A stretch of 64,000 nt of DNA. It comes from a bacterium (lineage in GTDB: Bacteria; Patescibacteriota; JABMPQ01; JBDRIV01). Positions 1 through 64,000 of the stretch are shown here, piece by piece (positions within the stretch are counted from its first letter, which is position 1; every line of letters begins with the position of its first letter). The translations under genes were made by a program, and so were the position numbers. The DNA is taken from assembly GCA_043815505.1 (NCBI GenBank), contig JBDRIV010000002.1, positions 11,484 to 75,483 on the forward strand, written 5' to 3'. The notes below the pieces were generated by a model, which saw only the letters and a list, made by a program, of their open reading frames with translations, searched no databases and had not been told where the DNA came from.

Positions 1-830
1 TGGATTTGGAAACGGATAATTATTTCTAATTATCTCTTTGTGTCGCCACTCCCGTGACGCTTTTAACTTAAGCGAATCGGGATCCCAACTATTGTTGGGA
101 AAAGTTCGGACTATATCTTCCCTAGCTCAGTTTTAAAACTGAGGTCGAGTTCGGCATATAGTCTCTGAGGGTTTTTATAAAACAATCTTATTTCTGCGCC
201 GCTTTCCTTTTTGATTCATTTGATAAGCAAGTTTTAAAATTTGTTTAATGCCCTGGTTGTTTAAATGCTTTTTCTTATGAATAAGCTCAACAATTTGAGC
301 AAAGATCTTAAAATTTTGCCGTTTCTCTGTCAGAAGTTTATACCTACTGAAAAAAGGAATTATTTTATTGCGCAAATCCTCATGATTACGTACAACATAT
401 ACAAATGTTTTGTCCCGCTTGTTTAAACGATGATTGCACTTTATGTAGCCACAATCAAGTTTTTTTGTAAGCGCTTCAAGCACGTTTTTGCTATTTTGAT
501 GTTGACTGATATGGAATTCCGGAATTATCTTAATCTTTTGTTTCATATATGAATCTCGATAGATTGCAATATGAAAGCTTCCTTCCCCATCAGTTAACCC
601 AGCAATATAGTGAGGATTAATTTTCATAATTGATTGTTTATAAATCTTCCCTGCTGATTGTCTGCACTCAACACATTGTCACCTATTATTATAATAGGTA
701 GTGTGAGATTCTTCAACCCTCTATTCTCTATTAGGGTACAGAGTTTCCAGCATTTAGCCGAATTTATTGACAGCACGGTCGATAAATCTATTATGATTTC
801 TCTTTATTAAACGAAAAGATATTGAATTTA
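1..830 (-). mobile_element. 23S intron 1 (group-I-like), partial; follows exon sequence GAGACAGU (domain V, near E. coli ~2593); 3' splice site lies beyond the window start
   Basis: The exon match ends at plus 831-838 (actgtctc). No downstream exon sequence (UCGGUCCCUAUC) is found before position 1. Contains the LAGLIDADG ORF 175..627. Confidence 0.6.
175..627 (-). CDS. LAGLIDADG homing endonuclease, single-motif I-CreI-like type, intron-encoded
   Basis: N-terminal motif IAGLTDGEGSF in a 150-aa protein; located inside a 23S rRNA insertion. Confidence 0.8.
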   Translation of the reverse strand: MKINPHYIAGLTDGEGSFHIAIYRDSYMKQKIKIIPEFHISQHQNSKNVLEALTKKLDCGYIKCNHRLNKRDKTFVYVVRNHEDLRNKIIPFFSRYKLLTEKRQNFKIFAQIVELIHKKKHLNNQGIKQILKLAYQMNQKGKRRRNKIVL

Positions 831-838
831 CTGTCTCG

Positions 839-873
<35 letters not shown>

Positions 874-907
874 TGGCGAACAGCCAAACCCTTGGGAGCT
901 TCTTCAC

Positions 908-944
<37 letters not shown>

Positions 945-1120
945 AGCGCCGTCTATGTGAACTATTGGGCGCTATAAGCCTGTTATCCCCGGAGTAACTT
1001 TTATCCGATGGTCTTCCGCGATCCTACGATCAAAACAATTTCTATTATTCGCCTATGTCCCTATAAAAATAGAAACATAAACGAAATAGAAAGAGTTCTT
1101 TACGGTCGGTTCTCTAAATT

Positions 1121-1151
<31 letters not shown>

Positions 1152-1554
1152 TGCAGTAAAGCAAGCTTGTGCTTTTACACTATCGGTCCGATTTCCATCC
1201 GGACCTAGCTTACCTTGAAACGCCTCCGTTACTTTTTAGGAGGCAACCACCCCAGTTAAACTACCCACCAGACACTGTTTTCATTTCCTGATTCAAGGAA
1301 ACGAGTTAGCTATAAAACATTATTAAGCTGGTATCTCACTGATGACTCCTTTTGAGCTAGCGCTCAAAAATCAAAGTCTCCCAGCTATGCTGAATAAACA
1401 AAGCTTTACAGCAATGTCAAGCTGTAGTAAAGCTTCACGGGGTCTTTTCGTCTTGCTATAGGTGAACGGTATCTTTACCGCTATTACAATTTCACCGAAT
1501 CCTTCGTTGGAGACAGTCTTCAAGTCGTTATGCCATTCGTGCGGGTCGGAACTT

Positions 1555-2299
1555 CATGTTACCGATCGTTTTCACGATGGATCAGACTATATCTTCACCT
1601 TATTTAGAATACTTAGGAGTTTTGCAATTGGATGTTTTCTTTTTCCGCTTTCATTCATTTGGTAGGCCAAAGTTATTATTTGGCGCAAATGTTTAGTGTT
1701 GCGATGCTTGTTTTGTTTTACTAAGTCGCAGATTTTATAAAAGATTATAAAATCTTGTTTCTTAGAAGTTTGTAAACCAAACTTTTTGAAGTGCGGTATG
1801 ATTTTGTTGTTTAAATCAACAATTGATCTTACCTCATATTTGTAGCTCTGATCTTTTTTAGAAAATCTGATACTACCACAACCGAAGTATTTCTTTATTT
1901 TCTGCAAAATGTCTAAACTGCGACGATTTTGAGAAATTGAAAAACTTGGTCGAACTTCAATTTTGGTTTTCAATTTAGCACGCAAGCTAAATGATACGGT
2001 GAAACATCCTTCGCCATCTACAAATCCTGTTATGTATGATGCAAAATCCATATATTCCTTCGTTTTAATAAGGGCTGACGTATTTTCCATCTTATAAGGA
2101 CGGAACTTGTCTTTCGACTCAGTCGTTACGGGTTCCCAATTTATGGGATTCCCACGGTATTATCATATCGTATTCCAATTTTTTTGAAAAATGAAATGCG
2201 TTTTAGACTTCACCGTTATTAGTCAGTTTGCTTATATCGCATTACTGCGATATTCGGGCAAGTTTGCCTCGCTTAAACGAGGTCCAACCATTAAGTATT
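1555..2299 (-). mobile_element. 23S intron 2 (group-I-like) at the L1931-type site: GGGU | AAGUUCCGACC
   Basis: Exon sequence CGAAATTCCTTGTCGGGT maps to plus 2300-2317 and AAGTTCCGACCCGCACGAATGG to plus <=1554. The upstream exon ends in U and the intron ends in ...AACATG. Confidence 0.65.
1587..2090 (-). CDS. LAGLIDADG homing endonuclease, intron-encoded
   Basis: Motif ITGFVDGEGCFTVSF in a 167-aa protein, inside 23S intron 2. Confidence 0.8.
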   Translation of the reverse strand: MENTSALIKTKEYMDFASYITGFVDGEGCFTVSFSLRAKLKTKIEVRPSFSISQNRRSLDILQKIKKYFGCGSIRFSKKDQSYKYEVRSIVDLNNKIIPHFKKFGLQTSKKQDFIIFYKICDLVKQNKHRNTKHLRQIITLAYQMNESGKRKHPIAKLLSILNKVKI

Positions 2300-2319
2300 A
2301 CCCGACAAGGAATTTCGCT

Positions 2320-3033
2320 CATGTTTTGTTACTATCCCATTTTTTGGGACGGTTAAACATTTCTGCTTAACTCTCTATGTCGCCATAGAGTTCGGACTAT
2401 ATCTTTCCAGCTCCAGTTTTTTGAAACTGGGGCGGGACTTGGCGTGTAGTCTCTGAGGATTGCAAATATCTTGATGGCTTTTTACGATTCATGGTTTCAA
2501 TTATTCCAGCGATTTTTCTAACACCTTTTGATGTTAGATGTTCCCCTCTTTTTATTATTACAACTACTTTTACAAATTTATTAAAATCTTCTGATTTTGC
2601 AGTTTGTAAGCAGTTCTTTTTAAAGAAAGGAATTATCACTTCTGTTAAATCTTTTAAAGATCTAATACAAAAGCGATATAAATCTTCTTTGTGATTATCA
2701 TGTCGGCGATTTATGTAAAGTTTTCCACACCCGAAGAATTTTTGAATTCTTTTTAGTGCTGGTAAACTTTTGGCGCCTTGTGTTATCACAAATTCTGGGA
2801 ATATTTGCCAACCAGAACTCGTTGTTGGATTCTTATTAATACTTACAGAGAAGGTTCCTTCTCCATCAGTGAATCCTACTATCCATCCTATTTGCCTTTC
2901 CTGCTGATTGTCTGCACCGAGTTGATTTTTACTTGGCATATTGTTCATAATCTATGGAACATTTATACCATAGTACAATCGGATTCTCCAGATTTTCCAG
3001 CATTTGGTCAAGTTTTACTATGGCAGCTTTCCT
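2320..3033 (-). mobile_element. 23S intron 3 (group-I-like) at the L1923-type site: CCUAUGGU | AGCGAAAUUCC; separated from intron 2 by a ~20-nt mini-exon (2300-2319)
   Basis: Exon CGCCGGCAGTAACTATAACTGTCCTATGGT ends at plus 3034. The intron ends in ...AACATG, the same as intron 2. The 3' regions of introns 1 and 3 share a ~70-nt block (plus 105-175 vs 2388-2462). Confidence 0.65.
2397..2948 (-). CDS. LAGLIDADG homing endonuclease, intron-encoded; C-terminus overlaps a family-A palindrome
   Basis: Motif IVGFTDGEGTFSVSI in a 183-aa protein. The C-terminal residues ...QFQKTGAGKI are encoded by the palindrome ccagctccagttttttgaaactggggcggg. Confidence 0.8.
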   Translation of the reverse strand: MNNMPSKNQLGADNQQERQIGWIVGFTDGEGTFSVSINKNPTTSSGWQIFPEFVITQGAKSLPALKRIQKFFGCGKLYINRRHDNHKEDLYRFCIRSLKDLTEVIIPFFKKNCLQTAKSEDFNKFVKVVVIIKRGEHLTSKGVRKIAGIIETMNRKKPSRYLQSSETTRQVPPQFQKTGAGKI

Positions 3034-4324
3034 ACCATAGGACAGTTATAGTTACTGCCGGCGTTCATCCGCGCTTCAGAAGAGAGCTTGCACCCTCTTC
3101 ATTAACGTTCGGACACTGGCCAGGCATCAGCCCCTATACATCCTCTTACGAGTTAGCAGGGACCTATGTTTTTGGTAAACAGTCGCTTGAAGTCAGTCGC
3201 TGCGCCCTGAAGCAAAGTAGTAAACTACCCTTTTCCAGGGAGGCCTTATTCCAAAGTTACGGCCGCTGTTTTGCCGAGTTCCTTAACGAAGGTTCTTTCG
3301 ATCACCTTGGTATGCTAGTACCCACCTACCTGTGTTGGTTTACGGTACGGATCCGTTTTAACTAATCTTAGAGGTTTTTCTCGTCAGCTTGGATCAGTAG
3401 AATTGTCTAACTTTAGGAAAGACTTCTCACGTTCTTCGGATAAACGACTGCCCGGATTTACCAAAGCAATCTGCCTAATGAATATGAACGCCTATTACCA
3501 AAAGACGCTCTACCTACCATGCCGCGTTACCCCATCGAATTAAAACGAAGCGCCAGAATATTAACTGGCTTCCCATCATCTACCCCAGCACTACACTGGG
3601 CTCGACTTAGGACCGGCTAACCCTAGGATGATCAACATTGCCTAGGAAACCTGAGGTTTACGGTGTTCTGGGTTCTCACCAGAATTTTTGTTACTCATGC
3701 CAACATTCTCTCTTCTCTTCGCTCCATCTAATGGCTTCCGCCTAGACTTCACTGCGAAGAGAATGCTCCTCTACCACGTATATCAAAAGATATACATCCG
3801 TGTCTTCGGTAATATGCTTGAGCCCCGTTATATTTTCGGCGCGGAAACTCTCGACTAGTGAGCTGTTACGCACTCTTTAAATGAATGGCTGCTTCTAAGC
3901 CAACATCCTAGTTGTTTGAGAACTTCTACAACCTTTCCCACTGAGCATATATTTTGGGACCTTAGACGACGGTCTGGGCTGTTTCCCTTTCGACTATGAA
4001 GCTTAGCCCTCACAGTCTGACTCCCATGCAATAACTTTTCTGTATTCGGAGTTTGTTTGAAGGCAGTAGGATAAATCCATCTGTCTTCAACCAGTGCTCT
4101 ACCCCAGAAAAGATAAACATGAGGCTAGCCCTAAAGCTATTTCGAGGAGAACCAGCTATTTCCAGGTTCGGTTGGTTTTTCGCCCCTAACCACAGCTCAT
4201 CCGCTCGCGTTACACGACGAGTCGGTGCGGACCTCCACTTCGTATTACCGAAGCTTCATCCTGACCATGGCTAGCTCACCTGGTTTCGGGTCTGTTCCCT
4301 GAGACTTAGGGGGGTTAACCCCTG

Positions 4325-4425
4325 CCCAGCCCCAGTTTTATTGAACTCGGAATTTTGGAATTCGATAATGCTCAAATGATTCATTGAACATTAAAGATAT
4401 TGAGTTCAGCAAAACTGGGGCTAGG
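4325..4425. repeat. Family-A palindromic element (long form, ~100 bp) inserted in 23S domain II just 5' of GACCCGAAACC
   Basis: cccagccccagtttt ... gaactcgg ... ttgagttcagc ... aaaactggggctagg, with nested inverted repeats. Confidence 0.75.
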
Positions 4426-4513
4426 TCTCGCTTTCACTACGGCTCCGTCTAATAAAGACTTAGCCTTGCCACAGAGAATAACTCGTTGGCTCGTTCTGCA
4501 AAAAGCACGCGGT

Positions 4514-4622
4514 CACCCCGCTCCAGTTTTATAGAACTCGGAATTTAAAAATTCGATTATGCTAATAAGCAATTTATTAAGCTTAAAGCATTTTGAGTTC
4601 TGCAAAACAGGGGCGGGGCTCC
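4514..4622. repeat. Family-A palindromic element (long form), second copy inside 23S
   Basis: caccccgctccagtttt ... gaactcgg ... ttgagttctgc ... aaaacaggggcggggct; internal core similar to the 4325-4425 copy. Confidence 0.75.
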
Positions 4623-4676
4623 CACTCCATGTAAGTGTATGGTTTCAGATACTATTTCATCTCCCTTAACGGGATA

Positions 4677-4713
<37 letters not shown>

Positions 4714-5171
4714 ATCACAAAGAGTATTTAGTCTTGGGAGAGTAGTTCTCCCAGCTTCCTACGGAATTCCACTCACTCCGTAGTACTTAAGAATAAAACC
4801 GTAAAGTTATAACAGATTTTCGAATACAGGACTATTACCTTCTTTGGTGGACCTTTCCAGGTCACTTCTTCTAATCAATATTATTTCTTTACCTCTTGTT
4901 TGTAGCCAAGAACATTTTATCTTGCAACACCCTATTTACAACGCCTACAAGCTTGAACATAAATAAGGTTTGGACTGATCCCGTTTCGCTCGCCGCTACT
5001 AAGGGAATAATTAGCTTGTAGCAAATGGCATAGGGCAAATAGTAAACTATAAGCCATTAGCCATAAGCTATAAGCAGTTTGATTTCTTTTCCTCCGGTTA
5101 CTAAGATGTTTCAGTTCACCGGGTTGTCTTCCAACATCCTATGAATTCAGATGCGGATCCCAGCTCCACTT

Positions 5172-5435
5172 TTAGCAATCAATTTTGCTGTGTTCTAATC
5201 TCTTTTTTAATTCATGAATAGAACTCCCATGACTTTTAAGTCTTTTTTCTCTGACAATCGCATCTTTTTTGTTACGATATGCTTCAGCATAAACCAAAAT
5301 CCATTTTTCACTCTTTCTCTTTGTAGAATGAACTTGATTTTTATTATGTTCAGAGAATCTTTTCTTAAGATTTTTTGTAATTCCAACATAAAATCTTTTG
5401 TCCCCAGAATGTTGAAGTAAATAAACAATAAACAT
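5172..5435 (-). CDS. GIY-YIG nuclease-domain protein (UPF0213/YhbQ-like, 87 aa) embedded in a variable helix of the 23S 5' domain
   Basis: Motifs YLLQ...KRFYVGITKNLKKRFSEHN match the GIY-YIG signature. The ORF sits between the 23S blocks CCGAATGGGCAAACCCC and GGTGAACTGAAACATCT, where E. coli has only ~60 nt. Confidence 0.6.
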   Translation of the reverse strand: MFIVYLLQHSGDKRFYVGITKNLKKRFSEHNKNQVHSTKRKSEKWILVYAEAYRNKKDAIVREKRLKSHGSSIHELKKRLEHSKIDC

Positions 5436-6410
5436 TCTTTGGTATTAATGACTAAAAGTGGGGCTGGGGGGTTTGCCCATTCGGAGATCCTCGGATCAAG
5501 GGTTGTTTGACACCTCCCCGAGGCTTATCGCAGACTACCACGTCCTTCATCGGCTCTTTGTGTCTAGGCATTCACCATACACTCTTACCTCTTAGGTTGA
5601 TAAGATTAACTAGCTATATGTATTGATATTCAATTGTGTAAAGTCCTATCATTTGTTTTCACATTGTTGAAGTTTTTAAAACTGCAATTATCTGAAAGCA
5701 AATGGGCAACTAAAAAACCGCTCGTCGCGGCTCAATTTACACAAGGAATTATGCGTTCTAAAAGGCCGCCTAAATATGAGTAGTTAATGATCTTTTTTTC
5801 ATACGATTTTCCTTATATATTTAGATGTTTATCTGGTACTACGACTCTTTGTAGTACTGAGTTTATCGTATGAGTAGTGTACTTATAATTTAAAATGTTG
5901 TCAAGGAACAACTTTTACGCGGTGTGGACTTCCTGTGTAAAAGTGGAACATTTAGGCTTAGAATAAGAAAAAGATTAGTTTGACAATATGTTTATTTAAG
6001 CATATTCTTAATAGATTTGTGGTATTGTAATATTAGGAGGATTTGTACATTAACATTTTTGTTTGTTCTAAAAATGGGCGTAACTAATTGTGGAGGAATA
6101 AGGAAACGATAAAAAAGAAATGATATTTTCAAAAAAACAGAAAATACTACTTAGGAGAATGTTAATGAAAAAATCTACAGAATCAAATTCATTGAAGCCA
6201 GATATTATTTCAGGAGCAATTTGTAAACAACTTCCCCCAATCTGTTATGAAAGCGAAACCAAAAAGAGGGAAAGAGTAACCCAGTCTTTTAATATTCAAA
6301 GATGGTATAACGATCTTTTTGGTTTTCCCAAAGATGGTTCAATTTCAATTAGGCGGTAGAGATGTATTGTGGCTACAGTATCATGAAATTAAAACCAAAG
6401 GAGGTGAGTT

Positions 6411-6605
6411 TTGTCACAGGTCGCCGGAGTTTCAATATTTGATCTATCCATTCAACAATGTAAGGAGGAATTCTGTTCAGCATGTCTGCAATTGGCAGAG
6501 CAATCAGATATATTTCAAGCTGACATTTTAGCCAGGGCTTGCTCACTTTTCCATATTCAGGAGAAACCGAGGTGCGAAACTTGCCCCCGACAGCTATTTC
6601 TCTAA
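6411..6605 (+). CDS. Small Cys-rich hypothetical protein (64 aa, TTG start)
   Basis: SD aaggagg 8 nt upstream of TTG; Cys pairs CKEEFCSAC and CETCP; terminator-like hairpin aaaaatccc...gggattttt at ~6612-6652. Confidence 0.3.
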   Translation: MSQVAGVSIFDLSIQQCKEEFCSACLQLAEQSDIFQADILARACSLFHIQEKPRCETCPRQLFL

Positions 6606-6672
6606 CGAAATAAAAAATCCCAACTCGACTAAGCATTACGAGAAGGGATTTTTAAAAGATAACCACTACATA

Positions 6673-6882
6673 TTATTTTGATTCTTCGTCCAAACAATTA
6701 GGGCAGAAGTCTTGACCATCTTTGTTTTTCAGATGATCATTTATTGTGATTCGTTTACAACCATTACATCTTTTTCCCATACCGCGTATCAAAAGGGTAA
6801 GATTAATTGCACAACAATCATTATTCCATGGGTTGGCTCTAGATTGCAGTTTATCATTTGCAGTGGACTGGTTAAATGTCAT
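6673..6882 (-). CDS. Small HNH endonuclease-like protein (69 aa)
   Basis: CNGC ... NDHLKNKDG ... CPNC matches the HNH arrangement CxxC-DH-N-CxxC; lies in the rRNA spacer. Confidence 0.5.
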   Translation of the reverse strand: MTFNQSTANDKLQSRANPWNNDCCAINLTLLIRGMGKRCNGCKRITINDHLKNKDGQDFCPNCLDEESK

Positions 6883-6898
6883 TTTCTTTTCTCCAGGT

Positions 6899-7204
6899 TC
6901 AATAAGCTAATTTGGATCCTCTTTGTCTGCCAGTAGAGTATCCGACGTAATAATATGGGCTTTGGTTTTTCTTGGCTCGGGTTGAGCCGGGACCGTGTTG
7001 ATTGCCCTTTTTCCAATCCTTCAGGGCTTGTTCATATTCTTCTGGCGGGGCAAGTACGGGACATTTTTCACTAAGGTCTGGCTGGCCAGGAAATACATTG
7101 TCAACATGATTATTGTTTTTTCTTCCGCAATAACCGCATCTTGAATTATCGCGGCTGCCAAACATTCTTTCTCTTTCGTGTGTTGATAGTGGATCAAATA
7201 CCAT
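6899..7204 (-). CDS. Cys-containing hypothetical protein, possibly HNH-like (101 aa)
   Basis: CGYCGRKNNNHVDN...C motif pattern; weak. Confidence 0.3.
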   Translation of the reverse strand: MVFDPLSTHERERMFGSRDNSRCGYCGRKNNNHVDNVFPGQPDLSEKCPVLAPPEEYEQALKDWKKGNQHGPGSTRAKKNQSPYYYVGYSTGRQRGSKLAY

Positions 7205-7427
7205 TGTTCTTTTCTCCCAGGGTTTTATTGTAAAATGATCGGAGCGTGCTTAAGGTGCTAATATTATTTTCTAGTTTTAAGGTATCATAAAACATTTTAT
7301 GGGGGAAGTGATTTTAGTTATCCTACCAAAAAATCGCCCATTTGGCGATTACTTGTTTTTCGTTGTAAAAAATGGCATCTCGTGTGAGATGCCCGTGAAG
7401 TGAGGTGCAACTTGCAACTTTGCTCCC

Positions 7428-7571
7428 TTAATCTTTGCCGTAATAATTGCGATATGCATCTGCATCTGTGCCCCGAGGCCAACAGTTGAAGGATTTTTTC
7501 TTTCCCTTGTCAGGTAGAATAGATATTAGTACAACAACACCGACAAATCCTGCTAGCACCAAAAGTATCAT
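7428..7571 (-). CDS. Small membrane protein (47 aa); not in the ORF track
   Basis: SD ggaggg 6 nt upstream of ATG; hydrophobic MILLVLAGFVGVVVLISIL; terminator-like hairpin at ~7318-7350 on the minus strand. Confidence 0.3.
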   Translation of the reverse strand: MILLVLAGFVGVVVLISILPDKGKKKSFNCWPRGTDADAYRNYYGKD

Positions 7572-7789
7572 TTTTGTCCCTCCCATAAAAGAGTGCATAG
7601 CTTGATCTGATAAACCTCAATCAGATCCTAATTTATTAGTATCATAAATATTTTTTAAGTTAAAAAAGTATGATATTTTATTATACTTTCTATTAGCGAT
7701 TGTCTTGACAAAATAGTCATTAGGTAGTACAAAGAAGTGAGATAAATTGTCCTTGTAAAATGTATGCGAATCGCTACGAGAGGTGAATT

Positions 7790-8089
7790 ATGAAGAAGCT
7801 GTTTTCGTTCCTTTGGATTATCTGTTCAATAGTGGCAGTGTGGTTTGTTTGGGACTATTTCGGCTGGGTAGCCGGAGTAGTCGCTATTGTGGCGGTTCTA
7901 TTAATGAACAACATTTTGTTCGAAAGGAAAGAAAAAACTACGCCCAGGACAACAAGATTGACAAACGAAGACGATTATCCATCGTTTCCGTACGACGGAG
8001 GACCAGCAAGTTCTCACAACTCATCTACTTATGGTATGTATGATGGCGGTGATCAATCATCAGGACATCAAGATTACACAGCCGGTTGA
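7790..8089 (+). CDS. Small membrane protein with a low-complexity G/S/Y-rich tail
   Basis: N-terminal TM segments; candidate promoter TTGACA (7705-7710) - 17 nt - TACAAA; followed by a terminator. Confidence 0.45.
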   Translation: MKKLFSFLWIICSIVAVWFVWDYFGWVAGVVAIVAVLLMNNILFERKEKTTPRTTRLTNEDDYPSFPYDGGPASSHNSSTYGMYDGGDQSSGHQDYTAG

Positions 8090-8105
8090 ATAATTGATAT
8101 TTAGA

Positions 8106-8145
8106 CAAAACGGCCATCGGTTTTCCATCCGATGGCTTTTTTCTT
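8106..8145 (+). terminator. Rho-independent terminator
   Basis: ggccatcggttttccatccgatggcc hairpin followed by a T-run. Confidence 0.6.
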
Positions 8146-8443
8146 TCTGTAATTTTGGTGGACCGTAGGAGAGTCGAATCCGCCGGTCGGCAGACAGACC
8201 TTCTTTCAAAACAAATTTAAAATCTCTCTGGACCGCAGGGGGATCATCTACCCGCGACTACGTTTTGGGCGTGGCCAGCTTGCCCGCGGATGCGGGACGC
8301 AGCCAGGAGGAACTCACCTTTTAAACATTTTTCATGGACTCGAGGAGAATCTCACCTAGAGAGTGACCAGCCTTTGGGCGGGAACTCCTTTTTCTTTCTT
8401 TAAAATCTTATGGACCTGGCCGGATTCGAACCGGCTTTTATAA

Positions 8444-8776
8444 TTATTTTTCTAAATTTTCAACTTTTTCAAGGAATTTTTCCAACACTGTTTTTGCTAA
8501 CTCTCTATCTTTGCCGGCACTTGCTTCCATTTCTGCCCAATAACATTGATCTTGTAATTCAGGAGTTAAACTATCGTAGTCAATTTTTCCTGAACGCTCA
8601 AGAAGTTCTTTAATAGAAGCGTCAATTTTTTCAATATCTTCAGGCGAGAGATTGCTTGTTTCACTAAGACCATAATCTATTCTTCTTTGACGTGTCATTT
8701 CTCTTGCTTCTTCAGGAGTTGTAATTTTTCTTTCCAATTTTTCGGGATCTACTCCCATTTGTTCTGGTGATGTCAT
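8444..8776 (-). CDS. Acidic hypothetical protein (110 aa) located in the 16S-23S spacer
   Basis: ORF only; no clear SD. Confidence 0.3.
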   Translation of the reverse strand: MTSPEQMGVDPEKLERKITTPEEAREMTRQRRIDYGLSETSNLSPEDIEKIDASIKELLERSGKIDYDSLTPELQDQCYWAEMEASAGKDRELAKTVLEKFLEKVENLEK

Positions 8777-8929
8777 ATGTTGAATCTAAGTACTAAATCT
8801 TTTATTGACTAAGAGTCAGAATCGCTTACCCAGTCGTGCTGTGCGCGACTGTGGAAATCGCCTTATAAACATTTTAAACTCCTGGACTCAGAGCGAGAAT
8901 AAGAACTCCTTTTTAAAACATTTTGCCTC

Positions 8930-9003
8930 TGGACCCGGCCGGATTCGAACCGGCGGCCCCCTGCTTGCAAAGCAGGTGCTCTAGCCAACTGAGCTACGGG
9001 CCC
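8930..9003 (-). tRNA. tRNA-Ala(TGC)
   Basis: Reverse complement GGGCCCGTAGCTCAGTTGG...CTTTGCAAG...GGTTCGAATCC...CGGGTCCA has a G3:U70 pair and anticodon TGC. Confidence 0.9.
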
Positions 9004-9206
9004 AAAGGCAAAATGTTTTAAACCCCCTGGTCTTGCAAACAGTTTAATTTTCTATTGAAAATTAAACTGGGGGGTGCGTCTGCGGTTGAGCTACGAGCCC
9101 ATGGAAAAATGATTATAACTCCTGCAGTGTGACTTTGCTAAGGGCTGTTGGCAAATTGCAAATGGAAAACGTTAATTGCTATTAGCCACTCGCTATAAGC
9201 CAAATG

Positions 9207-9464
9207 CTACTGCAGTGTGGTGGAGCCAGGAAGAACACTGGACACACAACCACCGATCATTCTTTCCAACAAACCAAACATAAATAAAAATGAAAACATT
9301 ATTAGCAGTCCCCCAATTAATCTGATGGCGACTCTGGTGCCACCAAACATGCCAAGATATTTTTCTAACGTGGCGGACTGACCAACTAAGTTATAAATTT
9401 GTTCGCCCCATTTTATCATGGCGGCGCCAATTAGAATGCCAATAATTCCCCAAACTATTCTCAT
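9207..9464 (-). CDS. Small membrane protein (85 aa) between tRNA-Ile and tRNA-Ala; preceded directly by family-D element copy A
   Basis: Two to three hydrophobic segments; GAAGAG upstream of the ATG. Confidence 0.35.
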   Translation of the reverse strand: MRIVWGIIGILIGAAMIKWGEQIYNLVGQSATLEKYLGMFGGTRVAIRLIGGLLIMFSFLFMFGLLERMIGGCVSSVLPGSTTLQ

Positions 9465-9589
9465 GTCGTCGTAACAACTCTTCAGCTTTCGTCCCGCTTA
9501 GCGGGACTTCACCCTGCGAGTTGTTTCTCCTCTCAATTTAAACGCGTGCTCACTCCGCGTTGCGGGGTTGCACTCCTCGTTTAAATTGC
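9465..9589 (-). ncRNA. Family-D structured element, copy A (~125 nt)
   Basis: Minus-strand stem CAATTTAAACG/CGTTTAAATTG, then GAGAGGAGAAACAA and a 3' block CTGAAGAGTTGTTACGACG. The stem covaries in copies B and C. Confidence 0.45.
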
Positions 9590-9693
9590 AACTAATAATA
9601 CTTTATAAATTCCCCAGTGGGTGACCTGAAGATTTTCAGCCAGAGGCTGATCCGCCTTTGGCGGAGAACCTCGTCACTTAATACATCTCTCAG

Positions 9694-9767
9694 TGGGCGA
9701 TCGAGGATTTGAACCTCGGACCTCGTCATTATCAGTGACGCGCTCTAACCAACTGAGCTAATCGCCC
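9694..9767 (-). tRNA. tRNA-Ile(GAT)
   Basis: Reverse complement GGGCGATTAGCTCAGTTGGTTAGAGCGCGTCACTGATAATGACGAGGTCCGAGGTTCAAATCCTCGATCGCCCA. Confidence 0.9.
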
Positions 9768-9798
9768 ACTGAGAGATTTATCTTTTTATTATACATTA

Positions 9799-10026
9799 GG
9801 ATGATCACCCGTAGGGTGAGAATCTCGGACCTCGTCTCGTCCAAACAATACTTCAGTCTTCGCAATCCAACAAGTTGAATTGCTTCGACTTACGTATTGT
9901 TTCTCCTCTCCGATTAAAAACGTGCTCGTTCACTACGTTCACTGCGCACCATTTTTAATCGGTAACTGTTAAGTGACGCGCCTGCCTGCCGGCAGGCAGG
10001 CTCTAACCAACTGAGCAAACGTTGCC
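9799..10026 (-). pseudogene. tRNA-Ile-like paralog interrupted by a 19-nt GC hairpin in the D region and by family-D element copy B (9838-9962) in the anticodon loop
   Basis: 5' part GGCAACGTTTGCTCAGTTGGTTAGAGC[CTGCCTGCCGGCAGGCAGG]CGCGTCACTTAACAG... then the 125-nt element ... GACGAGGTCCGAG; T-arm region degenerate. Confidence 0.45.
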
Positions 10027-10146
10027 TAGGGCTAATAGCAAATAGCAAATGGCACTAAAATATAATTGCAATTAGCTATAAGCCATTCGCCATTCGCCAA
10101 CTAGTTTACCATTTACAAAGCCACTTTTCAAGAAAAAATTATGACA

Positions 10147-10205
10147 AACCCCGCCCCACCCCACTCCAGTTCTAATTAAAAACTGGGGCTGGGTGGAGCG
10201 GGGTT
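10147..10205. repeat. Family-A palindrome (short form) between the 16S 3' end and the tRNA-Ile paralog
   Basis: aaccccgccccaccccactccagttctaattaaaaactggggctgggtggagcggggtt. Confidence 0.7.
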
Positions 10206-10445
10206 ATCTTTTGACATTTAAATAGTGATAGGAGCAGATTGACATGTCATGAATGAATTCATGAAAGTCGACCTTCGGGTATGCTTGCTTATTAAACAAG
10301 CGGATATTCCCTAGAAAGGAGGTGATCCATCCACAGCTTCCGCTACGGATGCCTTGTTACGACTTTGCCCCTCTCGCTGGGCCCACCTTCGGTCCTAGAA
10401 CTAGGAACTTCGGGTGTTCCCAACTCGCTTGACATGACGGGCGGT

Positions 10446-11371
10446 ATCGAGATCCAAATTGGTCTCACACCACTGGGCAAACGGTTTTACCGTACCCTAG
10501 CGGTTCCACGAATATTATTCAGCTTGCGAATTTTATTTCGCAAAGAAACAATTTTTTTAAATCCAACATCGGTTAGATGCTGTTTGGATTTAATTAACAT
10601 AACTGCTTCACAAAATAATTCATAAACCAAACGCTTTTTAGCTCTCAACTTGTAACGGTTGAAGAAGGGAATTATTTTTTCACTCAAATCATTTATATTG
10701 CTCACTTTATATTTGACATGCGGATGCCATTTATAACGAGCATAATTTAAGCGATAGATATTTCCGCAACCAAAAGCATTTTTAATTTGGTTTAGGATTT
10801 CTTCATCATCGGCGCGGAGTTCTATTTCAAACTCTGCCCTAACTTCTTGTCGGCGTTTCAAGGTTTGATGTTTGCTGATACTAATACAGAAACATCCTTC
10901 CCCGTCAACGAAACCGACAATATATTCGGGATGAAGATTATTATTTTCGTGGTTCGGTCCTTTTCCCGCTCCAGTTTGTTTTAAACTGGGGCTGGATACT
11001 ACGACCTCTGCTGACTTCTTGTATTGCATCGTCATAATATTGCTATTATGTCTTAATTCTCGTGGGGTTTGCACCCCGAGGTTATTATACCTCAAAACAA
11101 GAATACAATACAAGATCTCCCTGGGTCACCTTATAAACCGTTCTTTCTCATCTCGGCTTTCCTGCACTTTAGTTTCCAAATTTACAGAAGACTTCCCTAC
11201 GTACACGAAAGGTCGTCGTTGAAACTAAAGCCTAAACGAAAGCTCAAGCTAAGAAATGCTACTTTTACCCTTGTTCCCAAACCTCACGATTTGGGACTGT
11301 AATTTCGCTTCCCAGTTTCTGCAAACTGGGGTGTGATTTTAACACACTGGTTTATAAAATTGCCAGGCGCA
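10446..11371 (-). mobile_element. 16S intron (group-I-like) inserted within CUUGUACAC / ACCGCCCGUCA (E. coli ~1395-1400)
   Basis: Exon matches stop at plus 11372 (gtgtacaag) and resume at plus 10445 (gacatgacgggcggt). Contains a LAGLIDADG ORF. The exact splice junction is ambiguous by +/-3 nt. Confidence 0.6.
10487..11113 (-). CDS. LAGLIDADG homing endonuclease, encoded in the 16S intron
   Basis: Motif IVGFVDGEGCFCISI in a 208-aa protein. Family-A palindrome cccgctccagtttgttttaaactggggctgg lies in-frame at 10958-10994 and encodes KQTGAGKG. Confidence 0.8.
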   Translation of the reverse strand: MYCILVLRYNNLGVQTPRELRHNSNIMTMQYKKSAEVVVSSPSLKQTGAGKGPNHENNNLHPEYIVGFVDGEGCFCISISKHQTLKRRQEVRAEFEIELRADDEEILNQIKNAFGCGNIYRLNYARYKWHPHVKYKVSNINDLSEKIIPFFNRYKLRAKKRLVYELFCEAVMLIKSKQHLTDVGFKKIVSLRNKIRKLNNIRGTARVR

Positions 11372-11520
11372 AGTGTACAAGACCCGAGAACGTATTCACC
11401 GCGCTATAGCTGACGCGCGGTTACTAGCGATTCCAACTTCATGAGGGCGAATTGCAGCCCTCAATCCGAACTGAGACTGGGTTTGATGAGATTAGCTTCA
11501 TCTTGCGATTTCGCAACTCA

Positions 11521-11552
<32 letters not shown>

Positions 11553-11567
11553 GAGGCGTCAAAGGGT

Positions 11568-11601
<34 letters not shown>

Positions 11602-11673
11602 ACTGTACGCCGGCAGTCTCTTGTGAAAAATACAACACAAGATAAGGGTTGCGCTCGTTTCCGGACTTAACCG

Positions 11674-11708
<35 letters not shown>

Positions 11709-11795
11709 ACACCTGATCCATAAGTTCCTTGCGGCACTTCTTGGTTTCCCAAAAATTCCTATGAAGTCAAGCCTCGGTAAGGTTCTTCGTTTATT

Positions 11796-11854
<59 letters not shown>

Positions 11855-12284
11855 TAGTCTTGCGACCGTACTCCCCAGGCGGAATACTTAACGCGTTAGC
11901 TTCGGCACTAAAAGGGTCGAATCTCCTAGTGCCTAGTATTCATCGTTTACAGCGTGGACTACTGGGGTATCTAATCCCATTCGCTCCCCACGCTTTCGTC
12001 CTTGAGTGTCGGAATACAGCTAGCAGACTGCCTTCGCTATTGGTGTTCTTCCCGATATTAACGCATTTCACTACTACACCGGGAATTCCATCTGCCTCTC
12101 TGTTTCCCTAGTCTGGCAGTTTTCGAAACGAGCTTTAGGTTAGGCCTAAAGATTTAATTCCAAACTTACCAAACGACCTGCGGACGCTTTACGCCCAATG
12201 ATTCCGGATAACGCTTGCCACCCTCGTATTACCGCGGCTGCTGGCACGAGGTTAGCCGTGGCTTATTCCAATGGTACCGTCAAC

Positions 12285-12346
12285 CCAGCTTCAGTTTGGA
12301 ATCAAATCAAAAAAGAATTCAGTTTTGATTACAAACTGAGGCTGGG
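12285..12346. repeat. Family-A-like palindrome inserted in the 16S V3 region
   Basis: cccagcttcagtttgg...ttacaaactgaggctggg, between the 16S blocks ...ACGGTACCATTGG and the 515 region. Confidence 0.65.
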
Positions 12347-12725
12347 CTTCTTCCCAAAGAAAAGCAATTTACACCCCGAAGGGCTTCTTCTTGCACGCGG
12401 CGTCGCTCCGTCACGCTTTCGCGCATTGCGGAAGATTCTCGACTGCAGCCTCCCGTAGGAGTTCGGGCAGTGTCTCAGTCCCGATGTGACTGGTCGTCCT
12501 CTCGAACCAGCTACCCATCATCGTCTTGGTAGGCCATTACCCTACCAACTAACTAATGGGATGTAGGCCCCTCTCAAAGCGATCGAAATCTTTGGTCCGT
12601 AGACCACATGAGGTATTAGACCACCTTTCGGTGGATTATTCCTCACTTTGAGTTAGGTTCCAACATGTTACTCACCCGTCTGCCACTCTTCACCGAAGTG
12701 AAGCGTACGACTTGCATGCCTAAAA

Positions 12726-12764
<39 letters not shown>

Positions 12765-13059
12765 TAAAAATATTTAGTCTAGATGACTAAATCAATTGTT
12801 GGGTATATAATCTTGTACGATTATATGAAGTGGACAAAATGCCACTCATTTTAGTGGATCTGTCCTATCACTATTTAATTGTCAAAAGGTCAAAAAAATA
12901 CGTTTGTTTACGTACTAGCGATTTTAGTGTATATCCAAATATTTGTCAAGAAATAAAGATACCCACACCTGTGTATAGATAATTTGCCTTATTTTAGATA
13001 AAAAACCAAGTACGCGTACACTTGGCAAAATATTTTAATTTTCGAAGAATTTATTAAAA

Positions 13060-13461
13060 TTATTCCTCAATAATGTCCTCAAAATTTTCCCCACTATTAT
13101 TGAAATCTCCTGTCATTTCATACATTACAATTAAAAGAATCTCAATAAATTTAATCATTTTATTTGCTTCTTCTTGAAAACCTTCTTTTATTTCATGATT
13201 CTTTTCATTACCCAAATCTTTAATGAATTTTAACAACTTATCACCATTAGGTGGAACAAAGCCAGAAGATTTTAAATGTTTGATATATTGTACAAACTTT
13301 TGCCCTTCTTTAGCACTAGCTTTTTCAACTGCAAGATGCATGAGTAGTTTTCTTCCAAGTAGAATCGCAGAAGTATAACTAGTATTTTTTACATCGTTTC
13401 TAAGCTCTTTATAAATCTTTTCAATGTCTTCTGGTAGGTGTTTGATGTCTCTACCAAGCAT
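13060..13461 (-). CDS. Hypothetical protein (133 aa)
   Basis: ORF only; the segment ILLGRKLLMHLAVEKA is helical and DUF4145-like (weak). Confidence 0.4.
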   Translation of the reverse strand: MLGRDIKHLPEDIEKIYKELRNDVKNTSYTSAILLGRKLLMHLAVEKASAKEGQKFVQYIKHLKSSGFVPPNGDKLLKFIKDLGNEKNHEIKEGFQEEANKMIKFIEILLIVMYEMTGDFNNSGENFEDIIEE

Positions 13462-13656
13462 TGGCCCAGGATGTTGTTCAGAATTTATAAAAAACGTTGG
13501 TAATCCACATGAACATATATATATATTATTGTAGATCCCCCATCATCTTTACGAAAAAAACCTTTATTTGATCTATTCTTATCACCACAAAAACCACATA
13601 TAAAGCTTTTTGGTTCTAGGTCACTTATATTTATCCAATGTTCCCATCCCATGTTT

Positions 13657-14235
13657 TTATTTCACCATCTGATCAATTATGCCATACTTCTTAGCTTCAT
13701 CTGTATTCATAAAGTTGTCGCGGTCGGTATCTTTTTCAAGTTTTGCAATAGGTTGTTTGGTGTGTTTGGCCAGAATTTTATTCAAATTATCTTTAACTTT
13801 CAAAATATGTTTGGCAGCAATCTCTACTTCCGTTGCTTGTCCAGAAGCTCCACCCATAACTTGGTGAATCATAATTTCTGAATTTGGTAGGGCTAATCTT
13901 TTTCCTTTGGTGCCAGCAGCTAGTAGTACTGAACCCATGCTGGCAGCCAGACCTACACAAATTGTAGAGACATCTGATTTTACATATTGCATAGTGTCAT
14001 AAATGGCTAAACCTGCAGTTACTGATCCACCAGGACAGTTGATGTAAAGTTTAATGTCTTTGTGCTTGTCTTCTCCATCAAGGAAAAGAAGCTGGGCAAT
14101 TACAGTGTTGGCGACGGCGTCGTCAATTGGTCCGCCGAGGAAAATAATTCTGTCTTTTAGCAGACGAGAATAAATATCGAAAGCTCTTTCTCCTTGAGCA
14201 GATTTTTCGATGACTGTTGGAATTAAATAACTCAT
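13657..14235 (-). CDS. clpP: ATP-dependent Clp protease proteolytic subunit ClpP
   Basis: Ser-His-Asp triad context: [12 protein letters not shown]. Confidence 0.9.
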
Positions 14236-14244
14236 TTTTTTATT

Positions 14245-15453
14245 TTATTTATTAACAACTACGACGCGTAGGTTTTTGGCATTAAGAGATAAAACTTCAG
14301 CGTCTTTTAATATCGTAACATTATTGGTATCGAGAGGCAACGTATAAGTTCCGGGGGCGCCAATATTATCGCCACGTACTTGCACTAAAACATCTGAAGA
14401 AGTCAGTGTTTCCAAAGTTCCCGACATTCCTTTAATATTTACGCTTACAGTTTCAGGATCTAAACTTGCAATTTTTAAATCGTTTTTTAAAGAAGTAACT
14501 TCTGGTATAAGTGATAAGGTTTTGTTAATTTCTGTTTGTCCTAAAATTATTTTCATTGTTCCCCCCTCAAAATTTACAACTTCTAAACCTTCAGGAATAT
14601 TTAGTGAATAAGAAATTTCCGAATCGGAATTCAAACCATTAATATCAAGCGAATTAGTTTGGACCGAAGTTAATTCAGCTAATCTGGTCTCGTCACCCCG
14701 AACTGTAACAGTAGAAGGATTTAATTGTACTTCTTTTATCCAGTAACCAGCAGCTGGTGAGCCGGTAGTAATTGGTTCTACACCGACAATTTTTGTATCA
14801 GTTTCTCTTTGCACTAGAATTTGTACATCAGCAGTGGCCGGTGTGACAGTAACGTTGCCAAGCTTATTGCCCGCTTCATCAACAGCTAGAAGTTTTGCCT
14901 GTGCAGAGAAATCTGCCATCTGCCCAGTTAAGTCAACTTCGGCAACTACTTTAGCAGTTTTATTTATGTTGGTAGTAGAACCAGAAATTGTTACTTTGTC
15001 GGGCGTGCTTTGAAATTCTTTAATTTCGTAACCATTGCCTAAATCATTCAAACCACGAGCTGTGACTTCAACTTCTTTGGTGGTGGTGTTTTCGATAGCA
15101 AAAGTTAAGCGCTCTGGTTTTTTGCTAAGAACTTGAACAGTTGAATCGGCCACTAAAACATTTATGGCTGCCGTGTATTCTCCCAAGGTTAAATCCTTGG
15201 CATCAATAAAAGCGGTAAAAGAATTTTCATCCAAATTTTCCCAAGTTGAAAGCGGTGCTCGAACTTGCAAAGTTACGCTACCCAAATCGTCGCGTAGTGA
15301 AAGTCCGGTATCCAAATTATGAACAGAAATAGGAATCTCGGCATCAATAAAATCAATTTTATATCCCCCATTAACAACGTACATCCACAAGAACAGAGCT
15401 AACACCAAAGCCAAAAGTTTTAATTGCCAATTGTTAGTCAGATATTTTAGCAC
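14245..15453 (-). CDS. cdaR: YbbR-domain protein CdaR (regulator of diadenylate cyclase)
   Basis: N-terminal TM plus repeated YbbR-like beta-rich domains; immediately downstream of cdaA. Confidence 0.7.
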   Translation of the reverse strand: MLKYLTNNWQLKLLALVLALFLWMYVVNGGYKIDFIDAEIPISVHNLDTGLSLRDDLGSVTLQVRAPLSTWENLDENSFTAFIDAKDLTLGEYTAAINVLVADSTVQVLSKKPERLTFAIENTTTKEVEVTARGLNDLGNGYEIKEFQSTPDKVTISGSTTNINKTAKVVAEVDLTGQMADFSAQAKLLAVDEAGNKLGNVTVTPATADVQILVQRETDTKIVGVEPITTGSPAAGYWIKEVQLNPSTVTVRGDETRLAELTSVQTNSLDINGLNSDSEISYSLNIPEGLEVVNFEGGTMKIILGQTEINKTLSLIPEVTSLKNDLKIASLDPETVSVNIKGMSGTLETLTSSDVLVQVRGDNIGAPGTYTLPLDTNNVTILKDAEVLSLNAKNLRVVVVNK

Positions 15454-16246
15454 GACGTGATTTTAAAAGTTTTTCTAAGTGGATTTCCAAATCATTTATT
15501 TTTAAATTGTTTTTTATTTTGCTATTTTCGGCCAAGGAAATTTGGCCACTTTCTTCGCTGGTTACAACTACCAAAGCATCAGTTTCTTCAGAAATCCCCA
15601 GCGCTGCTCGATGTCTAGTGCCATAAGGATAGGCTGTTTCTTGTTCAGAGAGTGGTAACTTTACGCTGGCGGCCGCTACACGATTAGCTTTTATAACAAC
15701 AGCGCCATCATGCAAAGGAGAATTGGGAAAAAAGATTTGTAATAAGATTTCTGGAGTAAGCTTGGCATCAAGCATCACGCCCGTTTCAATAATGTCGTCT
15801 AAACCAGTTTCTCTTTTTATAACAATTAAACTACCGATACTATTTTTGGTTAAAGTTTTAACGGCGCGGGATACAATATCAACCACCAAAGAAGTGGTGG
15901 AATGATAACCGTTGCCTTTAGATTTAAACCATTTGGTGTGTCCTAATTTTTCCAAAGCGCGCCTAAGTTCTGGTTGAAAAACAATAGGGATAGTAACAAT
16001 AATTAAAGTGGCTAAATGTCTAACCACCCAGTTAATGGTTTCCAGTTGCAAGAAACGACCAATAATTAAAATGACACCAAGTAGAATGAAACCAACAATA
16101 ATTTTTGAAGCTCTCGTTCCCTTTATAAAAACTAGAGCCCAGTAAATTAAAATTGCTACCACTAAAATATCAATCAGAAAAATTATCGGACTGGCTTTAG
16201 CCGAAGCAATAAAATACGATAAAAGATTAGTTATAAAATATGACAT
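15434..16246 (-). CDS. cdaA: Diadenylate cyclase CdaA (c-di-AMP synthase)
   Basis: Three N-terminal TM helices plus a DAC domain with DGAVVI ... GTRHRAA ... VVVTSEESGQIS. Confidence 0.85.
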   Translation of the reverse strand: MSYFITNLLSYFIASAKASPIIFLIDILVVAILIYWALVFIKGTRASKIIVGFILLGVILIIGRFLQLETINWVVRHLATLIIVTIPIVFQPELRRALEKLGHTKWFKSKGNGYHSTTSLVVDIVSRAVKTLTKNSIGSLIVIKRETGLDDIIETGVMLDAKLTPEILLQIFFPNSPLHDGAVVIKANRVAAASVKLPLSEQETAYPYGTRHRAALGISEETDALVVVTSEESGQISLAENSKIKNNLKINDLEIHLEKLLKSRRAKISD

Positions 16247-16347
16247 TTAAAAGATTAAAGAGAAAAGATAAAATAGCAAAACTATTGATTCTTAAATTAT
16301 AGCATAACAAAATATTCTTTTATCTTTGCTTTTTAATCTTTGCTCTT

Positions 16348-17313
16348 TTATATTATTTTCCAGCCCTGACCATTAGCTTGCAGTTGACCAGGAATAGTGA
16401 AACCGGCAGCTTTTTTATGTCCACCACCACCAAATAAGGAAGCGAGTCGAGAAACATCTATGTTGTCATCAATGGTTCTCAGTGACCCTTTAATTTCTCC
16501 ATCCCCTTGTTCGGTAACAACGGCGGTAATTTTAACTCCCGGAATCGCATTTAAATAATTAGCAATTCCTTCCAGTTCGGAAGCACTGGCGCCACATTCC
16601 TCCAAGTCTTTTTTAGTGGCCACTGTAGTTATAATACCAAATTTACGATTATATTGTAAACGGGCTAAAATTCGTCCCCATAATCGCAGAGTAGAAAGTG
16701 GTTTTTCGTAAGAAGTTTCCCGGGCAATTTCTGATATTTTTGCACCAGTTTTGAATAATTTAGAAACAATTTCCAAAGTTTCAGCTGAAGTATTGGGGTT
16801 TTGAAAACCATCAGTGTCAACAAAAATTCCTGTTAGCAAATTAGTGGCCACATCGCGATTAACGGGCAGTCCTATTTTTAAATAAAATTTATAAATGATT
16901 TCGGCAGTGGCTGATACCAAATCGTTAATTACATTTACTGTAGCTGATTTTTGATTATCGTGATGATGATCAATGCTGATGGTTAAAGTGTCTTGAGAAA
17001 TATATTTTTCCAAACCACTACGGTTTAATTCACAATCAACAGCTACCACCAAATCAGCTCCGGTTATAAAATGTTTAGCCTCATCTATAATTAAAATATT
17101 TTTTATTCCCGGTAAGAAATCCAAACGGTTAGGAAGGGGGTCAACAGAAATTGCCAAAACGTTTTTGTTTATTTGTTTTAAAGCTTCTTGAAGTGCCAGC
17201 ATTGAACCAACGCAGTCCCCGTCTGGTTTCTGGTGACAAGTTAAAATAACCTTCTGACTTTTTTTAAATAAATAGATTGCTCTATTAAGTTGAATTTCGT
17301 AAGCAGAAAACAT
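16348..17313 (-). CDS. nrnA: DHH-family phosphoesterase NrnA-like (oligoribonuclease / pAp and pApA phosphatase)
   Basis: DHH motif ISIDHHHDN; DHHA1-like C-terminus GGGH. Confidence 0.75.
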   Translation of the reverse strand: MFSAYEIQLNRAIYLFKKSQKVILTCHQKPDGDCVGSMLALQEALKQINKNVLAISVDPLPNRLDFLPGIKNILIIDEAKHFITGADLVVAVDCELNRSGLEKYISQDTLTISIDHHHDNQKSATVNVINDLVSATAEIIYKFYLKIGLPVNRDVATNLLTGIFVDTDGFQNPNTSAETLEIVSKLFKTGAKISEIARETSYEKPLSTLRLWGRILARLQYNRKFGIITTVATKKDLEECGASASELEGIANYLNAIPGVKITAVVTEQGDGEIKGSLRTIDDNIDVSRLASLFGGGGHKKAAGFTIPGQLQANGQGWKII

Positions 17314-17642
17314 TACTGGTCATTGTTTAATAATTCTTCTATGCGAGCGACTTTTCCCTCAGAGTCATCTATTACAAAACGAATTTTGGGAACATAGCGC
17401 ATTACCAGTTTTTTATTTAAACCGCGTTGAATGTTGCCAATTTCTGTTTCCAAAATTTCCAGTACTTCTGTTTCCTTGTCTTTCGGCATAACGCTCACAA
17501 AAATCTTAGCGTATTTTAAATCATCGGAAGTTTGAACTTTAGTAACTGTAAAAATAGTACCGCTAGCAAAATCTATAGATTTTTTAATGAGACTAGCAAC
17601 CTCATCTCTAAGTAAATCGTTAACTTGTTCCAGTCTGCTCAT
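17313..17642 (-). CDS. rbfA: Ribosome-binding factor A
   Basis: RbfA signature; position downstream of infB. Confidence 0.85.
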   Translation of the reverse strand: MSRLEQVNDLLRDEVASLIKKSIDFASGTIFTVTKVQTSDDLKYAKIFVSVMPKDKETEVLEILETEIGNIQRGLNKKLVMRYVPKIRFVIDDSEGKVARIEELLNNDQ

Positions 17643-19594
17643 TAGATTTTTTTAACTGTGGTTTTTTCCTCAAAGGCTTCTAAAATATCACCAACTTTAA
17701 TTCTGTCGCTACCAGCAAATTTAAGTCCACATTCATTACCATGAGAAACTTTGTTAACATCAGCCTTATCTTTTTGCAGACCAGTAATTTTTCCTCGACC
17801 AACTTCTTCTCCCTCGCGGAAAATTTTAAGCGAGGCATTTTTTATTAATTCACCATCAATTACTCTGCCACCAATAGTCATCTTGTCTTTATCGGTATGA
17901 AAAACTGCTAGGGTTTCCAACTGACCAAGTTTTTTGGTTGTAACTTCGGGGACAAGAAGTTTAGACATTTCGGCTTTAATATAATCCAACAACTCATAAA
18001 TTACATTGAAATTTTTAAAATCAACTTTTTTCTCACGCGCCAATTGTTCAGCCAGCGGATTAATTTCACTATTAAAACCAATCACCAAAGAATTGGTATT
18101 AACGGCCATGGTGATATCTGATTCATTTACAGCGCCCACACCTTCAGAAATTATTTGAGCGATTACCTCATCATTTTCCAGTTTAGCTAAACTTTCGGAA
18201 ATAGCTTCCAGCGATCCTTGCACATCAGCTTTAATTATAATATTAAGTTTTTTCAAATCCTCCTTTTGTTTACCAAGACGATTTTTTAAGCGCAAATGTT
18301 TTTGTTTGGCCAAATGGGATTTTAATTCCGCCATACTTTTTACAGCTCGAAAGGCGTCACCAACTTCAGGAACTCTGTTAAGTCCCATTACTTGTACTGG
18401 CATAGCAGGCCCAGCTTCATCAACTTCTGCCCCGGCAGAATTTTTTATGGCTCGGATTGTGCCATAAGCTCTACCTACAATAGCAGACTCTCCTTTATAT
18501 AAGGTTCCGTTTTGAATTAGAATTGTGGCCAATGCACCTTGTTTAGGATTAACGTGAGATTCAATAACGGTACCAATAGCTTCGGCGTTAGGATTAGCAA
18601 TTAAATTTTCTACATCAGCTACCAATAAAATCATGTCCAATAATTCTTTAATTCCCTGTTTTTGTTTGGCAGAAATTTCAGCAAAAATTGTTTTACCTCC
18701 CCATTCTTCTGGGATTAAATCATAATCGGCTAACTGTTTTTTAATTTTTTCAACATTAGCACCTTCTTTGTCAATTTTATTTACCGCGACCACAATTGGC
18801 ACTTCTGCTTTTTTGGCGTGTTCAATGGCTTCAATGGTTTGGGGCTGGACGCCGTCGTCAGCGGCTACAATTAAAATAGCAATATCAGTTACACGAGCAC
18901 CGCGAGAACGCATGGAAGCAAAAGCTTCATGTCCGGGTGTGTCTAAGAAAGTAATAAGTTTATCATTTATTTGAGCTTGGTAAGCACCAATGTGTTGGGT
19001 AATGCCACCATGTTCAGATGCAGCCACACTTGTTTCGCGAATGGCATCAAGCAAAGTTGTTTTACCATGATCAACATGACCTAGAATTGTTACAATTGGT
19101 GGACGTGATTCCAAATTTGATTCCTTTTCTTTTTTTAATTCCGCTTTAATATTTTTGGTTACATTAGCATTACTCTCTTCTCCGGTGGTAGCAGCCGTAT
19201 CTTCAATAACGGTGTAGCCCAAATCTTCAGTAATAATGGAAGCAGTTTCAAAATCAACATCTTCATTAATAGTGGCCATGATACCGTTTTTAATAAGTTC
19301 AGAAATTACTTTCGGCACCGGCAATTCTAACTTATCGGCCAATTCACGCACGGTCATAATAGAAGGCAGGGCAACCTTTTTTGCGGCAATATCTTCTTCC
19401 TCCTTAATTTCCACACCTTGTTTAACTAAACGTTTTTTACGACGCTGATCACGTAGGGCTATTAAAGCTTTATGAGCCAGATCGTCATCAATTAATTTGC
19501 TTTTTAAATCAATGTTAAAATCAAGCTCCTTAAGAGCTTCTTTTAGTTTTTTGGCGGGCATTTGCGCCTTAGTTGTGAAATCTTGTGTTTTCAT
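17642..19594 (-). CDS. infB: Translation initiation factor IF-2
   Basis: GTPase motifs GHVDHGKTTLLD and DTPGH; conserved domain order. Confidence 0.95.
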   Translation of the reverse strand: MKTQDFTTKAQMPAKKLKEALKELDFNIDLKSKLIDDDLAHKALIALRDQRRKKRLVKQGVEIKEEEDIAAKKVALPSIMTVRELADKLELPVPKVISELIKNGIMATINEDVDFETASIITEDLGYTVIEDTAATTGEESNANVTKNIKAELKKEKESNLESRPPIVTILGHVDHGKTTLLDAIRETSVAASEHGGITQHIGAYQAQINDKLITFLDTPGHEAFASMRSRGARVTDIAILIVAADDGVQPQTIEAIEHAKKAEVPIVVAVNKIDKEGANVEKIKKQLADYDLIPEEWGGKTIFAEISAKQKQGIKELLDMILLVADVENLIANPNAEAIGTVIESHVNPKQGALATILIQNGTLYKGESAIVGRAYGTIRAIKNSAGAEVDEAGPAMPVQVMGLNRVPEVGDAFRAVKSMAELKSHLAKQKHLRLKNRLGKQKEDLKKLNIIIKADVQGSLEAISESLAKLENDEVIAQIISEGVGAVNESDITMAVNTNSLVIGFNSEINPLAEQLAREKKVDFKNFNVIYELLDYIKAEMSKLLVPEVTTKKLGQLETLAVFHTDKDKMTIGGRVIDGELIKNASLKIFREGEEVGRGKITGLQKDKADVNKVSHGNECGLKFAGSDRIKVGDILEAFEEKTTVKKI

Positions 19595-19606
19595 GAGCCC
19601 TCTATA

Positions 19607-19816
19607 TTACTGCCGTCTCCTTCTTAAGTCAAATATCATGGCTAGCGTGAAGAAGAATATTAAAAACCAAATGAAACCGGCTAAAATTTGCAGGAAGAAC
19701 ATCCATCCCCAAACCCACATTATAGTAGCTGGAATGGCCAATATTATTAGCCAGCGCACAACGGCGTTTAGTTCATCAAAAAACCAACCAATTAATTCTA
19801 AAGCAAATTTCCACAT
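19607..19816 (-). CDS. Small membrane protein (69 aa)
   Basis: Two hydrophobic helices; sits upstream of infB. Confidence 0.4.
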   Translation of the reverse strand: MWKFALELIGWFFDELNAVVRWLIILAIPATIMWVWGWMFFLQILAGFIWFLIFFFTLAMIFDLRRRRQ

Positions 19817-19962
19817 ATTAGAGATGATTAAGCAGATTATTCATAATTTTACAATGTTTTTAACATTTAGTCAAAGGCGTGATTTGTTGTATTTATGGGA
19901 ATAAAGTGGTATAGTGCATTTACAGCTTGAAACAATTTGCTGTTTTTGTTAGAAATTAAGAT

Positions 19963-22584
19963 ATGCATTTAAAAAGATTGGAAATAACAGGATTTAAATC
20001 GTTTGCCGTCAAACGGGTTATTGAATTTGACCCTGGTTTTACGGCCATTGTTGGTCCTAATGGTTCTGGAAAAAGTAATATTGTGGATGCTATTCGTTGG
20101 GTGCTCGGTGAACAGTCTATGAAAACAATTCGTGGTAAAAAGAGTGAAGATGTAATATTTTCTGGATCCAAACAAAAAGGTCGACTCGGCATGGCTGAGG
20201 TGGTCATTACTTTTGATAATTCCGATGGTCAGCTGCCCATTGATTATCGTGAGGTAGAAATTATGCGTCGTGTTTTCCGTAATGGCGATTCCGATTATAT
20301 GTTAAACGGGAGCAAAGTTCGTTTAATGGACATTCAGGAACTGTTGGCCAAAGTCGGTTATGCCCAAAGAACTTATAGTATCATTAGTCAGGGCATGATT
20401 GATTCTATTTTGATGTCCGGTCAACAAGAAAGAAAAGAATTATTTGAAGAAGCCTCTGGTATTAAGCAGTATCAAATCAAGCGCAACAATTCCATTAATA
20501 AATTAGAAGCTACCAAAGAAAATTTAAAAAGAGTTGACGGTTTAATAAAAGAAATTGAACCACGTTTGCGAATGTTAAAGCGCCAAGCTGGTAAAGCTGC
20601 TAAACGTGATGAAATTGCGGCCGAACTAAAAGATCTTTCCTATCGTTATTACAGTTTTAATTGGCACACAATTTGTAAAGAATTAAATGGTCAAGAAAAA
20701 AGATCCGAAGAACTACATAGCCGGGAGCAAAACTTGCTAAAATCAATTGAGCGACTGAGCGGTAACGTTAAAATGCGGGAAAACACCGATACTCAAACTT
20801 CTAACTTACAATCAATAAAAGCTGAACTGCAAAGTTTGATTGATAATAAAAATCAGCTGAAAGAAAAATTGGCCATCACCGAAGGAAGGTTAGAAGTTGA
20901 ATCAGAAAGAGAGTTATCGGCTGATGACGTAGAGATTAAAAGACGAGTAGCTGATCACGAAAGAGATTTAGAACAATTACAGGAAAAACTTCAAAATCTT
21001 GAAAATGAAATCTTAAGTAAACAAAATGTTTTAACTGCAGCGGAAAGCAAAGCTATCAAACTGAACAGTTTATTGTCTGAAACAAGGCAAAAAATAGCTG
21101 AAATTACTGGCACTAATGGTGAGAAAGATGAAGCTACTATTAATAGTCTCAAAAGTAACTTTGCTAGTCTCGAAGAAGAATCAAATAATTTATTTGGTTT
21201 GATAAATAATTTTAGTTCCGACACCGACCTTCCCCAACTTAAAAGTCGGGCGGAAAGTTTTAAAAATTCTTTTTCCAGTTTTGCAGAAGGATTCAAAAAA
21301 ATAATCAAAAGGAACAACGGTCACAATTTGCAAGGTTTACAAGAGCAATTGCTAGATCTAGAAAAACATAAGGACTTAATTGCAGAGGAAATGCAGACAG
21401 CACGCGTGGTAATGGCCAGACTCGAAACTGAAAAAGGAATTTTGCATAACAATAAAAATAATATCGAAAAAGAATTAATAACTCTCAAAGAACATTTGGC
21501 GGGAGGAAACGATTCTAAAATTTCACTGGCCGCCAAAGAATTACGAGCAGAAAAAAATGAATTAACAGAAAAAATTTCTACTTTCAACAAAACCATAGCA
21601 GAAAAAGAAACTAGACTTCAAAAGTTGGAAGAAGAGCAAACCAGAAAACAAAGTCAGACATTGGAAATGGAGCAAATGTTGCGCGATCATCAAGATCAAT
21701 TAAATGCTCTTAAAGACGAGGTGCGCGAACTTGATATTAAAAAAGCTAGAGTAGAAACCAGACGCGACGCTTTGCAATTGGAAATCGATGAAGCTATAAT
21801 GCCAGATTCTTTAGAAAAACTTTTAGCGTCTTGGCAAAAAATGGCGGAAGAAGTGCCTCGCCACGATCGCGGTCACATGAAAGAAAGAATTCAGCATTTG
21901 CGCAAACAACACGCTGCCATTGGTGAAATAGACCCAAATGTTATTGAGGAATACAAAGAAGTTGATAAACGCTCCAGTTTTTTAATTGCTCAACATGAAG
22001 ATTTATCTTCAGCTTCATTATCTTTAAGAACTGTTATTAAAGAATTGGATCAAACCATTGCTCGCCAGTTTGAAAATGCCATCAAAAAAATCAACGAAGG
22101 TTTCCAAAAATATTTTGAAATATTATTTGGTGGCGGTAGTGCTAAAATCTTTAAACAAAAATCGGTAATCAGAAAAACTGAAGAAGAAAATTTAACAACG
22201 GAAGATAAACAAAAATTAGCTCATGAATATTATATTGAAATTAAAGCTTCACCACCGGGTAAGAAATTAAAAAATCTGTCTATGCTTTCTGGTGGTGAAA
22301 GAGCGCTGACTTCTGTGGCTTTGATTTTTGCTATTATTGCTTCAAATCCCACACCTTTTATTGTGTTGGATGAAGTTGACGCTGCCTTAGATGAAGCCAA
22401 CTCTCAGCGTTTTGGCAAGATTTTGGAATCAGTTTCTAAACAAACTCAATTTATTGCCATCACTCACAATCGTGAAACCATGAAAAAAGCCGGTATTCTT
22501 TATGGTGTAACTATGCAGGATGACGGTGTTTCTAAGATGATATCGGTTAAATTAGAAGAAATAGCCAAAGATAAAGTAAGTTAA
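19963..22584 (+). CDS. smc: SMC-like chromosome segregation ATPase, unusually short at 873 aa
   Basis: N-terminal Walker A GPNGSGKSN; long coiled coils; C-terminal signature LSGGERALTSVAL and Walker B FIVLDEVDAALD. Confidence 0.8.
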   Translation: MHLKRLEITGFKSFAVKRVIEFDPGFTAIVGPNGSGKSNIVDAIRWVLGEQSMKTIRGKKSEDVIFSGSKQKGRLGMAEVVITFDNSDGQLPIDYREVEIMRRVFRNGDSDYMLNGSKVRLMDIQELLAKVGYAQRTYSIISQGMIDSILMSGQQERKELFEEASGIKQYQIKRNNSINKLEATKENLKRVDGLIKEIEPRLRMLKRQAGKAAKRDEIAAELKDLSYRYYSFNWHTICKELNGQEKRSEELHSREQNLLKSIERLSGNVKMRENTDTQTSNLQSIKAELQSLIDNKNQLKEKLAITEGRLEVESERELSADDVEIKRRVADHERDLEQLQEKLQNLENEILSKQNVLTAAESKAIKLNSLLSETRQKIAEITGTNGEKDEATINSLKSNFASLEEESNNLFGLINNFSSDTDLPQLKSRAESFKNSFSSFAEGFKKIIKRNNGHNLQGLQEQLLDLEKHKDLIAEEMQTARVVMARLETEKGILHNNKNNIEKELITLKEHLAGGNDSKISLAAKELRAEKNELTEKISTFNKTIAEKETRLQKLEEEQTRKQSQTLEMEQMLRDHQDQLNALKDEVRELDIKKARVETRRDALQLEIDEAIMPDSLEKLLASWQKMAEEVPRHDRGHMKERIQHLRKQHAAIGEIDPNVIEEYKEVDKRSSFLIAQHEDLSSASLSLRTVIKELDQTIARQFENAIKKINEGFQKYFEILFGGGSAKIFKQKSVIRKTEEENLTTEDKQKLAHEYYIEIKASPPGKKLKNLSMLSGGERALTSVALIFAIIASNPTPFIVLDEVDAALDEANSQRFGKILESVSKQTQFIAITHNRETMKKAGILYGVTMQDDGVSKMISVKLEEIAKDKVS

Positions 22585-22592
22585 ACAATTGA

Positions 22593-22705
22593 CCCGATAG
22601 TACAACCGAACTTAGATTTTAAAAAATTTATTTATTAAAAAGCTAAAATATATAAAATATTAAAAATAATAATAATCATCATCATCAGTTGTACTACCGA
22701 GTTGA
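22593..22705. repeat. Family-C inverted-repeat element (cccgatagtacaac ... gttgtactaccgag), abutting the rpsP promoter
   Basis: 13-14-nt inverted repeats flank ~80 bp of AT-rich DNA and are directly followed by TTGACA. Confidence 0.7.
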
Positions 22706-22729
22706 CATCGCTAGCTAAATAAGTATAAT
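22702..22729 (+). promoter_or_regulatory. Sigma-70-type promoter for rpsP: TTGACA - 16 nt - TATAAT
   Basis: ttgacatcgctagctaaataagtataat. Confidence 0.55.
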
Positions 22730-22766
22730 TAAGGCTTAAGTAAAGTATTAAATAATTTTAAGAAAA

Positions 22767-23288
22767 ATGCTGACAATTAGATTGACAAGAATTGGCCGCA
22801 AGAATTCCCCTGCCTATCGCGTGGTAGTAGCAGAACACAAGCGCGCCGTCCAAGGAAAAATAATTGAAATTCTAGGGCAAATGAATCCTAAAACTGATCC
22901 CGCAACTTTTAATGTAAATGAAGAACGGGTTAATTATTGGTTGTCTGAAGGTGCTCATCCTTCCAGTGTAGTTCGTGATTATCTTGTAAAAAAAGGAATT
23001 GCTAAAAAGGCAGATCTAGCTCAGCCGATTCATAAAAAGAAACTTCGACCAAAGAAAAAGAAGGGCGAAGAAGGTGATGAAAAAGCCAGTGAAAAGCCAG
23101 AAGATCCTTCGGCAAGCTCAGGACAAGAAAAAAGGGAAGAAGTTAAAGAAGAACCGAAAGCAGATGCTCCTAAGGAAGATGGTTCGACAAGCTCACCACA
23201 AGAAAAGGTTGAAGAAAAGAAAGAAGAACCCAAGGAAGAGAAAAAAGAGGAGCCTAAAGAAGTGAAAGAAGAACCTAAAAAAGAATAG
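22767..23288 (+). CDS. rpsP: 30S ribosomal protein S16 with a ~90-aa Lys/Glu-rich C-terminal extension
   Basis: MLTIRLTRIGRKNSPAYRVVV matches S16; the tail is a KKEEPK-type repeat. Confidence 0.9.
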   Translation: MLTIRLTRIGRKNSPAYRVVVAEHKRAVQGKIIEILGQMNPKTDPATFNVNEERVNYWLSEGAHPSSVVRDYLVKKGIAKKADLAQPIHKKKLRPKKKKGEEGDEKASEKPEDPSASSGQEKREEVKEEPKADAPKEDGSTSSPQEKVEEKKEEPKEEKKEEPKEVKEEPKKE

Positions 23289-23295
23289 ATTTCAA

Positions 23296-23397
23296 TCCCC
23301 GCTTCAGTTTTTTAGAACTCGACACAATATAGTTATGTAATTCTAGAAGTAATTTTAAACTTAAAGAATTTGAGTTCAACAAAACTGAGGCGGGGTT
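23296..23397. repeat. Family-A palindromic element (long form) downstream of rpsP; likely acts as a terminator
   Basis: atccccgcttcagttttt ... gaactcgac ... ttgagttcaac ... aaaactgaggcggggttttt. Confidence 0.75.
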
Positions 23398-23403
23398 TTT
23401 GTT

Positions 23404-23512
23404 GACCTGGTAGTACAATTTTCTATAATAAGTATCTTAAAATTAATCTTGTTCAAATTTCATATAAAAGTCCCAAGAACAAAACAATGGAATTTGTACT
23501 ACCAGGTTGACT
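23404..23512. repeat. Family-C inverted-repeat element (gacctggtagtacaa ... ttgtactaccaggttgac)
   Basis: Inverted repeats flank an AT-rich core; TTGACT at the distal end. Confidence 0.7.
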
Positions 23513-23638
23513 AAAATTAGCATTTTTGCTATGGTAATCTCGATACTCAAGTACTTAAAAGACGCGGAACTTGGTCGAACAAAACGCAATTTTGAGGAAA
23601 GATATCAGCTATCAGTTTAAGTATTAAGATAAACTTGT

Positions 23639-23974
23639 ATGGCAGAATCATTTGACGATCAACAATTTGTTGAATTCGTTGTAAAGTCTATTGTCGATCA
23701 CCCCGACAAAGTCAAAACCGAACGTGTTATTGACGAAATGGGCGTTCTAATTACCCTTACTCTTGATCCAGAAGACATGGGTCAGGTAATCGGACGTCAA
23801 GGTGCAACTGCAAAATCAATTAGAACTCTATTGAAAGTAGTTGGCGCAAAAAATAACGCTCGTGTTAACCTGAAGATCAACGAACCTGAAGGTAGTACTC
23901 GTGGCAGAGACAGACGAGAAAGTCCTGCTCCCACCGAAGAAGACACTGACGTTGTAGACGATCTTAAACTATAA
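23639..23974 (+). CDS. KH-domain RNA-binding protein (KhpA/YlqC-like) with a C-terminal extension
   Basis: GQVIGRQGATAKSIR matches the KH GXXG motif; position between rpsP and trmD. Confidence 0.75.
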   Translation: MAESFDDQQFVEFVVKSIVDHPDKVKTERVIDEMGVLITLTLDPEDMGQVIGRQGATAKSIRTLLKVVGAKNNARVNLKINEPEGSTRGRDRRESPAPTEEDTDVVDDLKL

Positions 23975-23985
23975 TTAGTTTAGAA

Positions 23986-24018
23986 AATATACTCCGCCCT
24001 TTAAAAGGGCGGAGTTTT
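23986..24018 (+). terminator. Rho-independent terminator
   Basis: ctccgccctttaaaagggcggag hairpin followed by a T-run. Confidence 0.6.
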
Positions 24019-24038
24019 GTTTTATAATCAAATTACTT

Positions 24039-24725
24039 ATGCAAATAGATATTCTTACACTTTTTCCAGGCGTAGTTTCTCCTTATTTGGAAGCAAGTCT
24101 TTTACAAAAAGCTATTGCGGCTGAAAAAGTTACCATCAATGTTATAAATATTAGAGACTGGGCTAAAGATAAACACCATACCACGGACGACACGCCTTAT
24201 GGAGGTGGTCCGGGCATGGTTTTAAAAGTCGAACCAATTTTTGCCGCCCTGAAAAGTATCGGCGCTATTGAAATTGAAAAAGAAAACCCTTTAGTTATTA
24301 AACCGCGTCCCCAAAATGAAAAAATTATTATGCTCTCACCCGGTGGTAAAATGTTTGATCAAAAAATGGGTGCTAATCTTTCTAAATTAAATAGAATAAC
24401 TTTACTCTGCGGACGTTATGAGGGTTTTGATGATAGAATAAAATTGTTTATTGATGCCGAAGTTTCGGTGGGAAATTTTGTTTTAACTGGTGGCGAACTT
24501 CCCGCTTTGATTATTACCGATGTTGTTACTAGGTTTTTACCTGGTGTGGTGGGAAATGAAGAATCAATTAAAAATGACACTTTCTTTCAAGATGAAAATT
24601 ATGTAAAACATCCTCAGTATACTAAACCAGAAGAATTTATGGGAATGAAAATTCCCGAGGTATTAATTTCTGGTAATCATCAAGCTATAGAAAAGTGGAG
24701 AAAAAGTAATTCTACAAACAAATGA
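24039..24725 (+). CDS. trmD: tRNA (guanine37-N1)-methyltransferase
   Basis: TrmD SPOUT fold motifs; DTPYGGGPGMV; rpsP-KH-trmD synteny. Confidence 0.9.
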   Translation: MQIDILTLFPGVVSPYLEASLLQKAIAAEKVTINVINIRDWAKDKHHTTDDTPYGGGPGMVLKVEPIFAALKSIGAIEIEKENPLVIKPRPQNEKIIMLSPGGKMFDQKMGANLSKLNRITLLCGRYEGFDDRIKLFIDAEVSVGNFVLTGGELPALIITDVVTRFLPGVVGNEESIKNDTFFQDENYVKHPQYTKPEEFMGMKIPEVLISGNHQAIEKWRKSNSTNK

Positions 24726-24865
24726 AAGAAAAAGTAAAAAAATCAGGTAATATATTTTATGGAATAATAAAATTTATAATTGGCGCTTTAGCTGTAGTTG
24801 GAATTGTAATTATGGCAGTTTTGCAAATAAAAAGAAAATCTAACGGCAAAAAGCGTAAAACTTGA
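24722..24865 (+). CDS. Small membrane protein (47 aa); its start overlaps the trmD stop (ATGA); not in the ORF track
   Basis: MKEKVKKSGNIFYGIIKFIIGALAVVGIVIMAVLQIKRKSNGKKRKT. Confidence 0.3.
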   Translation: MKEKVKKSGNIFYGIIKFIIGALAVVGIVIMAVLQIKRKSNGKKRKT

Positions 24866-25117
24866 AATATTTTTTAAGTATGGTATTCTAAGGCCAAGTC
24901 CAATATTTGGACAACACGAATAAGAATTTCGAAAGCTAGATTGAGATTCATATAATTATTAATTCGTGTACAGCAAGACAAGGTTTTATCTGATGGCTAC
25001 GACTTAATTTCGACTTTGAAATAAATGATTCTCATTTATTTAATCACTCATAACAAGATACAAACCATCTAGGCGTTACTAAAACGCTAAGTTTTTCTGT
25101 ACACGGGAGTTACTACA

Positions 25118-26638
25118 ATGACACAAATAATTTTTCCCGTTGCCGCTTTAATTGTGGGCACGCTGGCGGGCTATTTTCTCCGCCGCACAATTGCTTTACA
25201 AAAACAGAACTCAGCTGAAGCTGAGGTTACTCGGCGCTTAAATGAAGCTAAAAACAAAGAAAAAGAAATCTTGATTGTTGCCAAAGATAAGGCCATTCAA
25301 GTTGTTGATGCTGCCAAAAATGAGGAACAAGAAAGGCGTCAGCAAATAATTCAGTCAGAAGAAAGAATTGCCAAGCGCGAAGAAAGCATTGATCGTAAAT
25401 ATGATGACATTGAAAGAAAGCGCTCAGGTCTTGAACAAGAGGAGAAACAGCAACAAGAAATAAAACAAGAATTAAAACGTATTAGAAAAAAGCAAATTTT
25501 AACCTTGGAAAAAGTTGCTAGTTTGTCGCGTGAGAAAGCCAAAGATGTGTTGCTGGACATGGTGGAGAAAGACGTAGCCGACCGTTTAGTTAAGAGAATT
25601 CAAAAACTAGAAAAAGCCGCTGACGAAAAATTTGAGGAAAAGGCACAGTGGATTACAGCCCTGGCCATTCAGCGTTATTCACAAAACCAAGCCTCTGAAA
25701 TTACCACCACCACCGTTAGTCTCCCCTCTGATGAAATGAAAGGTAGAATTATTGGTAAAGAAGGACGCAACATTAAACGTATTGAAGAACTAACTGGTGT
25801 AGAAATTGTAGTTGATGATACTCCCGAAGCGATTGTAATTTCTGGCTTCAACCCTATTCGCAGACACGTAGCAAAAAAAGCTATTGAACAATTGGTAGTG
25901 GACGGACGCATTCATCCCGCTCGCATTGAAGAATCGGTAGAAAAAGCTAAACAAGAAATCGCTAAGGATATTCGCGAAACTGGTGAGCAAGTAGTTTATG
26001 ATTTGGGCATTACTGATTTTGATCCGAAATTGGTGCAATTAATTGGTCGTTTGAAATTCCGTTACAGTTACGGCCAAAATGTTATGAAACATTCTATTGA
26101 GGTAGCTAACATTTCTGCCATTTTAGCCGAAGAGTTAGGCGCTAATGTTCAAGTGGCTAAGCGCGGTGGTATTTTGCATGATATTGGAAAAGCAGTTGAT
26201 GCTGAAATTGAAGGAACTCACATTGAAATTGGAAAAAATATCTTAAAGAAGTTTGGTGTTTCTGAAGAAATTATTCAAGCCATGGAGGCTCATCACGAAG
26301 ATGTTCCTTGTGCAACAGTGGAAGCTATGATCGTTGATGCCGCCGATTCTATTTCTGGTTCCCGTCCTGGTGCTAGAAAAGATACTTACGAAAATTACAT
26401 TAAAAGATTGGAAGAGCTTGAAGGTATTGCTAATAATTTTGCTGGCATTGATAAGTCTTATGCTATCCAGGCTGGTCGTGAAGTTCGCGTTTTTGTTAAG
26501 CCGGAAGAAATTGACGATCTTGGTTCTATTAAACTGGCCAATGAAATTGCTGATAAAATTGAACAAGAATTAAAATATCCTGGTGAAATTAAGGTTAATG
26601 TAATTAGAGAAACCAGAGCCGTAGAATACGCTAAATAA
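25118..26638 (+). CDS. rny: Ribonuclease Y
   Basis: N-terminal TM, coiled coil, KH domain (IIGKEGRNIKRIEELTGV) and HD domain (HDIGK). Confidence 0.9.
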   Translation: MTQIIFPVAALIVGTLAGYFLRRTIALQKQNSAEAEVTRRLNEAKNKEKEILIVAKDKAIQVVDAAKNEEQERRQQIIQSEERIAKREESIDRKYDDIERKRSGLEQEEKQQQEIKQELKRIRKKQILTLEKVASLSREKAKDVLLDMVEKDVADRLVKRIQKLEKAADEKFEEKAQWITALAIQRYSQNQASEITTTTVSLPSDEMKGRIIGKEGRNIKRIEELTGVEIVVDDTPEAIVISGFNPIRRHVAKKAIEQLVVDGRIHPARIEESVEKAKQEIAKDIRETGEQVVYDLGITDFDPKLVQLIGRLKFRYSYGQNVMKHSIEVANISAILAEELGANVQVAKRGGILHDIGKAVDAEIEGTHIEIGKNILKKFGVSEEIIQAMEAHHEDVPCATVEAMIVDAADSISGSRPGARKDTYENYIKRLEELEGIANNFAGIDKSYAIQAGREVRVFVKPEEIDDLGSIKLANEIADKIEQELKYPGEIKVNVIRETRAVEYAK

Positions 26639-26642
26639 AATT

Positions 26643-27467
26643 ATGAAAATTCTATTCCTTGGAGATATAATGGGTCGCGTTGGTCGCGAAGCCATAAAAC
26701 ACTTTGTACCCCAGCTAAAAGAAAAACACAAAGCTGATTTGGTAATTGCCAATGTTGAAAATTTAGCGCACGGCAAAAGTGCGACTGAAAAAACTTTGCA
26801 AGAAATTAAGGAAGCCGGCGTAGAAGTTTTTACATCTGGCAATCATGTTTTCAAAAAACAAGATGTTTATGAATTACTGGAAAAAGAGGATATTGTAATT
26901 CCCGCCAATTATCCCGAAGGAGTATCTGGAAAAAGATATTTAGTAAAAGAAATTGGTGCTTATCGTCTTTTTATTGCCAATCTAATGGGTAGAGTTTTTA
27001 TTAAAGAAGATTTCACTTGCCCCTTTATCAAGATGGACGAACTTTTAGAGGATGCTAAAAAAGAAGGTGCCAATATAATTTTGGTAGATCTGCACGCTGA
27101 AGCTTCAAGTGAAAAAATGGCCTTTTTTCTAGAATTCAGAAAAAAGGTAGGAGCTATCTTAGGTACTCATACCCATGTTGCTTCGCAGGATTTTGCCGTA
27201 TACGATGGTTGTGCTTTTGTTTCTGATGTTGGCATGGTAGGAGGCTTCCCTAGTGTGATTGGAGTTAATGAAGAAAATGTGATTAAAGAATTTAGAAATC
27301 AAACTCCCCAGAAATTTGAAATGGCTGATACCAAATGGGCAGAATTCAATGCTGTGCTTATAGATTTTGATGGTACTTCCGGTCGCGCCAAGAAAATAGA
27401 AAAAATTAGAGAATTTATTGATATTGAAAACGGTAAAAATAGTAAAAAAACACCAAAAATAGAATAA
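26643..27467 (+). CDS. ymdB: YmdB-like metallophosphoesterase (2',3'-cyclic-nucleotide phosphodiesterase family)
   Basis: MKILFLGDIMGRVGREA ... GNHVF; conserved rny-ymdB pairing. Confidence 0.8.
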   Translation: MKILFLGDIMGRVGREAIKHFVPQLKEKHKADLVIANVENLAHGKSATEKTLQEIKEAGVEVFTSGNHVFKKQDVYELLEKEDIVIPANYPEGVSGKRYLVKEIGAYRLFIANLMGRVFIKEDFTCPFIKMDELLEDAKKEGANIILVDLHAEASSEKMAFFLEFRKKVGAILGTHTHVASQDFAVYDGCAFVSDVGMVGGFPSVIGVNEENVIKEFRNQTPQKFEMADTKWAEFNAVLIDFDGTSGRAKKIEKIREFIDIENGKNSKKTPKIE

Positions 27468-27564
27468 TAAGTTATCCCCTTAAAATACACAAAAACACTT
27501 GATTGGAGAGGCATATTTGCCTATAATACATATACAAATAATCACCGAAGGGAGGTGAAACAAA

Positions 27565-27843
27565 ATGACCAAACAAGAAGTAATTGAAAACCTTGCTTCT
27601 AAAGCAGGCGTAACTAAGAAAGTTGCCGATGATGTTTTAGATGCCTTTGTTAATGTGGTAACAGAAACTCTTCAGAAAGATGAAAAAGTATCAGTAACCG
27701 GTTTTGGTACTTATAGCGTTTCTCATAGAGCCGCCCGTACCGGTGTAAATCCCCAAAATCCAACACAGAAAATCCAAATTCCAGCTATGAAAGTTCCTAA
27801 ATTTACAGCTGGCAAAACTTTGAAAGATTCTATTAAAAACTAA
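27565..27843 (+). CDS. hup: DNA-binding protein HU
   Basis: HU signature with the GFGTF-like arm GFGTYSVSHRAARTGVNPQNP. Confidence 0.9.
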   Translation: MTKQEVIENLASKAGVTKKVADDVLDAFVNVVTETLQKDEKVSVTGFGTYSVSHRAARTGVNPQNPTQKIQIPAMKVPKFTAGKTLKDSIKN

Positions 27844-27912
27844 ATAATTCCCCGGTATCTTTTTCTGCGATCATAATATGATCATAGTAAATGGTATCGG
27901 GGATTTATAATA

Positions 27913-28018
27913 TTTTAATTGATCCGGTAGTACAATTTGATAAATAAATTTCAGAGACTTTGTAATTATTTAACAACCTATTGAAATACTAAAGCCATAT
28001 ATTCTGGTTGTACTACTG
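27913..28018. repeat. Family-C inverted-repeat element (atccggtagtacaa ... ttgtactactggattgaca)
   Basis: Inverted repeats flank an AT-rich core; lies between convergent hup and the pil operon. Confidence 0.7.
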
Positions 28019-28107
28019 GATTGACAAAATATTTTTTGCTAGTAAAATACGAAAGCTGGGTCGAAATTCTCACAACCCTCCTTGTGAATTTGTTTCGCCC
28101 AGCTTTT

Positions 28108-28404
28108 TTACTTACTTAAAAATGGATTGGCGGAAGAAATGTTTTCAAAACTGGTTTCAGTTTTTGATTCCGCTATTTTTGATTGACTATTTTTTACATC
28201 TTCAGAAATTACTATAGAAGTTTGTCCCATGTAAGTAGTTGCTCCATTTGTAGCATTGCCAGTTAACCAATATTCAAAAGCACCAATAATTAAAATGATC
28301 AGCAAAGCTGCTAAAAAAGCAAAGAAAGCAGCTTGTCGCCAAATTGTTTGAGATAAGTTACCAATAAATTTTGGCATTTTAAATTCCATATTTTTGTTAG
28401 CCAT
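28108..28404 (-). CDS. Membrane-anchored hypothetical protein; last gene of the pil operon
   Basis: One TM segment; ORF overlaps pilO. Confidence 0.4.
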   Translation of the reverse strand: MANKNMEFKMPKFIGNLSQTIWRQAAFFAFLAALLIILIIGAFEYWLTGNATNGATTYMGQTSIVISEDVKNSQSKIAESKTETSFENISSANPFLSK

Positions 28405-28978
28405 CGGTTTTCTCCAAAGGATTTAAGGTAAAGAATTTTACTATCAAAGTAGCTGAAGTTGTTGCGCCCTCAGAATCAGATAAAATATTTAGAGAATCAA
28501 CATCATAGGCGAGAGCAGATTTCTTAAGCAGTAATAAGTATTTTTGTATACCAGCATATGAACCAGTTAAACTTATTGAGGCCACAAGATAAGATTCACT
28601 GGCATAAAGATCATCGCCTTTATCAGTAGCAGCATTTTTAACTAGGCTACTTTCTTCACCAATAGATATTTTTTGTTCTAAGTTATTGTTGTTGGCGTTT
28701 TCTTCCAAAGAAACAATTATATCCAGTGGTTGATCTTGCAATATAAACATTTGTTTTATTTCATCCAATTGAGCCACAATTTCATCATTTTGAATTTCCA
28801 AAGAAGTCAGTTTTTCTTGAGCATTGGTTAGACTAGCCAGTTCAGTTTCTTTGGCCTCAATAGAATTAATATTTTCATTCAAACCTTGAAGCGAAGGATG
28901 AATATAGAAAATAACCGAAACTAAAATACCCAAAAAAACTATGATGGGTAAAATATAATTTTTAATCTGATTATTCAT
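28397..28978 (-). CDS. pilO: Type IV pilus assembly protein PilO-like
   Basis: N-terminal TM plus coiled coil; position after pilN. Confidence 0.6.
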   Translation of the reverse strand: MNNQIKNYILPIIVFLGILVSVIFYIHPSLQGLNENINSIEAKETELASLTNAQEKLTSLEIQNDEIVAQLDEIKQMFILQDQPLDIIVSLEENANNNNLEQKISIGEESSLVKNAATDKGDDLYASESYLVASISLTGSYAGIQKYLLLLKKSALAYDVDSLNILSDSEGATTSATLIVKFFTLNPLEKTDG

Positions 28979-29531
28979 TGTTGTCTGTAAAAGTGAAAGT
29001 CATGGTAAAATCAATATCTTCTTTGCTGGTTAAATTGGATAAGGGTGATTCTACATCACTAAAATTATCTGAATTCTCTATGTTATCGCTAAACGAGACA
29101 AAATCATCTCTAGTGGTGGCGTGACCACTTAAATTAATTGTGTGTGTCCATTTTTTTATAGCAATTTGTTTCCAGATTATGGTATCTGGTGTAAGTTGAG
29201 TTAGTTCATTTAAAAGCGTGTGCCAGGAAGTTTGCTTATTATAAATTCCGTTTAAGCGTTTTCCGATTCTATTTAATTCTTCCACATTAGTTTCCAGTTC
29301 ATCATTTTTTTGTTGTTCAATAGCCATTTTCGCCTCAGCAATATTATTATCAAGATCGCTCAGACGATTATTGTATGTTCCAGAAACAAAAAATAAAGCA
29401 CCAGCAATCAAAATCAACACCAGAACATCATACAAACTCACAATCATTAAGAAGTTTGATAATCTTTGTGCCTTGAGGCTACTTTTCTCGTTTTTTGGAA
29501 GTAGATTTATTTTTATCATTTTCGTAATCAA
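28971..29531 (-). CDS. pilN: Type IV pilus assembly protein PilN-like; true start probably MIKINLLP
   Basis: INLLP motif at the N-terminus, then TM and coiled coil. Confidence 0.65.
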   Translation of the reverse strand: MITKMIKINLLPKNEKSSLKAQRLSNFLMIVSLYDVLVLILIAGALFFVSGTYNNRLSDLDNNIAEAKMAIEQQKNDELETNVEELNRIGKRLNGIYNKQTSWHTLLNELTQLTPDTIIWKQIAIKKWTHTINLSGHATTRDDFVSFSDNIENSDNFSDVESPLSNLTSKEDIDFTMTFTFTDNNE

Positions 29532-30585
29532 AAGGATCCAGGGCTCTTAAAGCTAGACCCATTACTTTTATGAAACTTAAAACATCAACAGTTTTAATTT
29601 TTTTAGCAGCTTTCTTACTTGCTTTTCCGAGTATTTGCCAAGGATCAGCCACATCAACTTGAAAAGGAATTTGCAAAGCAATATAAGGAGCAAAACCATG
29701 TAGGTTAGAGCTACCACCACATAGGATAACTTTTTTTATTCCCGAAATATGTCTTTCCCTTTCCAGATATTCAATAATATTGTGAATTTCATCTGAGAAA
29801 GTTTTAAATAGTGGTTCCAAAACTGACAAAAGTTTCTTATCTTTATTGTCTTCAGAAGAACTATAAGCTTTCATTTTTAGTTCCTCCGCTTCATTCATGC
29901 TGACACCCATGCCATCGGCAATTATTTTTGTAAACTCAACACCGGAAACCTTTGAGGCTGAAGTGAAAACAATGTTACCAGCATTAACAGCCGTAAAGAG
30001 AGTGCGTCCCTTCCCAATATCAGCTATTAATAATTTTTCTTCAGAATCCTTGAGCACAATAGCGCGGGTGGTAGCAGCTTCTTCTAAATCAATAACGGTC
30101 GGGATTAATTTCAAATCGGCTAATAAATCATAATATGATCTAACATGAGTCATGGGACTGGCGCTCACAAATGTGGTTAAAGAATCTTTTCTTTTTTTAA
30201 TGACCTGATAATCAAAAACAACTTCTTCGTCCCAAGGAGTAAGGGATGATAATTTCCAGCGCACCGCTTCCTCAATTTCATCATCGGCCATTATGGGAAG
30301 CTTCAATGTTTTGTAAAAAGTTTTTTCGTGCGGTAGCATTAAGGATACATAAGGAGTTTTAATGCTCTTTGGTTTAGCATTTTTGAGGGCATTTTTAATG
30401 GCTGTGCTTAAAATATCAGCTTTAATAATATCGCCTCCTACAACCACTCCCTCATCCAGAGAAGCAGAAGCATAACCATGCAAAGAATATTTTTTACCAC
30501 TTTTGTTAAACTGAAAAACTTTGACGGAAGAGTCAAATATTTTTAACCCAAAGCCTTTTTTTGCTAGATTTAAGGGATTGGCCAT
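29479..30585 (-). CDS. pilM: Type IV pilus assembly protein PilM (actin-like ATPase fold)
   Basis: PilM family architecture; operon context. Confidence 0.75.
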   Translation of the reverse strand: MANPLNLAKKGFGLKIFDSSVKVFQFNKSGKKYSLHGYASASLDEGVVVGGDIIKADILSTAIKNALKNAKPKSIKTPYVSLMLPHEKTFYKTLKLPIMADDEIEEAVRWKLSSLTPWDEEVVFDYQVIKKRKDSLTTFVSASPMTHVRSYYDLLADLKLIPTVIDLEEAATTRAIVLKDSEEKLLIADIGKGRTLFTAVNAGNIVFTSASKVSGVEFTKIIADGMGVSMNEAEELKMKAYSSSEDNKDKKLLSVLEPLFKTFSDEIHNIIEYLERERHISGIKKVILCGGSSNLHGFAPYIALQIPFQVDVADPWQILGKASKKAAKKIKTVDVLSFIKVMGLALRALDPFDYENDKNKSTSKKREK

Positions 30586-30586
30586 T

Positions 30587-31798
30587 TTAGAAACTTGAAG
30601 TTATTGAATAAATTGGTTGTACAATTGCTAGCGCTAAGAAAGCAACAGCTACCCCCATAACAATCATAAGGAGAGGTTCAATAATTGAGGACATATTTTC
30701 TGTGGAGTCGGCTACTTCCTCTTCATAGAAACCAGCTAACTGCAAAAGAATAGTATCAAGTTCTCCTGTTTCTTCACCGATAGAAATCATTTGTGTGACC
30801 ATGGGTGGGAAGAGATGGGGTTCTTTTTCAAAAATTGAAACTAAACTTACACCTTTAGTAATTTTTTTACTAGCCTCTTCCACCGCTCTTTTGTAATGAA
30901 CATTGCCTAGTACCGAAGACACAATTTCTAGGGTTGTGACCATAGAAATGCCACTTTTTAAAAGTGAAGCGGTGGTTCTGGCAAAACGGGCTAAATTCAC
31001 TTTTTTAGCTAGAGTGCCAATTAAAGGAAATATTATTAATACTCGGTGCCAAATTGGTTTGCCGAAAGGAGTTTTAATAAACATAAAGAATAAAACTACT
31101 AGTCCCACCAATCCGCCAATTACCAACACTAAATTATTGCTGGTAAAGTCACTGGCGGCCAATAAAAACCTGGTAGCAAATGGTAACTCGGTATCCATGC
31201 CGGCAAAAATATCTGTTAATTGTGGTAAGACCATCGTCATCATAACAATGGCTACACCTATCATGGCTAAAACTACAATAGAAGGATAGGTCATGGCGCC
31301 TCTAATTTTGGAAATCAAATGATGGTCTTTTTCCATTTGGGTTGATAGTTGTTTCAATACTTCTTCTAAACGTCCACTGAATTCCCCTGCCTGCACCATA
31401 CTGGTGAACATAGTTGGAAATACATTTTTATGCACAGCCATCGCTTCAGCCAAAGACCGACCTTTTTGAATATCCTTGTTGATAGAATTTAAAATTTTTG
31501 CAAAATATTTAGAATTAGTTTGTTTGGCTAAAATACCAATCGCCTTAGATATAGAGACACCCGCTTTTAACATCATGGCCAGGTGATTGGTAAAAAGAAT
31601 TTTTTCTTTTACTCCTACCGAGCCCCAGGAAGTAAGCTTCTTTAACATACCTTCCTTTCCTCTTTCTTTTTCCCAGTGCGTCAAAAGGAGGCCATCTTGT
31701 TTTAAGGTTTTGGCTAATTGTTGTTCGCTAATTGCGTCCATCTCTCCTTTTTTGGTTTTACCTTTTTCGTCGCGAGCAATATATTTAAATTTGGCCAT
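30587..31798 (-). CDS. pilC: Type IV pilus platform protein PilC (GspF family)
   Basis: Duplicated GspF domains; three TM segments. Confidence 0.85.
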   Translation of the reverse strand: MAKFKYIARDEKGKTKKGEMDAISEQQLAKTLKQDGLLLTHWEKERGKEGMLKKLTSWGSVGVKEKILFTNHLAMMLKAGVSISKAIGILAKQTNSKYFAKILNSINKDIQKGRSLAEAMAVHKNVFPTMFTSMVQAGEFSGRLEEVLKQLSTQMEKDHHLISKIRGAMTYPSIVVLAMIGVAIVMMTMVLPQLTDIFAGMDTELPFATRFLLAASDFTSNNLVLVIGGLVGLVVLFFMFIKTPFGKPIWHRVLIIFPLIGTLAKKVNLARFARTTASLLKSGISMVTTLEIVSSVLGNVHYKRAVEEASKKITKGVSLVSIFEKEPHLFPPMVTQMISIGEETGELDTILLQLAGFYEEEVADSTENMSSIIEPLLMIVMGVAVAFLALAIVQPIYSITSSF

Positions 31799-31858
31799 AG
31801 TATTAATTTAATTTCTAATCTAATTAGCATAAGCTATTAGCCATATGCCACAAGCCTC

Positions 31859-33592
31859 TTATTCTTTGGTAACTCTAATAATTTCTTCCAGAGTTGTTAC
31901 TCCCGTTTTAGCTTTTATAAATCCATCTTGCACCATGGTTATCATACCTTCTGCTTTAGCTACTTCCAATAATTCGTCAGAGGTTGCTTTTTTTGTTGTC
32001 AGATTCTGAATTTTTGTATCATTGGACATAACTTCATAAATTCCGATTCTGCCTTTGTAGCCGGTGTTATTACATTTATTACAACCCTTGCCTTTGAAGA
32101 ATTTTAGATCTTCAAATTTCTTATTTGGTTCAGTGATTTTTTCTCTTTTCATAATTTCCATAATCTCATCTAAATCGTACTGTTCATCAAGCAACTGAAT
32201 TTCTTTTGAATCGGGCATATAACTGGTTATACATTCCGAACAAGTTTTTCTAACCAAGCGTTGTCCAATAATAATGTTTAAAGTGGAAGCAATTAAGAAA
32301 GGTTTAATGCCCATGTCGAAAAGTCTGGCGATAGCTCCCGGAGCATCATTGGTGTGCAGAGTAGAAAGTACCAAATGTCCAGTTAGTGCAGCGTGAACAG
32401 AAATTTCCGCAGTTTCATTATCGCGAATTTCACCAACCATTATTATATCTGGGTCTTGTCTAACCAAGGTTCTTAAACCATTGGCAAAAGAAAAACCAAT
32501 TTTAGCATTAACTTGACTTTGATTAATTCTTTCCACGCGGTATTCAATTGGATCTTCAACAGTAGATATGTTTACTTTAGGAGTGTTTAAAATGTCGAGC
32601 ACAGAATAAAGCGTCGTGGTTTTTCCCGAGCCCGTAGGGCCAGTGACCAAAATCATGCCGTGTGGCTTTTTAACATTAGCTTTTAAAAGTTTTAAAGAAG
32701 AATGCTGAAAGCCCAGTTGTTCCAGGGTAAGAATCTGATTGGATTCATTAAGCAGACGTAAAACAATTTTTTCACCATCATAAGTTGGCAGAATAGAAGT
32801 ACGAAACGAAACTTTGTAATCCTCTTTTTGTAATTTGAAACGACCATCTTGCGGTAAACGATGCTCATCAATTTTTAAATTGGCCAGAACTTTTATACGC
32901 GCTACCACACCGGCCATAACTTCTTTAGGCATACTAATAATATCGTGGAGAATACCGTCAACGCGAAAACGAATAATAACCTCTTTTTCCATTGGTTCCA
33001 TGTGAATATCAGAGGCGCCCTCATAAATTGCGTGTTCCAAAACAGTGTCAACGATTTCTATAACTGGCAAATCCTCAGCCAGCTTGGCCTCATCATTATC
33101 ATTAGCTGCTCGTGATGATTCCAAACTTTTTTCAATAATCTCTTTGAAATCTATCTTTAATCCTCTCTTGTACTGTTTGATAGCCAGTTTAAAATGGATT
33201 TTGGAAATAGCGTGAATGATAACCGGTTCAGAAAAAGCCTTTTTCAAGAATTCAATGGTTTCCAAGTTGTCCGGTTCCACCAGTCCTACCATAATACCTT
33301 CATTAGTTTTATCAAAAGCTAGAATTTGATTCTCTCTAGCGGTAGCTTCAGTTATTAGAAATAGAATATCTTTTCTAATATTTTTTTGGGAGACGTCAAC
33401 AAAAGGGACTTTTAAGAATTCAGCATTTTTTTGAGCCAAATATTCTTCTGGTACCAAATTCTTTTCTAATATTAAATCTACAGGTGGTTTTTTCGCCTTT
33501 TTTGCCTCCTTGAGAAAATCAGCAAATTCTTGCGGCTGAAACATAGTCGTTTTAACCAAAATCTCCTCAAGTTGTTTGTCAGTAAAATGCAT
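31859..33592 (-). CDS. pilB: Type IV pilus assembly ATPase PilB (GspE family)
   Basis: Walker A GPTGSGKTTTLYS; Asp/His boxes; C-terminal CxxC-type region. Confidence 0.9.
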   Translation of the reverse strand: MHFTDKQLEEILVKTTMFQPQEFADFLKEAKKAKKPPVDLILEKNLVPEEYLAQKNAEFLKVPFVDVSQKNIRKDILFLITEATARENQILAFDKTNEGIMVGLVEPDNLETIEFLKKAFSEPVIIHAISKIHFKLAIKQYKRGLKIDFKEIIEKSLESSRAANDNDEAKLAEDLPVIEIVDTVLEHAIYEGASDIHMEPMEKEVIIRFRVDGILHDIISMPKEVMAGVVARIKVLANLKIDEHRLPQDGRFKLQKEDYKVSFRTSILPTYDGEKIVLRLLNESNQILTLEQLGFQHSSLKLLKANVKKPHGMILVTGPTGSGKTTTLYSVLDILNTPKVNISTVEDPIEYRVERINQSQVNAKIGFSFANGLRTLVRQDPDIIMVGEIRDNETAEISVHAALTGHLVLSTLHTNDAPGAIARLFDMGIKPFLIASTLNIIIGQRLVRKTCSECITSYMPDSKEIQLLDEQYDLDEIMEIMKREKITEPNKKFEDLKFFKGKGCNKCNNTGYKGRIGIYEVMSNDTKIQNLTTKKATSDELLEVAKAEGMITMVQDGFIKAKTGVTTLEEIIRVTKE

Positions 33593-33710
33593 ATTTGTTT
33601 AAAACCTTTTGTTTTATAATTGTTCGCAAAACTTAAACTTTTCCTTTAAAAAAGAAATTATCTTAGGATTATTATATCATTTTAGGAGTGTTATCGTCAA
33701 TGTAATCAAA

Positions 33711-33814
33711 AACCCCGCTCCAGTTTTATTTAACTCAGAATATTGTTCATTAATGTTGGGAAATTTGTTATAAAAAACATTAATGATTTGAGTTCAATAG
33801 AACTGGAGCGGGGC
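33711..33814. repeat. Family-A palindromic element (long form) upstream of pilB
   Basis: aaccccgctccagtttt ... aactcagaa ... ttgagttcaat ... aactggagcggggcg. Confidence 0.75.
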
Positions 33815-33828
33815 GAAAATTATAAAAT

Positions 33829-34053
33829 TTATCTTTTAGGTTTCTCCGAGAAAAAATAATATGCAAACGCCAGAAGCAATAGGATTACCAAAGCAATTGT
33901 TACAATAACAAACCATTTAGCATCATTTGCAGCTTGATTAGGATCAATAATTTCAGGAATATTTAGTCTAGCATCACCATCTGATTGAGCTTTGACCGGT
34001 AGAGCTAGAAAAGTGAATAGTATTAAATAAATTGAGGTAATGATCTTTTTCAT
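33829..34053 (-). CDS. Small secreted/membrane protein (74 aa)
   Basis: Signal peptide plus a C-terminal TM segment. Confidence 0.4.
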   Translation of the reverse strand: MKKIITSIYLILFTFLALPVKAQSDGDARLNIPEIIDPNQAANDAKWFVIVTIALVILLLLAFAYYFFSEKPKR

Positions 34054-34149
34054 TGCCAGCCTCCTTTCTTTAAGATTTTAATATATTATAGCACATATTT
34101 ATCTAAGACGCTATCTAACAAAAACAACCACTATTTTAGTGGATGCTTT

Positions 34150-34224
34150 TGGAGCGGGCGACCGGGATCGAACCGGCACTATTCTGCTTGGAAGGCAGAC
34201 ATTTTACCATTAAATTACACCCGC
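34150..34224 (-). tRNA. tRNA-Gly(TCC) with encoded CCA
   Basis: Reverse complement GCGGGTGTAATTTAATGGTAAAATGTCTGCCTTCCAAGCAGA...GCCGGTTCGATCCCGGTCGCCCGCTCCA. Confidence 0.85.
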
Positions 34225-34227
34225 AGA

Positions 34228-34899
34228 TTAAAGTTGACTATTAATTGCTCTTATCCAGCCCATTATATGCCTATGCAAACTTCGGCCAAATCTTTTATTT
34301 CCACAACTTTTAATATTCAAATGAATTGTTCCGTATGGCAACTTGCCTCTTTTTATAATTGCCTTTCCTTTCCTTTTATCAATTTGAGTTTTTCCAAATT
34401 GACGTAATGGAATTTTTAATTTTTTTGACCAATAAGATTTTACAATTTTTATATTTGAATCTGGATATAAATGAACTGAAGGAACTAAATTCTCGTTCTT
34501 TAAATCACAAATATCCTTAAACCATTTTATTGCTGCTTTTAAAATATCTGGATCAGAATTTATTATTCTTACACTTTCGTTGAGTTTAGACCCTTCGCCT
34601 AAATATAAACCAATTCCTAAAAAAAGCAAATCCCTTTTGGATATTTTACCAATTTCCTTTTTCGCCAGGATGCTTTTTGTACGAATATCTTTTAGTCGTT
34701 GATTTTGTTTAAAAAGAGCAGATTTTAATTGTCCTCGCTTAACTCTGTATAAAACTTTTCTATTTGGCTTAAAAGGAATTTCTTTTAGCCAATCACTAAG
34801 CGTGCTTTTTGCGAGCCCAGTTTCTTCAGAAATCATATTATAAGAATAGCCCTGCTTTCTTAAATTGGTTGCTTTTTCTTTAATGCTAACTAGCCTCAT
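34228..34899 (-). CDS. Free-standing HTH + LAGLIDADG-motif endonuclease-like protein; its stop lies 4 nt from the tRNA-Gly 5' end
   Basis: N-terminal HTH (GYSYNMISEETGLAKSTLSDWLK); LAGLIDADG-type motif LLFLGIGLYLGEGS. Confidence 0.55.
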   Translation of the reverse strand: MRLVSIKEKATNLRKQGYSYNMISEETGLAKSTLSDWLKEIPFKPNRKVLYRVKRGQLKSALFKQNQRLKDIRTKSILAKKEIGKISKRDLLFLGIGLYLGEGSKLNESVRIINSDPDILKAAIKWFKDICDLKNENLVPSVHLYPDSNIKIVKSYWSKKLKIPLRQFGKTQIDKRKGKAIIKRGKLPYGTIHLNIKSCGNKRFGRSLHRHIMGWIRAINSQL

Positions 34900-34955
34900 G
34901 TTTATAAATACGAACTGCTATGTAGTATTATAGCATAATAATAATACTAGTACAA

Positions 34956-35198
34956 TTATTTAAGTTCGATTAATCTAAACCTTCCTTCTAATTTGTCATT
35001 TAAAATCATATCGTCATCAATAACCCAAACGTCATGATATTTCTTTCTTGATTTTTTTAGTCCTTCGTATTCTATGTGGACACGTAAATTTCGTAAATCG
35101 TCATTTAAGACTGGTTTTTTAAGACCAGCGCTATTTATATCTTCCCATCCATCAATTAGGTATTCAATAAAATTTATACTGCTGTTATTATTATCCAA
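34956..35198 (-). CDS. Hypothetical protein (80 aa)
   Basis: ORF only. Confidence 0.3.
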   Translation of the reverse strand: MDNNNSSINFIEYLIDGWEDINSAGLKKPVLNDDLRNLRVHIEYEGLKKSRKKYHDVWVIDDDMILNDKLEGRFRLIELK

Positions 35199-35592
35199 GA
35201 AAGTTGTTGTTTTATAAAAATTTGCTTTACAAAAACCATTTATACCTAATACTGGATAATCAAAGACTATTTCTTTTTTATTATCTTTATATATTTTTAA
35301 TTGTTTATTGTATAAAAAAACGAACTTTAATATTAAAAGCTATATTTGTACCAACATTTTTTATTCTAAAGTATTTGTTTTTGATTCATTAACAGCAACA
35401 TTTTTTATTATAGTAATAATCGGGCGACCAGCTAAAATTTTGTTTGATTTTCTTACCTCCCAAGCATACCAAGCTATTACTATAAAAGTAATAAATAATA
35501 CAAGTCCTTGGTTATTGTTCAAAAAAACAAACAAAACAGTAAATGCTAATTGAAAAAATGTTAAATAAGAAAATATTCATATTTAAACCATA

Positions 35593-35666
35593 TCGGGGAG
35601 ACAGGATTTGAACCTGCGACAACTCGCTCCCAAAGCGAGTGCGCTACCGGACTGCGCCACTCCCCG
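35593..35666 (-). tRNA. tRNA-Pro(TGG)
   Basis: Reverse complement CGGGGAGTGGCGCAGTCCGGTAGCGCACTCGCTTTGGGAGCGAG...GGTTCAAATCCTGTCTCCCCGA. Confidence 0.85.
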
Positions 35667-35767
35667 ATGCAAAAGTCATTTATAATAGCCTATAGTTTAC
35701 GCAAAAATTTGACATTCGTCAATATGATATAAACAAAGAGTCCAATATTGGACTCTTTATCGGAAGC

Positions 35768-35974
35768 TTATCTTCGCTTTTTGCGTCGAGTAGCTTTCTT
35801 TTTTCTTTTAGGAGCTGCTTTTCTTCTTTTTTTCGGAGCGGCCTTTTTTCGTTTAGCAACTTTTCTTCTTTTTTTCGGAGCGGCTTTCTTTCTCTTTTTA
35901 GGAGCAGCTTTTTTTCGTCGGACTGCTTTTCTTTTTGGTTTTCGAGCAGCCTTTCTTTTTTTCTTTGCAGGCAT
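35768..35974 (-). CDS. Histone H1-like basic protein with K/A/P repeats (68 aa)
   Basis: Tandem AAPKKRKK / KAAPKKRRK repeats, very high pI. The opposite-strand ORF 35748..36047 is a mirror artefact. Confidence 0.5.
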   Translation of the reverse strand: MPAKKKRKAARKPKRKAVRRKKAAPKKRKKAAPKKRRKVAKRKKAAPKKRRKAAPKRKKKATRRKKRR

Positions 35975-36110
35975 AGTGTTCTGTTTAAAAAAGATTTTAT
36001 TTTGTTTCGATTTTAGTGGTCGACCTCCCCACTATTTTTTATTCTAACTTAAGAGTAACTCATTTAGATGTAATGTCAATCAAAATAAATTTATTTTGTG
36101 GATAAGATTA

Positions 36111-36404
36111 TTAAGCAATAATATTTATTATTCTGTCAACTTCACTTTTTACAACCGCTGAATCACTCTCTGATGAATGGGCGCGCAATTTATGTAGAGG
36201 TTTGCGCGCGTCCAAATGCAAATCAATATAAATATTATTTTCCTTATCCTTTAAAACATGAGCGTGAAAACGCGGATAAAAAGCATTAGAAATTCTTCTT
36301 ATATAACCTCGTTTGCCAGTGGTGCGATCAACCCAAAGCTTGTAGCCTACTCTGCGCATCATGGTTTGAGGGATTTCTTTTTGTTTACCAACAGAAAATT
36401 TCAT
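36111..36404 (-). CDS. Hypothetical protein (97 aa)
   Basis: ORF only. Confidence 0.35.
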   Translation of the reverse strand: MKFSVGKQKEIPQTMMRRVGYKLWVDRTTGKRGYIRRISNAFYPRFHAHVLKDKENNIYIDLHLDARKPLHKLRAHSSESDSAVVKSEVDRIINIIA

Positions 36405-36457
36405 AAATAAAAGTCGAATTAATTCGACTTCATTTTAACATCAAAATTTTAAAATGA

Positions 36458-37345
36458 CTAATAAAATTTCTCCAAAAATGGTTTCATATCGCGCTTATCG
36501 TAGAACTGTTCTACTAGTGGTTTGTCATTTAATTGTGGAAGTTGTGATTCATAAGTTGGCAAATCCTTTTTAAAGAAAAGACCAATAGGAATTTTCTTAC
36601 CCCATTCATCAGCTTTCTTTAGCGCTGCCATTTTGTTTGCTGGATCATAACTTTTTTCTTCTTCCAATTTGTAAACTCGATCGCGAAAAAATTCGTAAGT
36701 ATTAGTCTTGTTCCAAGTAACACAAGGTTGCAAGATATCTATGAAAGAAGTTCCTTTGTGTTTAATGCCGTTAACAATAAGTTTTTTCAAATGCTGAGCA
36801 TCGCCGGCAAAACCTCTGGCCACATATGTAGCGTGAGCAATAATAGCCGAAGCAACAGGATTAATCGGATGTTCCAAGGCTCCGTGCGGACTTGATTTAG
36901 TAATGGTTCCCTTTTCGGTGGTCGGTGAATATTGACCTTTGGTTAAACCATAAATTTGATTGTCATGAACTATGTAAGTTACGTCCATATTGCGGCGGAA
37001 GACGTGCATAAAATGACACATGCCAATTCCAAAACCGTCACCATCACCGCCAACTCCAATGATTGTAAGTTTGTGGTTGGCCAGTTTGGCAGCCTGGACA
37101 ACTGGTAGAACACGACCATGAACACTTTCAAAGCCATAAGTTTTTACATAATGAGGAAGTTTACCAGAACAACCAATTCCAGAAACAATAAAGAAATCTT
37201 CGTGATTTACACTGTCTTTCTCCACTTCCGCTAAAGCCATTTTTAAAGAAGTAAGAATTCCAAAATCACCACAACCAGGACACCACTGGGGAGTGTGGTG
37301 GGAATCAAATTTTGCAATTGATTGTGAATCGAAAGATGTGGACAT
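36458..37345 (-). CDS. korB: 2-oxoacid:ferredoxin oxidoreductase, beta (TPP-binding) subunit
   Basis: GCGDFGIL and GIGCSG motifs; TPP-binding fold. Confidence 0.85.
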   Translation of the reverse strand: MSTSFDSQSIAKFDSHHTPQWCPGCGDFGILTSLKMALAEVEKDSVNHEDFFIVSGIGCSGKLPHYVKTYGFESVHGRVLPVVQAAKLANHKLTIIGVGGDGDGFGIGMCHFMHVFRRNMDVTYIVHDNQIYGLTKGQYSPTTEKGTITKSSPHGALEHPINPVASAIIAHATYVARGFAGDAQHLKKLIVNGIKHKGTSFIDILQPCVTWNKTNTYEFFRDRVYKLEEEKSYDPANKMAALKKADEWGKKIPIGLFFKKDLPTYESQLPQLNDKPLVEQFYDKRDMKPFLEKFY

Positions 37346-39090
37346 TAAATTATCTTTTTTACTTCTTCAAAAATGTCTTCGGGGTAAAATGGTCGGCCGG
37401 TGTAACACAACATCATTTCATCTACATCGTAACCAGTATTTTCTTTTATAATACTTCCAAACTGAGCCGTTTTATTACCTTCAATAAGAAATGTTTTCTT
37501 GGACGTTTCCATAATTCTTTTTGTTTCTGTAACTGGAAACGGAGCAATATAAATATAATGATAGAAATTTACTTTCATACCTTCATCCTCAAAAAGTTTT
37601 AAAGCTTCAAGTATAGGTAGTTTTGTTGAGCCCCAAGAAATTATCGTTACATCAGCTTCTTCTAGGCCAAAACGAATTGGTTTTAACAAATCAGCATTTT
37701 CTTTAATTAGAGTTTCAATTTTTTTATAGCGTTTATCATTTTGCTTTATTGTCATGTCGGGATCTTCGGTGGTAAAACCAGTTTCGTCATGTTCATAAGA
37801 TGAAGCAATGTGTTCTCCACCTTTTTGTCCAGGGACGGCTCGGGGTGAAATTCCGTCTGGAGTTAATTCATAACGTAAATAATTTTTCGGAGCTTTGTTG
37901 CCAGCAATTAATTTCCCTCTATCCAAATGAATCCAAGACTCATCAAAAGTATCTACCGTTTGATGAGAAGCGCCCACATACTTGTCAGAAAGAATTAGAA
38001 CTGGTAACTGATAAATTTCTGCTAAATTTAATGCTGTAACTGTGTGTTCAAAACACTCGTTAGCATCTCCTGGTGTTATTAGAATTCTAGGAAAATCACC
38101 GTGAGAAGCGTGTAAAACAAAACGTAAATCGGCTTGGGCAGTCCAAGTTGGGAGTCCGGTTGATGGACCAGCACGCTGAACTTCAACGGCCACTAGTGGC
38201 GCCTCATTAATTCCGGCCATACCAAAAGCTTCTGTCATTAAAGCAAAACCACCGCCAGAAGTTCCGGTCATGGTGCGAACTCCTGCCACATTTCCACCAA
38301 TCGCCATGTTCATGGCAGCCAGTTCATCTTCTGTATGTTTAACTACAATATTGTAGAGTTCTTCGTTGGCAGCCAATCCATGCAAGATTCCTGAAGCGGG
38401 AGTCATAGGGTAAGCACAATACATTTGTAGTCCCCCGCGAATGGCCCCAGCCACAATCGCGTCATTACCAGTTAAGTACATTCTTTTAGTGAAATCTTCT
38501 TGAACTTCTGCTTTCCATTCAAAATCGTCAGCATATTTTTCTTTGGCAAATTCATAACCTTGTTTGGCTACTTCCTGATTTTGTTTCACAACCTTATCAC
38601 CCTTTTTTATAAAGGCAAATTCAATTATATCCATCAATTTTTCCATAGAGTAATCAAGTAGACCCACAGAAGCACCCAGAGCAACGGTATTTCTCATGAC
38701 TGGATTACCACCAACATCTTTGGTAATTTCCATTAACGGAACATGCAAATACTTTACATCCTTTCTTTCTATTTGCAGATCTTTCATGTCATCTGCTTGC
38801 TCATCATAAATAATAGCACCACCAGCAGACATTTCACTTAAATGCTGATCAATGGTTTCGCGATGCAGAGCAACTAACAAATTTATTTCATGAATTTGTG
38901 ATGTTACAGGCTCATTGGAACAATGTACTTGATATGAATTGTGACCACCGCGAATTAGAGATGGATATTCTGGATAACCAAATACAAAAAGACCGCCACG
39001 GACTAGCAACTTACCCATCATAACTCCGGTTGTCATTGTTCCCGAGCCGGCTTCGCCACCGACTTTCCATGTAAATTTGTTTTTGGTCAT
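37345..39090 (-). CDS. korA: 2-oxoacid:ferredoxin oxidoreductase, alpha subunit (fused gamma-alpha type)
   Basis: PFOR domain III plus domain I motifs; translationally coupled to korB. Confidence 0.85.
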   Translation of the reverse strand: MTKNKFTWKVGGEAGSGTMTTGVMMGKLLVRGGLFVFGYPEYPSLIRGGHNSYQVHCSNEPVTSQIHEINLLVALHRETIDQHLSEMSAGGAIIYDEQADDMKDLQIERKDVKYLHVPLMEITKDVGGNPVMRNTVALGASVGLLDYSMEKLMDIIEFAFIKKGDKVVKQNQEVAKQGYEFAKEKYADDFEWKAEVQEDFTKRMYLTGNDAIVAGAIRGGLQMYCAYPMTPASGILHGLAANEELYNIVVKHTEDELAAMNMAIGGNVAGVRTMTGTSGGGFALMTEAFGMAGINEAPLVAVEVQRAGPSTGLPTWTAQADLRFVLHASHGDFPRILITPGDANECFEHTVTALNLAEIYQLPVLILSDKYVGASHQTVDTFDESWIHLDRGKLIAGNKAPKNYLRYELTPDGISPRAVPGQKGGEHIASSYEHDETGFTTEDPDMTIKQNDKRYKKIETLIKENADLLKPIRFGLEEADVTIISWGSTKLPILEALKLFEDEGMKVNFYHYIYIAPFPVTETKRIMETSKKTFLIEGNKTAQFGSIIKENTGYDVDEMMLCYTGRPFYPEDIFEEVKKII

Positions 39091-39259
39091 CTCCTTGTAT
39101 TTTCAATTAGTATAATTGTAACAAATTTCTTGGTATCGGGAAAGTGTAATAAATTTGACGAAAAAATACCGCCGAGTATAATGAAAACAAAAGTGCCCAC
39201 ACAGAAACAAAAAAATTGGCACTTTTTCAATACCTTGGTCCAAATTTGTCCGAAAGGAG

Positions 39260-39631
39260 GTGAGAACGTTGAATTGTTGTACTAGTGACAGAAAAACCGA
39301 AAATCGCTGGATTGATTGGAGTCAGTTGATTCCACGTGTCACTCATCTGCCAATAGGTCGTTATGACCCTTGCCCTCGGTGCAATCGAGGCACGGAAAAG
39401 AAGGTGGTTCGGGGCAAACTGAGGTCCGTGCCTACGCACGGTGATTTCATGGTTTGTCCCTTGTGCCAGCAGGTTTTCTGCAGTGCTTGTTTCTTGAGCG
39501 ATCCAACACGTCTCACAAACATATTCTTGCTCAAAACAAGTCGTCTGAAATCGCTTGGCGCTTCCGTCAATACTGCAGTTCCTTGTCCGGACTGCAAAGA
39601 GATTGTCGATCTCAACGGCCCAAAAAATTAG
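39260..39631 (+). CDS. GC-rich small zinc-ribbon protein (123 aa, GTG start)
   Basis: SD aaggagg 6 nt upstream; CPRC ... CPLC and CPDC pairs; local GC is about 50% against a background near 35%; followed by a terminator. Confidence 0.45.
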   Translation: MRTLNCCTSDRKTENRWIDWSQLIPRVTHLPIGRYDPCPRCNRGTEKKVVRGKLRSVPTHGDFMVCPLCQQVFCSACFLSDPTRLTNIFLLKTSRLKSLGASVNTAVPCPDCKEIVDLNGPKN

Positions 39632-39671
39632 AGGGGTTTGGTAAATGAAAACCAAAATAAACGGACCTTAT

Positions 39672-39706
39672 GTCGCGTTGCTAGATTCTACCGCAACGCG
39701 ACTTTT
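39672..39706 (+). terminator. Rho-independent terminator
   Basis: gtcgcgttgc ... gcaacgcgac followed by tttttt. Confidence 0.6.
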
Positions 39707-39938
39707 TTATTAGTTTACTTTTTAGAAAAGTAACAAAAGCTTTCTTTTTCCACCATTTGCTTGCCCAAATGGTGGAGCCAAAGGGCACAACCGGGGATTC
39801 GGCTTGAAACTTCCACTTTCTTTTTCCACTTTTTGGCAGCAAAAACTGGAGGAAAAACTGCCTCGCGGTGGTTGATTTTTGAAGATCACTATCAGCTCGA
39901 CCCTGCCCGCCTGATGGCGGGCTCATTAATTTCCTAAA

Positions 39939-39974
39939 CTCCCCAGCTCCAGTTTTGCGAAAACTGGGGCTGAG
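39939..39974. repeat. Family-A palindrome (short form)
   Basis: ccccagctccagttttgcgaaaactggggctgag. Confidence 0.7.
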
Positions 39975-50374: not shown

Positions 50375-50632
50375 ATGGCAAAATATAAAGTGGAATTTGA
50401 TCGGGAAACTTGCATTGGTGCTCTGCCCTGCAATTCAGTTGCCCCAGACGAATTCCCTATTGCGGAGGATAAAAAAGCAGATTTAGCAGGAGGCAAAAAA
50501 AATGACGGCAATGGTTGGTTTGAACTGGACATTAATGAAGATAAATTAGAAAAATATAAATCAGCTGCTGAAGTTTGTCCCGTCAACGCCATTCATGTGA
50601 CTAACATTGAAACCGGCGAAAAAATTATCTAA
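50375..50632 (+). CDS. Small ferredoxin
   Basis: CIGALPC ... CPVNAIH cysteine pattern in an 85-aa protein. Confidence 0.6.
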   Translation: MAKYKVEFDRETCIGALPCNSVAPDEFPIAEDKKADLAGGKKNDGNGWFELDINEDKLEKYKSAAEVCPVNAIHVTNIETGEKII

Positions 50633-50640
50633 AATAATAA

Positions 50641-50749
50641 AAACCCCGCCCCAGTTTTGCAAAACTCAAAAAATCAAAATTTAATTATGCTAAAAAGCAA
50701 TTTCTAAGCTTAAAGCATCTGAGTTCAATAAAGCTGGAGCGGGGTTTTT
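50641..50749. repeat. Family-A palindromic element (long form) downstream of the ferredoxin gene
   Basis: aaaccccgccccagtttt ... aactcaaaa ... tgagttcaat ... aagctggagcggggttttt. Confidence 0.75.
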
Positions 50750-50800
50750 GTGCCCAAAATAGTTGAAATTTGCGGCGATTTATGCCATTATATCTATATG

Positions 50801-50974
50801 CCCGGTAGTACAACAAGTGTTATGTTACTGGGAGATATGATTTAAAATAGTAGTTGTACTACCGGGATGCCCAGTAGTACAATTGGGTGAAAAATATTAG
50901 AAGTAACTCTATTTATAAAGTTGTATAAATAGAAAGGTTATCAAATCATTTAAACAGTAAGTTGTCCTACTGAG
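50801..50974. repeat. Two tandem family-C inverted-repeat elements (50801-50866 and 50870-50974)
   Basis: cccggtagtacaa ... ttgtactaccggg, then atgcccagtagtacaa ... ttgtcctactgagatgccc. The ATGCCC junction is duplicated and forms the start codon of the next gene. Confidence 0.65.
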
Positions 50975-52588
50975 ATGCCCAAAGGTATAATATCAGAACC
51001 AATTAAAAAGCTCCTTGCTAATTACGGGGAGCCAAATCAGCTTGATAATGTTTCTGACGACACGCCAAAAATCCGTGTCTCAGCAACCGTTTCTACGCTG
51101 GCTTTTTTGTATGAAAAAATTCGCAATGCCGTTGACATTAAAGAAGATCACTTGCTCCGAAAAAATGCTATTCGTCGCTTTCTGGCTAGACGCTTAGTAG
51201 CTAGAGCTACGGGATCACAAATTGCCAAGCCCTTGATTCAAGAAATGATTCGCGCGCGTTATTTGTCCAACAATAAAATTCCAGAATCAGCCGCTCTAGA
51301 TTTAGCAGAAACGGTAGATAAATATATTTATTTAATGAATGTGGTGGCCGATAACAATTCTTCTGGTGTAATTCAAGAAGGTTTGTTTGATTGGGCAATT
51401 GATTTGGCTTCTTGTGAAATTGAAGAACAATTAAGCTCCAATGAAAAGAAAGAAGCGCTGGCACAATCAATGTATGAAGTGATTCATGATGACATCACTT
51501 TTCAGGGCGAAGAAATAACTGACGAAGAAAGAGACATCCAAGTATTTATTGCCATTCACAGAGCGGTAGCTAAATCAGATGATGCCATGATTGCTTATCG
51601 TGTCTTCCGACTTTATTATCCCAATTGGCACTCGCCTACCAAAGAGCAAGTTGATGAGGTTGGTTTGTATATGGAAACTATAAAAGGCACCATTGATGTT
51701 CAAGTTTTTCATCCGGTAAGCATGAGATTACAAAGACGATTAAAGAAAAGTACGGTTTTGTTTCACACTTTGCGCGATTTAATTGAAGCTAATCCTGATG
51801 AAGCAGAAGTCATTTTAGCCAACCCTGATCGTTTAGCAATAGAAGTTGAAAAAGCAGCTAATAGAAAATACAAAGCAGCTAAAAGCAAATTAACTGGCAG
51901 TATTATTCGCGCCATTTTCTATATTTTGTTAACCAAATCGATTTTAGCCTTTCTAATAGAATTACCTTATGATTTATATGTAGTGGGAGAAGTTAGCTAC
52001 CGAGCTTTAGTTACAAATATAGTTTTTCATCCCTTTTTCTTAGCGGTAGCTGGCCTTTTAATTAAAGCTCCAGGCAAAAATAATACCCAAAAAATTGTTG
52101 AAGGAGTAAAAGGAATTGTTTATGAAGCCAAAGAAATTGGTTTGTCCAGCGAAATAAAAAGACCCAAAGTTGTTCATTCTACCACGGCAAAAATATTTTT
52201 TGGATTGTTCTATTTTGTGATGTTTTTACTTTCTTTTGGAATTCTTGTTTCTGCTTTAACCTGGCTCGAATTCAATATGGCTGGCATTTTCTTCTTCCTG
52301 TTTTTCTTAACCATTGTCTCCTACTTTGCTGTTAGAGTAAGAAGAAATATTCGCGAATTAAATGTCATGGAAAGACGTGATAGCATATTCAGTGTTATTA
52401 TAGATTTTTTTGCTATTCCCATCTTAAGCGTTGGCCATTGGATTTCTGTTAAGTTTTCTAAAATTAATATTTTTGTTTTCTTAATGGATTTTATTATTGA
52501 AGCGCCTTTCAAAGTTTTAATTGAAATTGTGGAAGAATGGATTGGTTTTGTGCGCGAAAAGAAAGACGAAATTCAAGAAGATTTGTAA
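50975..52588 (+). CDS. Hypothetical membrane protein (537 aa): ~300-aa soluble N-terminal domain plus a C-terminal polytopic region
   Basis: ORF plus at least 5 hydrophobic helices in the C-terminal half; no recognised domain. Confidence 0.5.
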   Translation: MPKGIISEPIKKLLANYGEPNQLDNVSDDTPKIRVSATVSTLAFLYEKIRNAVDIKEDHLLRKNAIRRFLARRLVARATGSQIAKPLIQEMIRARYLSNNKIPESAALDLAETVDKYIYLMNVVADNNSSGVIQEGLFDWAIDLASCEIEEQLSSNEKKEALAQSMYEVIHDDITFQGEEITDEERDIQVFIAIHRAVAKSDDAMIAYRVFRLYYPNWHSPTKEQVDEVGLYMETIKGTIDVQVFHPVSMRLQRRLKKSTVLFHTLRDLIEANPDEAEVILANPDRLAIEVEKAANRKYKAAKSKLTGSIIRAIFYILLTKSILAFLIELPYDLYVVGEVSYRALVTNIVFHPFFLAVAGLLIKAPGKNNTQKIVEGVKGIVYEAKEIGLSSEIKRPKVVHSTTAKIFFGLFYFVMFLLSFGILVSALTWLEFNMAGIFFFLFFLTIVSYFAVRVRRNIRELNVMERRDSIFSVIIDFFAIPILSVGHWISVKFSKINIFVFLMDFIIEAPFKVLIEIVEEWIGFVREKKDEIQEDL

Positions 52589-52597
52589 TTAAATACC

Positions 52598-53182
52598 ATG
52601 ACTCAACGTAACAAAAAAATTATAGAAATTGTTGTGGCCATTGCTGTTGGTTTTGTGATTGGCTACGCGATGATGCCTTATTGGCAAAAAACTCAAGACG
52701 AAGGAATTATGCCAACCAAAAACGAAACAGCAGATGTTGATGTTAAAGAAGATAAAGATGTTGTTGAAAATATAGATGCAGAGATAAATGAAAACGAAAA
52801 TACAGACGATGCTATGGGCGGTGATGAAATATCTGCCGATTATATGAATGCAACTTACAATTTTGCTTTGGACTATCCAGAAGGATGGTCGGCAGAAGAT
52901 TTTGGCACACAAATAAACTTTTCAAATGGCGTGGCCGAGGTTGATATTCTAATAAAAGAAAAATCACCCAGTCAAACTTTGGATGATTATTATGCTGGTA
53001 AAGAATTATCAGAAACTAAAACCGTTAATGGCTTAGAGGCTCGTCATTATATAACTAGTGGTTATGCCGAAACCGAAGAATTTTATGTTTTCAATCGCGA
53101 TAATACTCTGTTTGAAATTCATCGCAACTTTACCGTTACTGGTGAATACGAAGAGATAATAAATTCGTTTCAGTTGTTCTAA
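52598..53182 (+). CDS. Membrane-anchored acidic hypothetical protein
   Basis: N-terminal TM; D/E-rich linker. Confidence 0.45.
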   Translation: MTQRNKKIIEIVVAIAVGFVIGYAMMPYWQKTQDEGIMPTKNETADVDVKEDKDVVENIDAEINENENTDDAMGGDEISADYMNATYNFALDYPEGWSAEDFGTQINFSNGVAEVDILIKEKSPSQTLDDYYAGKELSETKTVNGLEARHYITSGYAETEEFYVFNRDNTLFEIHRNFTVTGEYEEIINSFQLF

Positions 53183-53199
53183 TAGTCTAAACAAAAGCT

Positions 53200-53767
53200 A
53201 TGGATTTAGTAAAAGAATCAAGAGAATATGCATTGTCAGAGATCGAAAAATATTCAACACCTATTCCTGTTCATTATGATATTTCTGAGCAGAAAGCAAT
53301 TGATCTAGCAAAAAAGATTAGATGCAGATGAAAGTATTGTGAAAACAGGTATAGCTTTGATGGATATTAAGCTTGGTCAAGCTTTGAAAGAAAAGCGTTT
53401 GTCCGAACATGTTGCTATGAGCGTTGATGCATCAAAAGTATTTATTCATAAATTTAATTTAGACAAAGAAACAGAAAATAAAATTATTAATTGTGTTGAA
53501 GCACATCATAAAGATGTGAATTTTAATTGTTTAGAAGCAGAGATATGCGCGAATGCAGATTGTTATCGTTTTATTCACCCTAAAGGATTTTTTGCATATT
53601 TAGTTTTGTTAGGAAAACGATCCGATGATTTTTTCGATTGTTTAGATCAAGTGGAAAATAAATTAGATGAAAAAATAAATATATTATCTCTAGACATATG
53701 TAAAGAAGAATTAAATGATTATTATAAGACTTTAAAGAAATTTATAATTGATTCTAGGAATCTTTAA
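53200..53767 (+). pseudogene. HD-domain-like protein gene, apparently frameshifted (fragment 53200..53331 plus fragment 53339..53767)
   Basis: The upstream 43-aa fragment ends at TGA 53329-53331. The downstream ORF, in a different frame, carries H...HH..D-like residues (EAHHKDVNF). Confidence 0.3.
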
Positions 53768-53788
53768 GCAAATATAATTACTATAAAA

Positions 53789-53822
53789 AAATACTGCTAG
53801 GAATTTACCAAGCAGTATTTTA
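53789..53822. terminator. Bidirectional terminator-like hairpin between convergent genes
   Basis: aaaaaatactgct ... agcagtatttt. Confidence 0.45.
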
Positions 53823-53838
53823 ATTAGGTATTTTAAAA

Positions 53839-54180
53839 TTAATTACATACACTTTCCTGTTTTTCAAAAACGGCTTTGCTGGTGTTGCCGATATAGTCAA
53901 AGTCACTTTTTTTATAAATCCAAACCGTAATATCTTCCCAATCCTGATTTTTGTTCTGAGTAATAATTTTATTGGCAGCTTCTTCTATTTTTTGTTCGGT
54001 GGTATTGTCTTTTACGGTTGCTTCCACAATTATTCTTTTACAAGATTTATAGGAAAGATCTTTAGCATAAACAATGCGATAAGTATTGGTATACATGCCA
54101 AATAAAGTTCCTAATATCACAAAAACAACGAATACTAGGGCCAACCAAACGATAGGTAGTTTTTGTTGTTTTTTAGTCAT
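53839..54180 (-). CDS. Membrane-anchored hypothetical protein (113 aa)
   Basis: N-terminal TM segment. Confidence 0.45.
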   Translation of the reverse strand: MTKKQQKLPIVWLALVFVVFVILGTLFGMYTNTYRIVYAKDLSYKSCKRIIVEATVKDNTTEQKIEEAANKIITQNKNQDWEDITVWIYKKSDFDYIGNTSKAVFEKQESVCN

Positions 54181-54191
54181 GTTTATATTTA

Positions 54192-54286
<95 letters not shown>

Positions 54287-54534
54287 AATTTGTAAACAAA
54301 TACTCGGCATAGTCTCGAACAAAAAACTGATACTGAGCGTCTGCCAGGGCTTTTGTTTAAAGCCCGTCTAAAGCTGCACACGCTCGCTTTAGACCCGCTC
54401 AGCCACCTCTCCATAAAACTAACTTCTCTTATTGTAGCGGTAAAATTAGATTATTTCAACCGTTATTACAGTTGACTTAAGGCATATTGTGTATTATATT
54501 CTTAAGATTCGTTCATTTTAAAAAGGAGAACAAA

Positions 54535-54894
54535 ATGCCAATAGCAATGATATTTATCTCTCTAGCACTACTGTTCTACACTACTGCAATTTGGTCAGAA
54601 AGGCTAAAACATAATCTAATGACATGGATGGTAATGGCATTTATCACAGGCTTTATTCTGGATGTAATTGGAACTATAATAATGGCTATGCACATGGATT
54701 CCTTAAGTCTTCATAGTGGATGTGGAATTGTTGCTATGTTTATGATGGGATTGCATTTATTGTGGGCGATTCTAGCTCTTTTAAACCACGGGAAATGTGA
54801 ACTCTATTTTCACCGGTTTTCAATTTATGCTTGGGGAATATGGATGTGCGCTCTAATTACTGGCATGCCAATACAAAAAATTCTTGCTCTCTGA
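54535..54894 (+). CDS. Small polytopic membrane protein (119 aa)
   Basis: SD aaaggag 6 nt upstream of ATG; four hydrophobic helices. The ORF-track N-terminus (54487) is probably an over-extension. Confidence 0.5.
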   Translation: MPIAMIFISLALLFYTTAIWSERLKHNLMTWMVMAFITGFILDVIGTIIMAMHMDSLSLHSGCGIVAMFMMGLHLLWAILALLNHGKCELYFHRFSIYAWGIWMCALITGMPIQKILAL

Positions 54895-54896
54895 AA

Positions 54897-54926
54897 AGCT
54901 GCTTCTTGCAGCTTTTTTGTTTGGAA
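54897..54926 (+). terminator. Rho-independent terminator
   Basis: aaagctgcttcttgcagcttttttg. Confidence 0.6.
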
Positions 54927-54955
54927 ATATTAGGAATTTAGCCTAAAATAGGTTT

Positions 54956-57016
54956 ATGCCTTCACTTCTAGAATCGAAAATCACCTCTCTCCGAAAAATA
55001 GACAAGCGCCGACAAAGCGCTCTTTTGAAGTTGGGCATAGAAACTGTTGCAGATCTATTAAATCACTTCCCTGTTCGCTATAACGATTTCTCTCAAACTA
55101 CACCAATCAAAGAACTTAAAGTTGATGAATTGGCAACCATAAAAGGAGAAATATTAACAATTTCTTCTTCTCGTTCTCCGCGCAAAAGATTGCTTATTAC
55201 CGAAGCTTTAATTAAAGATGATTCTGGAACCATTAAAGCAGTTTGGTTTAATCAGCGTTTTATTGAGACTTCACTTAAAAAAGGTTATAAAGTAAATTTA
55301 GCTGGAAAAGTGGAACGTTCTTATTTAGGATTGCAAATAAGTAGTCCTGAATTTGAACGCGTAAAATCTGACCAAGTTCACACCGGCCGCATTATCCCTG
55401 TTTATTCTTTATCGGGTGCCCTAACTTCCAAATGGTTACGATTTATATTAAAACCACTTCTGCCGAAAGCTTTGTCAGAAATAGAAGATTATTTGCCAGC
55501 AGAAATTAAAAAGAGAAATAGTCTAATTGATTTGGAAGTTGCCTTGCAGCAAATTCATTATCCCGATTCCAATAATTCTCTGAAAGAAGCGCGCGCTCGG
55601 CTAGCTTTTGATGAATTGTTTTTAATTCAGCTTTATAATTTATCAGCTAAAAATAAATGGCAACAACACCAAGCCAATTCATTGAAGTTTGATGATAAAT
55701 TAATGAAAAATTTTGTTTCCTCACTTCCTTTTACACTAACCAATGCTCAAAAGAAAACAGCTTGGGAAATTCTACAGGATTTGGAAAAAAGTGAGCCAAT
55801 GAACAGATTATTGGAAGGAGATGTTGGCAGCGGCAAAACCATTGTGGCCCTAATGGCGGTTTTGCAAACGGTAAAAAATGGTTATCAAGCAGTTCTACTT
55901 GCACCAACAGAAATACTTGCTTGCCAGCATTTTAATTCCGCTCAAGAATTTCTGCCTGATTTAAAAATAGGATTACTAACCCGTTCACAAAAAGAAATTA
56001 ACGATGTCGAAGTTTCTGATCAAGAAATAAAAAAGCAATTAAAAAAAGGCGCTGTAGAATTTCTAATTACCACGCACGCCGTTTTACAAAAAGATATTAA
56101 ATTCAAAGACTTAGCTTTAGCCATAATTGACGAACAACACCGATTTGGTGTGGAACAAAGAGCTTCCCTTAAAGACAAAACGCCAAAGAAAATGCCCCAT
56201 CTACTTTCTATGACAGCTACGCCAATCCCTCGAACGTTGGCCTTAGCGCTTTATTCAGATTTGAATTTATCAATAATTTCAGAAATGCCCAAAGACAGGA
56301 AAAAGATTTTAACTAAGATTGTGCAACCACAAAATCGAGGCAAGGCTTACGATTTTATAGAGCAACAAATTCAAAAAGGACGACAAGTGTTTGTAATTTG
56401 TCCGCTCATTGAAGAATCGGACAAGCTGGGAGTTAAATCGGTAACAGCCGAATATGAAAAATTAAGCAAACAAGTATTTCCGCAATTAAAAATAGATTTC
56501 TTACACGGACGATTAAAGAAAGATGAGAAGCAGCAGAAAATGGAAGAATTTCTGAAAAATAAAATAAATGTTTTGGTTTCAACTTCTGTAATTGAAGTTG
56601 GTGTTGATGTTCCCAATGCTACAGTGATGATGATTGAAGGTGCTGATAGATTTGGTTTAGCGCAACTACATCAATTTAGGGGCCGAGTAGGTAGAAGCGA
56701 GCACCAATCATTTTGTTTTTTATTTACCGATTCTGCATCAGACAAAACTTTAGAGAGATTAAACGCTTTGCAAAAAAGTAATAACGGTTTTGAATTAGCG
56801 GAAATGGATTTAGAATTGCGCGGACCGGGAGAAGTTTTTGGCATCAGACAATCAGGACTTCCCGATTTGAAAACAGCAACGCTATCTGACCATAAATTAA
56901 TTGCTATTACAAAAAAAGAAGCTGAAAAGCTTATTGCCGAAGATGCTAAAATATCTAAATATCCTTTACTTAAAGCCAAAATCAAAGCTTTTACACATAT
57001 TATTCATCCCGAATAA
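54956..57016 (+). CDS. recG: ATP-dependent DNA helicase RecG
   Basis: Wedge/OB N-terminus; helicase motifs DVGSGKT and DEQHRFG. Confidence 0.9.
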   Translation: MPSLLESKITSLRKIDKRRQSALLKLGIETVADLLNHFPVRYNDFSQTTPIKELKVDELATIKGEILTISSSRSPRKRLLITEALIKDDSGTIKAVWFNQRFIETSLKKGYKVNLAGKVERSYLGLQISSPEFERVKSDQVHTGRIIPVYSLSGALTSKWLRFILKPLLPKALSEIEDYLPAEIKKRNSLIDLEVALQQIHYPDSNNSLKEARARLAFDELFLIQLYNLSAKNKWQQHQANSLKFDDKLMKNFVSSLPFTLTNAQKKTAWEILQDLEKSEPMNRLLEGDVGSGKTIVALMAVLQTVKNGYQAVLLAPTEILACQHFNSAQEFLPDLKIGLLTRSQKEINDVEVSDQEIKKQLKKGAVEFLITTHAVLQKDIKFKDLALAIIDEQHRFGVEQRASLKDKTPKKMPHLLSMTATPIPRTLALALYSDLNLSIISEMPKDRKKILTKIVQPQNRGKAYDFIEQQIQKGRQVFVICPLIEESDKLGVKSVTAEYEKLSKQVFPQLKIDFLHGRLKKDEKQQKMEEFLKNKINVLVSTSVIEVGVDVPNATVMMIEGADRFGLAQLHQFRGRVGRSEHQSFCFLFTDSASDKTLERLNALQKSNNGFELAEMDLELRGPGEVFGIRQSGLPDLKTATLSDHKLIAITKKEAEKLIAEDAKISKYPLLKAKIKAFTHIIHPE

Positions 57017-57130
57017 ATTTGACATTTGGACTTGTTTAAGTATAATGGCGGCATACCTTAAACCCACCGTTCCTTCAATAACCGTTCCGTTTTGGCCAAC
57101 GGAACAAAACCTTTAAAAAGGGGGTATTAA

Positions 57131-57538
57131 ATGAATCACATGGGGGTAATGAGTCAAGGAGATGCGATTGAAAGAATCGCAGCTGCGGTGAAAGAAATGA
57201 GAGTTGACGGATCACCGGAGGAAATGGTCCAACAGGCACTGAATGGAAAAGGTCTGGGATGGTTGCAAGGGTCGTTGCGGAAAAAGCTTCCACTTATCAA
57301 GCGAGTCATTGTCATCTGTCGTGAACACGGCGGAATGATTCCGGTCAGTGAGACCACAAGAGCAGCATCTGATCTCATGCGACTTCATGAACTCTGCGAA
57401 AAGCAGCCGAGGCTTTCTGCTCAGGCAGAATTCATTGCCAAGACCATCGGACCGTTTCTCGCAAACAAACCGGTGCCTCATTTCGTGGATCCGGGTACGA
57501 AAAAGATCAGGGTTCGCAAGAAAATGGCCGTGGCTTAA
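57131..57538 (+). CDS. GC-rich hypothetical protein (135 aa)
   Basis: Promoter TTGACA-16-TATAAT at ~57030-57058; 5' UTR hairpin ccgttccgttttggccaacggaac; SD aaaggggg. Local GC is about 52%. The overlapping antisense ORF 57212..57691 is rejected. Confidence 0.4.
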   Translation: MNHMGVMSQGDAIERIAAAVKEMRVDGSPEEMVQQALNGKGLGWLQGSLRKKLPLIKRVIVICREHGGMIPVSETTRAASDLMRLHELCEKQPRLSAQAEFIAKTIGPFLANKPVPHFVDPGTKKIRVRKKMAVA

Positions 57539-57687
57539 AATCCCCAATAACAACAAGAACATTCCCGAACTTTTGCTTTTGGTGGGGGCCAATAGATAAC
57601 AGCAGAACATAATCATGGGTAAAATAGCTGCCTTGTCAGGCAAGTCAAAACCCAACCTATGATTATCTATGCTGTTTTTTCTTTGTT

Positions 57688-58242
57688 TCAAAAAATAGCT
57701 ACAAAGCGCCAGAATTTAGGATTAACTTCCTTGATCCCAATACGCGGTGTTTTTTTAATTTGCTTAGGTTTAAGGTTAATGTTTTCTATCCAAAGTTTGT
57801 TACTTTGTAAAGATAATTTATTTTGCGCTTTTGAAATATGAAAATAATTGCATAGCTTTCCGGGCCCATTAATATAATTTGCAGGATCAAACATTCCAAC
57901 ATTCTTGAGAATGTTGGAATGTTTTTTAAAAGGAATCACTCCCCTAATTAGAACCGCGCCCGCTTTCCCATCAATTTCTGTTACTACATTAAAACAAAAA
58001 TACATACCATAAATAAAATAAACATAAGCCTGGCCTGGTTGACCAAACATTACTGAAGTTCTTTCGGTTTTTCCTCGGAAAGCATGAGAAGAAGGGTCAT
58101 TGGTACTGCCATAGGCTTCTGTTTCAAAAATAATACCACGATATTCTTTACCGCGGTATTTTCTCACTAATGTTTTTCCCAATAATTCACGTGCCACTTT
58201 TAAAGCTGGACGGGCATAGAATTTAGTTGGCAGTTTTGACAT
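57688..58242 (-). CDS. mpg: DNA-3-methyladenine glycosylase (Mpg/AAG family)
   Basis: FYARPALKVARELLGKTLV and ETEAY motifs of the AAG family. Confidence 0.85.
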   Translation of the reverse strand: MSKLPTKFYARPALKVARELLGKTLVRKYRGKEYRGIIFETEAYGSTNDPSSHAFRGKTERTSVMFGQPGQAYVYFIYGMYFCFNVVTEIDGKAGAVLIRGVIPFKKHSNILKNVGMFDPANYINGPGKLCNYFHISKAQNKLSLQSNKLWIENINLKPKQIKKTPRIGIKEVNPKFWRFVAIF

Positions 58243-59609
58243 TATTTTACCAAAGCTTGTTTTAAAGCATTAGAAACACTTTGGACAGGAATTATTTTAA
58301 TCTTTTGGTCAAATGTTTTAAGCATCGACAAATTAGCTTTAGGGACGATAACTTTTTTAAATCCTAATTTTATAATTTCCGCCACTCTTTTATCAACTTG
58401 ATTAACTGATCGTACCTCACCCGAAAGTCCTACTTCTCCAAAAATTACCGTGTCAGCTAAAACTTCTTTTTGGGTAAAAGAAGAAGCACAAGCAATCAGA
58501 AGGGCTAAATCAACGGCCGGTTCAGAAATTTTCATACCACCCACAACATTAACATAAACGTCATGGCTTTCCATACCGAGGTTGGCTTTGCGGGACAAAA
58601 CAGCCAGCAAAACATGCAAACGGTTGATATCAATTCCCGAAGCAGTTCTTTTGGGATAGCCGAAAACGGTGCGACTGGAAAGCGCTTGAACTTCTACCAA
58701 GAAGGGTCTAGTGCCTTCTATAACGGCTGTAATGGCCGTTCCTGGCTCTTTTTGTGCTCTTTCCTCTAAGAATACTCCAGAAGGGTTTTTGACCTCTTTT
58801 AAGCCATCTCCAGTCATTTCGAATATACCCGTTTCATTGGTTGAGCCAAAACGATTTTTTACTCCGCGCAAAATTCGGTAACTTTGGTAGCGGTCTCCTT
58901 CAAGATAAAGCATTACATCAACCATATGTTCAAGCATGCGGGGGCCGGCCACTGTTCCCTCTTTGGTAACATGACCGATTAGTAAAATAGGAATTCCCAT
59001 ACGCTTGGCAACTTCGGTAAAATTTAAAGTTGATTCGCGTAATTGTGTCATACTACCGGGCGTAGTATCAACATTAGCGCTGAACATTGTTTGAATGGAA
59101 TCAATTATCACCAACCCTGGTTTTTCTTTTTCGAGAGTAGAAATTATTTTGCCCGTTTCAGTTTCTCCGGAAAAAAATAAATTATTAGAATTTACTTTCA
59201 ATCTTTCGGCACGGAGTTTTATTTGTTCAGCCGATTCTTCACCAGAAAAATAAATAACTTTTTGTTTAGCGCTAATCTGTCCACAAATTTGTAACAACAA
59301 TGTGGATTTTCCAATTCCAGGATCACCGGAAAGTAAAACCACTGAACCAGCTACAAATCCTCCACCCAGCACTCTATCAAATTCATCCATATCACCAGAC
59401 AGTCTTTTATTGAAATCTGCTTTAATAGCAGTTAAAGATTGTGGTTTGGCGGTTGAAACGGTTCTTTTTTCTGTGCGTGTTTGTGGTTTAATGGACATTT
59501 CTTTCATTGTATTCCATTCGCCACAAGCTTCGCATTTCCCAGCCCATTTTAAATAGTCCATGCCACAAGATGAACAGACATAAACTATTTTGGTTTGAGC
59601 TTTAGCCAT
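58242..59609 (-). CDS. radA: DNA repair protein RadA/Sms
   Basis: N-terminal C4 zinc finger CSSCG...CEACGEW; RecA-like Walker A GDPGIGKST; Lon-like C-terminal domain. Confidence 0.9.
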   Translation of the reverse strand: MAKAQTKIVYVCSSCGMDYLKWAGKCEACGEWNTMKEMSIKPQTRTEKRTVSTAKPQSLTAIKADFNKRLSGDMDEFDRVLGGGFVAGSVVLLSGDPGIGKSTLLLQICGQISAKQKVIYFSGEESAEQIKLRAERLKVNSNNLFFSGETETGKIISTLEKEKPGLVIIDSIQTMFSANVDTTPGSMTQLRESTLNFTEVAKRMGIPILLIGHVTKEGTVAGPRMLEHMVDVMLYLEGDRYQSYRILRGVKNRFGSTNETGIFEMTGDGLKEVKNPSGVFLEERAQKEPGTAITAVIEGTRPFLVEVQALSSRTVFGYPKRTASGIDINRLHVLLAVLSRKANLGMESHDVYVNVVGGMKISEPAVDLALLIACASSFTQKEVLADTVIFGEVGLSGEVRSVNQVDKRVAEIIKLGFKKVIVPKANLSMLKTFDQKIKIIPVQSVSNALKQALVK

Positions 59610-59665
59610 ATAAAAAAATTACTCATTATAATAATGAGTTTAGCAAAAAAATGTTAGCTTGTCGA

Positions 59666-60853
59666 TTAATGGCTGGGCAAAATAGTATAAGCGCGATAAA
59701 GGGTATTATCGTTTTTATCGCGGAAATAAAACCAATCATCATCGCTGGAGAAAAACTGTGGTTCAATATCCATGTCTTTACCAAGCTCTTTTTTCGAATA
59801 AAAGTCAGAAACTTTACCATTAGATATGTCTATGCTGACAATAGAATCTTGAGAGGAAAAACTTCCGTTCTCAAAATCATCAGGCAATTTATCTTTACTA
59901 GTGACGTTCTGGGGGATACCGCAAAAAATCTTGGTTTGATTAAACCACAAACATTTATCGGGCAGGCCGGTATAAAGCAAATCACTAACGGTATCATTTT
60001 CGTTATCAAGAACTTTTAAGGCTGGCATTTTGCCAGCTTCATCATTAACGGCAAAAAGAATTTTGTTGTCAAAAGGAGAAGGAAGAATTTGTAAACCAGT
60101 AGTGTTATTTAAAACAACGCCACTATTTTCACCCCGAGAATACAGCTGAGAAATTTCCTTTATATTACCAGGATTATGAAAAAGAAAAGTGGTGGAATCA
60201 TGCCAGTAAAGTTTTAAGTGTCCAGACAATTCTTCAGGGAGCTTCATGTCTTTGGCTGGTAAAATATTTAAAACATTTTCCCAATTGGAACCATCTATAT
60301 CTGACACCGCTAAACGTTTAAAACCAGCCACTTCTTCCACATATTCATAAACTATTTGTTCACTGTTGGGGGAAATCTCAATACCTCTAATATTACTGGA
60401 TAGTTGTTTTGAATAATCGTTGGTAAAATTGTAATAAATATTTGAATCATAAGAACCGTCTTTGTTTACTTTAGAAATCAAAACTTCATTTTTTGAGTCG
60501 GACCAACGAAAACGATTGGCACTTTTGAAACTTTCATCGCCAATTAGCTTTACTTCTTCTCCCAGCAAATCTGTTTGGTGAATACGACCATCTTTGGTGT
60601 TGATATAGAGAATACTTTGCCCCGAAACCGTAGTTGTGCTGGAGGCAACGTTGTCTAAAATCTTTACAATACTCTCTGCTTGGTTTTCCTCTTCTTCAAT
60701 AGGAATCTCGTTATTATTAGTTTCTTCGGTGGTTGTTTCTTCGGTAGTTGTCTCATCAACTGGATTAAAGTTTTGATACCAAATAAAAAGAGCCACTAAA
60801 CATAAAATTATGACAATAACAATTATTACAATAAGTAAGATTATTTTCTTCAT
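59666..60853 (-). CDS. Membrane-anchored TolB-like / PD40 beta-propeller protein
   Basis: N-terminal TM; repeated SPNSEQIVYEY-type PD40 motifs; paralog of the next gene. Confidence 0.55.
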   Translation of the reverse strand: MKKIILLIVIIVIVIILCLVALFIWYQNFNPVDETTTEETTTEETNNNEIPIEEEENQAESIVKILDNVASSTTTVSGQSILYINTKDGRIHQTDLLGEEVKLIGDESFKSANRFRWSDSKNEVLISKVNKDGSYDSNIYYNFTNDYSKQLSSNIRGIEISPNSEQIVYEYVEEVAGFKRLAVSDIDGSNWENVLNILPAKDMKLPEELSGHLKLYWHDSTTFLFHNPGNIKEISQLYSRGENSGVVLNNTTGLQILPSPFDNKILFAVNDEAGKMPALKVLDNENDTVSDLLYTGLPDKCLWFNQTKIFCGIPQNVTSKDKLPDDFENGSFSSQDSIVSIDISNGKVSDFYSKKELGKDMDIEPQFFSSDDDWFYFRDKNDNTLYRAYTILPSH

Positions 60854-60867
60854 AATTTATAAAATGG

Positions 60868-62064
60868 CTATTCTAATGGAAGCGAATATGCCTTGCCATC
60901 GTTACGAGCTGTAAAATATAAAGTTTTTTGATCAGGTGAGACATTTAGGTTAGTAGCATCTTTAGGTTGTTCAAAAGCGGTGTAATGGGCAATCTGAGTT
61001 TTACTACCTGATTCAGAATCAATTTTGATAAAGGAGTCTCGGGTTAGAACTTTGCCACTAAAATAATCATCAGGCATTATAGCGTTTTGAGAAATGAAAT
61101 CTGGTACGGCGCAATAAACAGTTTTGTTGTCAGAGGCAAATGCACACTTTGATGCTAGGGTTGGGGTTTTTAGGTCAACTTCATTTTCACCATTGCTTTT
61201 AGAAGTAAATAGGTATAGTGTGCTGGATCTTTTACCAGTTCGGCTGTAAACAAGACGAGATCCGTCTGGTGACCACTTGGCATCAGTACCATAACCTTCC
61301 GATGTTACCACATTAAAAGAACCGTCTAAATTAACTGAATAAATTGAATTGCCTTGTGAGCCCGTGCCTTTGTTCCAGTATCCGATATAATCGGATTGAT
61401 ACCAATTTATAGAGGGGTTTTGAATGCCAACTTCTTTAATAACTTTCCAGTTGGTGCCATCAGGGTCGGCAACAGAAATGTTAGTTACATTATTATCAGG
61501 ATCATAATATTGGTAAGCAATTTTTGATCCGTCAGGTGAAAAAGTTACATTTTTTACCTCTTCCACAAAAACTTGTTCGGCACCGGTTTCTAGATTCAAA
61601 ATAATTTCTCGGTAATTTCCATCTTTGTCTTTGAGCGAGAAGGCTGCCATTTTACCATCAGTTGACCATTGAATGTCAGAAACTGGTAAATAAACGGCAT
61701 TAGAAATTTCTTTAGGATTGGTACCGTCAGCATTAGCTTTATAAAATTGATTTTCTGCTTCATCATAATAGTAGAAAGTTTTACCATCAGAAGTCCAAGC
61801 TCCCTTGGCAGCTTTTTCTGTAACTTTGCCAAAATCATAACTTTTTTCCGTTTCTTCAATCACTTGAGAAGTGGTGTTATTATCAGAAATGTTTCTCGGA
61901 ATTACATCACCTTCTTCTGCTAAAGTTAATTCTCCGCTAGTACCATCTGTATTAGTGTTGGTTTCAGAAGTAGAGTTGCGATTAGAAATTATATAAACAG
62001 CTATCGCTACAAATATTAAAGTAACAATAATTATGATAATAGCGATGAGGAGTTTTTTATTCAT
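60868..62064 (-). CDS. Membrane-anchored TolB-like / PD40 beta-propeller protein
   Basis: N-terminal TM; motifs FSPDGSKIAYQY and WSPDGSRLVYSR. Confidence 0.6.
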   Translation of the reverse strand: MNKKLLIAIIIIIVTLIFVAIAVYIISNRNSTSETNTNTDGTSGELTLAEEGDVIPRNISDNNTTSQVIEETEKSYDFGKVTEKAAKGAWTSDGKTFYYYDEAENQFYKANADGTNPKEISNAVYLPVSDIQWSTDGKMAAFSLKDKDGNYREIILNLETGAEQVFVEEVKNVTFSPDGSKIAYQYYDPDNNVTNISVADPDGTNWKVIKEVGIQNPSINWYQSDYIGYWNKGTGSQGNSIYSVNLDGSFNVVTSEGYGTDAKWSPDGSRLVYSRTGKRSSTLYLFTSKSNGENEVDLKTPTLASKCAFASDNKTVYCAVPDFISQNAIMPDDYFSGKVLTRDSFIKIDSESGSKTQIAHYTAFEQPKDATNLNVSPDQKTLYFTARNDGKAYSLPLE

Positions 62065-62094
62065 ATATTTGTTTTACTTATTTGATGAAGCTTT

Positions 62095-62556
62095 TTAAGG
62101 GTTGGTTGGTGGATCACTAGGAGGTAGATCTAAGCTAGCGGGTTTTAATTCAACAAGACGATCATCAAGTATATTTAATAAAGTATAAGAAATCAGAGCG
62201 ATTACCACACCAGAAACAGCCGCGCCAATTATTTGTTTGGCCTTTTGAATTGCTTCGGGATTACCAGCAGCTGTGGTCCATAAAACACCAGCCTGTACAA
62301 TTGCCGCCATAGCAATGGCAATTACAATTCCCACTCCCCACTGATAAGCTTGTTTTATCCAGAGGGCAACATTAGAATTACTAAACCAAGGAGTCCATTG
62401 ACCATGGGCGGTAAGAGGAAAAACAAATATAACCAAAAATACGACATACACCATAATTCTGGCCAGCATTGGTTTATTTATTAATATAATTTTGGTTTTA
62501 TTGAAAATTTTCTTCATAACTCTTTTTAATATACCACAAAATGTGTTATTTATCAA
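62095..62556 (-). CDS. TrbC/VirB2-like pilin-family membrane protein (putative)
   Basis: Signal/TM segment followed by two hydrophobic helices, AIAMAAIVQAGVLW...AAVSGVVIALISYTLL; this resembles conjugative (T4SS) pilin topology. Confidence 0.3.
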   Translation of the reverse strand: MINNTFCGILKRVMKKIFNKTKIILINKPMLARIMVYVVFLVIFVFPLTAHGQWTPWFSNSNVALWIKQAYQWGVGIVIAIAMAAIVQAGVLWTTAAGNPEAIQKAKQIIGAAVSGVVIALISYTLLNILDDRLVELKPASLDLPPSDPPTNP

Positions 62557-64000
62557 TGGGTTTTTTCTTGTTTCGTTGTATGGCCGTAAAGATTAAAATC
62601 AAAACCAACAAGCTAGCTACAATTAAAAATATTGTAAAAATGCTTTGGTAATAAGGTGAAATAAAGGCAGTTAAGCCACCAATTAAAGTTTGGTTTTTAG
62701 CAACCACATAACTATCGGGATCATCAGAAATTATAAAAGTTATTTTTTCATTACTGCCATAATATCTTTCTTGACCAGCAGGTCCAATGCCATCAAGAAC
62801 GCTTAAGGAAACACTGTTAGTTGACCCAATGTCACTGGTTGTAAATCTGAAGCTATCCAAAACGCTCGCTAGATTTATAGGATTAGGATTTCCCATACCA
62901 TCATTATCGGTGTAAGAATTATTTAGACGCCAGTCGTATTTGTAATCTTGAGCACCAGTTTGCCTAGCTGGTATAAATCTGGCAATCATTTCCACAGTAA
63001 CTTCAGTATTGGGAGGAACAATATATTTTGGTGCGCCCAATTCTGTTCCTATAACAACCAGGCCACTGGCTTCTACATTATGAATAGCAACATCAGGATC
63101 GGTAACATTAATTCTAATTGATTCACGGGCAAAAACCTCTTGTGAGCCAGCAAAGTAAGCGGTAAAAATAAGCAAATGATGATTGCCAGGATTCTTTTTA
63201 GTAACTAAGCGATAAGAATCACCATCATCACCCAGAGGAACAAAACGTTCGCCTTCATCACCCATCACGATTGCTTCACCTGCTCCATCTAAATCCCAAC
63301 CGTACAATATGTCTCGATCGGTATCATAACAATTGGAAAGTGTTTCTGAAAAACTGGCGTTCACTTCAACTATGTCACCTTTGCGAACACCATCATTCAT
63401 GTGTCCAACATATTCATCGCCCGTTAAACCTAAATCGTTGCGTAAATAATCAAACCACAAATCTCGACCTTCAACATAAGGAGGATCTTCTAACTCTCCT
63501 CCTGCCCCAAGAACGGATGGACCTATCATGCGAATATTAAAATCAATATTAGTGGAAATAGGAACGGTAATTTTACCAGAAGCCAACTGCTGATCCTTGG
63601 TTTTATAAACATCAGCTGTTACTTCAATTGGTTTATTGGGAGCATTGCCATCACAGACATTCTCTTCATTAATAAATGTTAAGGATTGTCTACCAAAACC
63701 AGATTTATCAATTTGATAGTCACCATTTATATACCAATCGTAATAAAGTTGATCGCCATTACCACCATTTTCTATATTGGTGGTCACGGTAACCTTATCA
63801 CCATTTTTGGAAAATTCTGGATCGGCAAAAAGATGAACTTCTATAGGATCACCAGTAGAAAGTTTAATAATCTTTTCAGTGTCGGCTCTTCTTCTGATAG
63901 GAAAACCGCTTCGTTGTTCATTTTTTCCCTTTTCCCACTCTGCTGTTTGTCCAAAAGTGTGACCTTGAAACTCTAAATAATCAAGGTCGGGATCATCAGG
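62546..64000 (-). CDS. Large surface protein with a C-terminal TM anchor; 5'-partial, the ORF continues in-frame beyond the window end
   Basis: Reading back from the annotated start at 63787, the frame stays open to 64000 (...PDDPDLDYLEFQGHTFGQ...). C-terminus FTIFLIVASLLVLILIFTAIQRNKKK. Confidence 0.6.
   Translation of the reverse strand, partial: PDDPDLDYLEFQGHTFGQTAEWEKGKNEQRSGFPIRRRADTEKIIKLSTGDPIEVHLFADPEFSKNGDKVTVTTNIENGGNGDQLYYDWYINGDYQIDKSGFGRQSLTFINEENVCDGNAPNKPIEVTADVYKTKDQQLASGKITVPISTNIDFNIRMIGPSVLGAGGELEDPPYVEGRDLWFDYLRNDLGLTGDEYVGHMNDGVRKGDIVEVNASFSETLSNCYDTDRDILYGWDLDGAGEAIVMGDEGERFVPLGDDGDSYRLVTKKNPGNHHLLIFTAYFAGSQEVFARESIRINVTDPDVAIHNVEASGLVVIGTELGAPKYIVPPNTEVTVEMIARFIPARQTGAQDYKYDWRLNNSYTDNDGMGNPNPINLASVLDSFRFTTSDIGSTNSVSLSVLDGIGPAGQERYYGSNEKITFIISDDPDSYVVAKNQTLIGGLTAFISPYYQSIFTIFLIVASLLVLILIFTAIQRNKKKPIDK

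What the first reader, a model, noticed from the sequence alone, without database searches (positions are those of the whole stretch)
4325..4622. Family-A palindromic elements (CCCCGCYCCAGTTTT...AAAACTGGRGCGGGG) inserted in rRNA, introns, homing-endonuclease ORFs and intergenic terminator positions
At least 13 copies exist: 117-150, 2409-2445, 4325-4425, 4514-4622, 10147-10205, 10958-10994, 11297-11333, 12285-12346, 23296-23397, 33711-33814, 39939-39974, 45041-45143 and 50641-50749. Short hairpin forms (~35-60 nt) and long ~105-nt forms share termini, and the long forms share an internal GAACTCGG...TTGAGTTCA inverted repeat. This is MITE- or REP-like behaviour. Two long copies sit inside 23S domain II and one inside 16S V3. 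Two short copies lie in-frame inside LAGLIDADG ORFs, where they encode a -TGAGK- peptide. Intergenic copies sit exactly where Rho-independent terminators would be expected, after rpsP, the FG-GAP gene and the ferredoxin gene.
Basis: seen in the sequence. Interest (0 to 1): 0.75.

Follow-up and report, generated by a model that had tools for sequence, protein, structure and literature searches.

The report
Hairpin repeats tied to GIY-YIG nuclease
A family of GC-rich hairpin repeats scattered through the rRNA genes, introns and gene ends of an ultra-small (CPR/Patescibacteria) bacterium shares its ends with a small nuclease gene cassette that sits in structured-RNA genes of several other CPR bacteria, so the unexplained short rRNA insertions of this group look like copies of a mobile hairpin element.

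Summary
The repeat family is real. The 15-nt arm CCCCGCYCCAGTTTT occurs 21 times at up to 2 mismatches, against 0.15 expected, almost always as inverted pairs. Five ~100-nt copies also share interior sequence.

The window comes from a Patescibacteria (CPR) MAG. Copies extend hairpin tips of 23S (H25 and E. coli ~630-650) and 16S (h17/V3). Others sit in intron stems and the 16S-tRNA spacer. Four lie 8-15 nt after stop codons, followed by T5 runs.

A 310-nt insert in 23S helix 9 (5159-5468) has the same arms and encloses an 87-aa GIY-YIG nuclease ORF.

Of eight further cassettes fetched from other CPR assemblies (43-64% identical proteins), seven have arms, five of this type. They lie in 23S H63, RNase P RNA and intergenic DNA. 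One other CPR 23S also carries four ORF-less copies.

Best reading: a MITE/REP-like hairpin element whose nuclease-bearing form resembles, in gene layout, the Ssn nuclease/hairpin-repeat system. Copies persist where a long hairpin is harmless (rRNA helix tips, IVS-like) or useful (terminators).

Mobility and nuclease activity are inferred. No target-site duplications or empty sites were found. I rate it a new variant of a known kind.

The parts
5159..5468 (-). ORF-bearing member: a 310-nt insert at the tip of 23S helix 9 (between E. coli 130 and 157), bounded by arms CCCAGCYCCACTTTT / AAAAGTGGRGCTGGG.
   Evidence: Arm hits. Rfam alignment shows a 298-nt insert in the H9 hairpin. E. coli mapping. 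Aligns over 311 nt at 64.6% identity to the L043 cassette.
5172..5435 (-). 87-aa single-domain GIY-YIG nuclease ORF. Its stop codon lies in the 3' arm.
   Evidence: Pfam PF01541 at E 7.9e-17. Model pLDDT 80. Nearest solved structures are UPF0213 BH0048 and Slx1. The catalytic-type residues Y5, R26, H30 and E63 are invariant in A2.
4516..4618 (.). Long ORF-less copy (arms CCCCGC type) at the tip of 23S helix 25.
   Evidence: Rfam places the insert in the loop of the hairpin at model positions 572-600. Fold -42.3 kcal/mol, z -6.9.
4325..4425 (.). Long ORF-less copy (arms CCCAGC type) in 23S domain II, E. coli ~630-650.
   Evidence: Rfam shows a 115-nt insert at model positions 684-694. Fold -47.9 kcal/mol, z -9.4. 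L043 carries a copy in the same region.
12284..12346 (.). 62-nt copy at the tip of 16S helix 17 (V3).
   Evidence: Rfam shows a 54-nt insert at model positions ~457-465. Arms CCCAGCTTCAGTTTG / CAAACTGAGGCTGGG. Fold z -6.9.
10147..10205 (.). Nested double hairpin (outer CCCCGCTCCACC, inner CCCAGCCCCAGTTTT) in the spacer about 110 nt after the true 16S 3' end.
   Evidence: Fold -44.8 kcal/mol, z -7.9.
10958..10994 (.). Short hairpin inside the 927-nt 16S intron. The N-terminal leader of LAGLIDADG ORF 10487-11113 reads through it.
   Evidence: It overlaps the Rfam group-II-D1D4-1 hit at 10957-11055, so it may be a native intron stem.
11297..11333 (.). Weak member: a hairpin in the 5' part of the 16S intron that shares only CCCAGTTT/AAACTGGG.
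   Evidence: Not recovered at up to 3 mismatches to the 15-mer.
2406..2437 (.). Short hairpin at a P8-like position of a 23S intron. The last codons of LAGLIDADG ORF 2397-2948 read through it.
   Evidence: Its flanks are homologous to those of 117-150.
117..150 (.). Degenerate short hairpin at the homologous position of a related 23S intron.
23297..23395 (+). Long copy starting 8 nt after the rpsP stop codon and followed by TTTTTG. Terminator position.
   Evidence: Fold z -8.1. A promoter match at 23402-23429 follows.
33713..33813 (-). Long copy starting 15 nt after the stop of small ORF 33829-34053(-), followed by TTTTTG and then the pilB promoter match.
   Evidence: Promoter match at 33700-33671. 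Fold z -9.0.
39942..39974 (.). Short copy in the non-coding stretch between tRNA-Arg and ORF 39260-39631.
   Evidence: Fold z -3.7. No clear T-run follows it.
45044..45140 (+). Long copy with family-A arms but an unrelated interior. It starts 15 nt after the stop of the FG-GAP gene and TCGTTTTT follows it.
   Evidence: Fold -50.6 kcal/mol, z -10.9.
50644..50744 (+). Long copy starting 11 nt after the stop of ferredoxin-like ORF 50375-50632. It is flanked by AAAAA and TTTTT.
   Evidence: Fold z -6.8.
42125..42142 (-). Possible minimal relative: an 18-nt terminator hairpin, CCCGCTC-AAAT-GAGCGGG plus T7, with the same outer stem as family A.
   Evidence: Its relationship to the family is inferred from 7 shared stem bases only.

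Best explanation
Family A is a lineage-expanded set of ORF-less palindromic elements (MITE/REP-like).

**The nuclease partner.** Their 15-nt arms are the same as the terminal inverted repeats that bound a ~310-nt cassette encoding a small single-domain GIY-YIG nuclease. One such cassette sits in this window's 23S helix 9. Related ones sit in 23S H63, RNase P RNA and intergenic DNA of other CPR bacteria.

**Likely mechanism (inferred).**
- The two arms pair into a GC-rich stem, probably in single-stranded DNA.
- The nuclease recognises or cuts at that stem, as the Ssn GIY-YIG nucleases do with the hairpin repeats that flank their genes.
- Repair or recombination between hairpins that share the stem then copies the element to new hairpin-forming sites without a target duplication.

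**Where copies survive.** They persist only where a long hairpin is harmless or useful.
- At the tips of surface helices of rRNA and peripheral intron stems, they either stay as helix extensions or are cut out like RNase III-processed intervening sequences.
- Just after stop codons, the GC-rich stem plus T-run acts as an intrinsic terminator.

**Shown versus inferred.** Shown: the family, its positions, arm complementarity with compensatory changes, and the arm-nuclease association across genomes. Inferred: mobility, nuclease specificity, RNA processing and terminator activity.
For: **The family is real.**
- Arms occur 21 times against 0.15 expected.
- Interiors of five long copies are homologous.
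- The hairpins are very stable.
- 7 of 15 arm pairs show changes on both sides and 96.5% of cells are paired, a level no shuffle out of 500 reached.

**Link to the nuclease gene.**
- The GIY-YIG ORF at 5172-5435 lies between arms that differ by 1-2 nt from family A.
- Of the eight further cassettes fetched (proteins 43-64% identical), seven are arm-bounded. Five have arms of the family-A type:
  - L034 and L037: 23S H63, CCCAGCACCACTTT.
  - L043: 23S H63, TCCAGCCTCAGTTTTGTGTT, 20/20 complementary.
  - L045: inside RNase P RNA, TCCAGCCCCAGTTTTAGGTAT, 21/21 complementary.
  - L040: intergenic, CCCAGCCCCAGTTTT.
- The other two arm-bounded cassettes are L038 (23S H63; right arm CAAAACTGGGGAGGGA, left arm more diverged) and L039 (23S H63; arms share only the outer CCCAGC).
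- The same arms plus ORF therefore occur at four or more different kinds of site.
- L043's 23S also carries four ORF-less 105-124-nt copies with identical arms.

**Distribution fits tolerance, not targeting.**
- Copy density per non-protein-coding kb is the same inside the rRNA operon (0.87/kb) and outside it (0.78/kb).
- No copy lies in 44.8 kb of ordinary coding sequence.

**Terminator and orientation features.**
- Four copies have terminator features.
- 9-10 of 10 orientable copies point the same way on the + strand, whatever the direction of transcription. This fits a single-strand, replication-linked process.

**Literature.**
- GIY-YIG-encoding and short non-intron insertions in CPR rRNA are reported but left uncharacterised (PMC11270868).
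- Ssn nucleases bind and cut ssDNA at hairpin repeats that flank their genes and are dispersed in the genome (PMC11893778).
Against: - No target-site duplication and no shared flank at any copy.
- No empty orthologous site was obtained. The closest relative found is only 69% identical in RNase Y, and its 21.5 kb carries no copy.
- The interiors of the ORF-less copies show no significant similarity to the nuclease cassette. Derivation by internal deletion is therefore not shown.
- The published Ssn-related hairpin motif does not match family A.
- The two arms flank the ORF as one long-range inverted repeat, not as two self-contained hairpins as in Ssn.
- One homologous GIY-YIG gene (L035, beside tmRNA) has no such arms.
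- The outer 4-6 bp of the arms coincide with native rRNA stems, so part of the 'arm' could be target sequence.
- Only 64 kb of the source genome could be examined.
Confidence: 0.6

Rival explanations
1. Family A is a REP-like or terminator-derived hairpin family. It spreads or homogenises by recombination or template switching between GC-rich stems, independently of any dedicated enzyme. The GIY-YIG gene is a separate selfish gene that homes into the loops of such hairpins, so the hairpins are its targets and not its derivatives.
For: - ORF-less interiors are unrelated to the ORF cassette and are lineage-specific.
- A minimal terminator shares the outer stem.
- Outer arm bases overlap native rRNA stems.
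- A GIY-YIG gene without arms exists (L035).
- The intergenic CCCCGC subfamily is seen only in this genome.
Against: - Arms of 15-21 nt travel with the ORF to unrelated sites in organisms whose flanks otherwise lack family-A hairpins. L045 and L040 each have only the ORF-bearing copy in 12-20 kb.
- The window cassette arms carry CCAC/GTGG, as L034 and L037 do, and unlike every ORF-less copy in its own genome.
Confidence: 0.22
2. The rRNA copies are ordinary bacterial intervening sequences or expansion segments. The intergenic copies are ordinary intrinsic terminators. The shared sequence reflects selection for one RNA stem, for example an RNase III site or a protein-binding site, and not mobility.
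For: - The H9 and H25 tips are classical IVS sites, and CPR short insertions at such sites were proposed to be IVSs (PMC11270868).
- The arms form 15-bp or longer GC-rich duplexes.
- Covariation preserves the pairing.
- T-runs follow four copies.
Against: - Homology extends through ~70 nt of interior between rRNA and intergenic copies. Convergence on a stem does not explain this.
- Identical arms occur in RNase P RNA, in 23S H9, H63, H25 and other helices, and in intergenic DNA of different phyla-level lineages.
- Orientation follows the DNA strand, not the transcript. In several rRNA copies the transcript therefore carries a C-A mismatch where the + strand has a T-G wobble.
Confidence: 0.12
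3. Chance hairpins or an assembly artefact.
For: None beyond the fact that the source is a metagenome-assembled genome.
Against: - 21 arm hits against 0.15 expected.
- The same arms occur in independent ENA, JGI, Logan and NCBI assemblies.
Confidence: 0.01

Closest known systems
Ssn nucleases and their hairpin repeats (NTS/SRM) (Chenal et al. 2025, PMC11893778)
   Same: - A roughly 90-aa single-domain GIY-YIG protein. SsnA is 94 aa with Y6, Y17 and E64; here 87 aa with Y5 and E63 invariant and Y16 nearly so.
- Its gene is bracketed by hairpin-forming repeats that are also dispersed through the genome, mostly outside genes and often at gene ends.
- The repeats have an orientation.
   Different: - The published SRM search motif does not match.
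- The two arms pair with each other across the ORF instead of each being a hairpin.
- Copies colonise rRNA, RNase P RNA and introns.
- The host is CPR, which that paper does not mention.
- Assignment to the Ssn clade (cd10448) could not be tested. The nearest solved structures are UPF0213 and Slx1.
Non-intron GIY-YIG insertions and short uncharacterised insertions in CPR rRNA genes (Tsurumaki et al. 2024, PMC11270868)
   Same: This is the same phenomenon. That paper reports GIY-YIG ORFs in rRNA insertions that are not introns and are scattered over several sites. It also reports many ORF-less insertions under 200 bp at IVS-like sites.
   Different: That paper does not mention inverted repeats, palindromes or hairpins. 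It does not report that the ORF-less and ORF-bearing insertions share arms. It does not report copies in RNase P RNA, introns or intergenic terminator positions.
Bacterial 23S rRNA intervening sequences (Salmonella, Leptospira, Coxiella, Campylobacter, Rhizobiales)
   Same: Extra stem-loops at the tips of H9 and H25, closed by complementary termini. Some carry a small ORF. They are thought to be horizontally mobile.
   Different: - The classical ORF is the S23p/IVP protein, not GIY-YIG.
- Classical IVSs are not members of a genome-wide repeat family.
- Excision by RNase III is untested here.
MITEs and REP/BIME elements with their RAYT transposases; Rickettsia palindromic elements (my knowledge, plus the discussion in PMC11893778)
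   Same: Short, dispersed, hairpin-forming non-coding repeats, often at gene 3' ends. A protein gene is flanked by the same repeats (the REP-RAYT layout).
   Different: - No target-site duplication.
- The partner is a nuclease-only GIY-YIG protein, not a DDE or HUH transposase.
- Unlike Rickettsia elements, no copies lie in ordinary protein-coding genes.
Organellar mobile palindromes (yeast mitochondrial GC clusters, Allomyces double-hairpin elements, green-algal mitochondrial palindromes such as Lobosphaera, PMC4524435)
   Same: GC-rich palindromes in an AT-rich small genome. They land in variable rRNA regions, introns and spacers, next to homing-endonuclease genes.
   Different: This is a bacterial host, the sequences are unrelated, and here there is a specific nuclease gene bounded by the same arms.

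Membership tests
MITE (miniature inverted-repeat transposable element) | Terminal inverted repeats; small, non-coding; many dispersed copies | tested here: met
   15-nt arms, 35-109 nt elements and at least 12 copies in 64 kb.
MITE (miniature inverted-repeat transposable element) | Target-site duplication flanking each copy | tested here: not met
   No direct repeat and no common flank at any copy in the window or in L043.
MITE (miniature inverted-repeat transposable element) | A longer element with the same termini that encodes the transposase | tested here: inconclusive
   A longer element with the same arms exists (5159-5468 and six or more in other assemblies). It encodes a GIY-YIG nuclease, which is not a known transposase. 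The interiors are unrelated.
REP/BIME with RAYT | Associated HUH (IS200/IS605-like) tyrosine transposase flanked by the repeats | tested here: not met
   No such ORF among the Pfam-scanned ORFs of the window. The flanked gene is GIY-YIG.
REP/BIME with RAYT | Short extragenic palindromes concentrated at gene 3' ends | tested here: met
   All five copies outside the rRNA operon are extragenic. Four lie 8-15 nt after a stop codon.
Ssn nuclease / SRM hairpin system | Single-domain GIY-YIG protein of about 90-100 aa with intact catalytic residues | tested here: met
   87 aa, covered almost entirely by PF01541. Y5, R26, H30 and E63 are invariant in A2. The GIY-YIG fold is modelled.
Ssn nuclease / SRM hairpin system | Protein belongs to the cd10448 clade | not testable with these tools
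   No CDD model or SsnA sequence was available and afdb50 was not installed. The nearest PDB matches are UPF0213 and Slx1.
Ssn nuclease / SRM hairpin system | Gene flanked on both sides by the repeat, which is also dispersed in the genome | tested here: met
   Arms lie on both sides in the window and in L034, L037, L038, L040, L043 and L045. There are at least 12 further copies in the window.
Ssn nuclease / SRM hairpin system | Repeat matches the SRM motif HGTCWY..YYVSBRH..WNVSBRG..RNCYNB | tested here: not met
   One chance-level hit in the window (in 16S, not a family-A copy) and none in L043, L045 or L039.
Ssn nuclease / SRM hairpin system | Site-specific cleavage of single-stranded DNA next to the hairpin | not testable with these tools
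   This needs biochemistry.
Bacterial 23S rRNA intervening sequence (IVS) | Extra stem-loop at the tip of a variable helix (H9, H25, H45), closed by complementary termini | tested here: met
   H9 (5159-5468) and H25 (4516-4618).
Bacterial 23S rRNA intervening sequence (IVS) | Excised by RNase III without religation, giving fragmented rRNA | not testable with these tools
   No RNA data. No RNase III gene lies in the window.
Group I / group II intron with homing endonuclease | Ribozyme core around the ORF | tested here: not met
   No intron family matched at 5159-5468 or in any long copy at Rfam gathering thresholds. Tsurumaki et al. also find GIY-YIG insertions to be non-intron (PMC11270868).
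Rickettsia palindromic elements | In-frame insertion within ordinary protein-coding genes | tested here: not met
   No copies in 44.8 kb of ordinary coding sequence. Only the ends of two intron ORFs run through hairpins.
Intrinsic (Rho-independent) terminator | GC-rich stem followed at once by a T-run, just downstream of a stop codon | tested here: met
   Copies 23297, 33713, 45044 and 50644. Copy 39942 does not meet it. Termination itself is not testable here.

The most novel reading that the evidence does not exclude
The arms plus the GIY-YIG gene form a previously unrecognised kind of bacterial mobile element. It would be nuclease-only, hairpin-defined and free of target duplication, and would be widespread in CPR bacteria. 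On this reading it specifically seeds hairpin tips of structured-RNA genes (16S, 23S, RNase P RNA, introns) and terminators. Its ORF-less offspring would be the origin of many of the unexplained short rRNA insertions or expansion segments of CPR ribosomes.
Probability: 0.35. Interest if true: 0.85.

Novelty: new variant of a known kind. Interest (0 to 1): 0.68.

Why it matters
**An open question in CPR biology.** CPR/Patescibacteria rRNA genes are unusually full of insertions. Introns with LAGLIDADG genes explain many of them. The short ORF-less insertions and the GIY-YIG-bearing ones have been left 'uncharacterised' (PMC11270868).

**What this finding offers.**
- It ties both classes to one hairpin element family with a candidate enzyme.
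- It shows that the same element also lands in RNase P RNA, introns and gene ends.
- It gives a simple testable substrate-enzyme pair: a 15-bp arm hairpin and an 87-aa nuclease.

**If confirmed,** it would extend the recently described Ssn-type nuclease/hairpin-repeat logic to a very different bacterial group. It would also show how selfish hairpins can become rRNA expansion segments and terminators.

**Practical consequences.** Such nucleases are candidate sequence- and structure-specific ssDNA tools. The repeats also explain why CPR rRNA operons assemble and amplify poorly.

Tried and rejected
1. **Public scans with a long-form pattern.** I scanned GTDB genome contigs and JGI metagenome contigs with GAACTCA-N55-85-AAAACTGRRGCKGGG. 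The 12 and 18 hits were all non-palindromic chance matches. An arms-only pattern would have been better.
2. **Source contig.** It could not be fetched. There is no exact-protein record, so only 64 kb of the 567-kb contig was examined.
3. **Closest relative.** The closest relative found (69% RNase Y identity; L032, 21.5 kb) has no arm match at up to 3 mismatches and no comparable hairpins.
4. **Internal-deletion origin.** I tested whether the ORF-less interiors are deletion derivatives of the GIY-YIG cassette. Local alignment against shuffles gave one marginal result (p 0.007) in 12 tests, so the idea is rejected as unsupported.
5. **DNA-uptake-sequence idea.** The arm almost never occurs singly, so this is rejected.
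6. **Ssn SRM motif.** No match.
7. **Other collections.** tblastn of the nuclease against plasmids found nothing. Arm patterns in viral contigs found nothing.
8. **NCBIfam.** Only sub-threshold UvrC and intron-endonuclease hits.
9. **afdb50 fold search.** Not available.
10. **Arm versus ORF conservation.** My first pairwise figures had L040 mis-registered. With the register corrected by hand, arms are about 0.84 identical against 0.74 for interiors. That difference is too small to argue from.
11. **A script error of mine.** My first script wrongly reported 'no arms' for L040-L042. This was corrected.
Full report
**What the window is**

- Rfam finds a bacterial rRNA operon on the minus strand (23S, tRNA-Ala, tRNA-Ile, 16S) plus five other tRNAs.
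- GC content is 31-44%.
- Pfam shows RNase Y, CdaA, YmdB, type IV pilus genes, PFOR, four LAGLIDADG ORFs and one GIY-YIG ORF.
- RNase Y is 100% identical to a protein of an NCBI MAG labelled '[bacterium]' on a 567-kb contig. The next relatives are 57-69% identical and, where named, are Patescibacteria/Parcubacteria-group bacteria. The source is therefore a CPR bacterium.
- The 16S carries a 927-nt intron (11372-10446, after E. coli position 1397) and really ends near 10316.
- The 23S carries three introns with LAGLIDADG ORFs and runs off the left end of the window. The Rfam end at 783 is forced.

**Checking the observation**

- The arm CCCCGCYCCAGTTTT occurs 21 times at up to 2 mismatches, against 0.15 expected. 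At up to 3 mismatches only scattered singletons are added, so the motif exists essentially only as inverted pairs.
Five align through about 70 nt of interior, including the GAACTC/GAGTTC second stem. Copy 45041 shares only the arms.
- All folded copies form hairpins far more stable than shuffles, with z from -3.7 to -10.9.
- I built an alignment of arm pairs from 17 distinct copies, from the window and other loci. In it 96.5% of cells are paired, and 7 of 15 pairs carry changes on both sides. Examples are C-G to A-T at position 4, C-G to T-A at position 8 and G-C to C-G at position 11. No shuffle out of 500 reached these values.
- Two listed copies (117-150 and 11297-11333) are weak.
- 117-150 and 2409-2445 occupy the same hairpin of two homologous introns, between conserved GAGACTAYAYGCC and AGATATAGTCCGAAC. 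I read this as a P8-like stem between the P7 strands of a group I intron. That reading rests on my own knowledge, because no intron model matched.

**Where the copies sit**

- 4516-4618 lies in the terminal loop of 23S helix 25.
- 4325-4425 lies in a small domain II hairpin near E. coli 630-650.
- 12284-12346 lies at the tip of 16S h17, the V3 region.
- 10147-10205 is a nested double hairpin in the spacer after 16S.
- 10958-10994 and 11297-11333 lie in the 16S intron. The first overlaps an Rfam group II D1-D4 match.
- Outside the operon, four copies start 8-15 nt after a stop codon and are followed by a T5 run: rpsP, the small ORF 33829-34053, the FG-GAP gene and a ferredoxin-like ORF.
- Strong promoter matches follow two of these four.
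- Density per non-protein-coding kb is 0.87 in the operon and 0.78 elsewhere. No copy lies in 44.8 kb of ordinary coding sequence. The family is therefore not drawn to rRNA as such. It is found wherever sequence is not translated.
- The two 'in-frame' cases are the C-terminal tail and the N-terminal leader of intron ORFs, outside the LAGLIDADG domain.

**The missed member**

The arm search also returned a pair at 5159-5173 and 5454-5468. This is a 310-nt insert at the tip of 23S helix 9. It consists of the two arms (CCCAGCYCCACTTTT), an 18-nt leader and an 87-aa ORF whose stop codon lies in the 3' arm. The ORF is a GIY-YIG domain at E 7.9e-17. A model with pLDDT 80 shows the GIY-YIG fold. The nearest solved structures are the UPF0213 proteins BH0048 and EF2693, followed by Slx1.

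**Relatives elsewhere**

A word-indexed search found 7 homologs. A profile search found 4,386 at E up to 1e-8. I fetched the DNA of eight further cassettes.

| Locus | Site | Arms |
|---|---|---|
| L034, L037, L038, L039 | 23S helix 63 (E. coli ~1703-1770) | CCCAGCACCACTTTG; CCCAGCACCACTTTTTGGTCT; TCCCTCCCCAATTTTG/CAAAACTGGGGAGGGA; CCCAGCCGTAAATTTAGTC |
| L043 (GCA_041550235.1) | 23S helix 63 | TCCAGCCTCAGTTTTGTGTT, 20/20 complementary |
| L045 (GCA_040384245.1, GC 47%) | Inside the RNase P RNA gene | TCCAGCCCCAGTTTTAGGTAT, 21/21 complementary |
| L040 (also seen in L041, L042) | Intergenic DNA | CCCAGCCCCAGTTTT, perfect |
| L035 | Beside tmRNA | None |

- L043's 23S carries four further ORF-less copies of 105-124 nt with identical arms, at other helices. 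A fifth, related element lies in the 23S-5S spacer.
- The window cassette aligns with the L043 cassette over 311 nt at 64.6% identity.
- The arms and the ORF therefore travel together between unrelated sites and lineages. ORF-less copies with the same arms accompany them in at least two genomes.
- In L043, L045 and L040 no arms occur in the flanking protein-coding DNA. The spread to gene ends, with the CCCCGC arm subtype, therefore looks like an expansion particular to the window's genome.

**How it probably works**

*Shown.* This is a hairpin-defined repeat family. Its arms are shared with a nuclease cassette. Pairing is maintained by compensatory change. Copies sit at hairpin tips of structured RNAs and at 3' ends.

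*Inferred, DNA level.* There are no target-site duplications and no shared flanks. In the window, 9-10 of 10 orientable copies point the same way on the + strand, although they are transcribed from both strands. The orientation markers are the interior alignment and a recurrent T (left arm) / G (right arm) wobble at arm position 7. Both features are typical of elements handled as single-stranded hairpins during replication, such as IS200/IS605 and REP-RAYT (my knowledge).

They also fit the Ssn family. Ssn proteins are single-domain GIY-YIG nucleases of about 94 aa. They bind hairpin repeats only as ssDNA, cut next to them in one orientation, and are encoded between copies of their own repeat (PMC11893778).

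I therefore propose that the CPR nuclease recognises the stem formed by the arms, and that repair or recombination between stems copies the element. The outer 4-6 bp of the arms coincide with the native stems of H9, H25 and h17. This would supply microhomology at both ends of a palindromic donor.

*Inferred, RNA level.* A perfect GC-rich duplex of 15-21 bp at a helix tip can either be tolerated as an extension or be cut out like an RNase III-processed IVS. Tsurumaki et al. suggest the latter for short CPR insertions (PMC11270868). After stop codons the same stem plus T-run has the sequence features of an intrinsic terminator.

**Comparison with what is known**

- Tsurumaki et al. (2024) catalogued CPR rRNA insertions. 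They noted that GIY-YIG ORFs lie in non-intron insertions at scattered sites, and that many insertions under 200 bp are uncharacterised. Their text does not contain the words palindrome, inverted repeat or hairpin.
- The Ssn paper does not mention CPR or rRNA, and its SRM motif does not match family A.
- Literature searches combining CPR, GIY-YIG, hairpins and repeats found nothing closer.
- I therefore file this as a new variant of a known kind. It has an Ssn/REP-like nuclease-plus-hairpin-repeat layout. The repeats double as IVS-like rRNA insertions, intron stems and terminators in CPR bacteria.
- It fails the MITE criterion of target-site duplication, the REP criterion of a RAYT partner and the SRM sequence motif. 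Membership of the Ssn protein clade could not be tested.

**Limits**

- Only 64 kb of the source genome was available.
- No close relative was found for an empty-site comparison.
- No RNA data or biochemistry is available.
- The mobility model is an inference.

Noticed in passing
window 22592-22702, 23396-23516, 50801-50882: A second palindromic family (CCCGGTAGTACAAC...GTTGTACTACCGGG). Two copies abut near-perfect sigma-70-like promoter matches (22702-22729 at 12/12, 23402-23429 at 11/12). One lies directly after a family-A copy. This family may carry or create promoters.
   Followed up: partly
window ~5008-5083 and ~10040-10105: A third hairpin family (GCTTATAGCTTATGGCTAATGGC...GCCATTTGCTACAAGC). 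It forms a 71-nt insert in 23S between E. coli positions 227 and 233, and has a relative in the 16S-tRNA-Ile spacer.
   Followed up: no
window 8912-9022, 9681-9781, 40941-41044; L039 4301-4437: tRNA-Ala, tRNA-Ile and tRNA-Lys each lie inside a 21-26-nt inverted repeat that extends the acceptor stem. The 5S gene of another CPR contig is framed the same way. These are possible precursor-processing stems.
   Followed up: no
window 9843-9902 and 40276-40339: Two related 29-30-nt-arm hairpins lie just upstream of tRNA-Ile and tRNA-Arg on the minus strand.
   Followed up: no
window 10446-11372: The 16S gene has a 927-nt intron after E. coli position 1397. It carries a LAGLIDADG ORF and an Rfam group II D1-D4 match, which suggests a LAGLIDADG-carrying group II intron. 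The Rfam 16S end at 11296 is wrong; the true 3' end is near 10316.
   Followed up: partly
window 1-817 and 1554-3028: There are three 23S introns with single-domain LAGLIDADG ORFs, near E. coli positions 1938, 1952 and 2617. The 23S gene continues beyond the left end of the window, and the Rfam end at 783 is forced.
   Followed up: partly
L045 9910-10539: An RNase P RNA gene of 630 nt (the model is 367 nt) is interrupted by a 307-nt GIY-YIG cassette. The RNA must either tolerate or excise this insert.
   Followed up: partly
L040 5974-6278 and 6650-8059: The intergenic GIY-YIG cassette lies about 370 nt from a bAvd plus reverse-transcriptase pair, the layout of a diversity-generating retroelement.
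   Followed up: no
window 39100-40190: About 1.1 kb has a GC content of about 42% and no convincing gene apart from a Cys-rich ORF (39260-39631, weak IBR match). It holds several hairpins, including the short family-A copy. An unrecognised RNA gene is possible.
   Followed up: no
L043 7525-7557 and 11030-11063; L039 7602-7630: Short perfect hairpins of the form ATTCCC...GGGAAT resemble the core of the Neisseria dRS3/NTS repeat described in PMC11893778. They did not match the published SRM pattern.
   Followed up: partly

Follow-up and report, generated by a model that had tools for sequence, protein, structure and literature searches.

A predicted GIY-YIG nuclease gene in an IVS-like hairpin cassette at helix 9 of a Patescibacteria 23S rRNA gene

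The 23S rRNA gene of a CPR/Patescibacteria bacterium carries, in place of helix 9, a 310-bp unit bounded by inverted repeats (positions 5159-5468), which we consider with a probability of roughly 70% to be a hairpin cassette of the intervening sequence (IVS) type and not an intron. Its only gene is predicted to encode a minimal GIY-YIG nuclease of the SLX1/YhbQ type, and within this genome's multi-copy family of hairpin repeats the cassette is the member that carries an ORF. Positions are those of the window, meaning the whole 64,000-nt stretch of DNA that was analysed. The host is represented by a deep-branching CPR/Patescibacteria MAG. Bacterial rRNA IVSs, known since 1990, still lack an explanation of how they originated and how they spread. 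The cassette and its host gene comprise the following features:

5159-5468, minus strand: whole cassette, a 310-bp inverted-repeat-bounded unit in place of 23S helix 9 (E. coli 131-148)
783-5598, minus strand: host 23S rRNA gene, with its 5′ end at 5598 and the part 3′ of E. coli 2604 beyond the left edge of the window
5452-5468, minus strand: 5′ terminal repeat arm, on the RNA strand CCCAGCCCCACUUUUAG, with an interrupted extension to 5444
5436-5451, minus strand: leader from the 5′ arm to the ATG, 16 nt, UCAUUAAUACCAAAGA, without a strong Shine-Dalgarno sequence, as read off the sequence
5172-5435, minus strand: predicted GIY-YIG nuclease ORF, 87 aa, ATG start, with its stop TAA (5172-5174) within the 3′ repeat arm
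5159-5175, minus strand: 3′ terminal repeat arm, on the RNA strand CUAAAAGUGGAGCUGGG, extending to 5183 and overlapping the end of the ORF

The 23S rRNA (Rfam LSU) and the GIY-YIG ORF lie on the same strand (minus), and the Rfam covariance-model alignment places the insert in the hairpin at model positions 131-150, where an 8-nt loop is swapped for 298 nt. In this alignment the insert is flanked by ...CCGAAUGGGCAAACCC on one side and by the H10/H11 block ...GGUGAACUGAAACAUCU on the other. Direct comparison with E. coli rrlH identifies the host hairpin as helix 9 (E. coli 131-148). Canonical IVS sites in bacterial 23S rRNA are helices 9, 25 and 45, where an IVS replaces the helix tip, has inverted repeats at its ends, is a target of RNase III cleavage and in some cases bears an ORF (PMC4990558). 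Since model positions 131-150 correspond to helix 9, the insert is placed as an IVS would be, as a long stem-loop replacing the tip of one of these three helices. The initial annotation had put the ORF in the 5′ domain of 23S rRNA, at no known intron site, and this location holds, on the rRNA-sense strand of helix 9. The insertion that it described is likewise present, but the proposed length of ~260 nt must be raised to ~300 nt, because the alignment gives 298 nt and the ORF by itself accounts for 264 nt. Rfam returned a forced full-length 23S call despite the inserts, and a practical consequence is that inserts of the cassette type break rRNA gene callers.

The termini of the cassette are complementary and form a long stem, as is typical of IVSs. 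The arms at 5159-5183 and 5444-5468 make an inverted repeat of 25 nt with 84% complementarity, and modelling of the structure around the insert, which the initial annotation had pointed to, gave a minimum free energy of -92.6 kcal/mol (z = -5.5) with a closing stem of 6+11+6 bp. Terminal inverted repeats of 17-25 nt are thus predicted by folding to form a stem of ~23 bp in the place of helix 9. We considered whether the outer CCCAGC/GCUGGG pairs might be native helix 9, and rejected this because the same outer sequence recurs in copies outside rRNA, both in the window and in L117, L102 and L112 (L numbers are our own labels). The stem is part of the repeated element rather than of the rRNA. 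Mismatches in the stems, counted by eye, are G.U and A.C in a proportion of ~10 to 8, and since G.U is no commoner than A.C, there is no positive sign of selection at the RNA level over selection at the DNA level.

The distribution of inserts at helix 9 is sporadic, as it is for IVSs, in a comparison with distant sequences: E. coli, L055 and L013 show no interruption of helix 9, and the H9-H10 region of L018 contains an unrelated insert. No close relatives of the host were found in the protein database, in which the next IF-2 is ~50% identical, and among 160 related loci there was no second GIY-YIG cassette at helix 9. A scan of metagenome contigs with a variable-gap flank pattern found no empty helix 9 site, and for this reason it is the repeat family, and not a filled/empty comparison, that defines where the insertion begins and ends.

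The initial annotation had recognised the ORF as a genuine 87-aa GIY-YIG protein with a clean signature and of YhbQ/UPF0213-like type, and every one of these points is borne out. Residues 2-71 match the Pfam GIY-YIG model PF01541 with an E-value of 7.9e-17 and 61.8 bits (cut-off 22.6), and the catalytic residues Y5, Y16, G18, R26, H30 and E63 are invariant or at least 90% conserved across 10 homologues. The signature YLLQ...FYVGxT.N..RR..EHN is common to the protein and to UPF0213, YhbQ and SLX1. A family profile run against the PDB scores best with UPF0213 BH0048 (1zg2, 1.7e-12), followed by 1ywl (7e-8), SLX1 (1e-7 to 6e-5) and I-TevI (1.2e-3), whereas the NCBIfam intron-endonuclease model gives the ORF 19.6 bits, under its cut-off of 56. 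An AlphaFold (AF2) model has a pLDDT of 80 and the element order E-E-H-E-H-H, and its top Foldseek matches are all GIY-YIG domains (1zg2, 1ywl, SLX1, I-TevI, UvrC), with probabilities of 0.96-1.0 for the first seven matches and E-values that are weak, the domain being so small. According to this model, the protein would adopt the GIY-YIG fold of a three-stranded sheet with flanking helices. By sequence profile and by fold, its best PDB relatives are UPF0213 and SLX1, and it belongs nearer to the UPF0213/YhbQ-SLX1 branch than to the homing-endonuclease or UvrC branches. The protein is a bare catalytic domain of 87 aa without a DNA-binding domain.

This ORF is under purifying selection and is not a chance reading frame. 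Seven informative pairs of homologous ORFs give dN/dS values of 0.03-0.19, and the cassette termini are nearly identical where dS is saturated. The protein family comprises 26,175 clusters at 50% identity (E≤1e-3), mostly of 80-125 aa. Internal stops are present in 7 of 161 homologous copies. A phage origin of the gene was also considered and rejected, given that the family is rare in viral contigs, which yielded 22 weak relatives with just one reasonable match among them.

The terminal motif of the cassette, CCCAGCnCCA(G/C)TTTT, occurs 21 times in the window against an expectation of 0.78, a count reached by none of 100 shuffled sequences (family termini are also written CCCMGCNCCASTTTT). It builds paired ORF-less hairpins of 32-103 nt that lie within 23S, 16S, introns and intergenic regions, and the window holds one ORF-bearing copy together with at least 11 ORF-less hairpins, including the following:

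4516-4618, minus strand: ORF-less 103-nt hairpin at the tip of 23S helix 25, with the termini of the cassette, CCCCGCCCCUGUUUU...AAAACUGGAGCGGGG
4325-4425, minus strand: ORF-less 101-nt hairpin within 23S at about E. coli 636, with the termini of the cassette
12284-12346, minus strand: 63-nt hairpin in the 16S helix-17 region, with related termini CCCAGCCUCAGUUUG..., two mismatches to the motif per arm, at the site where the relatives L079 and L152 have a GIY-YIG cassette
23297-23395, no strand assigned: intergenic ORF-less hairpin, 9 nt past a gene end, with a T-run after it
33713-33813, no strand assigned: intergenic ORF-less hairpin, a further copy
45044-45140, no strand assigned: intergenic ORF-less hairpin, 16 nt past a gene end
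50644-50744, no strand assigned: intergenic ORF-less hairpin, a further copy
39942-39974, no strand assigned: minimal 33-nt hairpin of two terminal repeats and a 3-nt loop, with nothing else
2406-2437, 10159-10193 and 10964-10996: further minimal hairpins that resemble 39942-39974

A hairpin nested within a hairpin occurs at 10146-10208. The cassette and the ~100-nt copies have only their outer ~15 nt in common, and their inner arms differ. T-runs follow the intergenic ORF-less hairpins, and these hairpins may simply be terminators with a shared stem. Terminal inverted repeats common to ORF-bearing and ORF-less copies at multiple sites, which is the arrangement expected of MITE-like elements, were found in the window and in L114 and L117. 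No consistent direct repeat that would indicate a target-site duplication was found beside the arms in the flanks of ~70 cassettes and of the hairpins in the window.

Related cassettes in other genomes occupy at least six different rRNA sites as well as tRNA, tmRNA and RNase P flanks. For example, they are found at H63 and H25 of 23S, at h17 (L079 and L152) and h44 of 16S, or beside genes for tRNA, tmRNA and RNase P RNA. Flanking inverted repeats that score at least 12 accompany 78 of 161 homologous loci, in comparison to 6 of 477 cross-locus controls. One terminus subfamily (CCCAGCAC...) is found in H63, in H9, in a spacer upstream of 23S and in non-rRNA contexts, and another (CCCTCCCAA...) in H63 and adjoining tRNAs. 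Within a genome the termini of ORF-bearing and ORF-less copies are the same, whereas between genomes they differ. Thus, the ORF-less hairpins of L114 and L117 bear the cassette termini of their own genome, and L117 has two intact paralogous cassettes. In other genomes, too, the 3′ arm incorporates the last codons and the stop of the ORF, and a given subfamily of arms goes with a given subfamily of proteins even where the sites differ.

The orientation of these loci is strongly biased. Stable-RNA genes host or adjoin 72 of 162 related loci (44%), and all 72 are co-oriented with the RNA gene, as is every rRNA-embedded copy with its rRNA. For tRNA and tmRNA genes within 300 nt, 64 are on the same strand and none on the opposite strand, whereas beyond 300 nt the numbers are 14 versus 13. 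In 14 loci the end of the ORF falls inside the downstream tRNA.

We picture the cassette as being transcribed from the rRNA promoter within pre-23S, and no sigma-70-like promoter was found on its sense strand, although such a search is not very telling for a CPR organism. The repeats would pair into a ~23-bp stem that continues the rRNA helix, and because of this pairing the foreign RNA could be extruded and tolerated. By analogy with IVSs in helices 9, 25 and 45 elsewhere, RNase III probably cuts the cassette out without re-ligation, which would yield a 5′ fragment of ~130 nt and the remainder of 23S. The ORF could be expressed from pre-23S or from the released hairpin RNA, and RNase III cleavage could truncate the message, because the stop codon sits in the stem. 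More speculatively, the conserved termini might form a hairpin or cruciform that the nuclease recognises, and a break made by the enzyme might allow further hairpin sites to receive a copy of the cassette or of its ORF-less derivatives. To our knowledge, no prokaryotic GIY-YIG enzyme acts as a transposase. We propose only tentatively, at somewhat less than even odds, a new class of prokaryotic mobile elements, consisting of C-rich/G-rich inverted-repeat units of ~300 bp whose sole gene encodes an SLX1/YhbQ-type nuclease recognising the hairpin or cruciform of the termini, with MITE-like copies, and colonising the hairpin tips and flanks of stable RNAs while riding on their promoters.

Several other explanations must be weighed against the IVS-type cassette, two of which concern the fate of the RNA. 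A new intron position was one of the options in the initial annotation, and the insert would then be a self-splicing intron of group I or group II that encodes a GIY-YIG homing endonuclease, as introns of phages or organelles do. I-TevI is a classical example of a GIY-YIG endonuclease encoded by an intron, and LAGLIDADG-encoding inserts do occupy CPR intron sites of the same 23S gene. However, the group I and group II intron families of Rfam gave no covariance-model match in 5100-5520, either at the gathering threshold or at E≤10, and there is no room for a ribozyme because just ~46 of the 310 nt are non-coding. The insert also has inverted repeats of its own, replaces the tip of a variable-region hairpin and leaves conserved sequence uninterrupted; its protein lacks a DNA-binding domain and is nearer to UPF0213/SLX1 than to I-TevI; and the GIY-YIG inserts of CPR bacteria are all non-intron in the available part of the literature (PMC11270868). 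We have rejected the intron, which now seems scarcely credible. The alternative in the initial annotation, a protein-coding expansion segment, came closer, but it overlooked the IVS site, the published CPR inserts with GIY-YIG ORFs and the repeated-element nature of the stem. If such a segment were retained, the 310 nt would stay in mature 23S rRNA as an extended surface helix 9 and would never be excised. Consistent with this, the closing stem is coaxial with the helix 9 position, the flanks are intact and no RNase III gene was found among the scanned ORFs of the 64-kb window. Nevertheless, RNase III typically cuts perfect duplexes of ~23 bp, and an ORF that forms part of an assembled ribosome would be difficult to translate, although this one is under selection. 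Moreover, every characterised bacterial insert of like anatomy at H9, H25 or H45 is excised by RNase III (PMC4990558), and we regard retention as quite improbable.

The remaining explanations concern what moves, and why the gene is kept. It is conceivable, although rather unlikely, that the ORF is the mobile part and that the nuclease gene homes into the loops of terminator-like or REP-like hairpins of the genome itself, the stem arms serving as short homology. The minimal arms-only hairpins of 32-35 nt would then be the empty sites, and the confinement of likeness between the cassette and the ~100-nt copies to their outermost sequence, the nested hairpin-in-hairpin and the ability of SLX1 relatives to cut branched or stem-loop DNA (as given in PDB titles) are all in keeping with this idea. 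Against it, the position of the last codons and stop inside the 3′ arm, and the agreement between arm and protein subfamilies, indicate that the arms travel with the ORF, and homology of ~15-25 bp is short for recombinational repair. We also find it rather unlikely that the ORF is a useful host gene and not a selfish one, that is, a repair or processing nuclease placed in stable-RNA operons for strong constitutive transcription, with the hairpin as a processing or insulation signal. Strong purifying selection, the very large family, the scarcity of relatives in viral contigs, the strict co-orientation with tRNA, tmRNA and rRNA genes and the 14 ORFs that end inside a downstream tRNA would all suit a gene of this kind. 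A housekeeping gene is nevertheless unexpected inside rRNA helices, and the sporadic distribution, the use of different helices in different lineages, the multiple paralogous copies with ORF-less derivatives and the internal stops in some copies likewise argue against a host gene.

If the mobile-element reading is true, it supplies the long-missing mobility mechanism for bacterial rRNA IVSs and gives the large UPF0213 family a biological role. S23p never allowed a test of the idea that IVS ORFs confer mobility, whereas the cassette encodes a protein that can be recognised as a nuclease and on which purifying selection acts. The conserved termini, with ORF-less sister copies in the same genome, lead to the concrete question of whether the 87-aa protein cuts the repeat hairpin. 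The findings also point to a context for the widespread and uncharacterised UPF0213/YhbQ mini-nucleases, and our literature search found no paper on UPF0213/YhbQ function and none tying prokaryotic MITEs or inverted repeats to GIY-YIG genes. GIY-YIG ORFs were reportedly seen by Brown et al. in 2015 in rRNA insertion sequences of CPR bacteria. Non-intron rRNA insertions of this group include 15 GIY-YIG ORFs in 23S and 15 in 16S, according to the available part of Tsurumaki 2024 (PMC11270868). The hairpin repeats, the range of sites with their co-orientation, the matching of termini within genomes, and the dN/dS values and UPF0213/SLX1 affinity appear to go beyond what that part reports. Our data suggest that some of the uncharacterised short insertions in CPR rRNA genes belong to hairpin families of this kind.

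Among known systems, the IVS of Leptospira and Coxiella burnetii (S23p, helix 45) shows the same general plan, in that a variable helix of 23S has its tip replaced by a stem-loop of a few hundred nucleotides, which ends in inverted repeats (forming a stem of 28 bp in Coxiella) and whose single small ORF lies on the rRNA strand behind a poor ribosome-binding site; this IVS is viewed as selfish or possibly mobile (PMC4990558). It differs in encoding the four-helix-bundle protein S23p instead of a GIY-YIG nuclease and in residing in helix 45 instead of helix 9, whereas the termini of the cassette recur in a multi-copy family, ORF-less members of which lie in the same genome. Excision by RNase III has been demonstrated for the Leptospira and Coxiella IVS and is predicted for the cassette. 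IVSs in helix 9 of other bacteria share the rRNA site and the replacement of the native hairpin by an extended stem-loop, and their cleavage yields a small 5′ fragment of 23S. As far as we know these are short and ORF-less, whereas the cassette has a conserved nuclease gene and a CPR host.

The GIY-YIG insertions counted in CPR rRNA genes come from the same host group, and the available part of that source (PMC11270868) gives counts only, leaving undescribed the inverted-repeat termini, the ORF-less copies, the SLX1/UPF0213 affinity and the association with tRNA, tmRNA and RNase P. Homing endonucleases of the I-TevI type belong to the same catalytic superfamily and also reside inside an RNA gene. 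However, I-TevI joins its catalytic module through a linker to a DNA-binding domain, and has a ribozyme setting and one conserved target site, whereas the 87-aa cassette protein is a bare catalytic domain with no ribozyme and many sites. SLX1 has a RING/PHD domain and the partner SLX4, unlike the cassette protein, and UPF0213/YhbQ proteins are without an established function; neither UPF0213 nor SLX1 is known as rRNA-embedded or bounded by inverted repeats. The Correia elements of Neisseria are MITEs of ~100-150 bp with terminal inverted repeats, multi-copy and intergenic, and are transcribed into long RNA hairpins that can act as terminators or as RNase III substrates. We know of no cognate protein for them and of none in rRNA. 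The family described here shows no target-site duplication and, unlike Correia elements, includes an ORF-bearing version and copies inside rRNA helices.

The insert in the 5′ domain of the 23S rRNA gene is a hairpin cassette and not an intron. In the Rfam LSU alignment, 298 nt stand in place of an 8-nt hairpin loop at model positions 131-150, with the rest of the rRNA collinear, and alignment to E. coli rrlH identifies the interrupted hairpin, which sits between ...CCGAAUGGGCAAACCC and the H10/H11 block ...GGUGAACUGAAACAUCU, as helix 9 (H9; nucleotides 131-148). The rRNA flanks pick up exactly at the start and end of H9 (AAACCC, cassette, AUCCGC...), and thus the cassette substitutes for the whole native hairpin.

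Parts of the H9 cassette
5159-5468, minus strand: 310-bp cassette
5172..5435, minus strand: GIY-YIG ORF, 87 aa, ATG start, Pfam GIY-YIG E 7.9e-17
5468-5452, minus strand: 5′ arm, RNA strand, 5'-CCCAGCCCCACUUUUAG
5175-5159, minus strand: 3′ arm, RNA strand, CUAAAAGUGGAGCUGGG-3'

The arms reach 25 nt if interruptions are allowed, and in the MFE fold the insert is closed by a 6+11+6 bp stem (-92.6 kcal/mol, z = -5.5). Sixteen nt separate the ATG from the 5′ arm, and the 3′ arm includes the stop codon. The initial annotation had recognized a GIY-YIG ORF in an insert of ~260 nt, which it took for either a new intron position or a protein-coding expansion segment. Its observation is confirmed by the ORF on the rRNA-sense strand, by the Pfam match from the HMM search that it had proposed (61.8 bits, cut-off 22.6), by the LSU alignment and by the placement at H9, but the insert measures ~300 nt. 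The intron reading fails, since Rfam gives no intron-family match within 5100-5520 with the threshold relaxed to E<=10, and the ORF takes up 264 nt of the 310-bp unit. A sigma-70-like promoter was sought upstream of the ORF on its strand and not found, the flanks of cassettes and of window hairpins showed no target-site duplication, and no RNase III gene was found among the ORFs scanned in the 64-kb window. A scan of metagenome contigs for the two flanks with a variable gap between them yielded no empty site.

The rRNA operon runs on the minus strand as 16S, tRNA-Ile, tRNA-Ala and 23S (start 5598), and its rRNA genes show the CPR hallmarks set out by Tsurumaki et al. 2024 (PMC11270868). The IF-2 of the window is identical to a protein from a 567-kb contig of an NCBI 'MAG: bacterium'; the next best matches reach only ~50% identity, and those with a name belong to Patescibacteria/CPR. 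Other inserts carry LAGLIDADG_1 ORFs, those in the 23S lying at typical CPR intron sites.

Inserts with LAGLIDADG_1 ORFs
175-627, minus strand: ORF, large 23S insert adjoining E. coli 2604
1587-2090, minus strand: ORF, large 23S insert adjoining ~1952
2397-2948, minus strand: ORF, large 23S insert adjoining ~1931
~10400-11372, minus strand: ~970-nt 16S insert after ~E. coli 1397, ORF 10487-11113
10957-11055: Rfam group-II-D1D4-1 match in the ~970-nt 16S insert

The 3′ part of the 23S past E. coli 2604 lies beyond the left end of the window, and the 'full-length' 23S call of Rfam (1-2925 alignment, ending at 783) is therefore forced. Rfam also called the 16S uninterrupted at 11296-12771 despite the ~970-nt insert, past which the 3′-terminal part of the 16S (E. 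coli 1486-1541) picks up at 10371-10316. A 71-nt 23S insert at Rfam model 226-231 (5009-5078, minus strand), with short direct repeats (GCTTATAGCTTATGGCTAATGGCTTATAG), is unrelated to the hairpin family. The 16S-23S spacer (in 5600-11300) is unusually long (~4.7 kb, counted from where the 16S ends) and contains, besides tRNA-Ile and tRNA-Ala, several ORFs of 85-110 aa; the two ORFs scanned (6899-7204 and 8444-8776) have no Pfam match.

The cassette holds the only GIY-YIG gene in the window, and a DNA-binding module is absent from its 87-aa product. Across 10 homologues, residues Y5, Y16, G18, R26, H30 and E63 vary hardly or not at all, and dN/dS is 0.03-0.19 in seven informative pairs of related cassettes, including two paralogues in one locus. 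The family profile matches, in order, UPF0213 BH0048 (1zg2, 1.7e-12), EF2693 (1ywl) and SLX1, with I-TevI only at 1.2e-3; Foldseek with an AF2 model (pLDDT 80) gives the same order. Among 1.84 billion cluster representatives, a profile search found 26,175 relatives at E<=1e-3, of which 6,033 reach E<=1e-10; most are 80-125 aa long. Viral contigs hold almost no family members.

With <=2 mismatches allowed, the window contains 21 occurrences of the terminal motif CCCAGCNCCASTTTT, mostly in convergent pairs; 0.78 are expected, and 0 of 100 shuffles reach 21. Termini of the form CCC(A/C)GCnCCAGTTTT are common to the cassette and to hairpins of 32-103 nt that lack an ORF; these occupy sites in the 23S, the h17 region of the 16S, intron-like inserts and intergenic stretches. 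In most copies, position 7 of the stem is a C.A mismatch.

ORF-less hairpins in the window
4516-4618: ~100 nt, tip of 23S H25
4325-4425: ~100 nt, 23S, ~E. coli 636
23297-23395: ~100 nt, intergenic
33713-33813: ~100 nt, intergenic
45044-45140: ~100 nt, intergenic
50644-50744: ~100 nt, intergenic
12284-12346: 63 nt, 16S h17 region, weaker match (each arm differs from the motif at 2 positions)
2406-2437, 10159-10193, 10964-10996 and 39942-39974: minimal hairpins, 32-35 nt

The intergenic copies stand directly behind gene ends and are followed by T-runs, and hence could double as terminators. Just downstream of the 16S 3′ end, a ~63-nt near-perfect hairpin (10146-10208, minus strand; -47.8 kcal/mol, z = -7.9) apparently nests one terminal-repeat stem in another (CCCCGCUCCA[CCCAGCCCCAG...CUGGAGUGGGG]UGGGGCGGGG). 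The arrangement of cassette and ORF-less hairpins recurs in other genomes, each with its own termini: locus L114 has one cassette and two ORF-less hairpins, all bearing CCCCGTTAGAAA, and in locus L117 two intact paralogous cassettes and an ORF-less hairpin all bear CCCAGCACTAACTTTGG.

Elements of L117
1466-1765 and 2010-2309: paralogous cassettes, 300 bp each, 245 bp apart, upstream of 23S; dN/dS 0.14
2881-3013: ORF-less hairpin, 133 nt, same 17-nt termini, within 23S after E. coli 270

At 58-64% identity, the three nearest proteins are encoded on the rRNA strand in 285-293-nt inserts at the tip of 23S H63 (model 1750-1775, E. coli 1704/1770), closed by perfect repeats of 16-20 bp. Scans of genome and metagenome contigs yielded 160 further loci, mostly from Patescibacteria.

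Context of the 162 loci classified in all
Inside rRNA: 19
At most 300 nt from a tRNA or tmRNA gene: 51
Beside other stable RNA: 2 (one by the RNase P RNA of a Balneola MAG, one in the spacer preceding a 23S)
Other: 90

Within rRNA, the cassettes occupy 23S H63, 23S H25 (E. coli 540/619), 16S 452/480 (h17), 16S after 1408 (h44) and the 16S V1-V2 region; no second GIY-YIG cassette at H9 was found among the related loci. All rRNA-embedded copies are co-oriented with the host rRNA. Of the tRNA/tmRNA genes no farther than 300 nt from a family ORF (51 loci), 64 are on the same strand and none on the opposite one, and those farther away divide 14 versus 13 by strand. Several copies abut tmRNA (L003, L042, L043, L053) and one, the Balneola copy (L014), abuts RNase P RNA. 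At 14 loci (among L011-L170; e.g. L081, L088, L116, L122, L147) the ORF extends 10-47 nt into a downstream tRNA gene, with its stop codon inside the tRNA; in five of these the stop (TAG) is the conserved tRNA positions U8-A9-G10. The tRNA-abutting copies are mostly without flanking inverted repeats. Seven of 161 copies have an internal stop within the protein-aligned region (L015, L055, L065, L097, L141, L144, L146) and look like decaying copies, yet the one at 23S H25 (L055) still has its inverted repeats.

As judged from sequence comparison, the stem belongs to the element. Flanking inverted repeats scoring >=12 occur at 78 of 161 loci versus 6 of 477 cross-locus controls. The C-rich arm is always on the 5′ side, with the consensus, from outside inward, (A/T)CCC(C)..CAC.. 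and then A/T-rich sequence. One and the same arm subfamily is found at different sites: CCCAGCAC... arms occur in H63 (L002, L010, L018, L091, L094-L096), in H9 of the window, ahead of a 23S (L117) and outside rRNA (L102, L112, L062), CCCTCCCAA.TTTTTGG arms occur in H63 and beside tRNAs, and CCCCACACCTAATC arms have at least three unrelated flanks. The 16S h17 site of the window's 63-nt hairpin carries a GIY-YIG cassette at two related loci (L079 and L152), and CCCAGC-type arms are borne by the nearest protein relatives of the window ORF. Arms are near-identical between cassettes with saturated synonymous sites, which indicates that the arm sequence itself is conserved and not complementarity alone. 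Counted by eye, the stem mismatches comprise G.U and A.C in near-equal numbers (about 10 to 8) and give no sign that selection acts on the RNA and not on the DNA.

We propose that the cassette would be co-transcribed with pre-23S and its RNA extruded as a hairpin, which, by analogy with intervening sequences (IVSs), would probably be cut out by RNase III. We speculate that the nuclease may act on hairpin or cruciform termini and that this could spread the family. Less likely alternatives are that the ORF homes into pre-existing hairpins, that the nuclease gene serves the host and merely resides in RNA operons, or that the insert is an expansion segment retained in the 23S. In the open-access full-text literature we found no description of inverted-repeat termini as an element-borne conserved feature, of ORF-less sister hairpins, of an SLX1/UPF0213 affinity or of strict co-orientation with stable-RNA genes, and nothing on MITEs with GIY-YIG in prokaryotes or on UPF0213 function.

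GIY-YIG ORFs in CPR rRNA inserts are already published: one study gives 30 cases, all non-intron and scattered, and judges them to be 'outside the context of homing' (PMC11270868). The window locus thus adds one more case to a class already reported, and it lies at a canonical IVS site. Bacterial 23S IVSs are stem-loops that replace the tip of helix 9, 25 or 45, are bounded by inverted repeats and sometimes have an ORF; in the cases studied they are cut out by RNase III with no re-ligation (PMC4990558). The helix 9 cassette, a stem-loop at the same helix with inverted-repeat ends and an ORF, has the anatomy of such an intervening sequence.

Follow-up and report, generated by a model that had tools for sequence, protein, structure and literature searches.

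In fungal mitochondria, GIY-YIG reading frames are found with a duplicated gene end, and in tRNA genes used as attachment (att) sites the block from the T arm to the 3' end is the classical identity block. In the tRNA cluster of phage T4, the homing endonuclease SegB spreads with a replacement copy of the disrupted gene segment (PMC2330249). Palindromic repeats occur in Volvox organelles (PMC2670323), and group I introns occur in tRNAs of Patescibacteria. The paper on these introns covers nothing else (PMC13011429) and is the nearest that we found, the literature searched holding no description in Patescibacteria of the arrangement reported here. We analysed a stretch of 64,000 nucleotides from a Patescibacteria contig (the window), in which tRNA genes are accompanied by broken copies of themselves on the same strand.

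Broken copies of four tRNA genes

Seven tRNAs were called in the window by ARAGORN and Rfam. Same-strand partial copies lie within 500 nt of those for Ala, Ile, Lys and Ser, and antisense controls returned no match. When each tRNA was aligned locally with the whole window, the best matches outside tRNA genes adjoined the parent gene on its own strand, and background matches elsewhere scored at most 30; gap-tolerant alignment extended the similarity of the copies into the leader and the trailer. These results bear out the first-pass annotation in its claim that tRNA genes carry adjoining partial pseudo-copies, and alignment with the adjacent genes shows the fragments to be similar to them (for example 24/25 identical for Ala and 60/71 for Lys). 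The Ala locus comprises the following features.

8930..9003, minus strand: functional tRNA-Ala(UGC) (ARAGORN; Rfam, 72.8 bits)
9023..9119, minus strand: outer psi-Ala 5' part (51/63 identical, gap-tolerant alignment)
8861..8910, minus strand: outer psi-Ala 3' part, unit e (fold z = -9.6)
8444..8776, minus strand: ORF110, a conserved protein-coding gene that separates tRNA-Ala from unit h
8411..8435, minus strand: unit h, a 24/25 copy of tRNA-Ala positions 49-73 (score 45)
8156..8388, minus strand: tandem units b (8388-8334), c (8318-8229) and d (8200-8156)

The functional tRNA-Ala stands on a continuous helix of 26 bp made of its acceptor stem, leader (9004-9022) and trailer (8912-8929). The outer 5' part upstream, an addition to the copies listed in the first pass, has its own leader (9119-9101) followed by tRNA positions 1-47 (9100-9023), with an AT-rich hairpin of 30 nt (9040-9069) in the anticodon arm. 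Unit e, on the other side, holds a degenerate T arm and the acceptor 3' strand TGAGTCC-A (8910-8883), then its own trailer (8882-8861). The unit base-pairs with the leader and the 5' acceptor strand of the outer copy (7/7, G3-U70 and a compensatory pair among them).

Farther downstream, unit h is followed by trailer-like sequence at 8410-8395 (33/37 identical in the gap-tolerant alignment). In each of units b, c and d, a hairpin resembling a T arm and bearing GC-rich inserts precedes (G/A)GTCCA and an A-rich trailer; the 3' end of unit d is GGTCCACCA, and a terminator hairpin comes next at 8136-8113. Units h to d lie between a conserved gene and the terminator, in the 3' UTR of that gene. Two 3'-fragment copies of tRNA-Ala had been proposed: the one at 8411-8435 stands, while the supposed duplication of 8290-8420 against 8845-8935 resolves into the tandem units of T arm, GTCCA and A-rich trailer. 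Since there are five or six Ala 3' units against one 5' unit, more than one process is acting. A reading of units h to d as a two-piece tmRNA was not supported, ARAGORN calling no tmRNA in the window and the sole Rfam tmRNA match in the scanned interval 5500-11400 being 17 nt at unit h (E = 0.13).

At the Lys and Ser loci we found the following.

40957..41029, plus strand: functional tRNA-Lys(CUU) (ARAGORN; Rfam, 68.7 bits)
40841..40941, plus strand: outer psi-Lys 5' part (60/71 identical; local match 40858-40889)
41045..41128, plus strand: outer psi-Lys 3' part (48/56 identical; local match 41082-41104; fold z = -6.0)
54196..54286, minus strand: functional tRNA-Ser(GCU) (ARAGORN; Rfam)
54329..54417, minus strand: psi-Ser 5' copy (54/61 identical; local match 54357-54412)

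The leader (40942-40956) and trailer (41030-41044) of tRNA-Lys form a helix continuous with its acceptor stem. The outer 5' part again has its own leader (40841-40857) ahead of tRNA positions 1-47, with an AT-rich hairpin (40892-40922) in place of the anticodon-stem 5' strand; the outer 3' part comprises a T arm, the 3' strand of the acceptor stem (as far as 41104) and its own trailer, and a 33-nt CCTGGCC...GGGCAGG palindrome (41054-41086) sits in the T loop. The 5' half upstream and the 3' half downstream with a GC-rich T-loop insert, as described in the first pass, are therefore both present. The sampled relatives have no tRNA-Lys at the syntenic place (aaRS-like gene beside tRNA-Lys, ~70% identity), which precludes an orthologous comparison of this locus. 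For tRNA-Ser, the expected 5'-half copy (about 54366-54412) lies 43 nt upstream of the gene; its acceptor 5' strand and D arm are near-identical to tRNA-Ser, a diverged stem-loop region follows, and alignment of tRNA-Ser with the whole window found no 3' copy.

The Ala and Lys loci share a nested arrangement, which reads outer leader, tRNA positions 1-47, a complete tRNA with its own leader-trailer helix, positions 49-76 and outer trailer. The outer pieces are two contiguous halves of one older gene, split by the complete gene at position 47/48, and each half has its own diverged leader or trailer. The predicted folds stack an outer helix, the outer acceptor stem, the inner helix and the cloverleaf (z = -9.6 for Ala and -6.0 for Lys). 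Neither outer gene, reconstructed with the inserts removed, was called as a tRNA by ARAGORN.

The Ile locus has copies on both sides of the gene.

9694..9767, minus strand: functional tRNA-Ile(GAT) (ARAGORN; Rfam, 75.3 bits)
9791..10019, minus strand: psi-Ile 5' copy, about positions 7-60, upstream of tRNA-Ile (64/75 identical)
9600..9676, minus strand: psi-Ile 3' copy, downstream of tRNA-Ile (42/53 identical)
9470..9600, minus strand: second copy of a two-hairpin plus GAGAGGAGA element, directly upstream of ORF85 (9464-9207)

The leader of tRNA-Ile (9768-9781) pairs with its trailer (9681-9693) and lengthens the acceptor stem. The 5' copy, with local matches at 10000-10019 and 9820-9836, carries three inserts. 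The first, following the D stem, is the palindrome CCTGCCTGCCGGCAGGCAGG (9980-10001); the anticodon loop holds the second, a two-hairpin element about 130 nt long (~9838-9968), and the T loop the third, the hairpin TCACCCTACGGGTGA (9805-9819). This 5' copy had been taken for a full-length interrupted paralog; interrupted it is, but it covers only about positions 7-60 and its 3' end is missing. A separate 3' copy (9676-9600), absent from the earlier list, lies just downstream of the real gene and reaches from the 3' strand of the anticodon stem, or from the T arm, to the 3' strand of the acceptor stem and the trailer, with a twin hairpin (9636-9665; 51.6 bits, E = 7e-10) in its T loop. The two copies of the two-hairpin plus GAGAGGAGA element show compensatory differences in both hairpins, as read by eye. 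Unequal crossover between the neighbouring tRNAs was rejected, as it predicts psi-Ala 5' and then psi-Ile 3' between Ile and Ala, whereas the actual order is reversed.

Recurrence in relatives, palindromes and endonucleases

We surveyed 120 related metagenome loci having a 16S 3' end, together with the window, a sample of 200 tRNAs. Sense-strand fragments accompany 31 of the 200, and antisense controls gave none; the same architecture recurs in many assemblies of relatives. The 41 fragments divide into 16 upstream 5', 19 downstream 3', 4 downstream 5' and 2 upstream 3' pieces, so that 5' pieces lie upstream and 3' pieces downstream in 35 cases against 6 (p = 5.8e-6). When the 16S-23S spacer of the window was compared with the 120 loci by BLAST, only tRNA bodies and hairpin modules matched, indicating that no close relative of the spacer is among them.

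Some of the cases are young. With the inserts removed, ARAGORN recognises a tRNA in the joined outer halves of L081 (Arg CCG), L037 (Ile GAT) and L119 (Phe GAA), in each case with the anticodon of the intact inner gene. L119 also contains a perfect duplication of 42 nt. Comparison of outer with inner acceptor stems gave 6 compensatory double changes in 4 loci, with 62 of 63 outer pairs intact and the outer acceptor pairing preserved in 9/9 nested cases; in L081 the anticodon and T stems show such compensatory differences as well (read by eye). Such differences fit diverged copies that were once functional. The insertion points are cloverleaf loops, namely the D loop (L081), the anticodon loop (L037, L076) and the variable loop (window). 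Insert positions and relic extents vary between loci.

The window has a GC content of 37% and contains 26 perfect GC-rich hairpins, compared with 3-8 in shuffled sequences, in agreement with the claim that the copies carry small GC-rich hairpin insertions; five of the 26 lie between 9491 and 10001. The window has 4 occurrences of the motif TCNNNC-N3/4-GNNNGA, with 0 in shuffles, and the loci have 43 where about 2 are expected. The GC-rich inserts belong to lineage-wide palindrome families. One is a twin hairpin, two 15-nt hairpins of the form TCSGCC-N3-GGCSGA with flanks TT...RA, found at 22 distinct sites in CPR loci and IMG/VR contigs, including 3' UTRs; it is 98% paired, shows covariation and has conserved TT/RA flanks, which match TTC|RAA of the T loop. 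Unit b of the Ala array matches it weakly. Its occurrence also in 3' UTRs and IMG/VR contigs means that it behaves like a REP-type repeat; we find many copies with shared sequence and hairpin potential, non-coding and in many genomes, as in REP/MITE-like elements, and we know of no associated transposase. A second family consists of CCTGCC...GGCAGG palindromes. The identical palindrome CCTGCCTGCCGGCAGG is present in the psi-Ile of the window and 5 nt upstream of a psi-Met fragment in L036, and related ones occur in L076 and at the insert ends of L081.

The window's 16S and 23S genes contain four LAGLIDADG reading frames and one GIY-YIG reading frame (Pfam). In three relatives (L015, L060 and L090), small GIY-YIG genes separate the real tRNA from its 3' relic, and tRNAs followed by a GIY-YIG gene have fragments in 4/6 cases versus 27/194 for the others (p = 0.006). 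No endonuclease gene was found beside the window's tRNA-Ala, -Ile, -Lys and -Ser or inside the contiguous nested cases L037, L076, L081 and L119.

Proposed origin of the relics

Our preferred reading, to which we give slightly less than an even chance, is that tRNA modules were repeatedly replaced or inserted by duplication, probably through repair of DNA breaks, and that the partial copies are the relics of these events. The module would be a tRNA with its complementary leader and trailer, and a complete module would repeatedly land within a resident copy of that tRNA gene or right next to it. Function would then be carried by the intact copy, while the interrupted one would persist as an upstream 5' piece and a downstream 3' piece, in the manner of Russian dolls. 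Breaks in tRNA genes may be mended by duplicative insertion or capture of a replacement copy, with junctions in cloverleaf loops and perhaps ~0-5 nt lost, and the survivors would be only those products that keep one intact essential tRNA. Homing endonucleases, which are numerous in these rRNA and tRNA operons, seem the most likely agents to have made the breaks and brought in foreign replacement copies, presumably also at the window's own loci. We propose that the relics, being probably without function and hence dispensable, accumulate small GC-rich palindromes of the lineage-wide families. Besides the unequal numbers of Ala 3' and 5' units, three observations speak against this reading. At L115 and L119 the relic blocks are often near-identical to the live gene despite several insertions, which would need frequent gene conversion, a very recent origin or selection; the intact outer acceptor pairing of all nine nested cases is expected too if the outer fold is functional; and the endonuclease genes are missing from the four window tRNAs and the four contiguous nested loci just named.

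Plain replication slippage or unequal recombination, needing neither nuclease nor foreign DNA and leaving pieces that decay and are colonised by palindromes, is an unlikely alternative. A tandem duplication ending inside a tRNA gene always keeps one intact gene, and the only fragments it can leave are an upstream 5' piece or a downstream 3' one, exactly the orientation rule observed. L119 shows a perfect tandem unit of 49 nt made of the leader plus positions 1-24, the 3' units of tRNA-Ala form a tandem array, and a possible CAGG(G/A)G microhomology was read by eye at the Ala 5' junction. For both Ala and Lys, however, slippage requires two independent duplications with a shared breakpoint at 47/48 and symmetric outer ends, and it explains neither the several compensatory pairs between outer and inner copies nor the GIY-YIG association.

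A more far-reaching and, in our judgement, rather unlikely conjecture is that homing tRNA-plus-stem cassettes replace resident genes and leave the Russian-doll relics, and that a hairpin-specific machinery, possibly small GIY-YIG nucleases, also spreads the twin hairpins and the CCTGCC...GGCAGG palindromes between cells and phages; in a variant, the outer halves would be functional two-piece tRNA-like RNAs. The narrower proposal, that tRNA and stem form a mobile hairpin-shaped cassette homing by itself into loops of the resident homologous gene, with one putative hairpin-handling machinery moving both it and the small palindromes, we consider quite improbable. We found no candidate transposase or recombinase, the sequences of the terminal helices vary from cassette to cassette, and an identical cassette was not seen at two sites. 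The base of the leader-trailer helix nevertheless marks the exact limits of the inserts, which enter cloverleaf loops, hairpins are nested within hairpins in L037, and the insert ends of L081 (CCTGCCCGCC...GGCAGG) match small palindromes at the psi-Ile D arm in L076 and the window. Long leader-trailer helices are common in the clade even without fragments (p = 0.15) and flank many relic-free tRNAs; they are thus not signs of a mobile element, which weakens their interpretation as its terminal inverted repeats.

The outer tRNA-like scaffolds and 3' units might also be functional RNA structures: processing handles for RNase P/Z or RNase III, punctuation releasing the tRNA and embedded ORF mRNAs, 3'-end protectors, or two-piece tRNA-like molecules formed after excision of the inner tRNA. 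The paired outer acceptor stems with their compensatory changes, the very stable folds, the G3-U70 kept in outer psi-Ala and the inserts that mostly occupy loops and leave stems intact are in keeping with such a role, as are the covariation and conserved flanks of the twin hairpins and the placement of units h to d in a 3' UTR before a terminator. Yet divergence before nesting can account for the compensatory differences; even with the inserts removed, the window's outer Ala and Lys copies are not recognised as tRNAs, the relics vary from locus to locus in extent and in the place of their inserts, most of the 200 tRNAs lack fragments, and the sampled relatives lack a syntenic tRNA-Lys. We judge a function of this kind distinctly improbable.

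It is very unlikely that the fragments are att-site scars of integrase-type elements (phages or islands), later decayed or imprecisely excised. Integration is a known general source of tRNA gene fragments (bioRxiv 10.1101/2022.07.05.498093), and unit h, psi-Lys 3' and psi-Ile 3' are 3' copies in direct orientation. Only unit h and the 3' end of tRNA-Ala, which form a 24/25 direct repeat 519 nt apart around ORF110, look like an attL/attR pair. The homologues of ORF110 in relatives are located elsewhere, in ordinary chromosomal contexts and not beside tRNAs, and we rejected ORF110 as cargo of a tRNA-targeting element. Against att scars, upstream 5' fragments (16/41 clade-wide, and four in the window) are as common as downstream 3' ones, and spacings are 13-519 nt with no element between. 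Pfam detected no integrase, recombinase or transposase domain in the 46 window reading frames scanned (spacer, rRNA-insert and chromosomal), consistent with the first-pass remark that no integrase is evident. A scan of IMG/VR viral contigs with the Ala 3' block alone returned only phage tmRNA genes and no attP. That annotation had offered repeated integration or excision, or a mechanism copying tRNA halves; the copying of halves holds clade-wide, whereas the 5' pieces, the short spacings and the lack of domains count against integrase-type events. Chance similarity or an assembly artefact is hardly credible, as nothing was found in its support, 41 sense matches face none in the antisense controls, hairpins are far fewer in shuffles and the same architecture appears in many independent assemblies.

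Relics of module replacement by break repair, as we prefer to read them, would imply that bacterial tRNA gene fragments are not always integrase scars. In a clade of ultra-small bacteria, whose genomes are otherwise known for streamlining, essential single-copy tRNA genes would have been repeatedly overwritten in place, with the old copy left around the new. This would suggest a way in which tRNA genes are replaced and exchanged horizontally in Patescibacteria, and it would tie the turnover of these genes to the heavy homing-endonuclease load of CPR rRNA operons. In practice, relics of this sort can confuse both the annotation of tRNAs and the search for integration sites. The analysis also uncovers a conserved twin-hairpin repeat common to these bacteria and IMG/VR viral contigs.

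Comparison with known systems

Duplication of att sites by tyrosine integrases likewise leaves a same-strand partial copy near a complete tRNA, and unit h spans the T stem to the 3' end. In contrast to att duplication, 5' pieces occur here upstream as often as 3' pieces downstream, tens to hundreds of nucleotides away and without an integrase, and the two together make up one older gene, whose adjoining halves enclose a complete one.

Like the group I intron tRNAs of Patescibacteria and the multi-intron or split tRNAs of archaea, the copies are interrupted in D, anticodon, variable or T loops, and young outer copies become normal tRNAs after removal of the insert. However, the main insert here is another complete tRNA of the same identity, and the outer copies of the window are too decayed to be spliced into tRNAs. 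The inserts are hairpins of 15-130 nt or a whole tRNA; a group I intron or known RNA family was rejected for them, with no Intron_gpI match in the spacer (Rfam, 5500-11400, E <= 10).

The palindromes resemble REP/BIME elements, Rickettsia palindromic elements, yeast mitochondrial GC clusters and Volvox organelle repeats in being short GC-rich hairpins of an AT-rich genome, present in many copies in transcribed intergenic regions and RNA-gene relics and nested in one another. They differ from these in their sequence, TCSGCC-N3-GGCSGA, usually twin and with TT/RA flanks, in their preference for T-loop and D-loop positions of tRNA relics and in their presence in IMG/VR contigs.

Free-standing homing endonucleases that travel with a replacement gene segment differ in that no endonuclease reading frame is left at the window's four tRNAs and that a whole tRNA, not a gene end, is supplied. 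The likeness to them lies in the GIY-YIG genes of L015, L060 and L090, placed between the intact tRNA and the displaced piece, and in the rRNA operon of the window, which is full of endonuclease genes.

Insertions in the rRNA region

The window comes from a member of the Patescibacteria (CPR); the nearest relatives of its aaRS-like protein, at ~70% identity, are labelled Komeilibacteria or Patescibacteria. The tRNA-relic finding (partial tRNA copies around a live tRNA of the same identity) is located on the minus strand of the rRNA region, which is organized as follows.

12771-11296 and 3' end 10445-10328 (-): 16S gene, split by an 850-nt intron (10446-11295) with a LAGLIDADG ORF
11113-10490 (-): LAGLIDADG ORF of the 16S intron
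10957-11055: Rfam group-II D1-D4 match in the 16S intron
9464-9207 (-): ORF85, small membrane-like ORF
8776-8444 (-): ORF110, conserved protein gene with homologues of 54-60% identity
7790-8089 (+): opposite-strand ORF in the spacer
5598-783 (-): 23S gene, with ~1.9 kb of insertions
5444-5175 (-): GIY-YIG ORF in 23S
2948-2400 and 2090-1590 (-): LAGLIDADG ORFs in 23S
627-178 (-): fourth LAGLIDADG ORF, in the second intron-like copy beyond the 23S 3' end

The rRNA genes of the window are heavily invaded, with four LAGLIDADG ORFs and one GIY-YIG ORF within or beside them. Sub-threshold matches to group I introns occur in the 23S gene at 2373-2581 and 1563-1679, and one intron-like segment is present twice, the copy past the 23S 3' end (103-765) resembling 2389-3015. 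Long GC-rich hairpins or repeats of a single family (CCCCGCnCCAGTTTT...AACTGGnGnGGGG) are found at 10146-10207, 4325-4372, 4516-4563 and 10965-10985, these sites being just past the 16S 3' end, in 23S insertions and in the 16S intron. The 16S and 23S genes lie 4.7 kb apart (5599-10327), with tRNA-Ile, tRNA-Ala, a terminator hairpin (8113-8136) and ORFs between them. Since this gap holds ORF110, the small ORF, the opposite-strand ORF and the terminator hairpin, the two genes are probably not co-transcribed.

Nested partial copies of tRNA genes

When each of the seven tRNAs was compared with the whole window by Smith-Waterman alignment, the top non-tRNA matches adjoined the parent gene on the same strand. 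The matched blocks are 80-90% identical, and gap-tolerant alignment shows the similarity carrying on into the leaders and trailers, the sequences directly 5' and 3' of the tRNA. The fragment list of the first-pass annotation is essentially right. The Ile copy, described there as a full-length paralog, is real but covers only about positions 7-60, and the supposed second duplication of Ala consists of repeated units in a tandem series, T-arm plus GTCCA plus A-rich trailer (units e, h, b, c and d, downstream of the live gene). To that list we add an Ile 3' copy at 9676-9600, directly downstream of the real tRNA-Ile, and an Ala 5' copy at 9119-9023, upstream of tRNA-Ala.

For both Ala and Lys, the upstream piece comprises an older leader and tRNA positions 1-47, the anticodon arm carrying an AT-rich hairpin, and the downstream piece comprises positions 49-76 and an older trailer. 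Exactly between the two sits the live tRNA, flanked by a leader and a trailer of its own, and pairing of this inner leader and trailer lengthens the acceptor stem into a 22-26 bp helix. RNA folding of the whole regions gives a Russian doll, in which an outer leader-trailer helix is followed inwards by the outer acceptor stem, the long inner helix and the cloverleaf (fold z-scores of -6.0 for Lys and -9.6 for Ala). Ile has the same nested layout, its two relics overlapping or ambiguous in extent, and Ser has a 5' relic alone. With their inserts removed, the outer Ala and Lys copies of the window are too decayed for ARAGORN to call them as tRNAs. Long helices under the acceptor stem, formed by complementary leader and trailer, are present in many tRNAs of the clade, for example tRNA-Met of L121 and tRNA-Phe of L019 and L022 (L-numbers denote loci of relatives, metagenome or IMG/VR contigs) and tRNA-Ala, -Ile and -Lys of the window, with duplex energies reaching -35 kcal/mol; they occur also without relics and resemble rRNA processing stems.

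Scanning metagenomes with the lineage-specific 3' end of 16S gave 120 loci of relatives, most of which have tRNA arrays downstream of 16S. Within 450 nt on either side of 200 tRNAs (these loci and the window) we detected 41 sense-strand fragments, at 31 of the tRNAs, and no antisense fragment. Sixteen are 5' parts located upstream and 19 are 3' parts located downstream, with six exceptions (Fisher p = 5.8e-6), mostly parts of near-full copies or truncated neighbours. Such a rule of orientation is the mark of duplications in which one copy always stays intact. Young examples of the nested layout occur at several loci.

L081: D-loop insert in tRNA-Arg
L037 and L076: anticodon-loop insert in tRNA-Ile
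L119: tRNA-Phe interrupted between positions 24 and 29, perfect 42-nt duplication

Once the inserts are removed, the outer halves of L081, L037 and L119 are called as tRNAs by ARAGORN, with the anticodon of the inner gene. Across nine nested cases, 62 of 63 positions in the outer acceptor strands are paired, and six double, compensatory changes separate the outer from the inner acceptor stems; in L081 the anticodon and T stems, read by eye, also differ compensatorily. Such differences are expected of two tRNAs that functioned and diverged independently before one became nested in the other, although selection on the outer fold would yield the same picture.

Families of GC-rich palindromes

Perfect GC-rich hairpins number 26 in the 37%-GC window versus 3-8 in shuffles, and five are clustered at 9491-10001. 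The hairpin inserts are members of lineage-wide families. The single hairpin TCNNNC-N3/4-GNNNGA (15-16 nt) occurs four times in the window versus none in ten shuffles; the relatives' loci have 43 copies versus about 2 expected, mostly within tRNA arrays. The twin hairpin, TCSGCC-N3-GGCSGA twice side by side, is a conserved module, and a covariance model of five copies matches the T loop of the 3' part of psi-Ile, the outer Ile copy of the window (9636-9665), and, weakly, unit b, as well as L115 and L060 relics, in their T and D loops. The module is also found in 3' UTRs ahead of terminators (L059 and L074), in Patescibacteria contigs between genes, and in about 20 viral contigs of IMG/VR (loci L133-L150); it matches no Rfam family. 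Over 51 distinct rows, pairing holds in 98% of cells and covariation falls chiefly at the third base pair (TC[C/A/G]GCC-N3-GGC[G/T/C]GA), the search pattern partly imposing the sequence conservation and leaving the pairing of free positions unconstrained. The 22 distinct sites are preceded by TT and followed by RA, matching the TTC/RAA of tRNA T loops.

CCTGCC...GGCAGG palindromes form a second family. They are located after the D stem of psi-Ile in both the window and L076, in the T loop of psi-Lys in the window, at both ends of the tRNA-bearing insert in L081 and, as an identical 16-mer, 5 nt upstream of a psi-Met fragment in L036. In addition, the window has two copies of a longer element.

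9470-9600 and 9838-9968: ~125-nt two-hairpin element (long hairpin, GAGAGGAGAAACAA, second hairpin)

The copies show compensatory changes in both hairpins. ORF85 has one of them as its 5' leader, and the second lies in the psi-Ile anticodon loop; neither an Rfam match nor a copy among the 120 related loci was found.

Origin of the nested copies

We favour a model in which a complete module, at times of foreign origin, inserted into a resident gene, because the internal breakpoint is shared, the ends are symmetric, and outer and inner copies differ by compensatory changes. Two independent slippage events, each making one flanking piece, explain these three features less well. Insertion of a tRNA module would occur during repair of a DNA break, as we infer from junctions that lie in cloverleaf loops with ~0-5 nt lost, and products lacking a working tRNA would be removed by selection. 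The breaks were probably triggered by homing endonucleases, the case being weakest for the window's own loci, where no endonuclease ORF lies beside the four relic-bearing tRNAs. In L015, L060 and L090, a GIY-YIG ORF of ~82 aa (Pfam PF01541, from a scan of two of the three ORFs) separates the live tRNA from the 3' relic; the two relics there overlap by ~35 nt, and the same hairpin replaces the anticodon arm in both. Fragments accompany 4 of the 6 tRNAs followed by a GIY-YIG ORF versus 27 of the 194 others (p = 0.006). L129 (866-1987) has a small GIY-YIG ORF between smpB and the tmRNA gene, a further instance of this family beside a tRNA-like gene.

The relics would then be a safe site for REP-like palindromes, whose insertion into a live tRNA would be lethal. 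Relic blocks are nearly identical to the live gene despite the many inserts gained, which could reflect gene conversion or constraint, and outer folds so well kept may have a function. The window also encodes type IV pilus components at 28397-31798 and 45200-45682 (PilM, PilN, a T2SS-F-like protein and a prepilin). CPR bacteria typically have type IV pili, which serve in attachment and DNA uptake and could supply foreign tRNA modules.

Fragments of tRNA genes are classically explained by integrated elements, which leave duplications at their ends (bioRxiv 10.1101/2022.07.05.498093), and integration had been one of the initial readings of these loci; it is at odds with pieces of 5' origin, with distances this short, with halves that are contiguous and with the lack of any integrase, recombinase or transposase by Pfam in the 46 window reading frames scanned. 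The sole att-like pair, tRNA-Ala and unit h (8411-8435, minus strand; 24/25 positions, 519 nt apart), encloses ORF110, a conserved gene located elsewhere in relatives. A viral scan with the Ala 3' block of unit h retrieved phage tmRNA genes only. The exact 25-mer of this unit, GCCGGTTCGAATCCGGCCAGGTCCA, occurs in IMG/VR viral contigs (L157-L177) outside the tRNAs called by a tRNA-only scan, and lies inside a tmRNA gene, circularly permuted in three cases, in the four loci checked with the ARAGORN tmRNA search; this reflects the mimicry of tRNA-Ala by tmRNA.

In a full-text literature search, neither nested tRNA genes nor tRNA relics nor such palindromes turned up for Patescibacteria, the closest paper being one on group I introns in Patescibacteria tRNAs (PMC13011429). 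The known kinds touched are tRNA gene fragments, endonuclease-linked duplication of gene pieces and palindromic repeats, and the nested copies are a variant of these.

Follow-up and report, generated by a model that had tools for sequence, protein, structure and literature searches.

The question raised by this locus was whether a short element, present three times on the minus strand of the 64,000 nucleotides analyzed here (the window), is a small intron-like mobile element, a leader released by RNase P, or a member of a new noncoding RNA family. These possibilities had been offered in an original prediction made from the letters of the sequence alone. The three copies were found essentially where they had been placed: covariance model R1 matched copy A at 9464 to 9592 (119.7 bits, E of 1e-25), copy B at 9835 to 9966 (141.5 bits), and copy C at 40269 to 40404 (143.1 bits), all on the minus strand, with scores spanning 120 to 143 bits and E values spanning 1e-25 to 5e-31. 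No fourth copy was detected by searching the 64-kb window with this model. The mean column identity of the three copies was ∼76%, and members of the family are about 105 to 135 nt long, with a full range of 87 to 136 nt for the element. Copy A is located in the 16S-23S spacer, ∼100 nt downstream of a tRNA-Ile gene; copy B is inside the anticodon loop of a tRNA-Ile pseudogene; and copy C constitutes the 5′ leader of tRNA-Arg(tcg).

The element consists of two hairpins, H1 and H2, with a purine-rich linker between them and a single-stranded tail after the second. In shuffle tests, the copies folded with z scores of −5.6 (copy A), −7.1, and −8.4, and none of 200 shuffles folded as well. RNAalifold, applied to the three window copies only, predicted 45 pairs, 22 of them with a compensatory change. 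H1 (9534 to 9588 in copy A, 9910 to 9962 in copy B, and 40346 to 40401 in copy C) is the 5′ hairpin and contains the stem that had drawn attention to the element; this stem, of 11 to 13 bp, differs in sequence in each copy and is completely paired in all three. In copy A, the 11-bp covarying stem is followed by GUGC/GCAC and an apical stem. H1 is variable in sequence throughout the family, being a plain hairpin in three relatives and a stub of four pairs in another. The loop words GGTGCGCAG...GAGCACG, thought to be common to all the copies, are present in copies B and C, but copy A has GGAGTGCAA...GAGCACG. The linker, which is single stranded, has the consensus GAGAGGAG, also seen as GA(A)GAGGAG; it reads AGAGGAGA in copy A (9526 to 9533), AGAGGAG in copy B (9903 to 9909), and AAAGGA(G) in copy C (40340 to 40345).

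The second hairpin, H2 (9473 to 9525, 9843 to 9902, and 40276 to 40339 in copies A, B, and C, respectively), also covaries, is longer than H1, and had been overlooked. The conserved blocks GAGAGGAGAAACAA and CTGAAG..TTGTTACGACG of the original prediction are present but are not free-standing words, as they correspond to the linker and to both strands of H2. From its base, H2 of copy A comprises a basal stem, a 3-by-3 loop, a 4-bp helix, another 3-by-3 loop, and an apical stem. The core is a 12-mer, CGNA-AGCU-GAAG, paired with its own second copy (self-duplex CGUAAGCUGAAG), forming a two-fold symmetric unit in which the 4-bp helix lies between two 3-by-3 GNA/GNA loops; in copy B the two strands are CGUA-AGUC-GAAG and CGAA-GACU-GAAG. 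The hairpin extends over ∼20 to 26 base-pair equivalents. Symmetric as it is, H2 is most likely the binding site of a homodimeric protein. The tail (ACGACGA, ..(U)UACGACGA) is short and single stranded and forms the end of the element: ACGACGAC in copy A (9465 to 9472), GGACGAGAC in copy B (9834 to 9842), and (AC)GACGC in copy C (40271 to 40275), which stops one base short of position +1 of the tRNA. A precursor of copy C and its tRNA folded as separate element and tRNA domains with an unpaired tail.

Further members were sought with the covariance model, the check that had been proposed for this element, and seven firm relatives were obtained from Komeilibacteria-type metagenome-assembled genomes (MAGs) and groundwater metagenomes. 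These comprised one copy at locus L025 (46 bits with R1 and 84 bits with R2), two at L204 from the same MAG as L025, two at L198, one at L197, and one at L210. At least three diverged copies occur in GCA_030688315.1. A further match, L199 (21.6 bits), came from a GC-rich organism, in which it occupies the rRNA spacer, and is a doubtful member. In an alignment of 11 members, including the doubtful one, 94.6% of the pair cells were standard pairs, compared to 31 to 39% when the partners were slid by 1 to 3 columns; changes on both sides were observed in 39 of 44 pairs; and none of 500 shuffles attained any of the observed covariation measures, these statistics resting on about 10 sequences, because all the members come from few genomes, and on an alignment fitted to the model. 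The orthologous copies L198b and L204b differ by a compensatory change, UUCAC/GUGAA versus UUUAC/GUAAA, and orthologous copies have been kept between species whose TrxB proteins are 81% identical. The helices contained 18 G-U pairs versus one A-C pair, indicating that the folded strand is the strand named here. In the antisense copies and the L210 copy the linker and tail are not conserved, while H2 is. No Rfam family (Rfam 15) matched the element, either in a scan of the window at the gathering threshold or in searches with the copies and their relatives at an E value of ≤10. The copies in the window are, hence, members of a previously undescribed structured RNA family, in agreement with the last of the possibilities listed at the outset.

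As far as sampled, this family is confined to Komeilibacteria-like Patescibacteria, and it is sparse: no member was found in ∼480 kb of other Patescibacteria loci. The element was absent from 27 GTDB Patescibacteria loci surrounding an AsnRS-like gene, so that a synteny approach was successful for a single relative only (L025). A strict pattern, GAGCACG..AGGAG..CG.A....GAAG, had no matches in JGI metagenomes; the matches to relaxed patterns in IMG/VR (23, 87, and 1) were chance matches or coding repeats when examined by model search; and a scan of 2.5 Mb of fetched DNA with an H2-core descriptor yielded coding repeats but no new copies. Three other candidates from the metagenome scan (L196, L200, and L201) were false positives, being either a direct repeat or without a model match. 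No conserved partner protein was present beside the element.

The positions of the copies relative to tRNA genes were highly specific. The last base of copy C is 40271, and tRNA-Arg(tcg), detected by ARAGORN and with 68 bits against the Rfam tRNA model, occupies 40196 to 40270 on the same strand, such that the element runs exactly to the 5′ end of the tRNA, as had been predicted. In the sense orientation, the end of the tail met position +1 of a tRNA with zero offset at four independent loci, the other three being L198a and L204a, which adjoin tRNA-Ala(ggc), and L197, which adjoins tRNA-Cys. In the antisense orientation, the tail end abutted the CCA end of tRNA-Arg(cct) at L198b and L204b and that of tRNA-Arg(ccg) at L025; these CCA ends are encoded in the genes. 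Considering both orientations, the offset between the tail and the end of the tRNA gene was 0 to 3 nt. No tRNA follows copy A or the L210 copy, and at the two antisense loci the tRNAs that follow are mirror images and were missed by the Rfam tRNA model. A promoter, TTGATT-17-TAT(T/C)AT, is conserved upstream of both tRNA-Ala copies (L198 and L204), and the element in these two relatives is situated between this native promoter, with its short leader, and position +1 of the tRNA. Around the same trxB locus, three other relatives (L208, L210, and L213) have the same promoter and the same tRNA but lack the element, the filled and empty alleles having in common the promoter and a leader of ∼12 nt. 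These comparisons indicated that the element has been inserted at the boundaries of tRNAs. No target-site duplication was seen in the alignment of filled and empty alleles, and the L210 copy is at a different spot from the copies of its relatives.

Copy A differs from this pattern in being followed by an open reading frame (ORF). As originally described, the last base of the element is 9465, and the adjoining base, 9464, begins the ATG of an 85-amino-acid ORF (9207 to 9464, minus strand). The original prediction gave weight to this arrangement, but the ORF is an orphan: a search of 5.8 billion clusters returned only the ORF itself, and no Pfam family was matched. The juxtaposition is therefore probably incidental and the ORF is probably not part of the system. 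A general role for the element as an ORF leader or as a hairpin bridging a Shine-Dalgarno sequence was dropped after this search.

Copy B had suggested an intron, as sequence comparison placed it, in accordance with the original description, in the anticodon loop of a tRNA-Ile paralogue that it divides in two. The 5′ half (9963 to 10026, minus strand) contains the D arm and the 5′ strand of the anticodon stem and matches GCTCAGTTGGTTAGAGC and GCGTCACT; the 3′ half (9799 to 9833, minus strand) contributes the 3′ strand of that stem, together with a T arm and an acceptor that are both degenerate, and matches GACGAGGTCCGAG.TTC. The tail of copy B continues into GAGGTCC of this 3′ half. An intact and functional paralogue, tRNA-Ile(gat), is present at 9693 to 9767 on the same strand. 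The hairpin reported in the D region is indeed perfect but is a palindrome of 20 nt rather than 19 nt, CCTGCCTGCCGGCAGGCAGG (9981 to 10000), inserted after the D arm. The T arm has a 5-nt insertion and substitutions, inspection of the sequence by eye revealed no complementarity between the acceptor strands, and the gene went undetected by both ARAGORN and the Rfam tRNA model. The interrupted paralogue is a pseudogene. Excision of a miniature intron, whether group I-like, group II-like, or of the bulge-helix-bulge type, from this paralogue would be consistent with the position of copy B, with the occurrence of group I introns in anticodon loops of Patescibacteria (PMC13011429), and with the 3-nt unpaired stretches around the 4-bp helix of H2, which superficially resemble a bulge-helix-bulge. 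We consider this explanation extremely improbable. Only 1 of ∼10 copies is inside a tRNA-like sequence, and excision would not restore the decayed host. Group I introns of bacterial tRNAs range from 184 to 894 bp (PMC13011429), and the element is shorter than the smallest of these; no copy matched Intron_gpI (RF00028) at an E value of ≤10. No group II match was obtained on the element, the sole group II signature in the window (10957 to 11055) being within a 16S intron and outside the element. An archaeal-type intron was rejected as the 4-bp helix of H2 is flanked at each end by a symmetric 3-by-3 internal loop and not by opposed bulges. The description of the element as intron-like was, hence, not sustained, while its description as mobile agrees with the filled and empty sites in related genomes.

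The explanation that we favor, with a probability of roughly 55%, is that the element is a leader RNA released by RNase P that spreads among tRNA genes. Its 3′ end meets the ends of tRNA genes with nearly single-base precision, which suggests a small RNA that is probably cut from tRNA precursors and has spread from gene to gene. The structured RNA immediately precedes a tRNA within a single transcription unit, the arrangement that defines tRNA-punctuated noncoding RNAs, and the presence of rnpA (PF00825) in these lineages indicates that a canonical RNase P is available. The element would be transcribed as the leader of a pre-tRNA, and cutting at position +1 by RNase P would free it as a discrete small RNA with its 5′ end shielded by H1, H2 close to its 3′ end, and its 3′ terminus at the tail. 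The family would multiply by insertion of new copies at the termini of tRNA genes. Copy B may have arisen by one such insertion, or by recombination at the common word GACGAGG, with the tRNA-Ile copy decaying afterwards, and copy A would be a solo copy within the rRNA spacer. The earlier suggestion of an RNase P-processed leader is thus supported by context, namely, the four loci ending at position +1 and the promoter upstream of tRNA-Ala, while we only infer that RNase P releases the RNA and that the RNA accumulates. Release of this kind cannot account for every copy, since copy A and the L210 copy lack a tRNA and the antisense loci adjoin mirror-image tRNAs.

Two other explanations also start from the position of the element upstream of stable RNAs. 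The element could be a cis-acting regulatory or processing leader of stable-RNA operons, such as a boxB-boxA-like antitermination signal, an RNase III site, or an attenuator sensing a ligand or protein. Its location in tRNA leaders and an rRNA spacer, its layout, in which a conserved, linear, purine-rich word separates a variable hairpin from a second one, and the size and two-fold symmetry of H2, which would fit a dimeric enzyme binding double-stranded RNA, are consistent with such a role. This reading is nevertheless unlikely, as the element is optional (the three empty tRNA-Ala leaders use the same promoter without it), antisense copies would be unable to regulate the adjoining tRNA in this manner, and H2 is not followed by a terminator-like hairpin and U tract. 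An rrn antitermination signal (boxB-boxA-boxC) was rejected because the purine-rich linker, compared by eye with the consensus, resembles neither GCUCUUUAACAA nor UGUUCUUUGA and no boxA match was seen. Alternatively, the 5′ end of the tRNA, or of a leaderless mRNA for copy A, could be generated independently of RNase P by a self-cleaving ribozyme that cuts at its own 3′ end. Such an activity would explain why the boundary of the element coincides exactly with position +1 of four different tRNAs and, in copy A, with an AUG, and why the conserved unpaired nucleotides (linker, GNA loops, and tail) cluster near the junction. It is, however, highly unlikely, given that the same genomes contain rnpA, that conservation in the antisense copies and in L210 extends to H2 but not to the linker and tail, and that none of the known self-cleaving classes (hammerhead, hairpin, HDV-like, twister, twister-sister, pistol, and hatchet) was matched at an E value of ≤10 in Rfam 15. 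Likenesses to the hammerhead and hairpin ribozymes and to 5S rRNA seen by eye were not borne out by Rfam. To our knowledge, no small ribozyme class cuts at its extreme 3′ boundary.

The remaining explanations concern mobility. A purely selfish, nonautonomous element without a cellular function, either MITE-like DNA or a retro-copied RNA at tRNA gene ends with hairpins serving its own propagation, would account for the existence of related genomes in which identical positions are cleanly filled or empty, the several diverged copies per genome (three in the window and at least three in GCA_030688315.1), the occurrence of both orientations, the copy within a tRNA pseudogene, and the displaced L210 copy. 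We regard this possibility as doubtful, though it overlaps with the favored explanation and does not exclude it. Although copies from the same genome are only ∼76% identical, compensatory changes have kept their stems perfectly paired; orthologous copies have been retained in different species; and stems that drift around conserved loops and linkers are a hallmark of selection acting on a folded RNA rather than of recent copy-and-paste. Furthermore, there are no terminal inverted repeats, and no transposase, integrase, or reverse transcriptase was present among the ORFs scanned in the window. MITEs and PATEs of IS200/IS605 were rejected specifically, as H1 and H2 are unrelated hairpins, no duplication is present, and the copies have diverged with compensatory changes. 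A further reading, in which the element is a retro-mobile small RNA parasitizing tRNA genes, seems rather unlikely. RNase P would free the element from an element-tRNA precursor, defining the 3′ end at the tail, and a resident reverse transcriptase would join the tail end to the termini of mature tRNAs. Priming by the CCA-3′OH of a tRNA would produce antisense copies exactly after CCA, end-to-end template switching at the 5′ end of a tRNA would produce sense copies at position +1, and copy B would result if the switch took place on a tRNA with a nick in its anticodon loop. The cDNA would then recombine into a tRNA gene, and each new sense copy would automatically be expressed and released again. 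The CCA junctions are not diagnostic of this route, as CCA is encoded in the genes at these loci.

If release as a leader RNA is correct, the element is a well-supported new class of structured RNA from the poorly explored Patescibacteria. Its self-paired 12-mer and two GNA/GNA loops make the H2 core immediately suitable for structural studies and for work on protein binding. Placement at tRNA termini points to either tRNA-punctuated production of small RNAs in reduced genomes or RNA-mediated mobility with tRNAs as landing sites. In practical terms, the leaders formed by the element and the decayed tRNA copies that it creates may mislead the annotation of tRNAs and introns in these genomes.

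Comparison with known systems revealed several partial resemblances. The group I introns in anticodon loops of Patescibacteria (PMC13011429) occur in the same phylum, interrupt an anticodon loop as copy B does, and, like the element, encode no homing endonuclease; the element differs in lacking an RF00028 core, in its length (105 to 135 nt versus 184 to 894 bp), and in that most copies are outside tRNAs, at their ends, with the one interrupted host being a pseudogene. TIGR-Tas systems and box C/D arrays (PMC12045711) were rejected, the element having no 8- to 12-nt spacers, arrays, or Nop protein. A K-turn or box C/D-type RNA was likewise rejected, as the loops are symmetric 3-by-3 loops and no RUGAUGA or CUGA box pairs occur in a proper arrangement. 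H2 is similar to the symmetric substrates of the archaeal bulge-helix-bulge and RNase III types in its 4-bp central helix, 3-nt unpaired flanks, and pseudo-two-fold symmetry, a likeness that suggests recognition by a dimeric protein. Unlike archaeal bulge-helix-bulge motifs, its unpaired segments lie opposite one another, forming GNA/GNA internal loops, and are not single bulges on opposite strands.

Bacterial hairpin repeats include REP/BIME, Correia/NEMIS, RUP, and the PATEs of IS200/IS605. The element resembles these in being short, ORF-less, intergenic, multicopy, hairpin forming, and variably present among relatives; it differs in that its copies are old and covarying rather than near identical, without terminal inverted repeats or target duplications, and in its strand specificity with a G-U bias, GA-rich loops, and precise targeting of tRNA termini. 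We know of no bacterial repeat family with insertions joined to the base to mature tRNA termini, both sense at position +1 and antisense after CCA. Junctions of this type recall retroelements that use tRNA priming or template switching, such as LTR retroelements, with their use of tRNA primers, and variants of the Mauriceville retroplasmid with tRNA-CCA junctions. The junctions of the element coincide exactly with the termini of mature tRNAs, some immediately following CCA, and antisense copies are oriented as a cDNA primed by the 3′ end of a tRNA would be, but no reverse transcriptase is linked to the element and the resemblance is wholly inferential. The system invoked by the favored explanation is that of noncoding RNAs punctuated by tRNAs and released by RNase P, examples being MALAT1 or MEN-beta with mascRNA, the tRNA-snoRNA dicistrons of plants, and the tRNA punctuation model of mitochondria. 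The element differs from these in being bacterial, in having its own architecture, in occurring also in antisense at CCA ends, in being polymorphic for insertion, and in that its cleavage is a proposed one. What these systems share with the element is that a single transcript carries a structured RNA immediately ahead of a tRNA or tRNA-like fold, an arrangement in which the 5′-processing site of the tRNA would define the 3′ end of the upstream RNA.

A covariance model built from the three copies of the element (copy A, 9464-9592; copy B, 9835-9966; copy C, 40269-40404; all minus strand) scored 120-143 bits on those copies and found no further significant matches in the window, confirming the original prediction of three copies. 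All three folded far better than shuffled sequences (z of -5.6 to -8.4). The predicted 11-bp covarying stem corresponds to a hairpin, H1, whose covariation was borne out. The conserved blocks GAGAGGAGAAACAA and CTGAAG..TTGTTACGACG were present, not as separate blocks but as parts of a linker and a tail, both single-stranded, and of the two strands of a further hairpin (H2), which is longer than H1. The stems of H2 also covary, and compensatory changes were detected in 22 of the 45 predicted pairs among the three window copies alone.

The window derives from a Patescibacteria (CPR) MAG; the nearest relatives of its AsnRS-like protein, at 68-72% identity, include Candidatus Komeilibacteria. The rRNA operon is on the minus strand. 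The 16S gene (12771 to 10328) is split near position 1389 by an intron of ~850 nt (10446-11295) carrying a LAGLIDADG endonuclease ORF (10487-11113) and an Rfam match to group-II-D1D4-1 (10957-11055; 50.9 bits), with the 3' exon at 10328-10445. As no group II introns were found among 95 complete Patescibacteria genomes in a 2026 survey (PMC13011429), this insertion merits a proper look. The intron-rich 23S gene (5598-783, minus strand) spans 4.8 kb and contains one GIY-YIG ORF and at least two of the LAGLIDADG type; ORFs in or near it are located at 175-627, 1587-2090, 2397-2948 and 5172-5435, and one more LAGLIDADG ORF lies just past the Rfam 3' end. A 5S rRNA was found nowhere in the window. 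The presence of a good promoter-like site of the TTGACA/TATAAG type ~300 nt upstream of 23S (about 5880-5910) raises the possibility that the operon is split functionally.

Copies A and B lie within the 4.7-kb 16S-23S spacer (5599-10327), which contains a tRNA-Ile pseudogene, tRNA-Ile (9693-9767), tRNA-Ala (8929-9004) and small orphan ORFs of 85, 110, 99, 101, 69 and 56 aa that fill the spacer and had no Pfam matches. A perfect 20-nt GC palindrome, CCTGCCTGCCGGCAGGCAGG (9981-10000), follows the D arm of the pseudogene as an insertion. In L213, one of the loci (L-numbers) from Komeilibacteria-type MAGs and groundwater metagenomes, a partial duplicate of tRNA-Arg lies just upstream of the intact tRNA-Arg(cct) and has its D region interrupted by a comparable GC-rich hairpin (about 2583-2650); it seems that decayed tRNA copies with insertions build up beside intact ones in these lineages. 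The 3' end of tRNA-Ala is itself duplicated 519 bp downstream (25 nt, 96% identical; 8411-8435 versus 8930-8954), and the pair, which brackets the 110-aa orphan ORF (8444-8776), looks like an attL/attR-type duplication as left by a small insertion at the 3' end of the tRNA. A separate family of GC-rich hairpin repeats, CCCCGC(T/C)CCAGTTTT...AAAACTGGGGCGGGG, occurs in rRNA introns, the spacer and intergenic regions (approximate starts, 2407, 4325, 4516, 10146-10207, 10965, 23297, 33713, 39943 and 50644) and could represent terminators or another small palindromic element. Copy C is located 30 kb from copies A and B, directly upstream of tRNA-Arg(tcg). The ~1.1 kb downstream of this tRNA (39100-40195) has a GC content of 0.51, compared with about 0.35 around it, open frames on both strands, no convincing ORF and no Rfam match at E≤1; this stretch may be foreign DNA or an RNA gene that has gone unrecognised.

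Sequence-pattern scans for relatives were mostly unproductive, while two routes were successful. Synteny around the AsnRS-like gene located one copy, L025, in a Komeilibacteria MAG, and a consensus-like H2 pattern in JGI metagenomes located L197 and L198, the latter with two copies (a and b). Tracing of trxB, which lies beside L198, into relatives led to an orthologous copy pair in L204, whose source MAG is also that of L025, to a diverged copy in L210 and to three lineages in which the site is empty. The family sample comprised 10 firm members from about five organisms and one doubtful match, L199. In L203, L205, L206 and L207, which include several independent assemblies, the contig ends just upstream of trxB, in or beside the inverted element pair. 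Inverted copies may fragment short-read assemblies, in which case metagenome contigs would under-represent the family.

In an 11-row alignment, standard pairs occupied 94.6% of pair cells versus 31-39% in slid controls, 39 of 44 pairs had changes on both sides and none of 500 shuffles reached the observed pairing values, the alignment having been fitted to the model, such that these figures lean towards structure. The slid controls and an ortholog-level compensatory change (UUCAC/GUGAA to UUUAC/GUAAA) argue that the covariation signal is genuine. G-U pairs outnumbered A-C mismatches by 18 to 1 and the internal loops were purine rich on the named strand, indicating that the folded molecule is RNA read in the orientation given. 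No member matched any Rfam 15 family, even at E≤10. Comparative evidence from this small sample thus strongly supports one option of the original prediction, that the element represents a new RNA family.

H1 is an 11-13-bp stem of free sequence. In the window copies and L197, this stem is extended by GUGC/GCAC and a further, apical stem; L025, L198b and L204a have a plain hairpin, and L204b retains only a four-pair stem, indicating that H1 is dispensable. Sense copies, defined relative to the adjoining tRNA, have a GA(A)GAGGAG linker and a (U)UACGACGA tail; the linker is AAAGGGG or GAGGGGG in L198b, L204b and L210 and AAAGCCA in L025. H2 is the invariant heart of the element. Both strands read C-GNA-AGCU-GAA-G, with mutually pairing variants of the 4-bp helix (AGUC/GACU, AACU/AGUU and AGCC/GGCU). 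The core is a self-paired 12-mer (C-G; G.A, N.A, A.G; four Watson-Crick pairs; G.A, A.N, A.G; G-C) with two-fold symmetry, flanked by an apical stem-loop and a basal stem of 5-10 bp. A homodimeric RNA-binding protein or nuclease would be expected to recognise a unit with this symmetry.

The key result of the context analysis was that almost no gap separates the element tail from the end of a tRNA gene. Sense copies abut +1, the first tRNA position, of tRNA-Arg(tcg) (copy C, as predicted), tRNA-Ala(ggc) (L198a and L204a) and tRNA-Cys (L197); on the opposite strand, L198b and L204b adjoin the CCA end of tRNA-Arg(cct) and L025 that of tRNA-Arg(ccg). Copy B does lie inside the predicted tRNA-Ile paralogue, but this paralogue is a pseudogene, the copy being situated between its two decayed halves. 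The tail word of copy B, GACGA, is followed by GG, and the same word occurs in the anticodon stem of the intact tRNA-Ile (UGACGAGG). Copy A, L210 and the doubtful L199 are within about 130 nt of tRNA genes, abutting none; copy A ends, as had been noted, at the ATG of a small ORF, an 85-aa orphan whose sole homologue found was itself. For a genome of about 0.7 Mb with about 45 tRNA genes, the probability that a random site lies ≤3 nt from a tRNA end was roughly estimated to be of the order of 5e-4. As five of the eight independent loci lie within this distance, their placement cannot be due to chance.

The tRNA-Arg(cct)-tRNA-Ala(ggc) spacer upstream of trxB has a promoter region common to five lineages (TTGATT-17-TATTAT or a close variant in four, TTGACA-17-TATATT in L210) and a common ~12-nt leader. 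In L208, L213 and L210, the tRNA directly follows the leader, an empty site, whereas in L198 and L204 a ~115-nt element lies exactly between leader and +1. The antisense copy follows the CCA of tRNA-Arg exactly, and L198 still has the ancestral spacer between its two copies. The tRNA-Arg(ccg) site is filled in L025 and empty in L027. Comparison of filled and empty sites at tRNA-Ala and tRNA-Arg indicates that the element is an insertion acquired at precise tRNA boundaries. The insertion is old enough to occur in both of the species with 81% TrxB identity and is absent from those at 70-72%. The family has clearly expanded and spread to further tRNA ends. A palindrome, (T)GTTCCACGTGGAAC(A), is also kept between the divergent bactofilin-DAGK operon and tRNA-Arg(cct) in five of five Komeilibacteria-type loci (L198, about 785-805; L204, about 9560-9575; L208, about 4738-4755; L210, 9200-9217; L213, about 2560-2577) and probably serves as the operator of a dimeric transcription factor.

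In the most likely mechanism, a sense-copy element would form most of the pre-tRNA leader. At the tRNA-Ala locus the element is downstream of the tRNA's promoter, and in the predicted precursor fold it is independent of the tRNA, with the tail unpaired beside the acceptor stem. As rnpA is encoded in these lineages, RNase P cleavage at +1 should release a 105-135-nt RNA ending in the tail. The build of this RNA, with one hairpin at the 5' end, a large one at the 3' end and an exposed purine-rich stretch, would be typical of a stable small RNA. More speculatively, the conservation and symmetry of H2 suggest protein binding, and pairing of the AGGAG-like linker with pyrimidine-rich sequences, for example the 3' end of 16S rRNA, is conceivable.

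A regulatory or processing leader would fit the location but not the optional nature of the element or its antisense copies. Exact ends would be explained by a self-cleaving ribozyme; RNase P is, however, present, no ribozyme family was matched, and H2 is conserved in copies whose linker and tail are not. While insertion polymorphism fits a purely selfish repeat, long-term compensatory evolution and conserved loops do not, and terminal repeats and target duplications are lacking. The intron-like origin entertained in the original prediction is excluded for practical purposes by size, the missing core, the dead host gene and the location of 9 of 10 firm copies outside tRNAs. For a new RNA family inserted at tRNA boundaries, RNA-mediated spread, with mature tRNAs priming reverse transcription or receiving it by template switching, is an attractive route because the junctions are mature tRNA termini (+1 and after CCA) and not a shared DNA word at a fixed distance; we consider it unlikely. 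We know of no description of such an unusual relationship to tRNA gene ends; as a kind, a small structured RNA or repeat linked to tRNAs has precedents.

Follow-up and report, generated by a model that had tools for sequence, protein, structure and literature searches.

The six short repeats in the stretch of patescibacterial DNA analysed here (64,000 nucleotides, hereafter the window) are very likely copies of one non-autonomous, MITE-like element that is found across the Patescibacteria, has CCCGGTAGTACAA(C) ends, makes a 4-bp target duplication and lies at start codons and in -35 boxes. The family itself is undescribed and its kind, the bacterial MITE, is known; its distribution in the CPR is very wide and its placement is statistically strong. 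As a target the element prefers YATR, which is overwhelmingly the T/C-ATG of a genuine start codon, and a second class of targets is TTGA, which in several cases forms the first four bases of a -35 hexamer. Terminal inverted repeats, direct repeats in the flanks, dispersed copies, empty orthologous sites and the occurrence of the same ends in many genomes bear out the suggestion, made in an earlier note on this DNA, that the repeats are MITEs.

The genes of the window are those usual in Patescibacteria (RNase Y with YmdB, CdaA with YbbR, type IV pilus genes, PFOR and S16-KhpA-TrmD). Its TrmD is identical to MFH1508582.1, and the next homologues, which are about 50% identical, belong to Magasanikbacteria and other Patescibacteria. 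With a span of 4.8 kb, compared with a 2.9-kb model, the 23S rRNA gene contains large insertions, more than 3 kb separate it from the tRNA-Ala gene, and a group II intron fragment lies between the 16S and tRNA-Ile genes. Inverted repeats of 21-26 nt with 92-96% complementarity bracket the tRNA-Ala, tRNA-Ile and tRNA-Lys genes; they extend well past the acceptor stems and may form long processing stems. A second, unrelated palindromic repeat family with the arm CCCCGCYCCAGTTTT(ATTGAACTC) is represented by 21 arms with up to two mismatches, compared with 0.15 expected, mostly as long terminator-like hairpins past genes and in some cases within the 23S insertions. The coordinates of these features and of the elements are collected in Table 1.

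Table 1. Elements, promoter-like sites and other features of the window (positions count from the first letter of the window)
Feature	Position	Strand	Arms, flanks or structure	Context	Basis or score
c1	22593-22701	.	arms CCCGATAGTACAA / TTGTACTACCGAG; TTGA 22589-22592 and 22702-22705	8 nt past the smc stop codon (22582-22584), 65 nt upstream of rpsP	sequence, motif matches
c2	23406-23506	.	arms CCTGGTAGTACAA / TTGTACTACCAGG; TTGA 23402-23405 and 23507-23510		
c3	27923-28020	.	arms TCCGGTAGTACAA / TTGTACTACTGGA; TTGA 27919-27922 and 28021-28024	between hup (HU) and a convergent ORF	
c4	42921-43020	.	arms CCCAGTAGTACAA / TTGTACTACCGGG; CTT 42918-42920 and 43021-43023	starts 11 nt past the stop codon of an RNase H-like exonuclease gene	
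c5	50801-50866	.	short variant, 40-bp interior, perfect 14-bp arms; ATG 50798-50800 and 50867-50869	in tandem with c6	
c6	50870-50974	.	arms CCCAGTAGTACAA / TTGTCCTACTGAG; ATG 50867-50869 and 50975-50977	in tandem with c5, before the 537-codon ORF 50975-52588	
rpsP promoter-like site	22702..22729	+	TTGACA-16-TATAAT	S16 gene 22767-23288	12/12, best match in 22400-28400
c2 left-junction promoter-like site	23402-23429		TTGACC-16-TATAAT	reads into the element	11/12
c2 right-junction promoter-like site	23507..23535	+	TTGACT-17-TATGGT, extended -10 TG	upstream of a KhpA-like gene (23639-23974)	9/12
c3 right-junction promoter-like site	28021..28048	+	TTGACA-16-TAAAAT	followed by hairpin and U-run 28055-28112	11/12
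Degenerate arm pair	58975-59060		4 + 2 mismatches, 86 bp	within the radA coding sequence	
23S rRNA gene	783-5598				
Spacer between tRNA-Ala and 23S	5599-8929				
Group II intron fragment	10957-11055		D1-D4	between 16S and tRNA-Ile	
tRNA-bracketing inverted repeats	8912-9022, 9681-9781, 40941-41044			tRNA-Ala, tRNA-Ile, tRNA-Lys	
Second palindromic family	23294-23398, 33713-33813, 45031-45153, 50639-50749, 39942-39974, 10147-10205				
Second palindromic family	2406-2437, 4325-4618, 5159-5468			within the span of the 23S rRNA gene	

Six elements in the window share only their termini

The 13-mer CCNGGTAGTACAA, counted with up to two mismatches, occurs 16 times in the window compared with 2.5 +/- 1.7 times in shuffled sequence, and none of 100 shuffles reached 16. 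Inverted pairs of the 13-mer spaced 45-110 bp apart number eight in the window and 0.13 in shuffles. These eight are the six copies c1-c6, which are bounded by the inverted 13-mer and measure 66-109 bp each, one overlap artefact and one doubtful pair. The doubtful pair is degenerate, lies within radA and is probably due to chance. With 16 versus 2.5 13-mers and 8 versus 0.13 pairs, the six copies of AT-rich DNA enclosed by 13-nt terminal inverted repeats that the earlier note had listed are real; the positions it gave for c4, c5 and c6 could be kept, and the end of c1 as well as the ends of c2 and c3 (23404-23512 and 27913-28018 in the note) had to be corrected.

Alignment of the six copies (alignment A1) shows that the termini alone are conserved. 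The interiors contain 12-30% G+C, and their mutual similarity equals the background expected for random AT-rich DNA. The arms of c2 carry a symmetric T:A variant at position 3. We found no decayed copies in the window when scanning for inverted pairs. As had been noted before, c5 and c6 stand in tandem. They have an ATG between them, and ATG occurs three times across the tandem.

Three copies sit in the -35 boxes of existing promoters

c1, c2 and c3 sit in the -35 boxes of three pre-existing promoters, those of rpsP, of the KhpA-like gene and of a small hairpin RNA or terminator. In all three, the right flank repeat of the element doubles as the opening TTGA of the promoter-like site at the right junction. 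In a consensus scan of positions 22400-28400, the three best sigma-70-like matches (22702, 23402 and 28021) all fell on element junctions. The -10 boxes and the remainder of the -35 hexamers lie in the flanking DNA, outside the elements, whereas TTGA, the beginning of the hexamer, stands on either side of the element and is therefore the duplicated target. Since the -35 TTGA is a target copy and the -10 box belongs to the flank, the elements sit in promoters that already existed and bring none with them.

The junctions of a distal repeat with a -35 and a -10 box described earlier are thus real, including the rpsP promoter with its full match. The idea that the MITEs deliver promoters is not supported, because TTGA stands on both sides of the element and family members have no outward sigma-70-like promoters: promoter scores toward the gene (4.92) and away from it (4.96) are the same. 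Outside the window, TTGA is the gene-proximal flank in the loci L095 and L106, and in the orthologous loci L106 and L073 the right end of the element adjoins a conserved TTGATT-17-TAAAAT promoter.

The promoter-like site at the right junction of c3 is directly followed by a 49-nt hairpin with a U-run (28021-28112 for site and hairpin together), which folds with -23.5 kcal/mol (z = -7.2) and has CCCUCCU within its loop. The predicted fold might suit a tiny sRNA, or else a bidirectional terminator placed between hup and the convergent ORF.

The family extends across Patescibacteria

Scans of genome and metagenome contigs yielded about 45 further elements with full CCCGGTAGTACAA(C) ends outside the window. 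The genome contigs were scanned with the pattern GTAGTACAA-N60-90-TTGTACTACY, which returned 65 loci, 16 of them with full CCCGGTAGTACAA(C)...(G)TTGTACTACCGGG ends; the metagenome scan added about 35 more elements, and the pooled set comprises about 50 non-redundant copies. The hosts are Saccharibacteria, Parcubacteria/Paceibacterota, Minisyncoccia, Sungbacteria and unclassified MAGs, and one of the genome-contig elements comes from a bin labelled Gammaproteobacteria. Other matches of the scan were set aside, namely coding sequence of a thiolase and of nuoL and palindromic terminators from Wolbachia, Fimbriimonadales and Bacteroidales.

Across the family, conservation is near maximal over YATR and the first 13-14 nt of the element and then drops to an information content of about zero. 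Terminal positions 1-13 are 92-100% conserved, and position 14 is C in 73% and T in 21% of cases. Most elements are 97-120 bp long, with a median of 102 and two short derivatives (overall range 66-120). The interiors have G+C contents between 0.12 and 0.61, which seem to match the base composition of the respective locus. In the counted family members, all arms with at most one mismatch have a partner about 100 bp away.

Neither around the family members nor in the window did we find a long, gene-carrying version or a long arm pair, and a Pfam search of 30 window ORFs gave no transposase domain. Viral contigs were searched for an autonomous copy as well; all 85 matches are single arms expected by chance, and a 3271-bp "pair" in L166, L174 and L196 lies within phage coding sequence. 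In all copies examined, the reading frame opened by the duplicated ATG meets stop codons, leaving no coding capacity. Rfam 15 gave no match to the elements, whether the whole window was searched at the gathering score or positions 22400-28400 at E<=1, and a literature search returned no publication matching these ends, CPR MITEs or start-codon transposons.

Two loci carry clustered copies. In L008 (1078-1317), two tandem copies that are 80% identical precede a 16S rRNA gene; a few tens of bases separate them from its 5' end, which places them in the promoter or leader region of the rRNA. L078 (1659-2583) holds three elements within 1 kb, of which two, and possibly the third, are at start codons of successive co-directional small genes; the intercistronic spacers of this operon consist almost wholly of element. 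The scans also brought up a family from hypersaline metagenomes (L068, L079 with two copies, L081, L084, L127, L072/L074/L076 and L091/L117) with a length of 111-117 bp, the ends CAGGGTAGTACAATAGTTC and perfect 8-bp target duplications, which we set aside as unrelated. It has the 10-mer GGTAGTACAA in common with the CPR element; the shared core may be due to chance, as the search selected for it, or may reflect related transposases.

Direct flanking repeats and empty sites

The flanks of the elements are direct repeats, which in the window read TTGA (c1, c2, c3), ATG (c5, c6) or CTT (c4); the earlier note had overlooked the copy in front of the left arm. In the family, identical 4-mers flank both sides in 34 of 52 copies. 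The pairs are direct and not inverted: CATA/CATA was found 14 times and TATG/TATG 11 times, whereas CATA/TATG never occurred. Other matched pairs are TTGA, TATA, CTTA, TTTG, CAAG and CATG, and the two tandem copies in L008 have different duplications on one contig (CTTA and TTTG). Some copies have flanks with a 1-nt mismatch or no matching flanks at all (L073). The earlier note had thought of a 2-bp target-site duplication; a duplication is present but measures 4 bp, or 3 bp in the three window copies c4, c5 and c6. In the case of c4 only 3 bp are repeated, as a 4-bp repeat would read GCTT on one side and CTTA on the other.

The efp gene of Sungbacteria provides both filled and empty sites. 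We gathered homologues by a protein search with EF-P and then compared their contigs. In L092 and L123 the element is inserted at C/ATG, giving ...aacCATG-element-CATGctc..., and in L219, L220 and L221 the site is uninterrupted and contains a single CATG, ...aacCATGctt... (alignment A6). The empty sites with their single CATG prove insertion and the 4-bp duplication. The efp coding sequence of L092 is 85% identical to that of the empty L219 and 80% identical to that of the filled L123, and the elements of L092 and L123 have interiors that do not align. Because L092 is nearer to the empty than to the filled homologue and the two interiors are unalignable, it is most likely that the same efp start codon was hit twice independently or that the element was precisely lost once.

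Two further orthologous pairs were compared. The elements of L107 and L128 occupy different TATGs, about 15 nt from each other, in the 5' region of the same gene. L106 and L073 have the right junction in common, their arms are identical at 13 of 13 positions, and about 45% of the interior columns match (by eye). Interiors that are 70-92% identical recur at loci with unrelated flanks, whose similarity is at background level.

Placement on start codons

Of 51 copies, 25 have the ATG of their duplication, 1 nt off the end of the element, as the start of an ORF of at least 80 codons, and most of the remaining copies lie up to 30 nt upstream of an ORF. Start-codon copies make up 25 of the 36 YATR-flanked copies, compared with an expectation of 14% (p = 6e-14), which is the share of predicted start codons among the non-coding YATR sites of the same loci. 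Pfam supports that these are genuine N-termini, as the SMC_N, RecG wedge, RuvB_N and starch synthase (GlgA) models begin in the first residues, and the EF-P start MLSINDL matches homologues. The starts of S12 (MPTINQL), TrpRS, Pth and a HIT protein also read as canonical N-termini, judged by their residues. Genes with an insertion at the start include the essential rpsL, trpS, efp, smc and atpB. This placement runs counter to the general trend: in bacteria, insertion sequences within intergenic DNA tend to avoid the upstream side of genes (Plague, 2010; PMC2942039).

The tandem in the window gives an example. ATG 50975, the right flank repeat of c6, is the start codon of a 537-codon ORF encoding a membrane protein; it is the sole ATG, GTG or TTG within the first 44 codons, and the nearest upstream in-frame stop (50951) falls within c6. 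The earlier note had proposed that the ATGCCC junction of the element supplies this start codon, which is right as to the outcome, but the ATG is a target-site copy of the gene's own start. Generally, with the proximal copy of the duplicated target a complete start codon or -35 box again stands against the element end, and the gene thereby keeps its signal.

The distal ATG opens a short ORF (MPGST...) that ends at variable places. We considered N-terminally extended EF-P homologues as possible read-through products of in-frame elements and rejected this, as the extensions lack the MPGST start and L222 has no element. Leaderless transcription, with a -10 box 6-8 nt before the duplicated ATG, was likewise rejected for the family, in which TAnnnT has no consistent position; the c5 site, read by eye as TTGAAA-17-CATTAT-6-ATG, may fit a leaderless pattern. 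In the Sungbacteria efp loci (L092, L123, L219, L220 and L221), a conserved TTGCAR-N17-TAnnCT lies about 35 nt before the distal CATG, and the leader of about 35 nt contains no Shine-Dalgarno motif. As the elements have no outward promoters, start-codon copies would have to be transcribed from the upstream promoter.

The association with start codons and -35 boxes may reflect targeting, a longer survival of copies that lie between essential signals, or an acquired function.

Conserved arms and alternative readings

Folding of ten copies revealed the terminal stem as the only shared structure, with energies 3-8 sd below those of shuffled sequences and no conserved inner fold in these ten. The stem of 13-22 bp recurs, is perfect and free of bulges, and the arm has no internal stem of its own. 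In the alignment of both ends (A5), the arms co-vary: for four of five measures, which include percentage paired, pairs and cells changed on both sides and a covariation score, none of 500 column shuffles reached the observed value, and for the fifth, further pair types, one of 500 did. The conserved core contains five double changes that preserve pairing, three of them in the window (c2 position 3, c3 position 1 and c6 position 4), and at positions 14-18, where many pair types occur, about half of the copies are paired. As a sign of constraint this covariation is suggestive only, and subfamily relatedness can inflate the counts. The identity of the L106 and L073 arms next to interiors that match at about 45% is unlike what is expected of purely selfish, neutrally decaying copies. 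Together, the identical arms, the lack of decayed copies in the window and ends that stay invariant in lineages of widely differing base composition would fit continued recognition by a conserved protein or selection for a hairpin. An interior acting as guide or antisense to its own flanks was rejected: the longest shared words average 8.1 nt with the own flanks and 7.5 nt with those of other copies.

One alternative is that the 13-mers are operators of a conserved CPR DNA-binding protein, possibly a domesticated transposase, that binds both arms, loops about 75 bp and regulates the adjacent promoter or gene, which we regard as conceivable and rather unlikely overall. The ends are invariant across lineages while the interiors range from 12% to 61% G+C, and the spacing of the arms is tight, with the great part of the elements at 97-120 bp. 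In c1-c3 and in L106/L073 the element adjoins a good promoter, with the proximal arm at about -36 to -49, and the L106/L073 arms and the window without decayed copies count in the same direction. However, direct-repeat flanks and empty sites mark arrival by insertion, two of the three orthologous comparisons look like independent insertions and not like conserved sites, half of the copies are at start codons and not at promoter positions, and no candidate protein was identified. Given the target duplications and empty sites, the repeats cannot have originated as operators for DNA looping. The paired operators that the earlier note offered as its other explanation are unlikely as the primary origin without mobility, and possible as a second role added to a mobile element.

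A further alternative, which we judge quite unlikely, is that an RNA leader hairpin is under selection, the 14-bp stem directly 5' of the AUG acting as a stabiliser against RNase J/Y, as an RNase III site or as a device by which ribosomes select one of the two duplicated AUGs. It would draw on transcription of the start-codon copies from upstream, as at efp with its TTGCAR-17-TAnnCT, on the terminal stem shared by the ten folded copies, on the covariation of the arms and on the tolerance of essential genes for the insertion. Against it, the stem is constant in sequence as well as paired, which speaks for recognition by a protein; c1-c3 lie upstream of a -35 box, outside the transcript of that promoter, and the element has no Rfam family.

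It is very doubtful that the repeats are REPIN/RAYT-like or IS200/IS605-type (HUH) elements, in which a single-strand hairpin would be moved by a single-copy domesticated Y1 transposase and the flank would be the cleavage tetranucleotide. The symmetric hairpin of about 100 nt, whose ends are conserved and whose middle is free to vary, the co-varying arms, the lack of an IS-like autonomous copy with the same ends around family members and the persistence of the family over deep lineages would all suit such an element, as would the GTAG inside the conserved end, which may resemble REP recognition. But the arm is not itself a palindrome, as a REP unit is, and the flanking tetranucleotide varies between copies (TATG, CATG, TATA, TTGA, CTTA, TTTG, CAAG) while being equal on both sides. 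Flanks that are variable between copies yet equal within a copy are explained directly by a staggered cut and not by a guide-dependent HUH site. HUH elements of the IS200/IS605 type are not known to make a target duplication.

That the elements are invertible promoter switches, with the arms as recombinase sites and an interior that flips to turn the downstream gene on or off, is extremely improbable: identical inverted repeats do stand directly upstream of many genes and c2 has a strong inward-reading promoter-like site at its left junction, but the flanks are direct repeats and sites are found empty, the interiors have no conserved or orientation-biased promoter and, at 72-87 bp, are very short for inversion, and no recombinase is encoded by the window ORFs scanned beside the copies.

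Comparison with known elements

Correia elements (CREE/NEMIS) of Neisseria, RUP, ERIC, MITEAba12 and Nezha are non-coding elements of about 100-150 bp with TIRs and a short target duplication. Such MITEs are intergenic and near genes, can be co-transcribed as hairpins, and their target junctions can form promoter elements. The CPR element resembles them in size, lack of coding capacity, TIRs, target duplication and gene-adjacent dispersal. It differs in that its ends have another sequence and are only 13-14 bp long, its duplication is 4 bp (YATR or TTGA) and not TA, it spans several class-level lineages and not one genus, its interiors are essentially unconserved, its copies lie exactly on start codons or -35 boxes, and it has no known parent IS.

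Ends of the form CC(C)...(G)GG, TIRs of about 13 bp, a 4-bp duplication with target preference and possibly precise loss are traits of IS1380/piggyBac-type DDE elements that the CPR element may share. The likeness is one of anatomy only, as the CPR ends have no similarity beyond CCC and the target is not TTAA. With REPINs and their RAYT the element shares a symmetric hairpin unit of about 100 nt, conserved inverted ends around a poorly conserved spacer, correlated end changes and long persistence without IS-like autonomous copies. In contrast to REPINs, its arms are not palindromic REP units and its folds show the inter-arm stem only, it has a variable 4-bp target duplication and empty sites, and it is found at start codons and promoters rather than generally in extragenic DNA.

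PATE, which derives from IS200/IS605, has sub-terminal hairpins at each end, no TIRs, no duplication and a fixed target tetranucleotide on one side only, whereas the CPR ends are mutual inverted repeats and each copy has the same flank at its two ends, which differs from copy to copy. Integron attC sites consist of R''/L''...L'/R' boxes with RYYYAAC and GTTRRRY cores and extrahelical bases, in cassettes next to intI. The CPR ACAAC/GTTGT departs from the core consensus at one position per arm, its stems are perfect without bulges, and its neighbours are housekeeping genes. In behaviour, the element is analogous to the eukaryotic retrotransposon Ty3, in that insertion positions match gene-expression landmarks to the nucleotide; it differs from Ty3 in being a bacterial DNA element without an integrase.

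Proposed mechanism and significance

For the MITE-like element, we propose that a transposase acting in trans, probably of the DDE type, cuts the target with a 4-nt stagger and that its specificity for the ends has been kept across deeply diverged CPR lineages. Start-codon copies would be co-transcribed from the upstream promoter, so as to place a hairpin with a 14-bp stem directly 5' of the AUG. A more far-reaching reading, which is speculative and which we think unlikely, is that the element is actively steered to start codons and to the first four -35 bases, and not just tolerated there, that its invariant ends are retained as binding sites of a conserved protein acting in trans, and that the population of copies brings genes for rRNA, ribosomal proteins, translation factors and DNA repair under one control layer or gives them a common mRNA-leader hairpin.

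CPR genomes are tiny and densely packed, and an element of about 100 bp sits precisely at start codons of essential genes and in -35 boxes, where the signal duplicated at insertion lets the gene keep its start codon or -35 box. Were targeting the cause of the association, bacteria would offer an example of a transposon that reads gene-expression landmarks. If the association reflects retention, uncultivated organisms without Shine-Dalgarno-type leaders would initiate translation beside a stable hairpin. In practical terms, the 13-mer pair is a simple marker for annotating true start codons and promoters in CPR metagenome bins, and it warns gene callers against extending ORFs into the element. 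Should the reading of directed targeting and retained binding be true, the copies would form a common control layer, or a shared leader hairpin, in organisms that have very few regulators.
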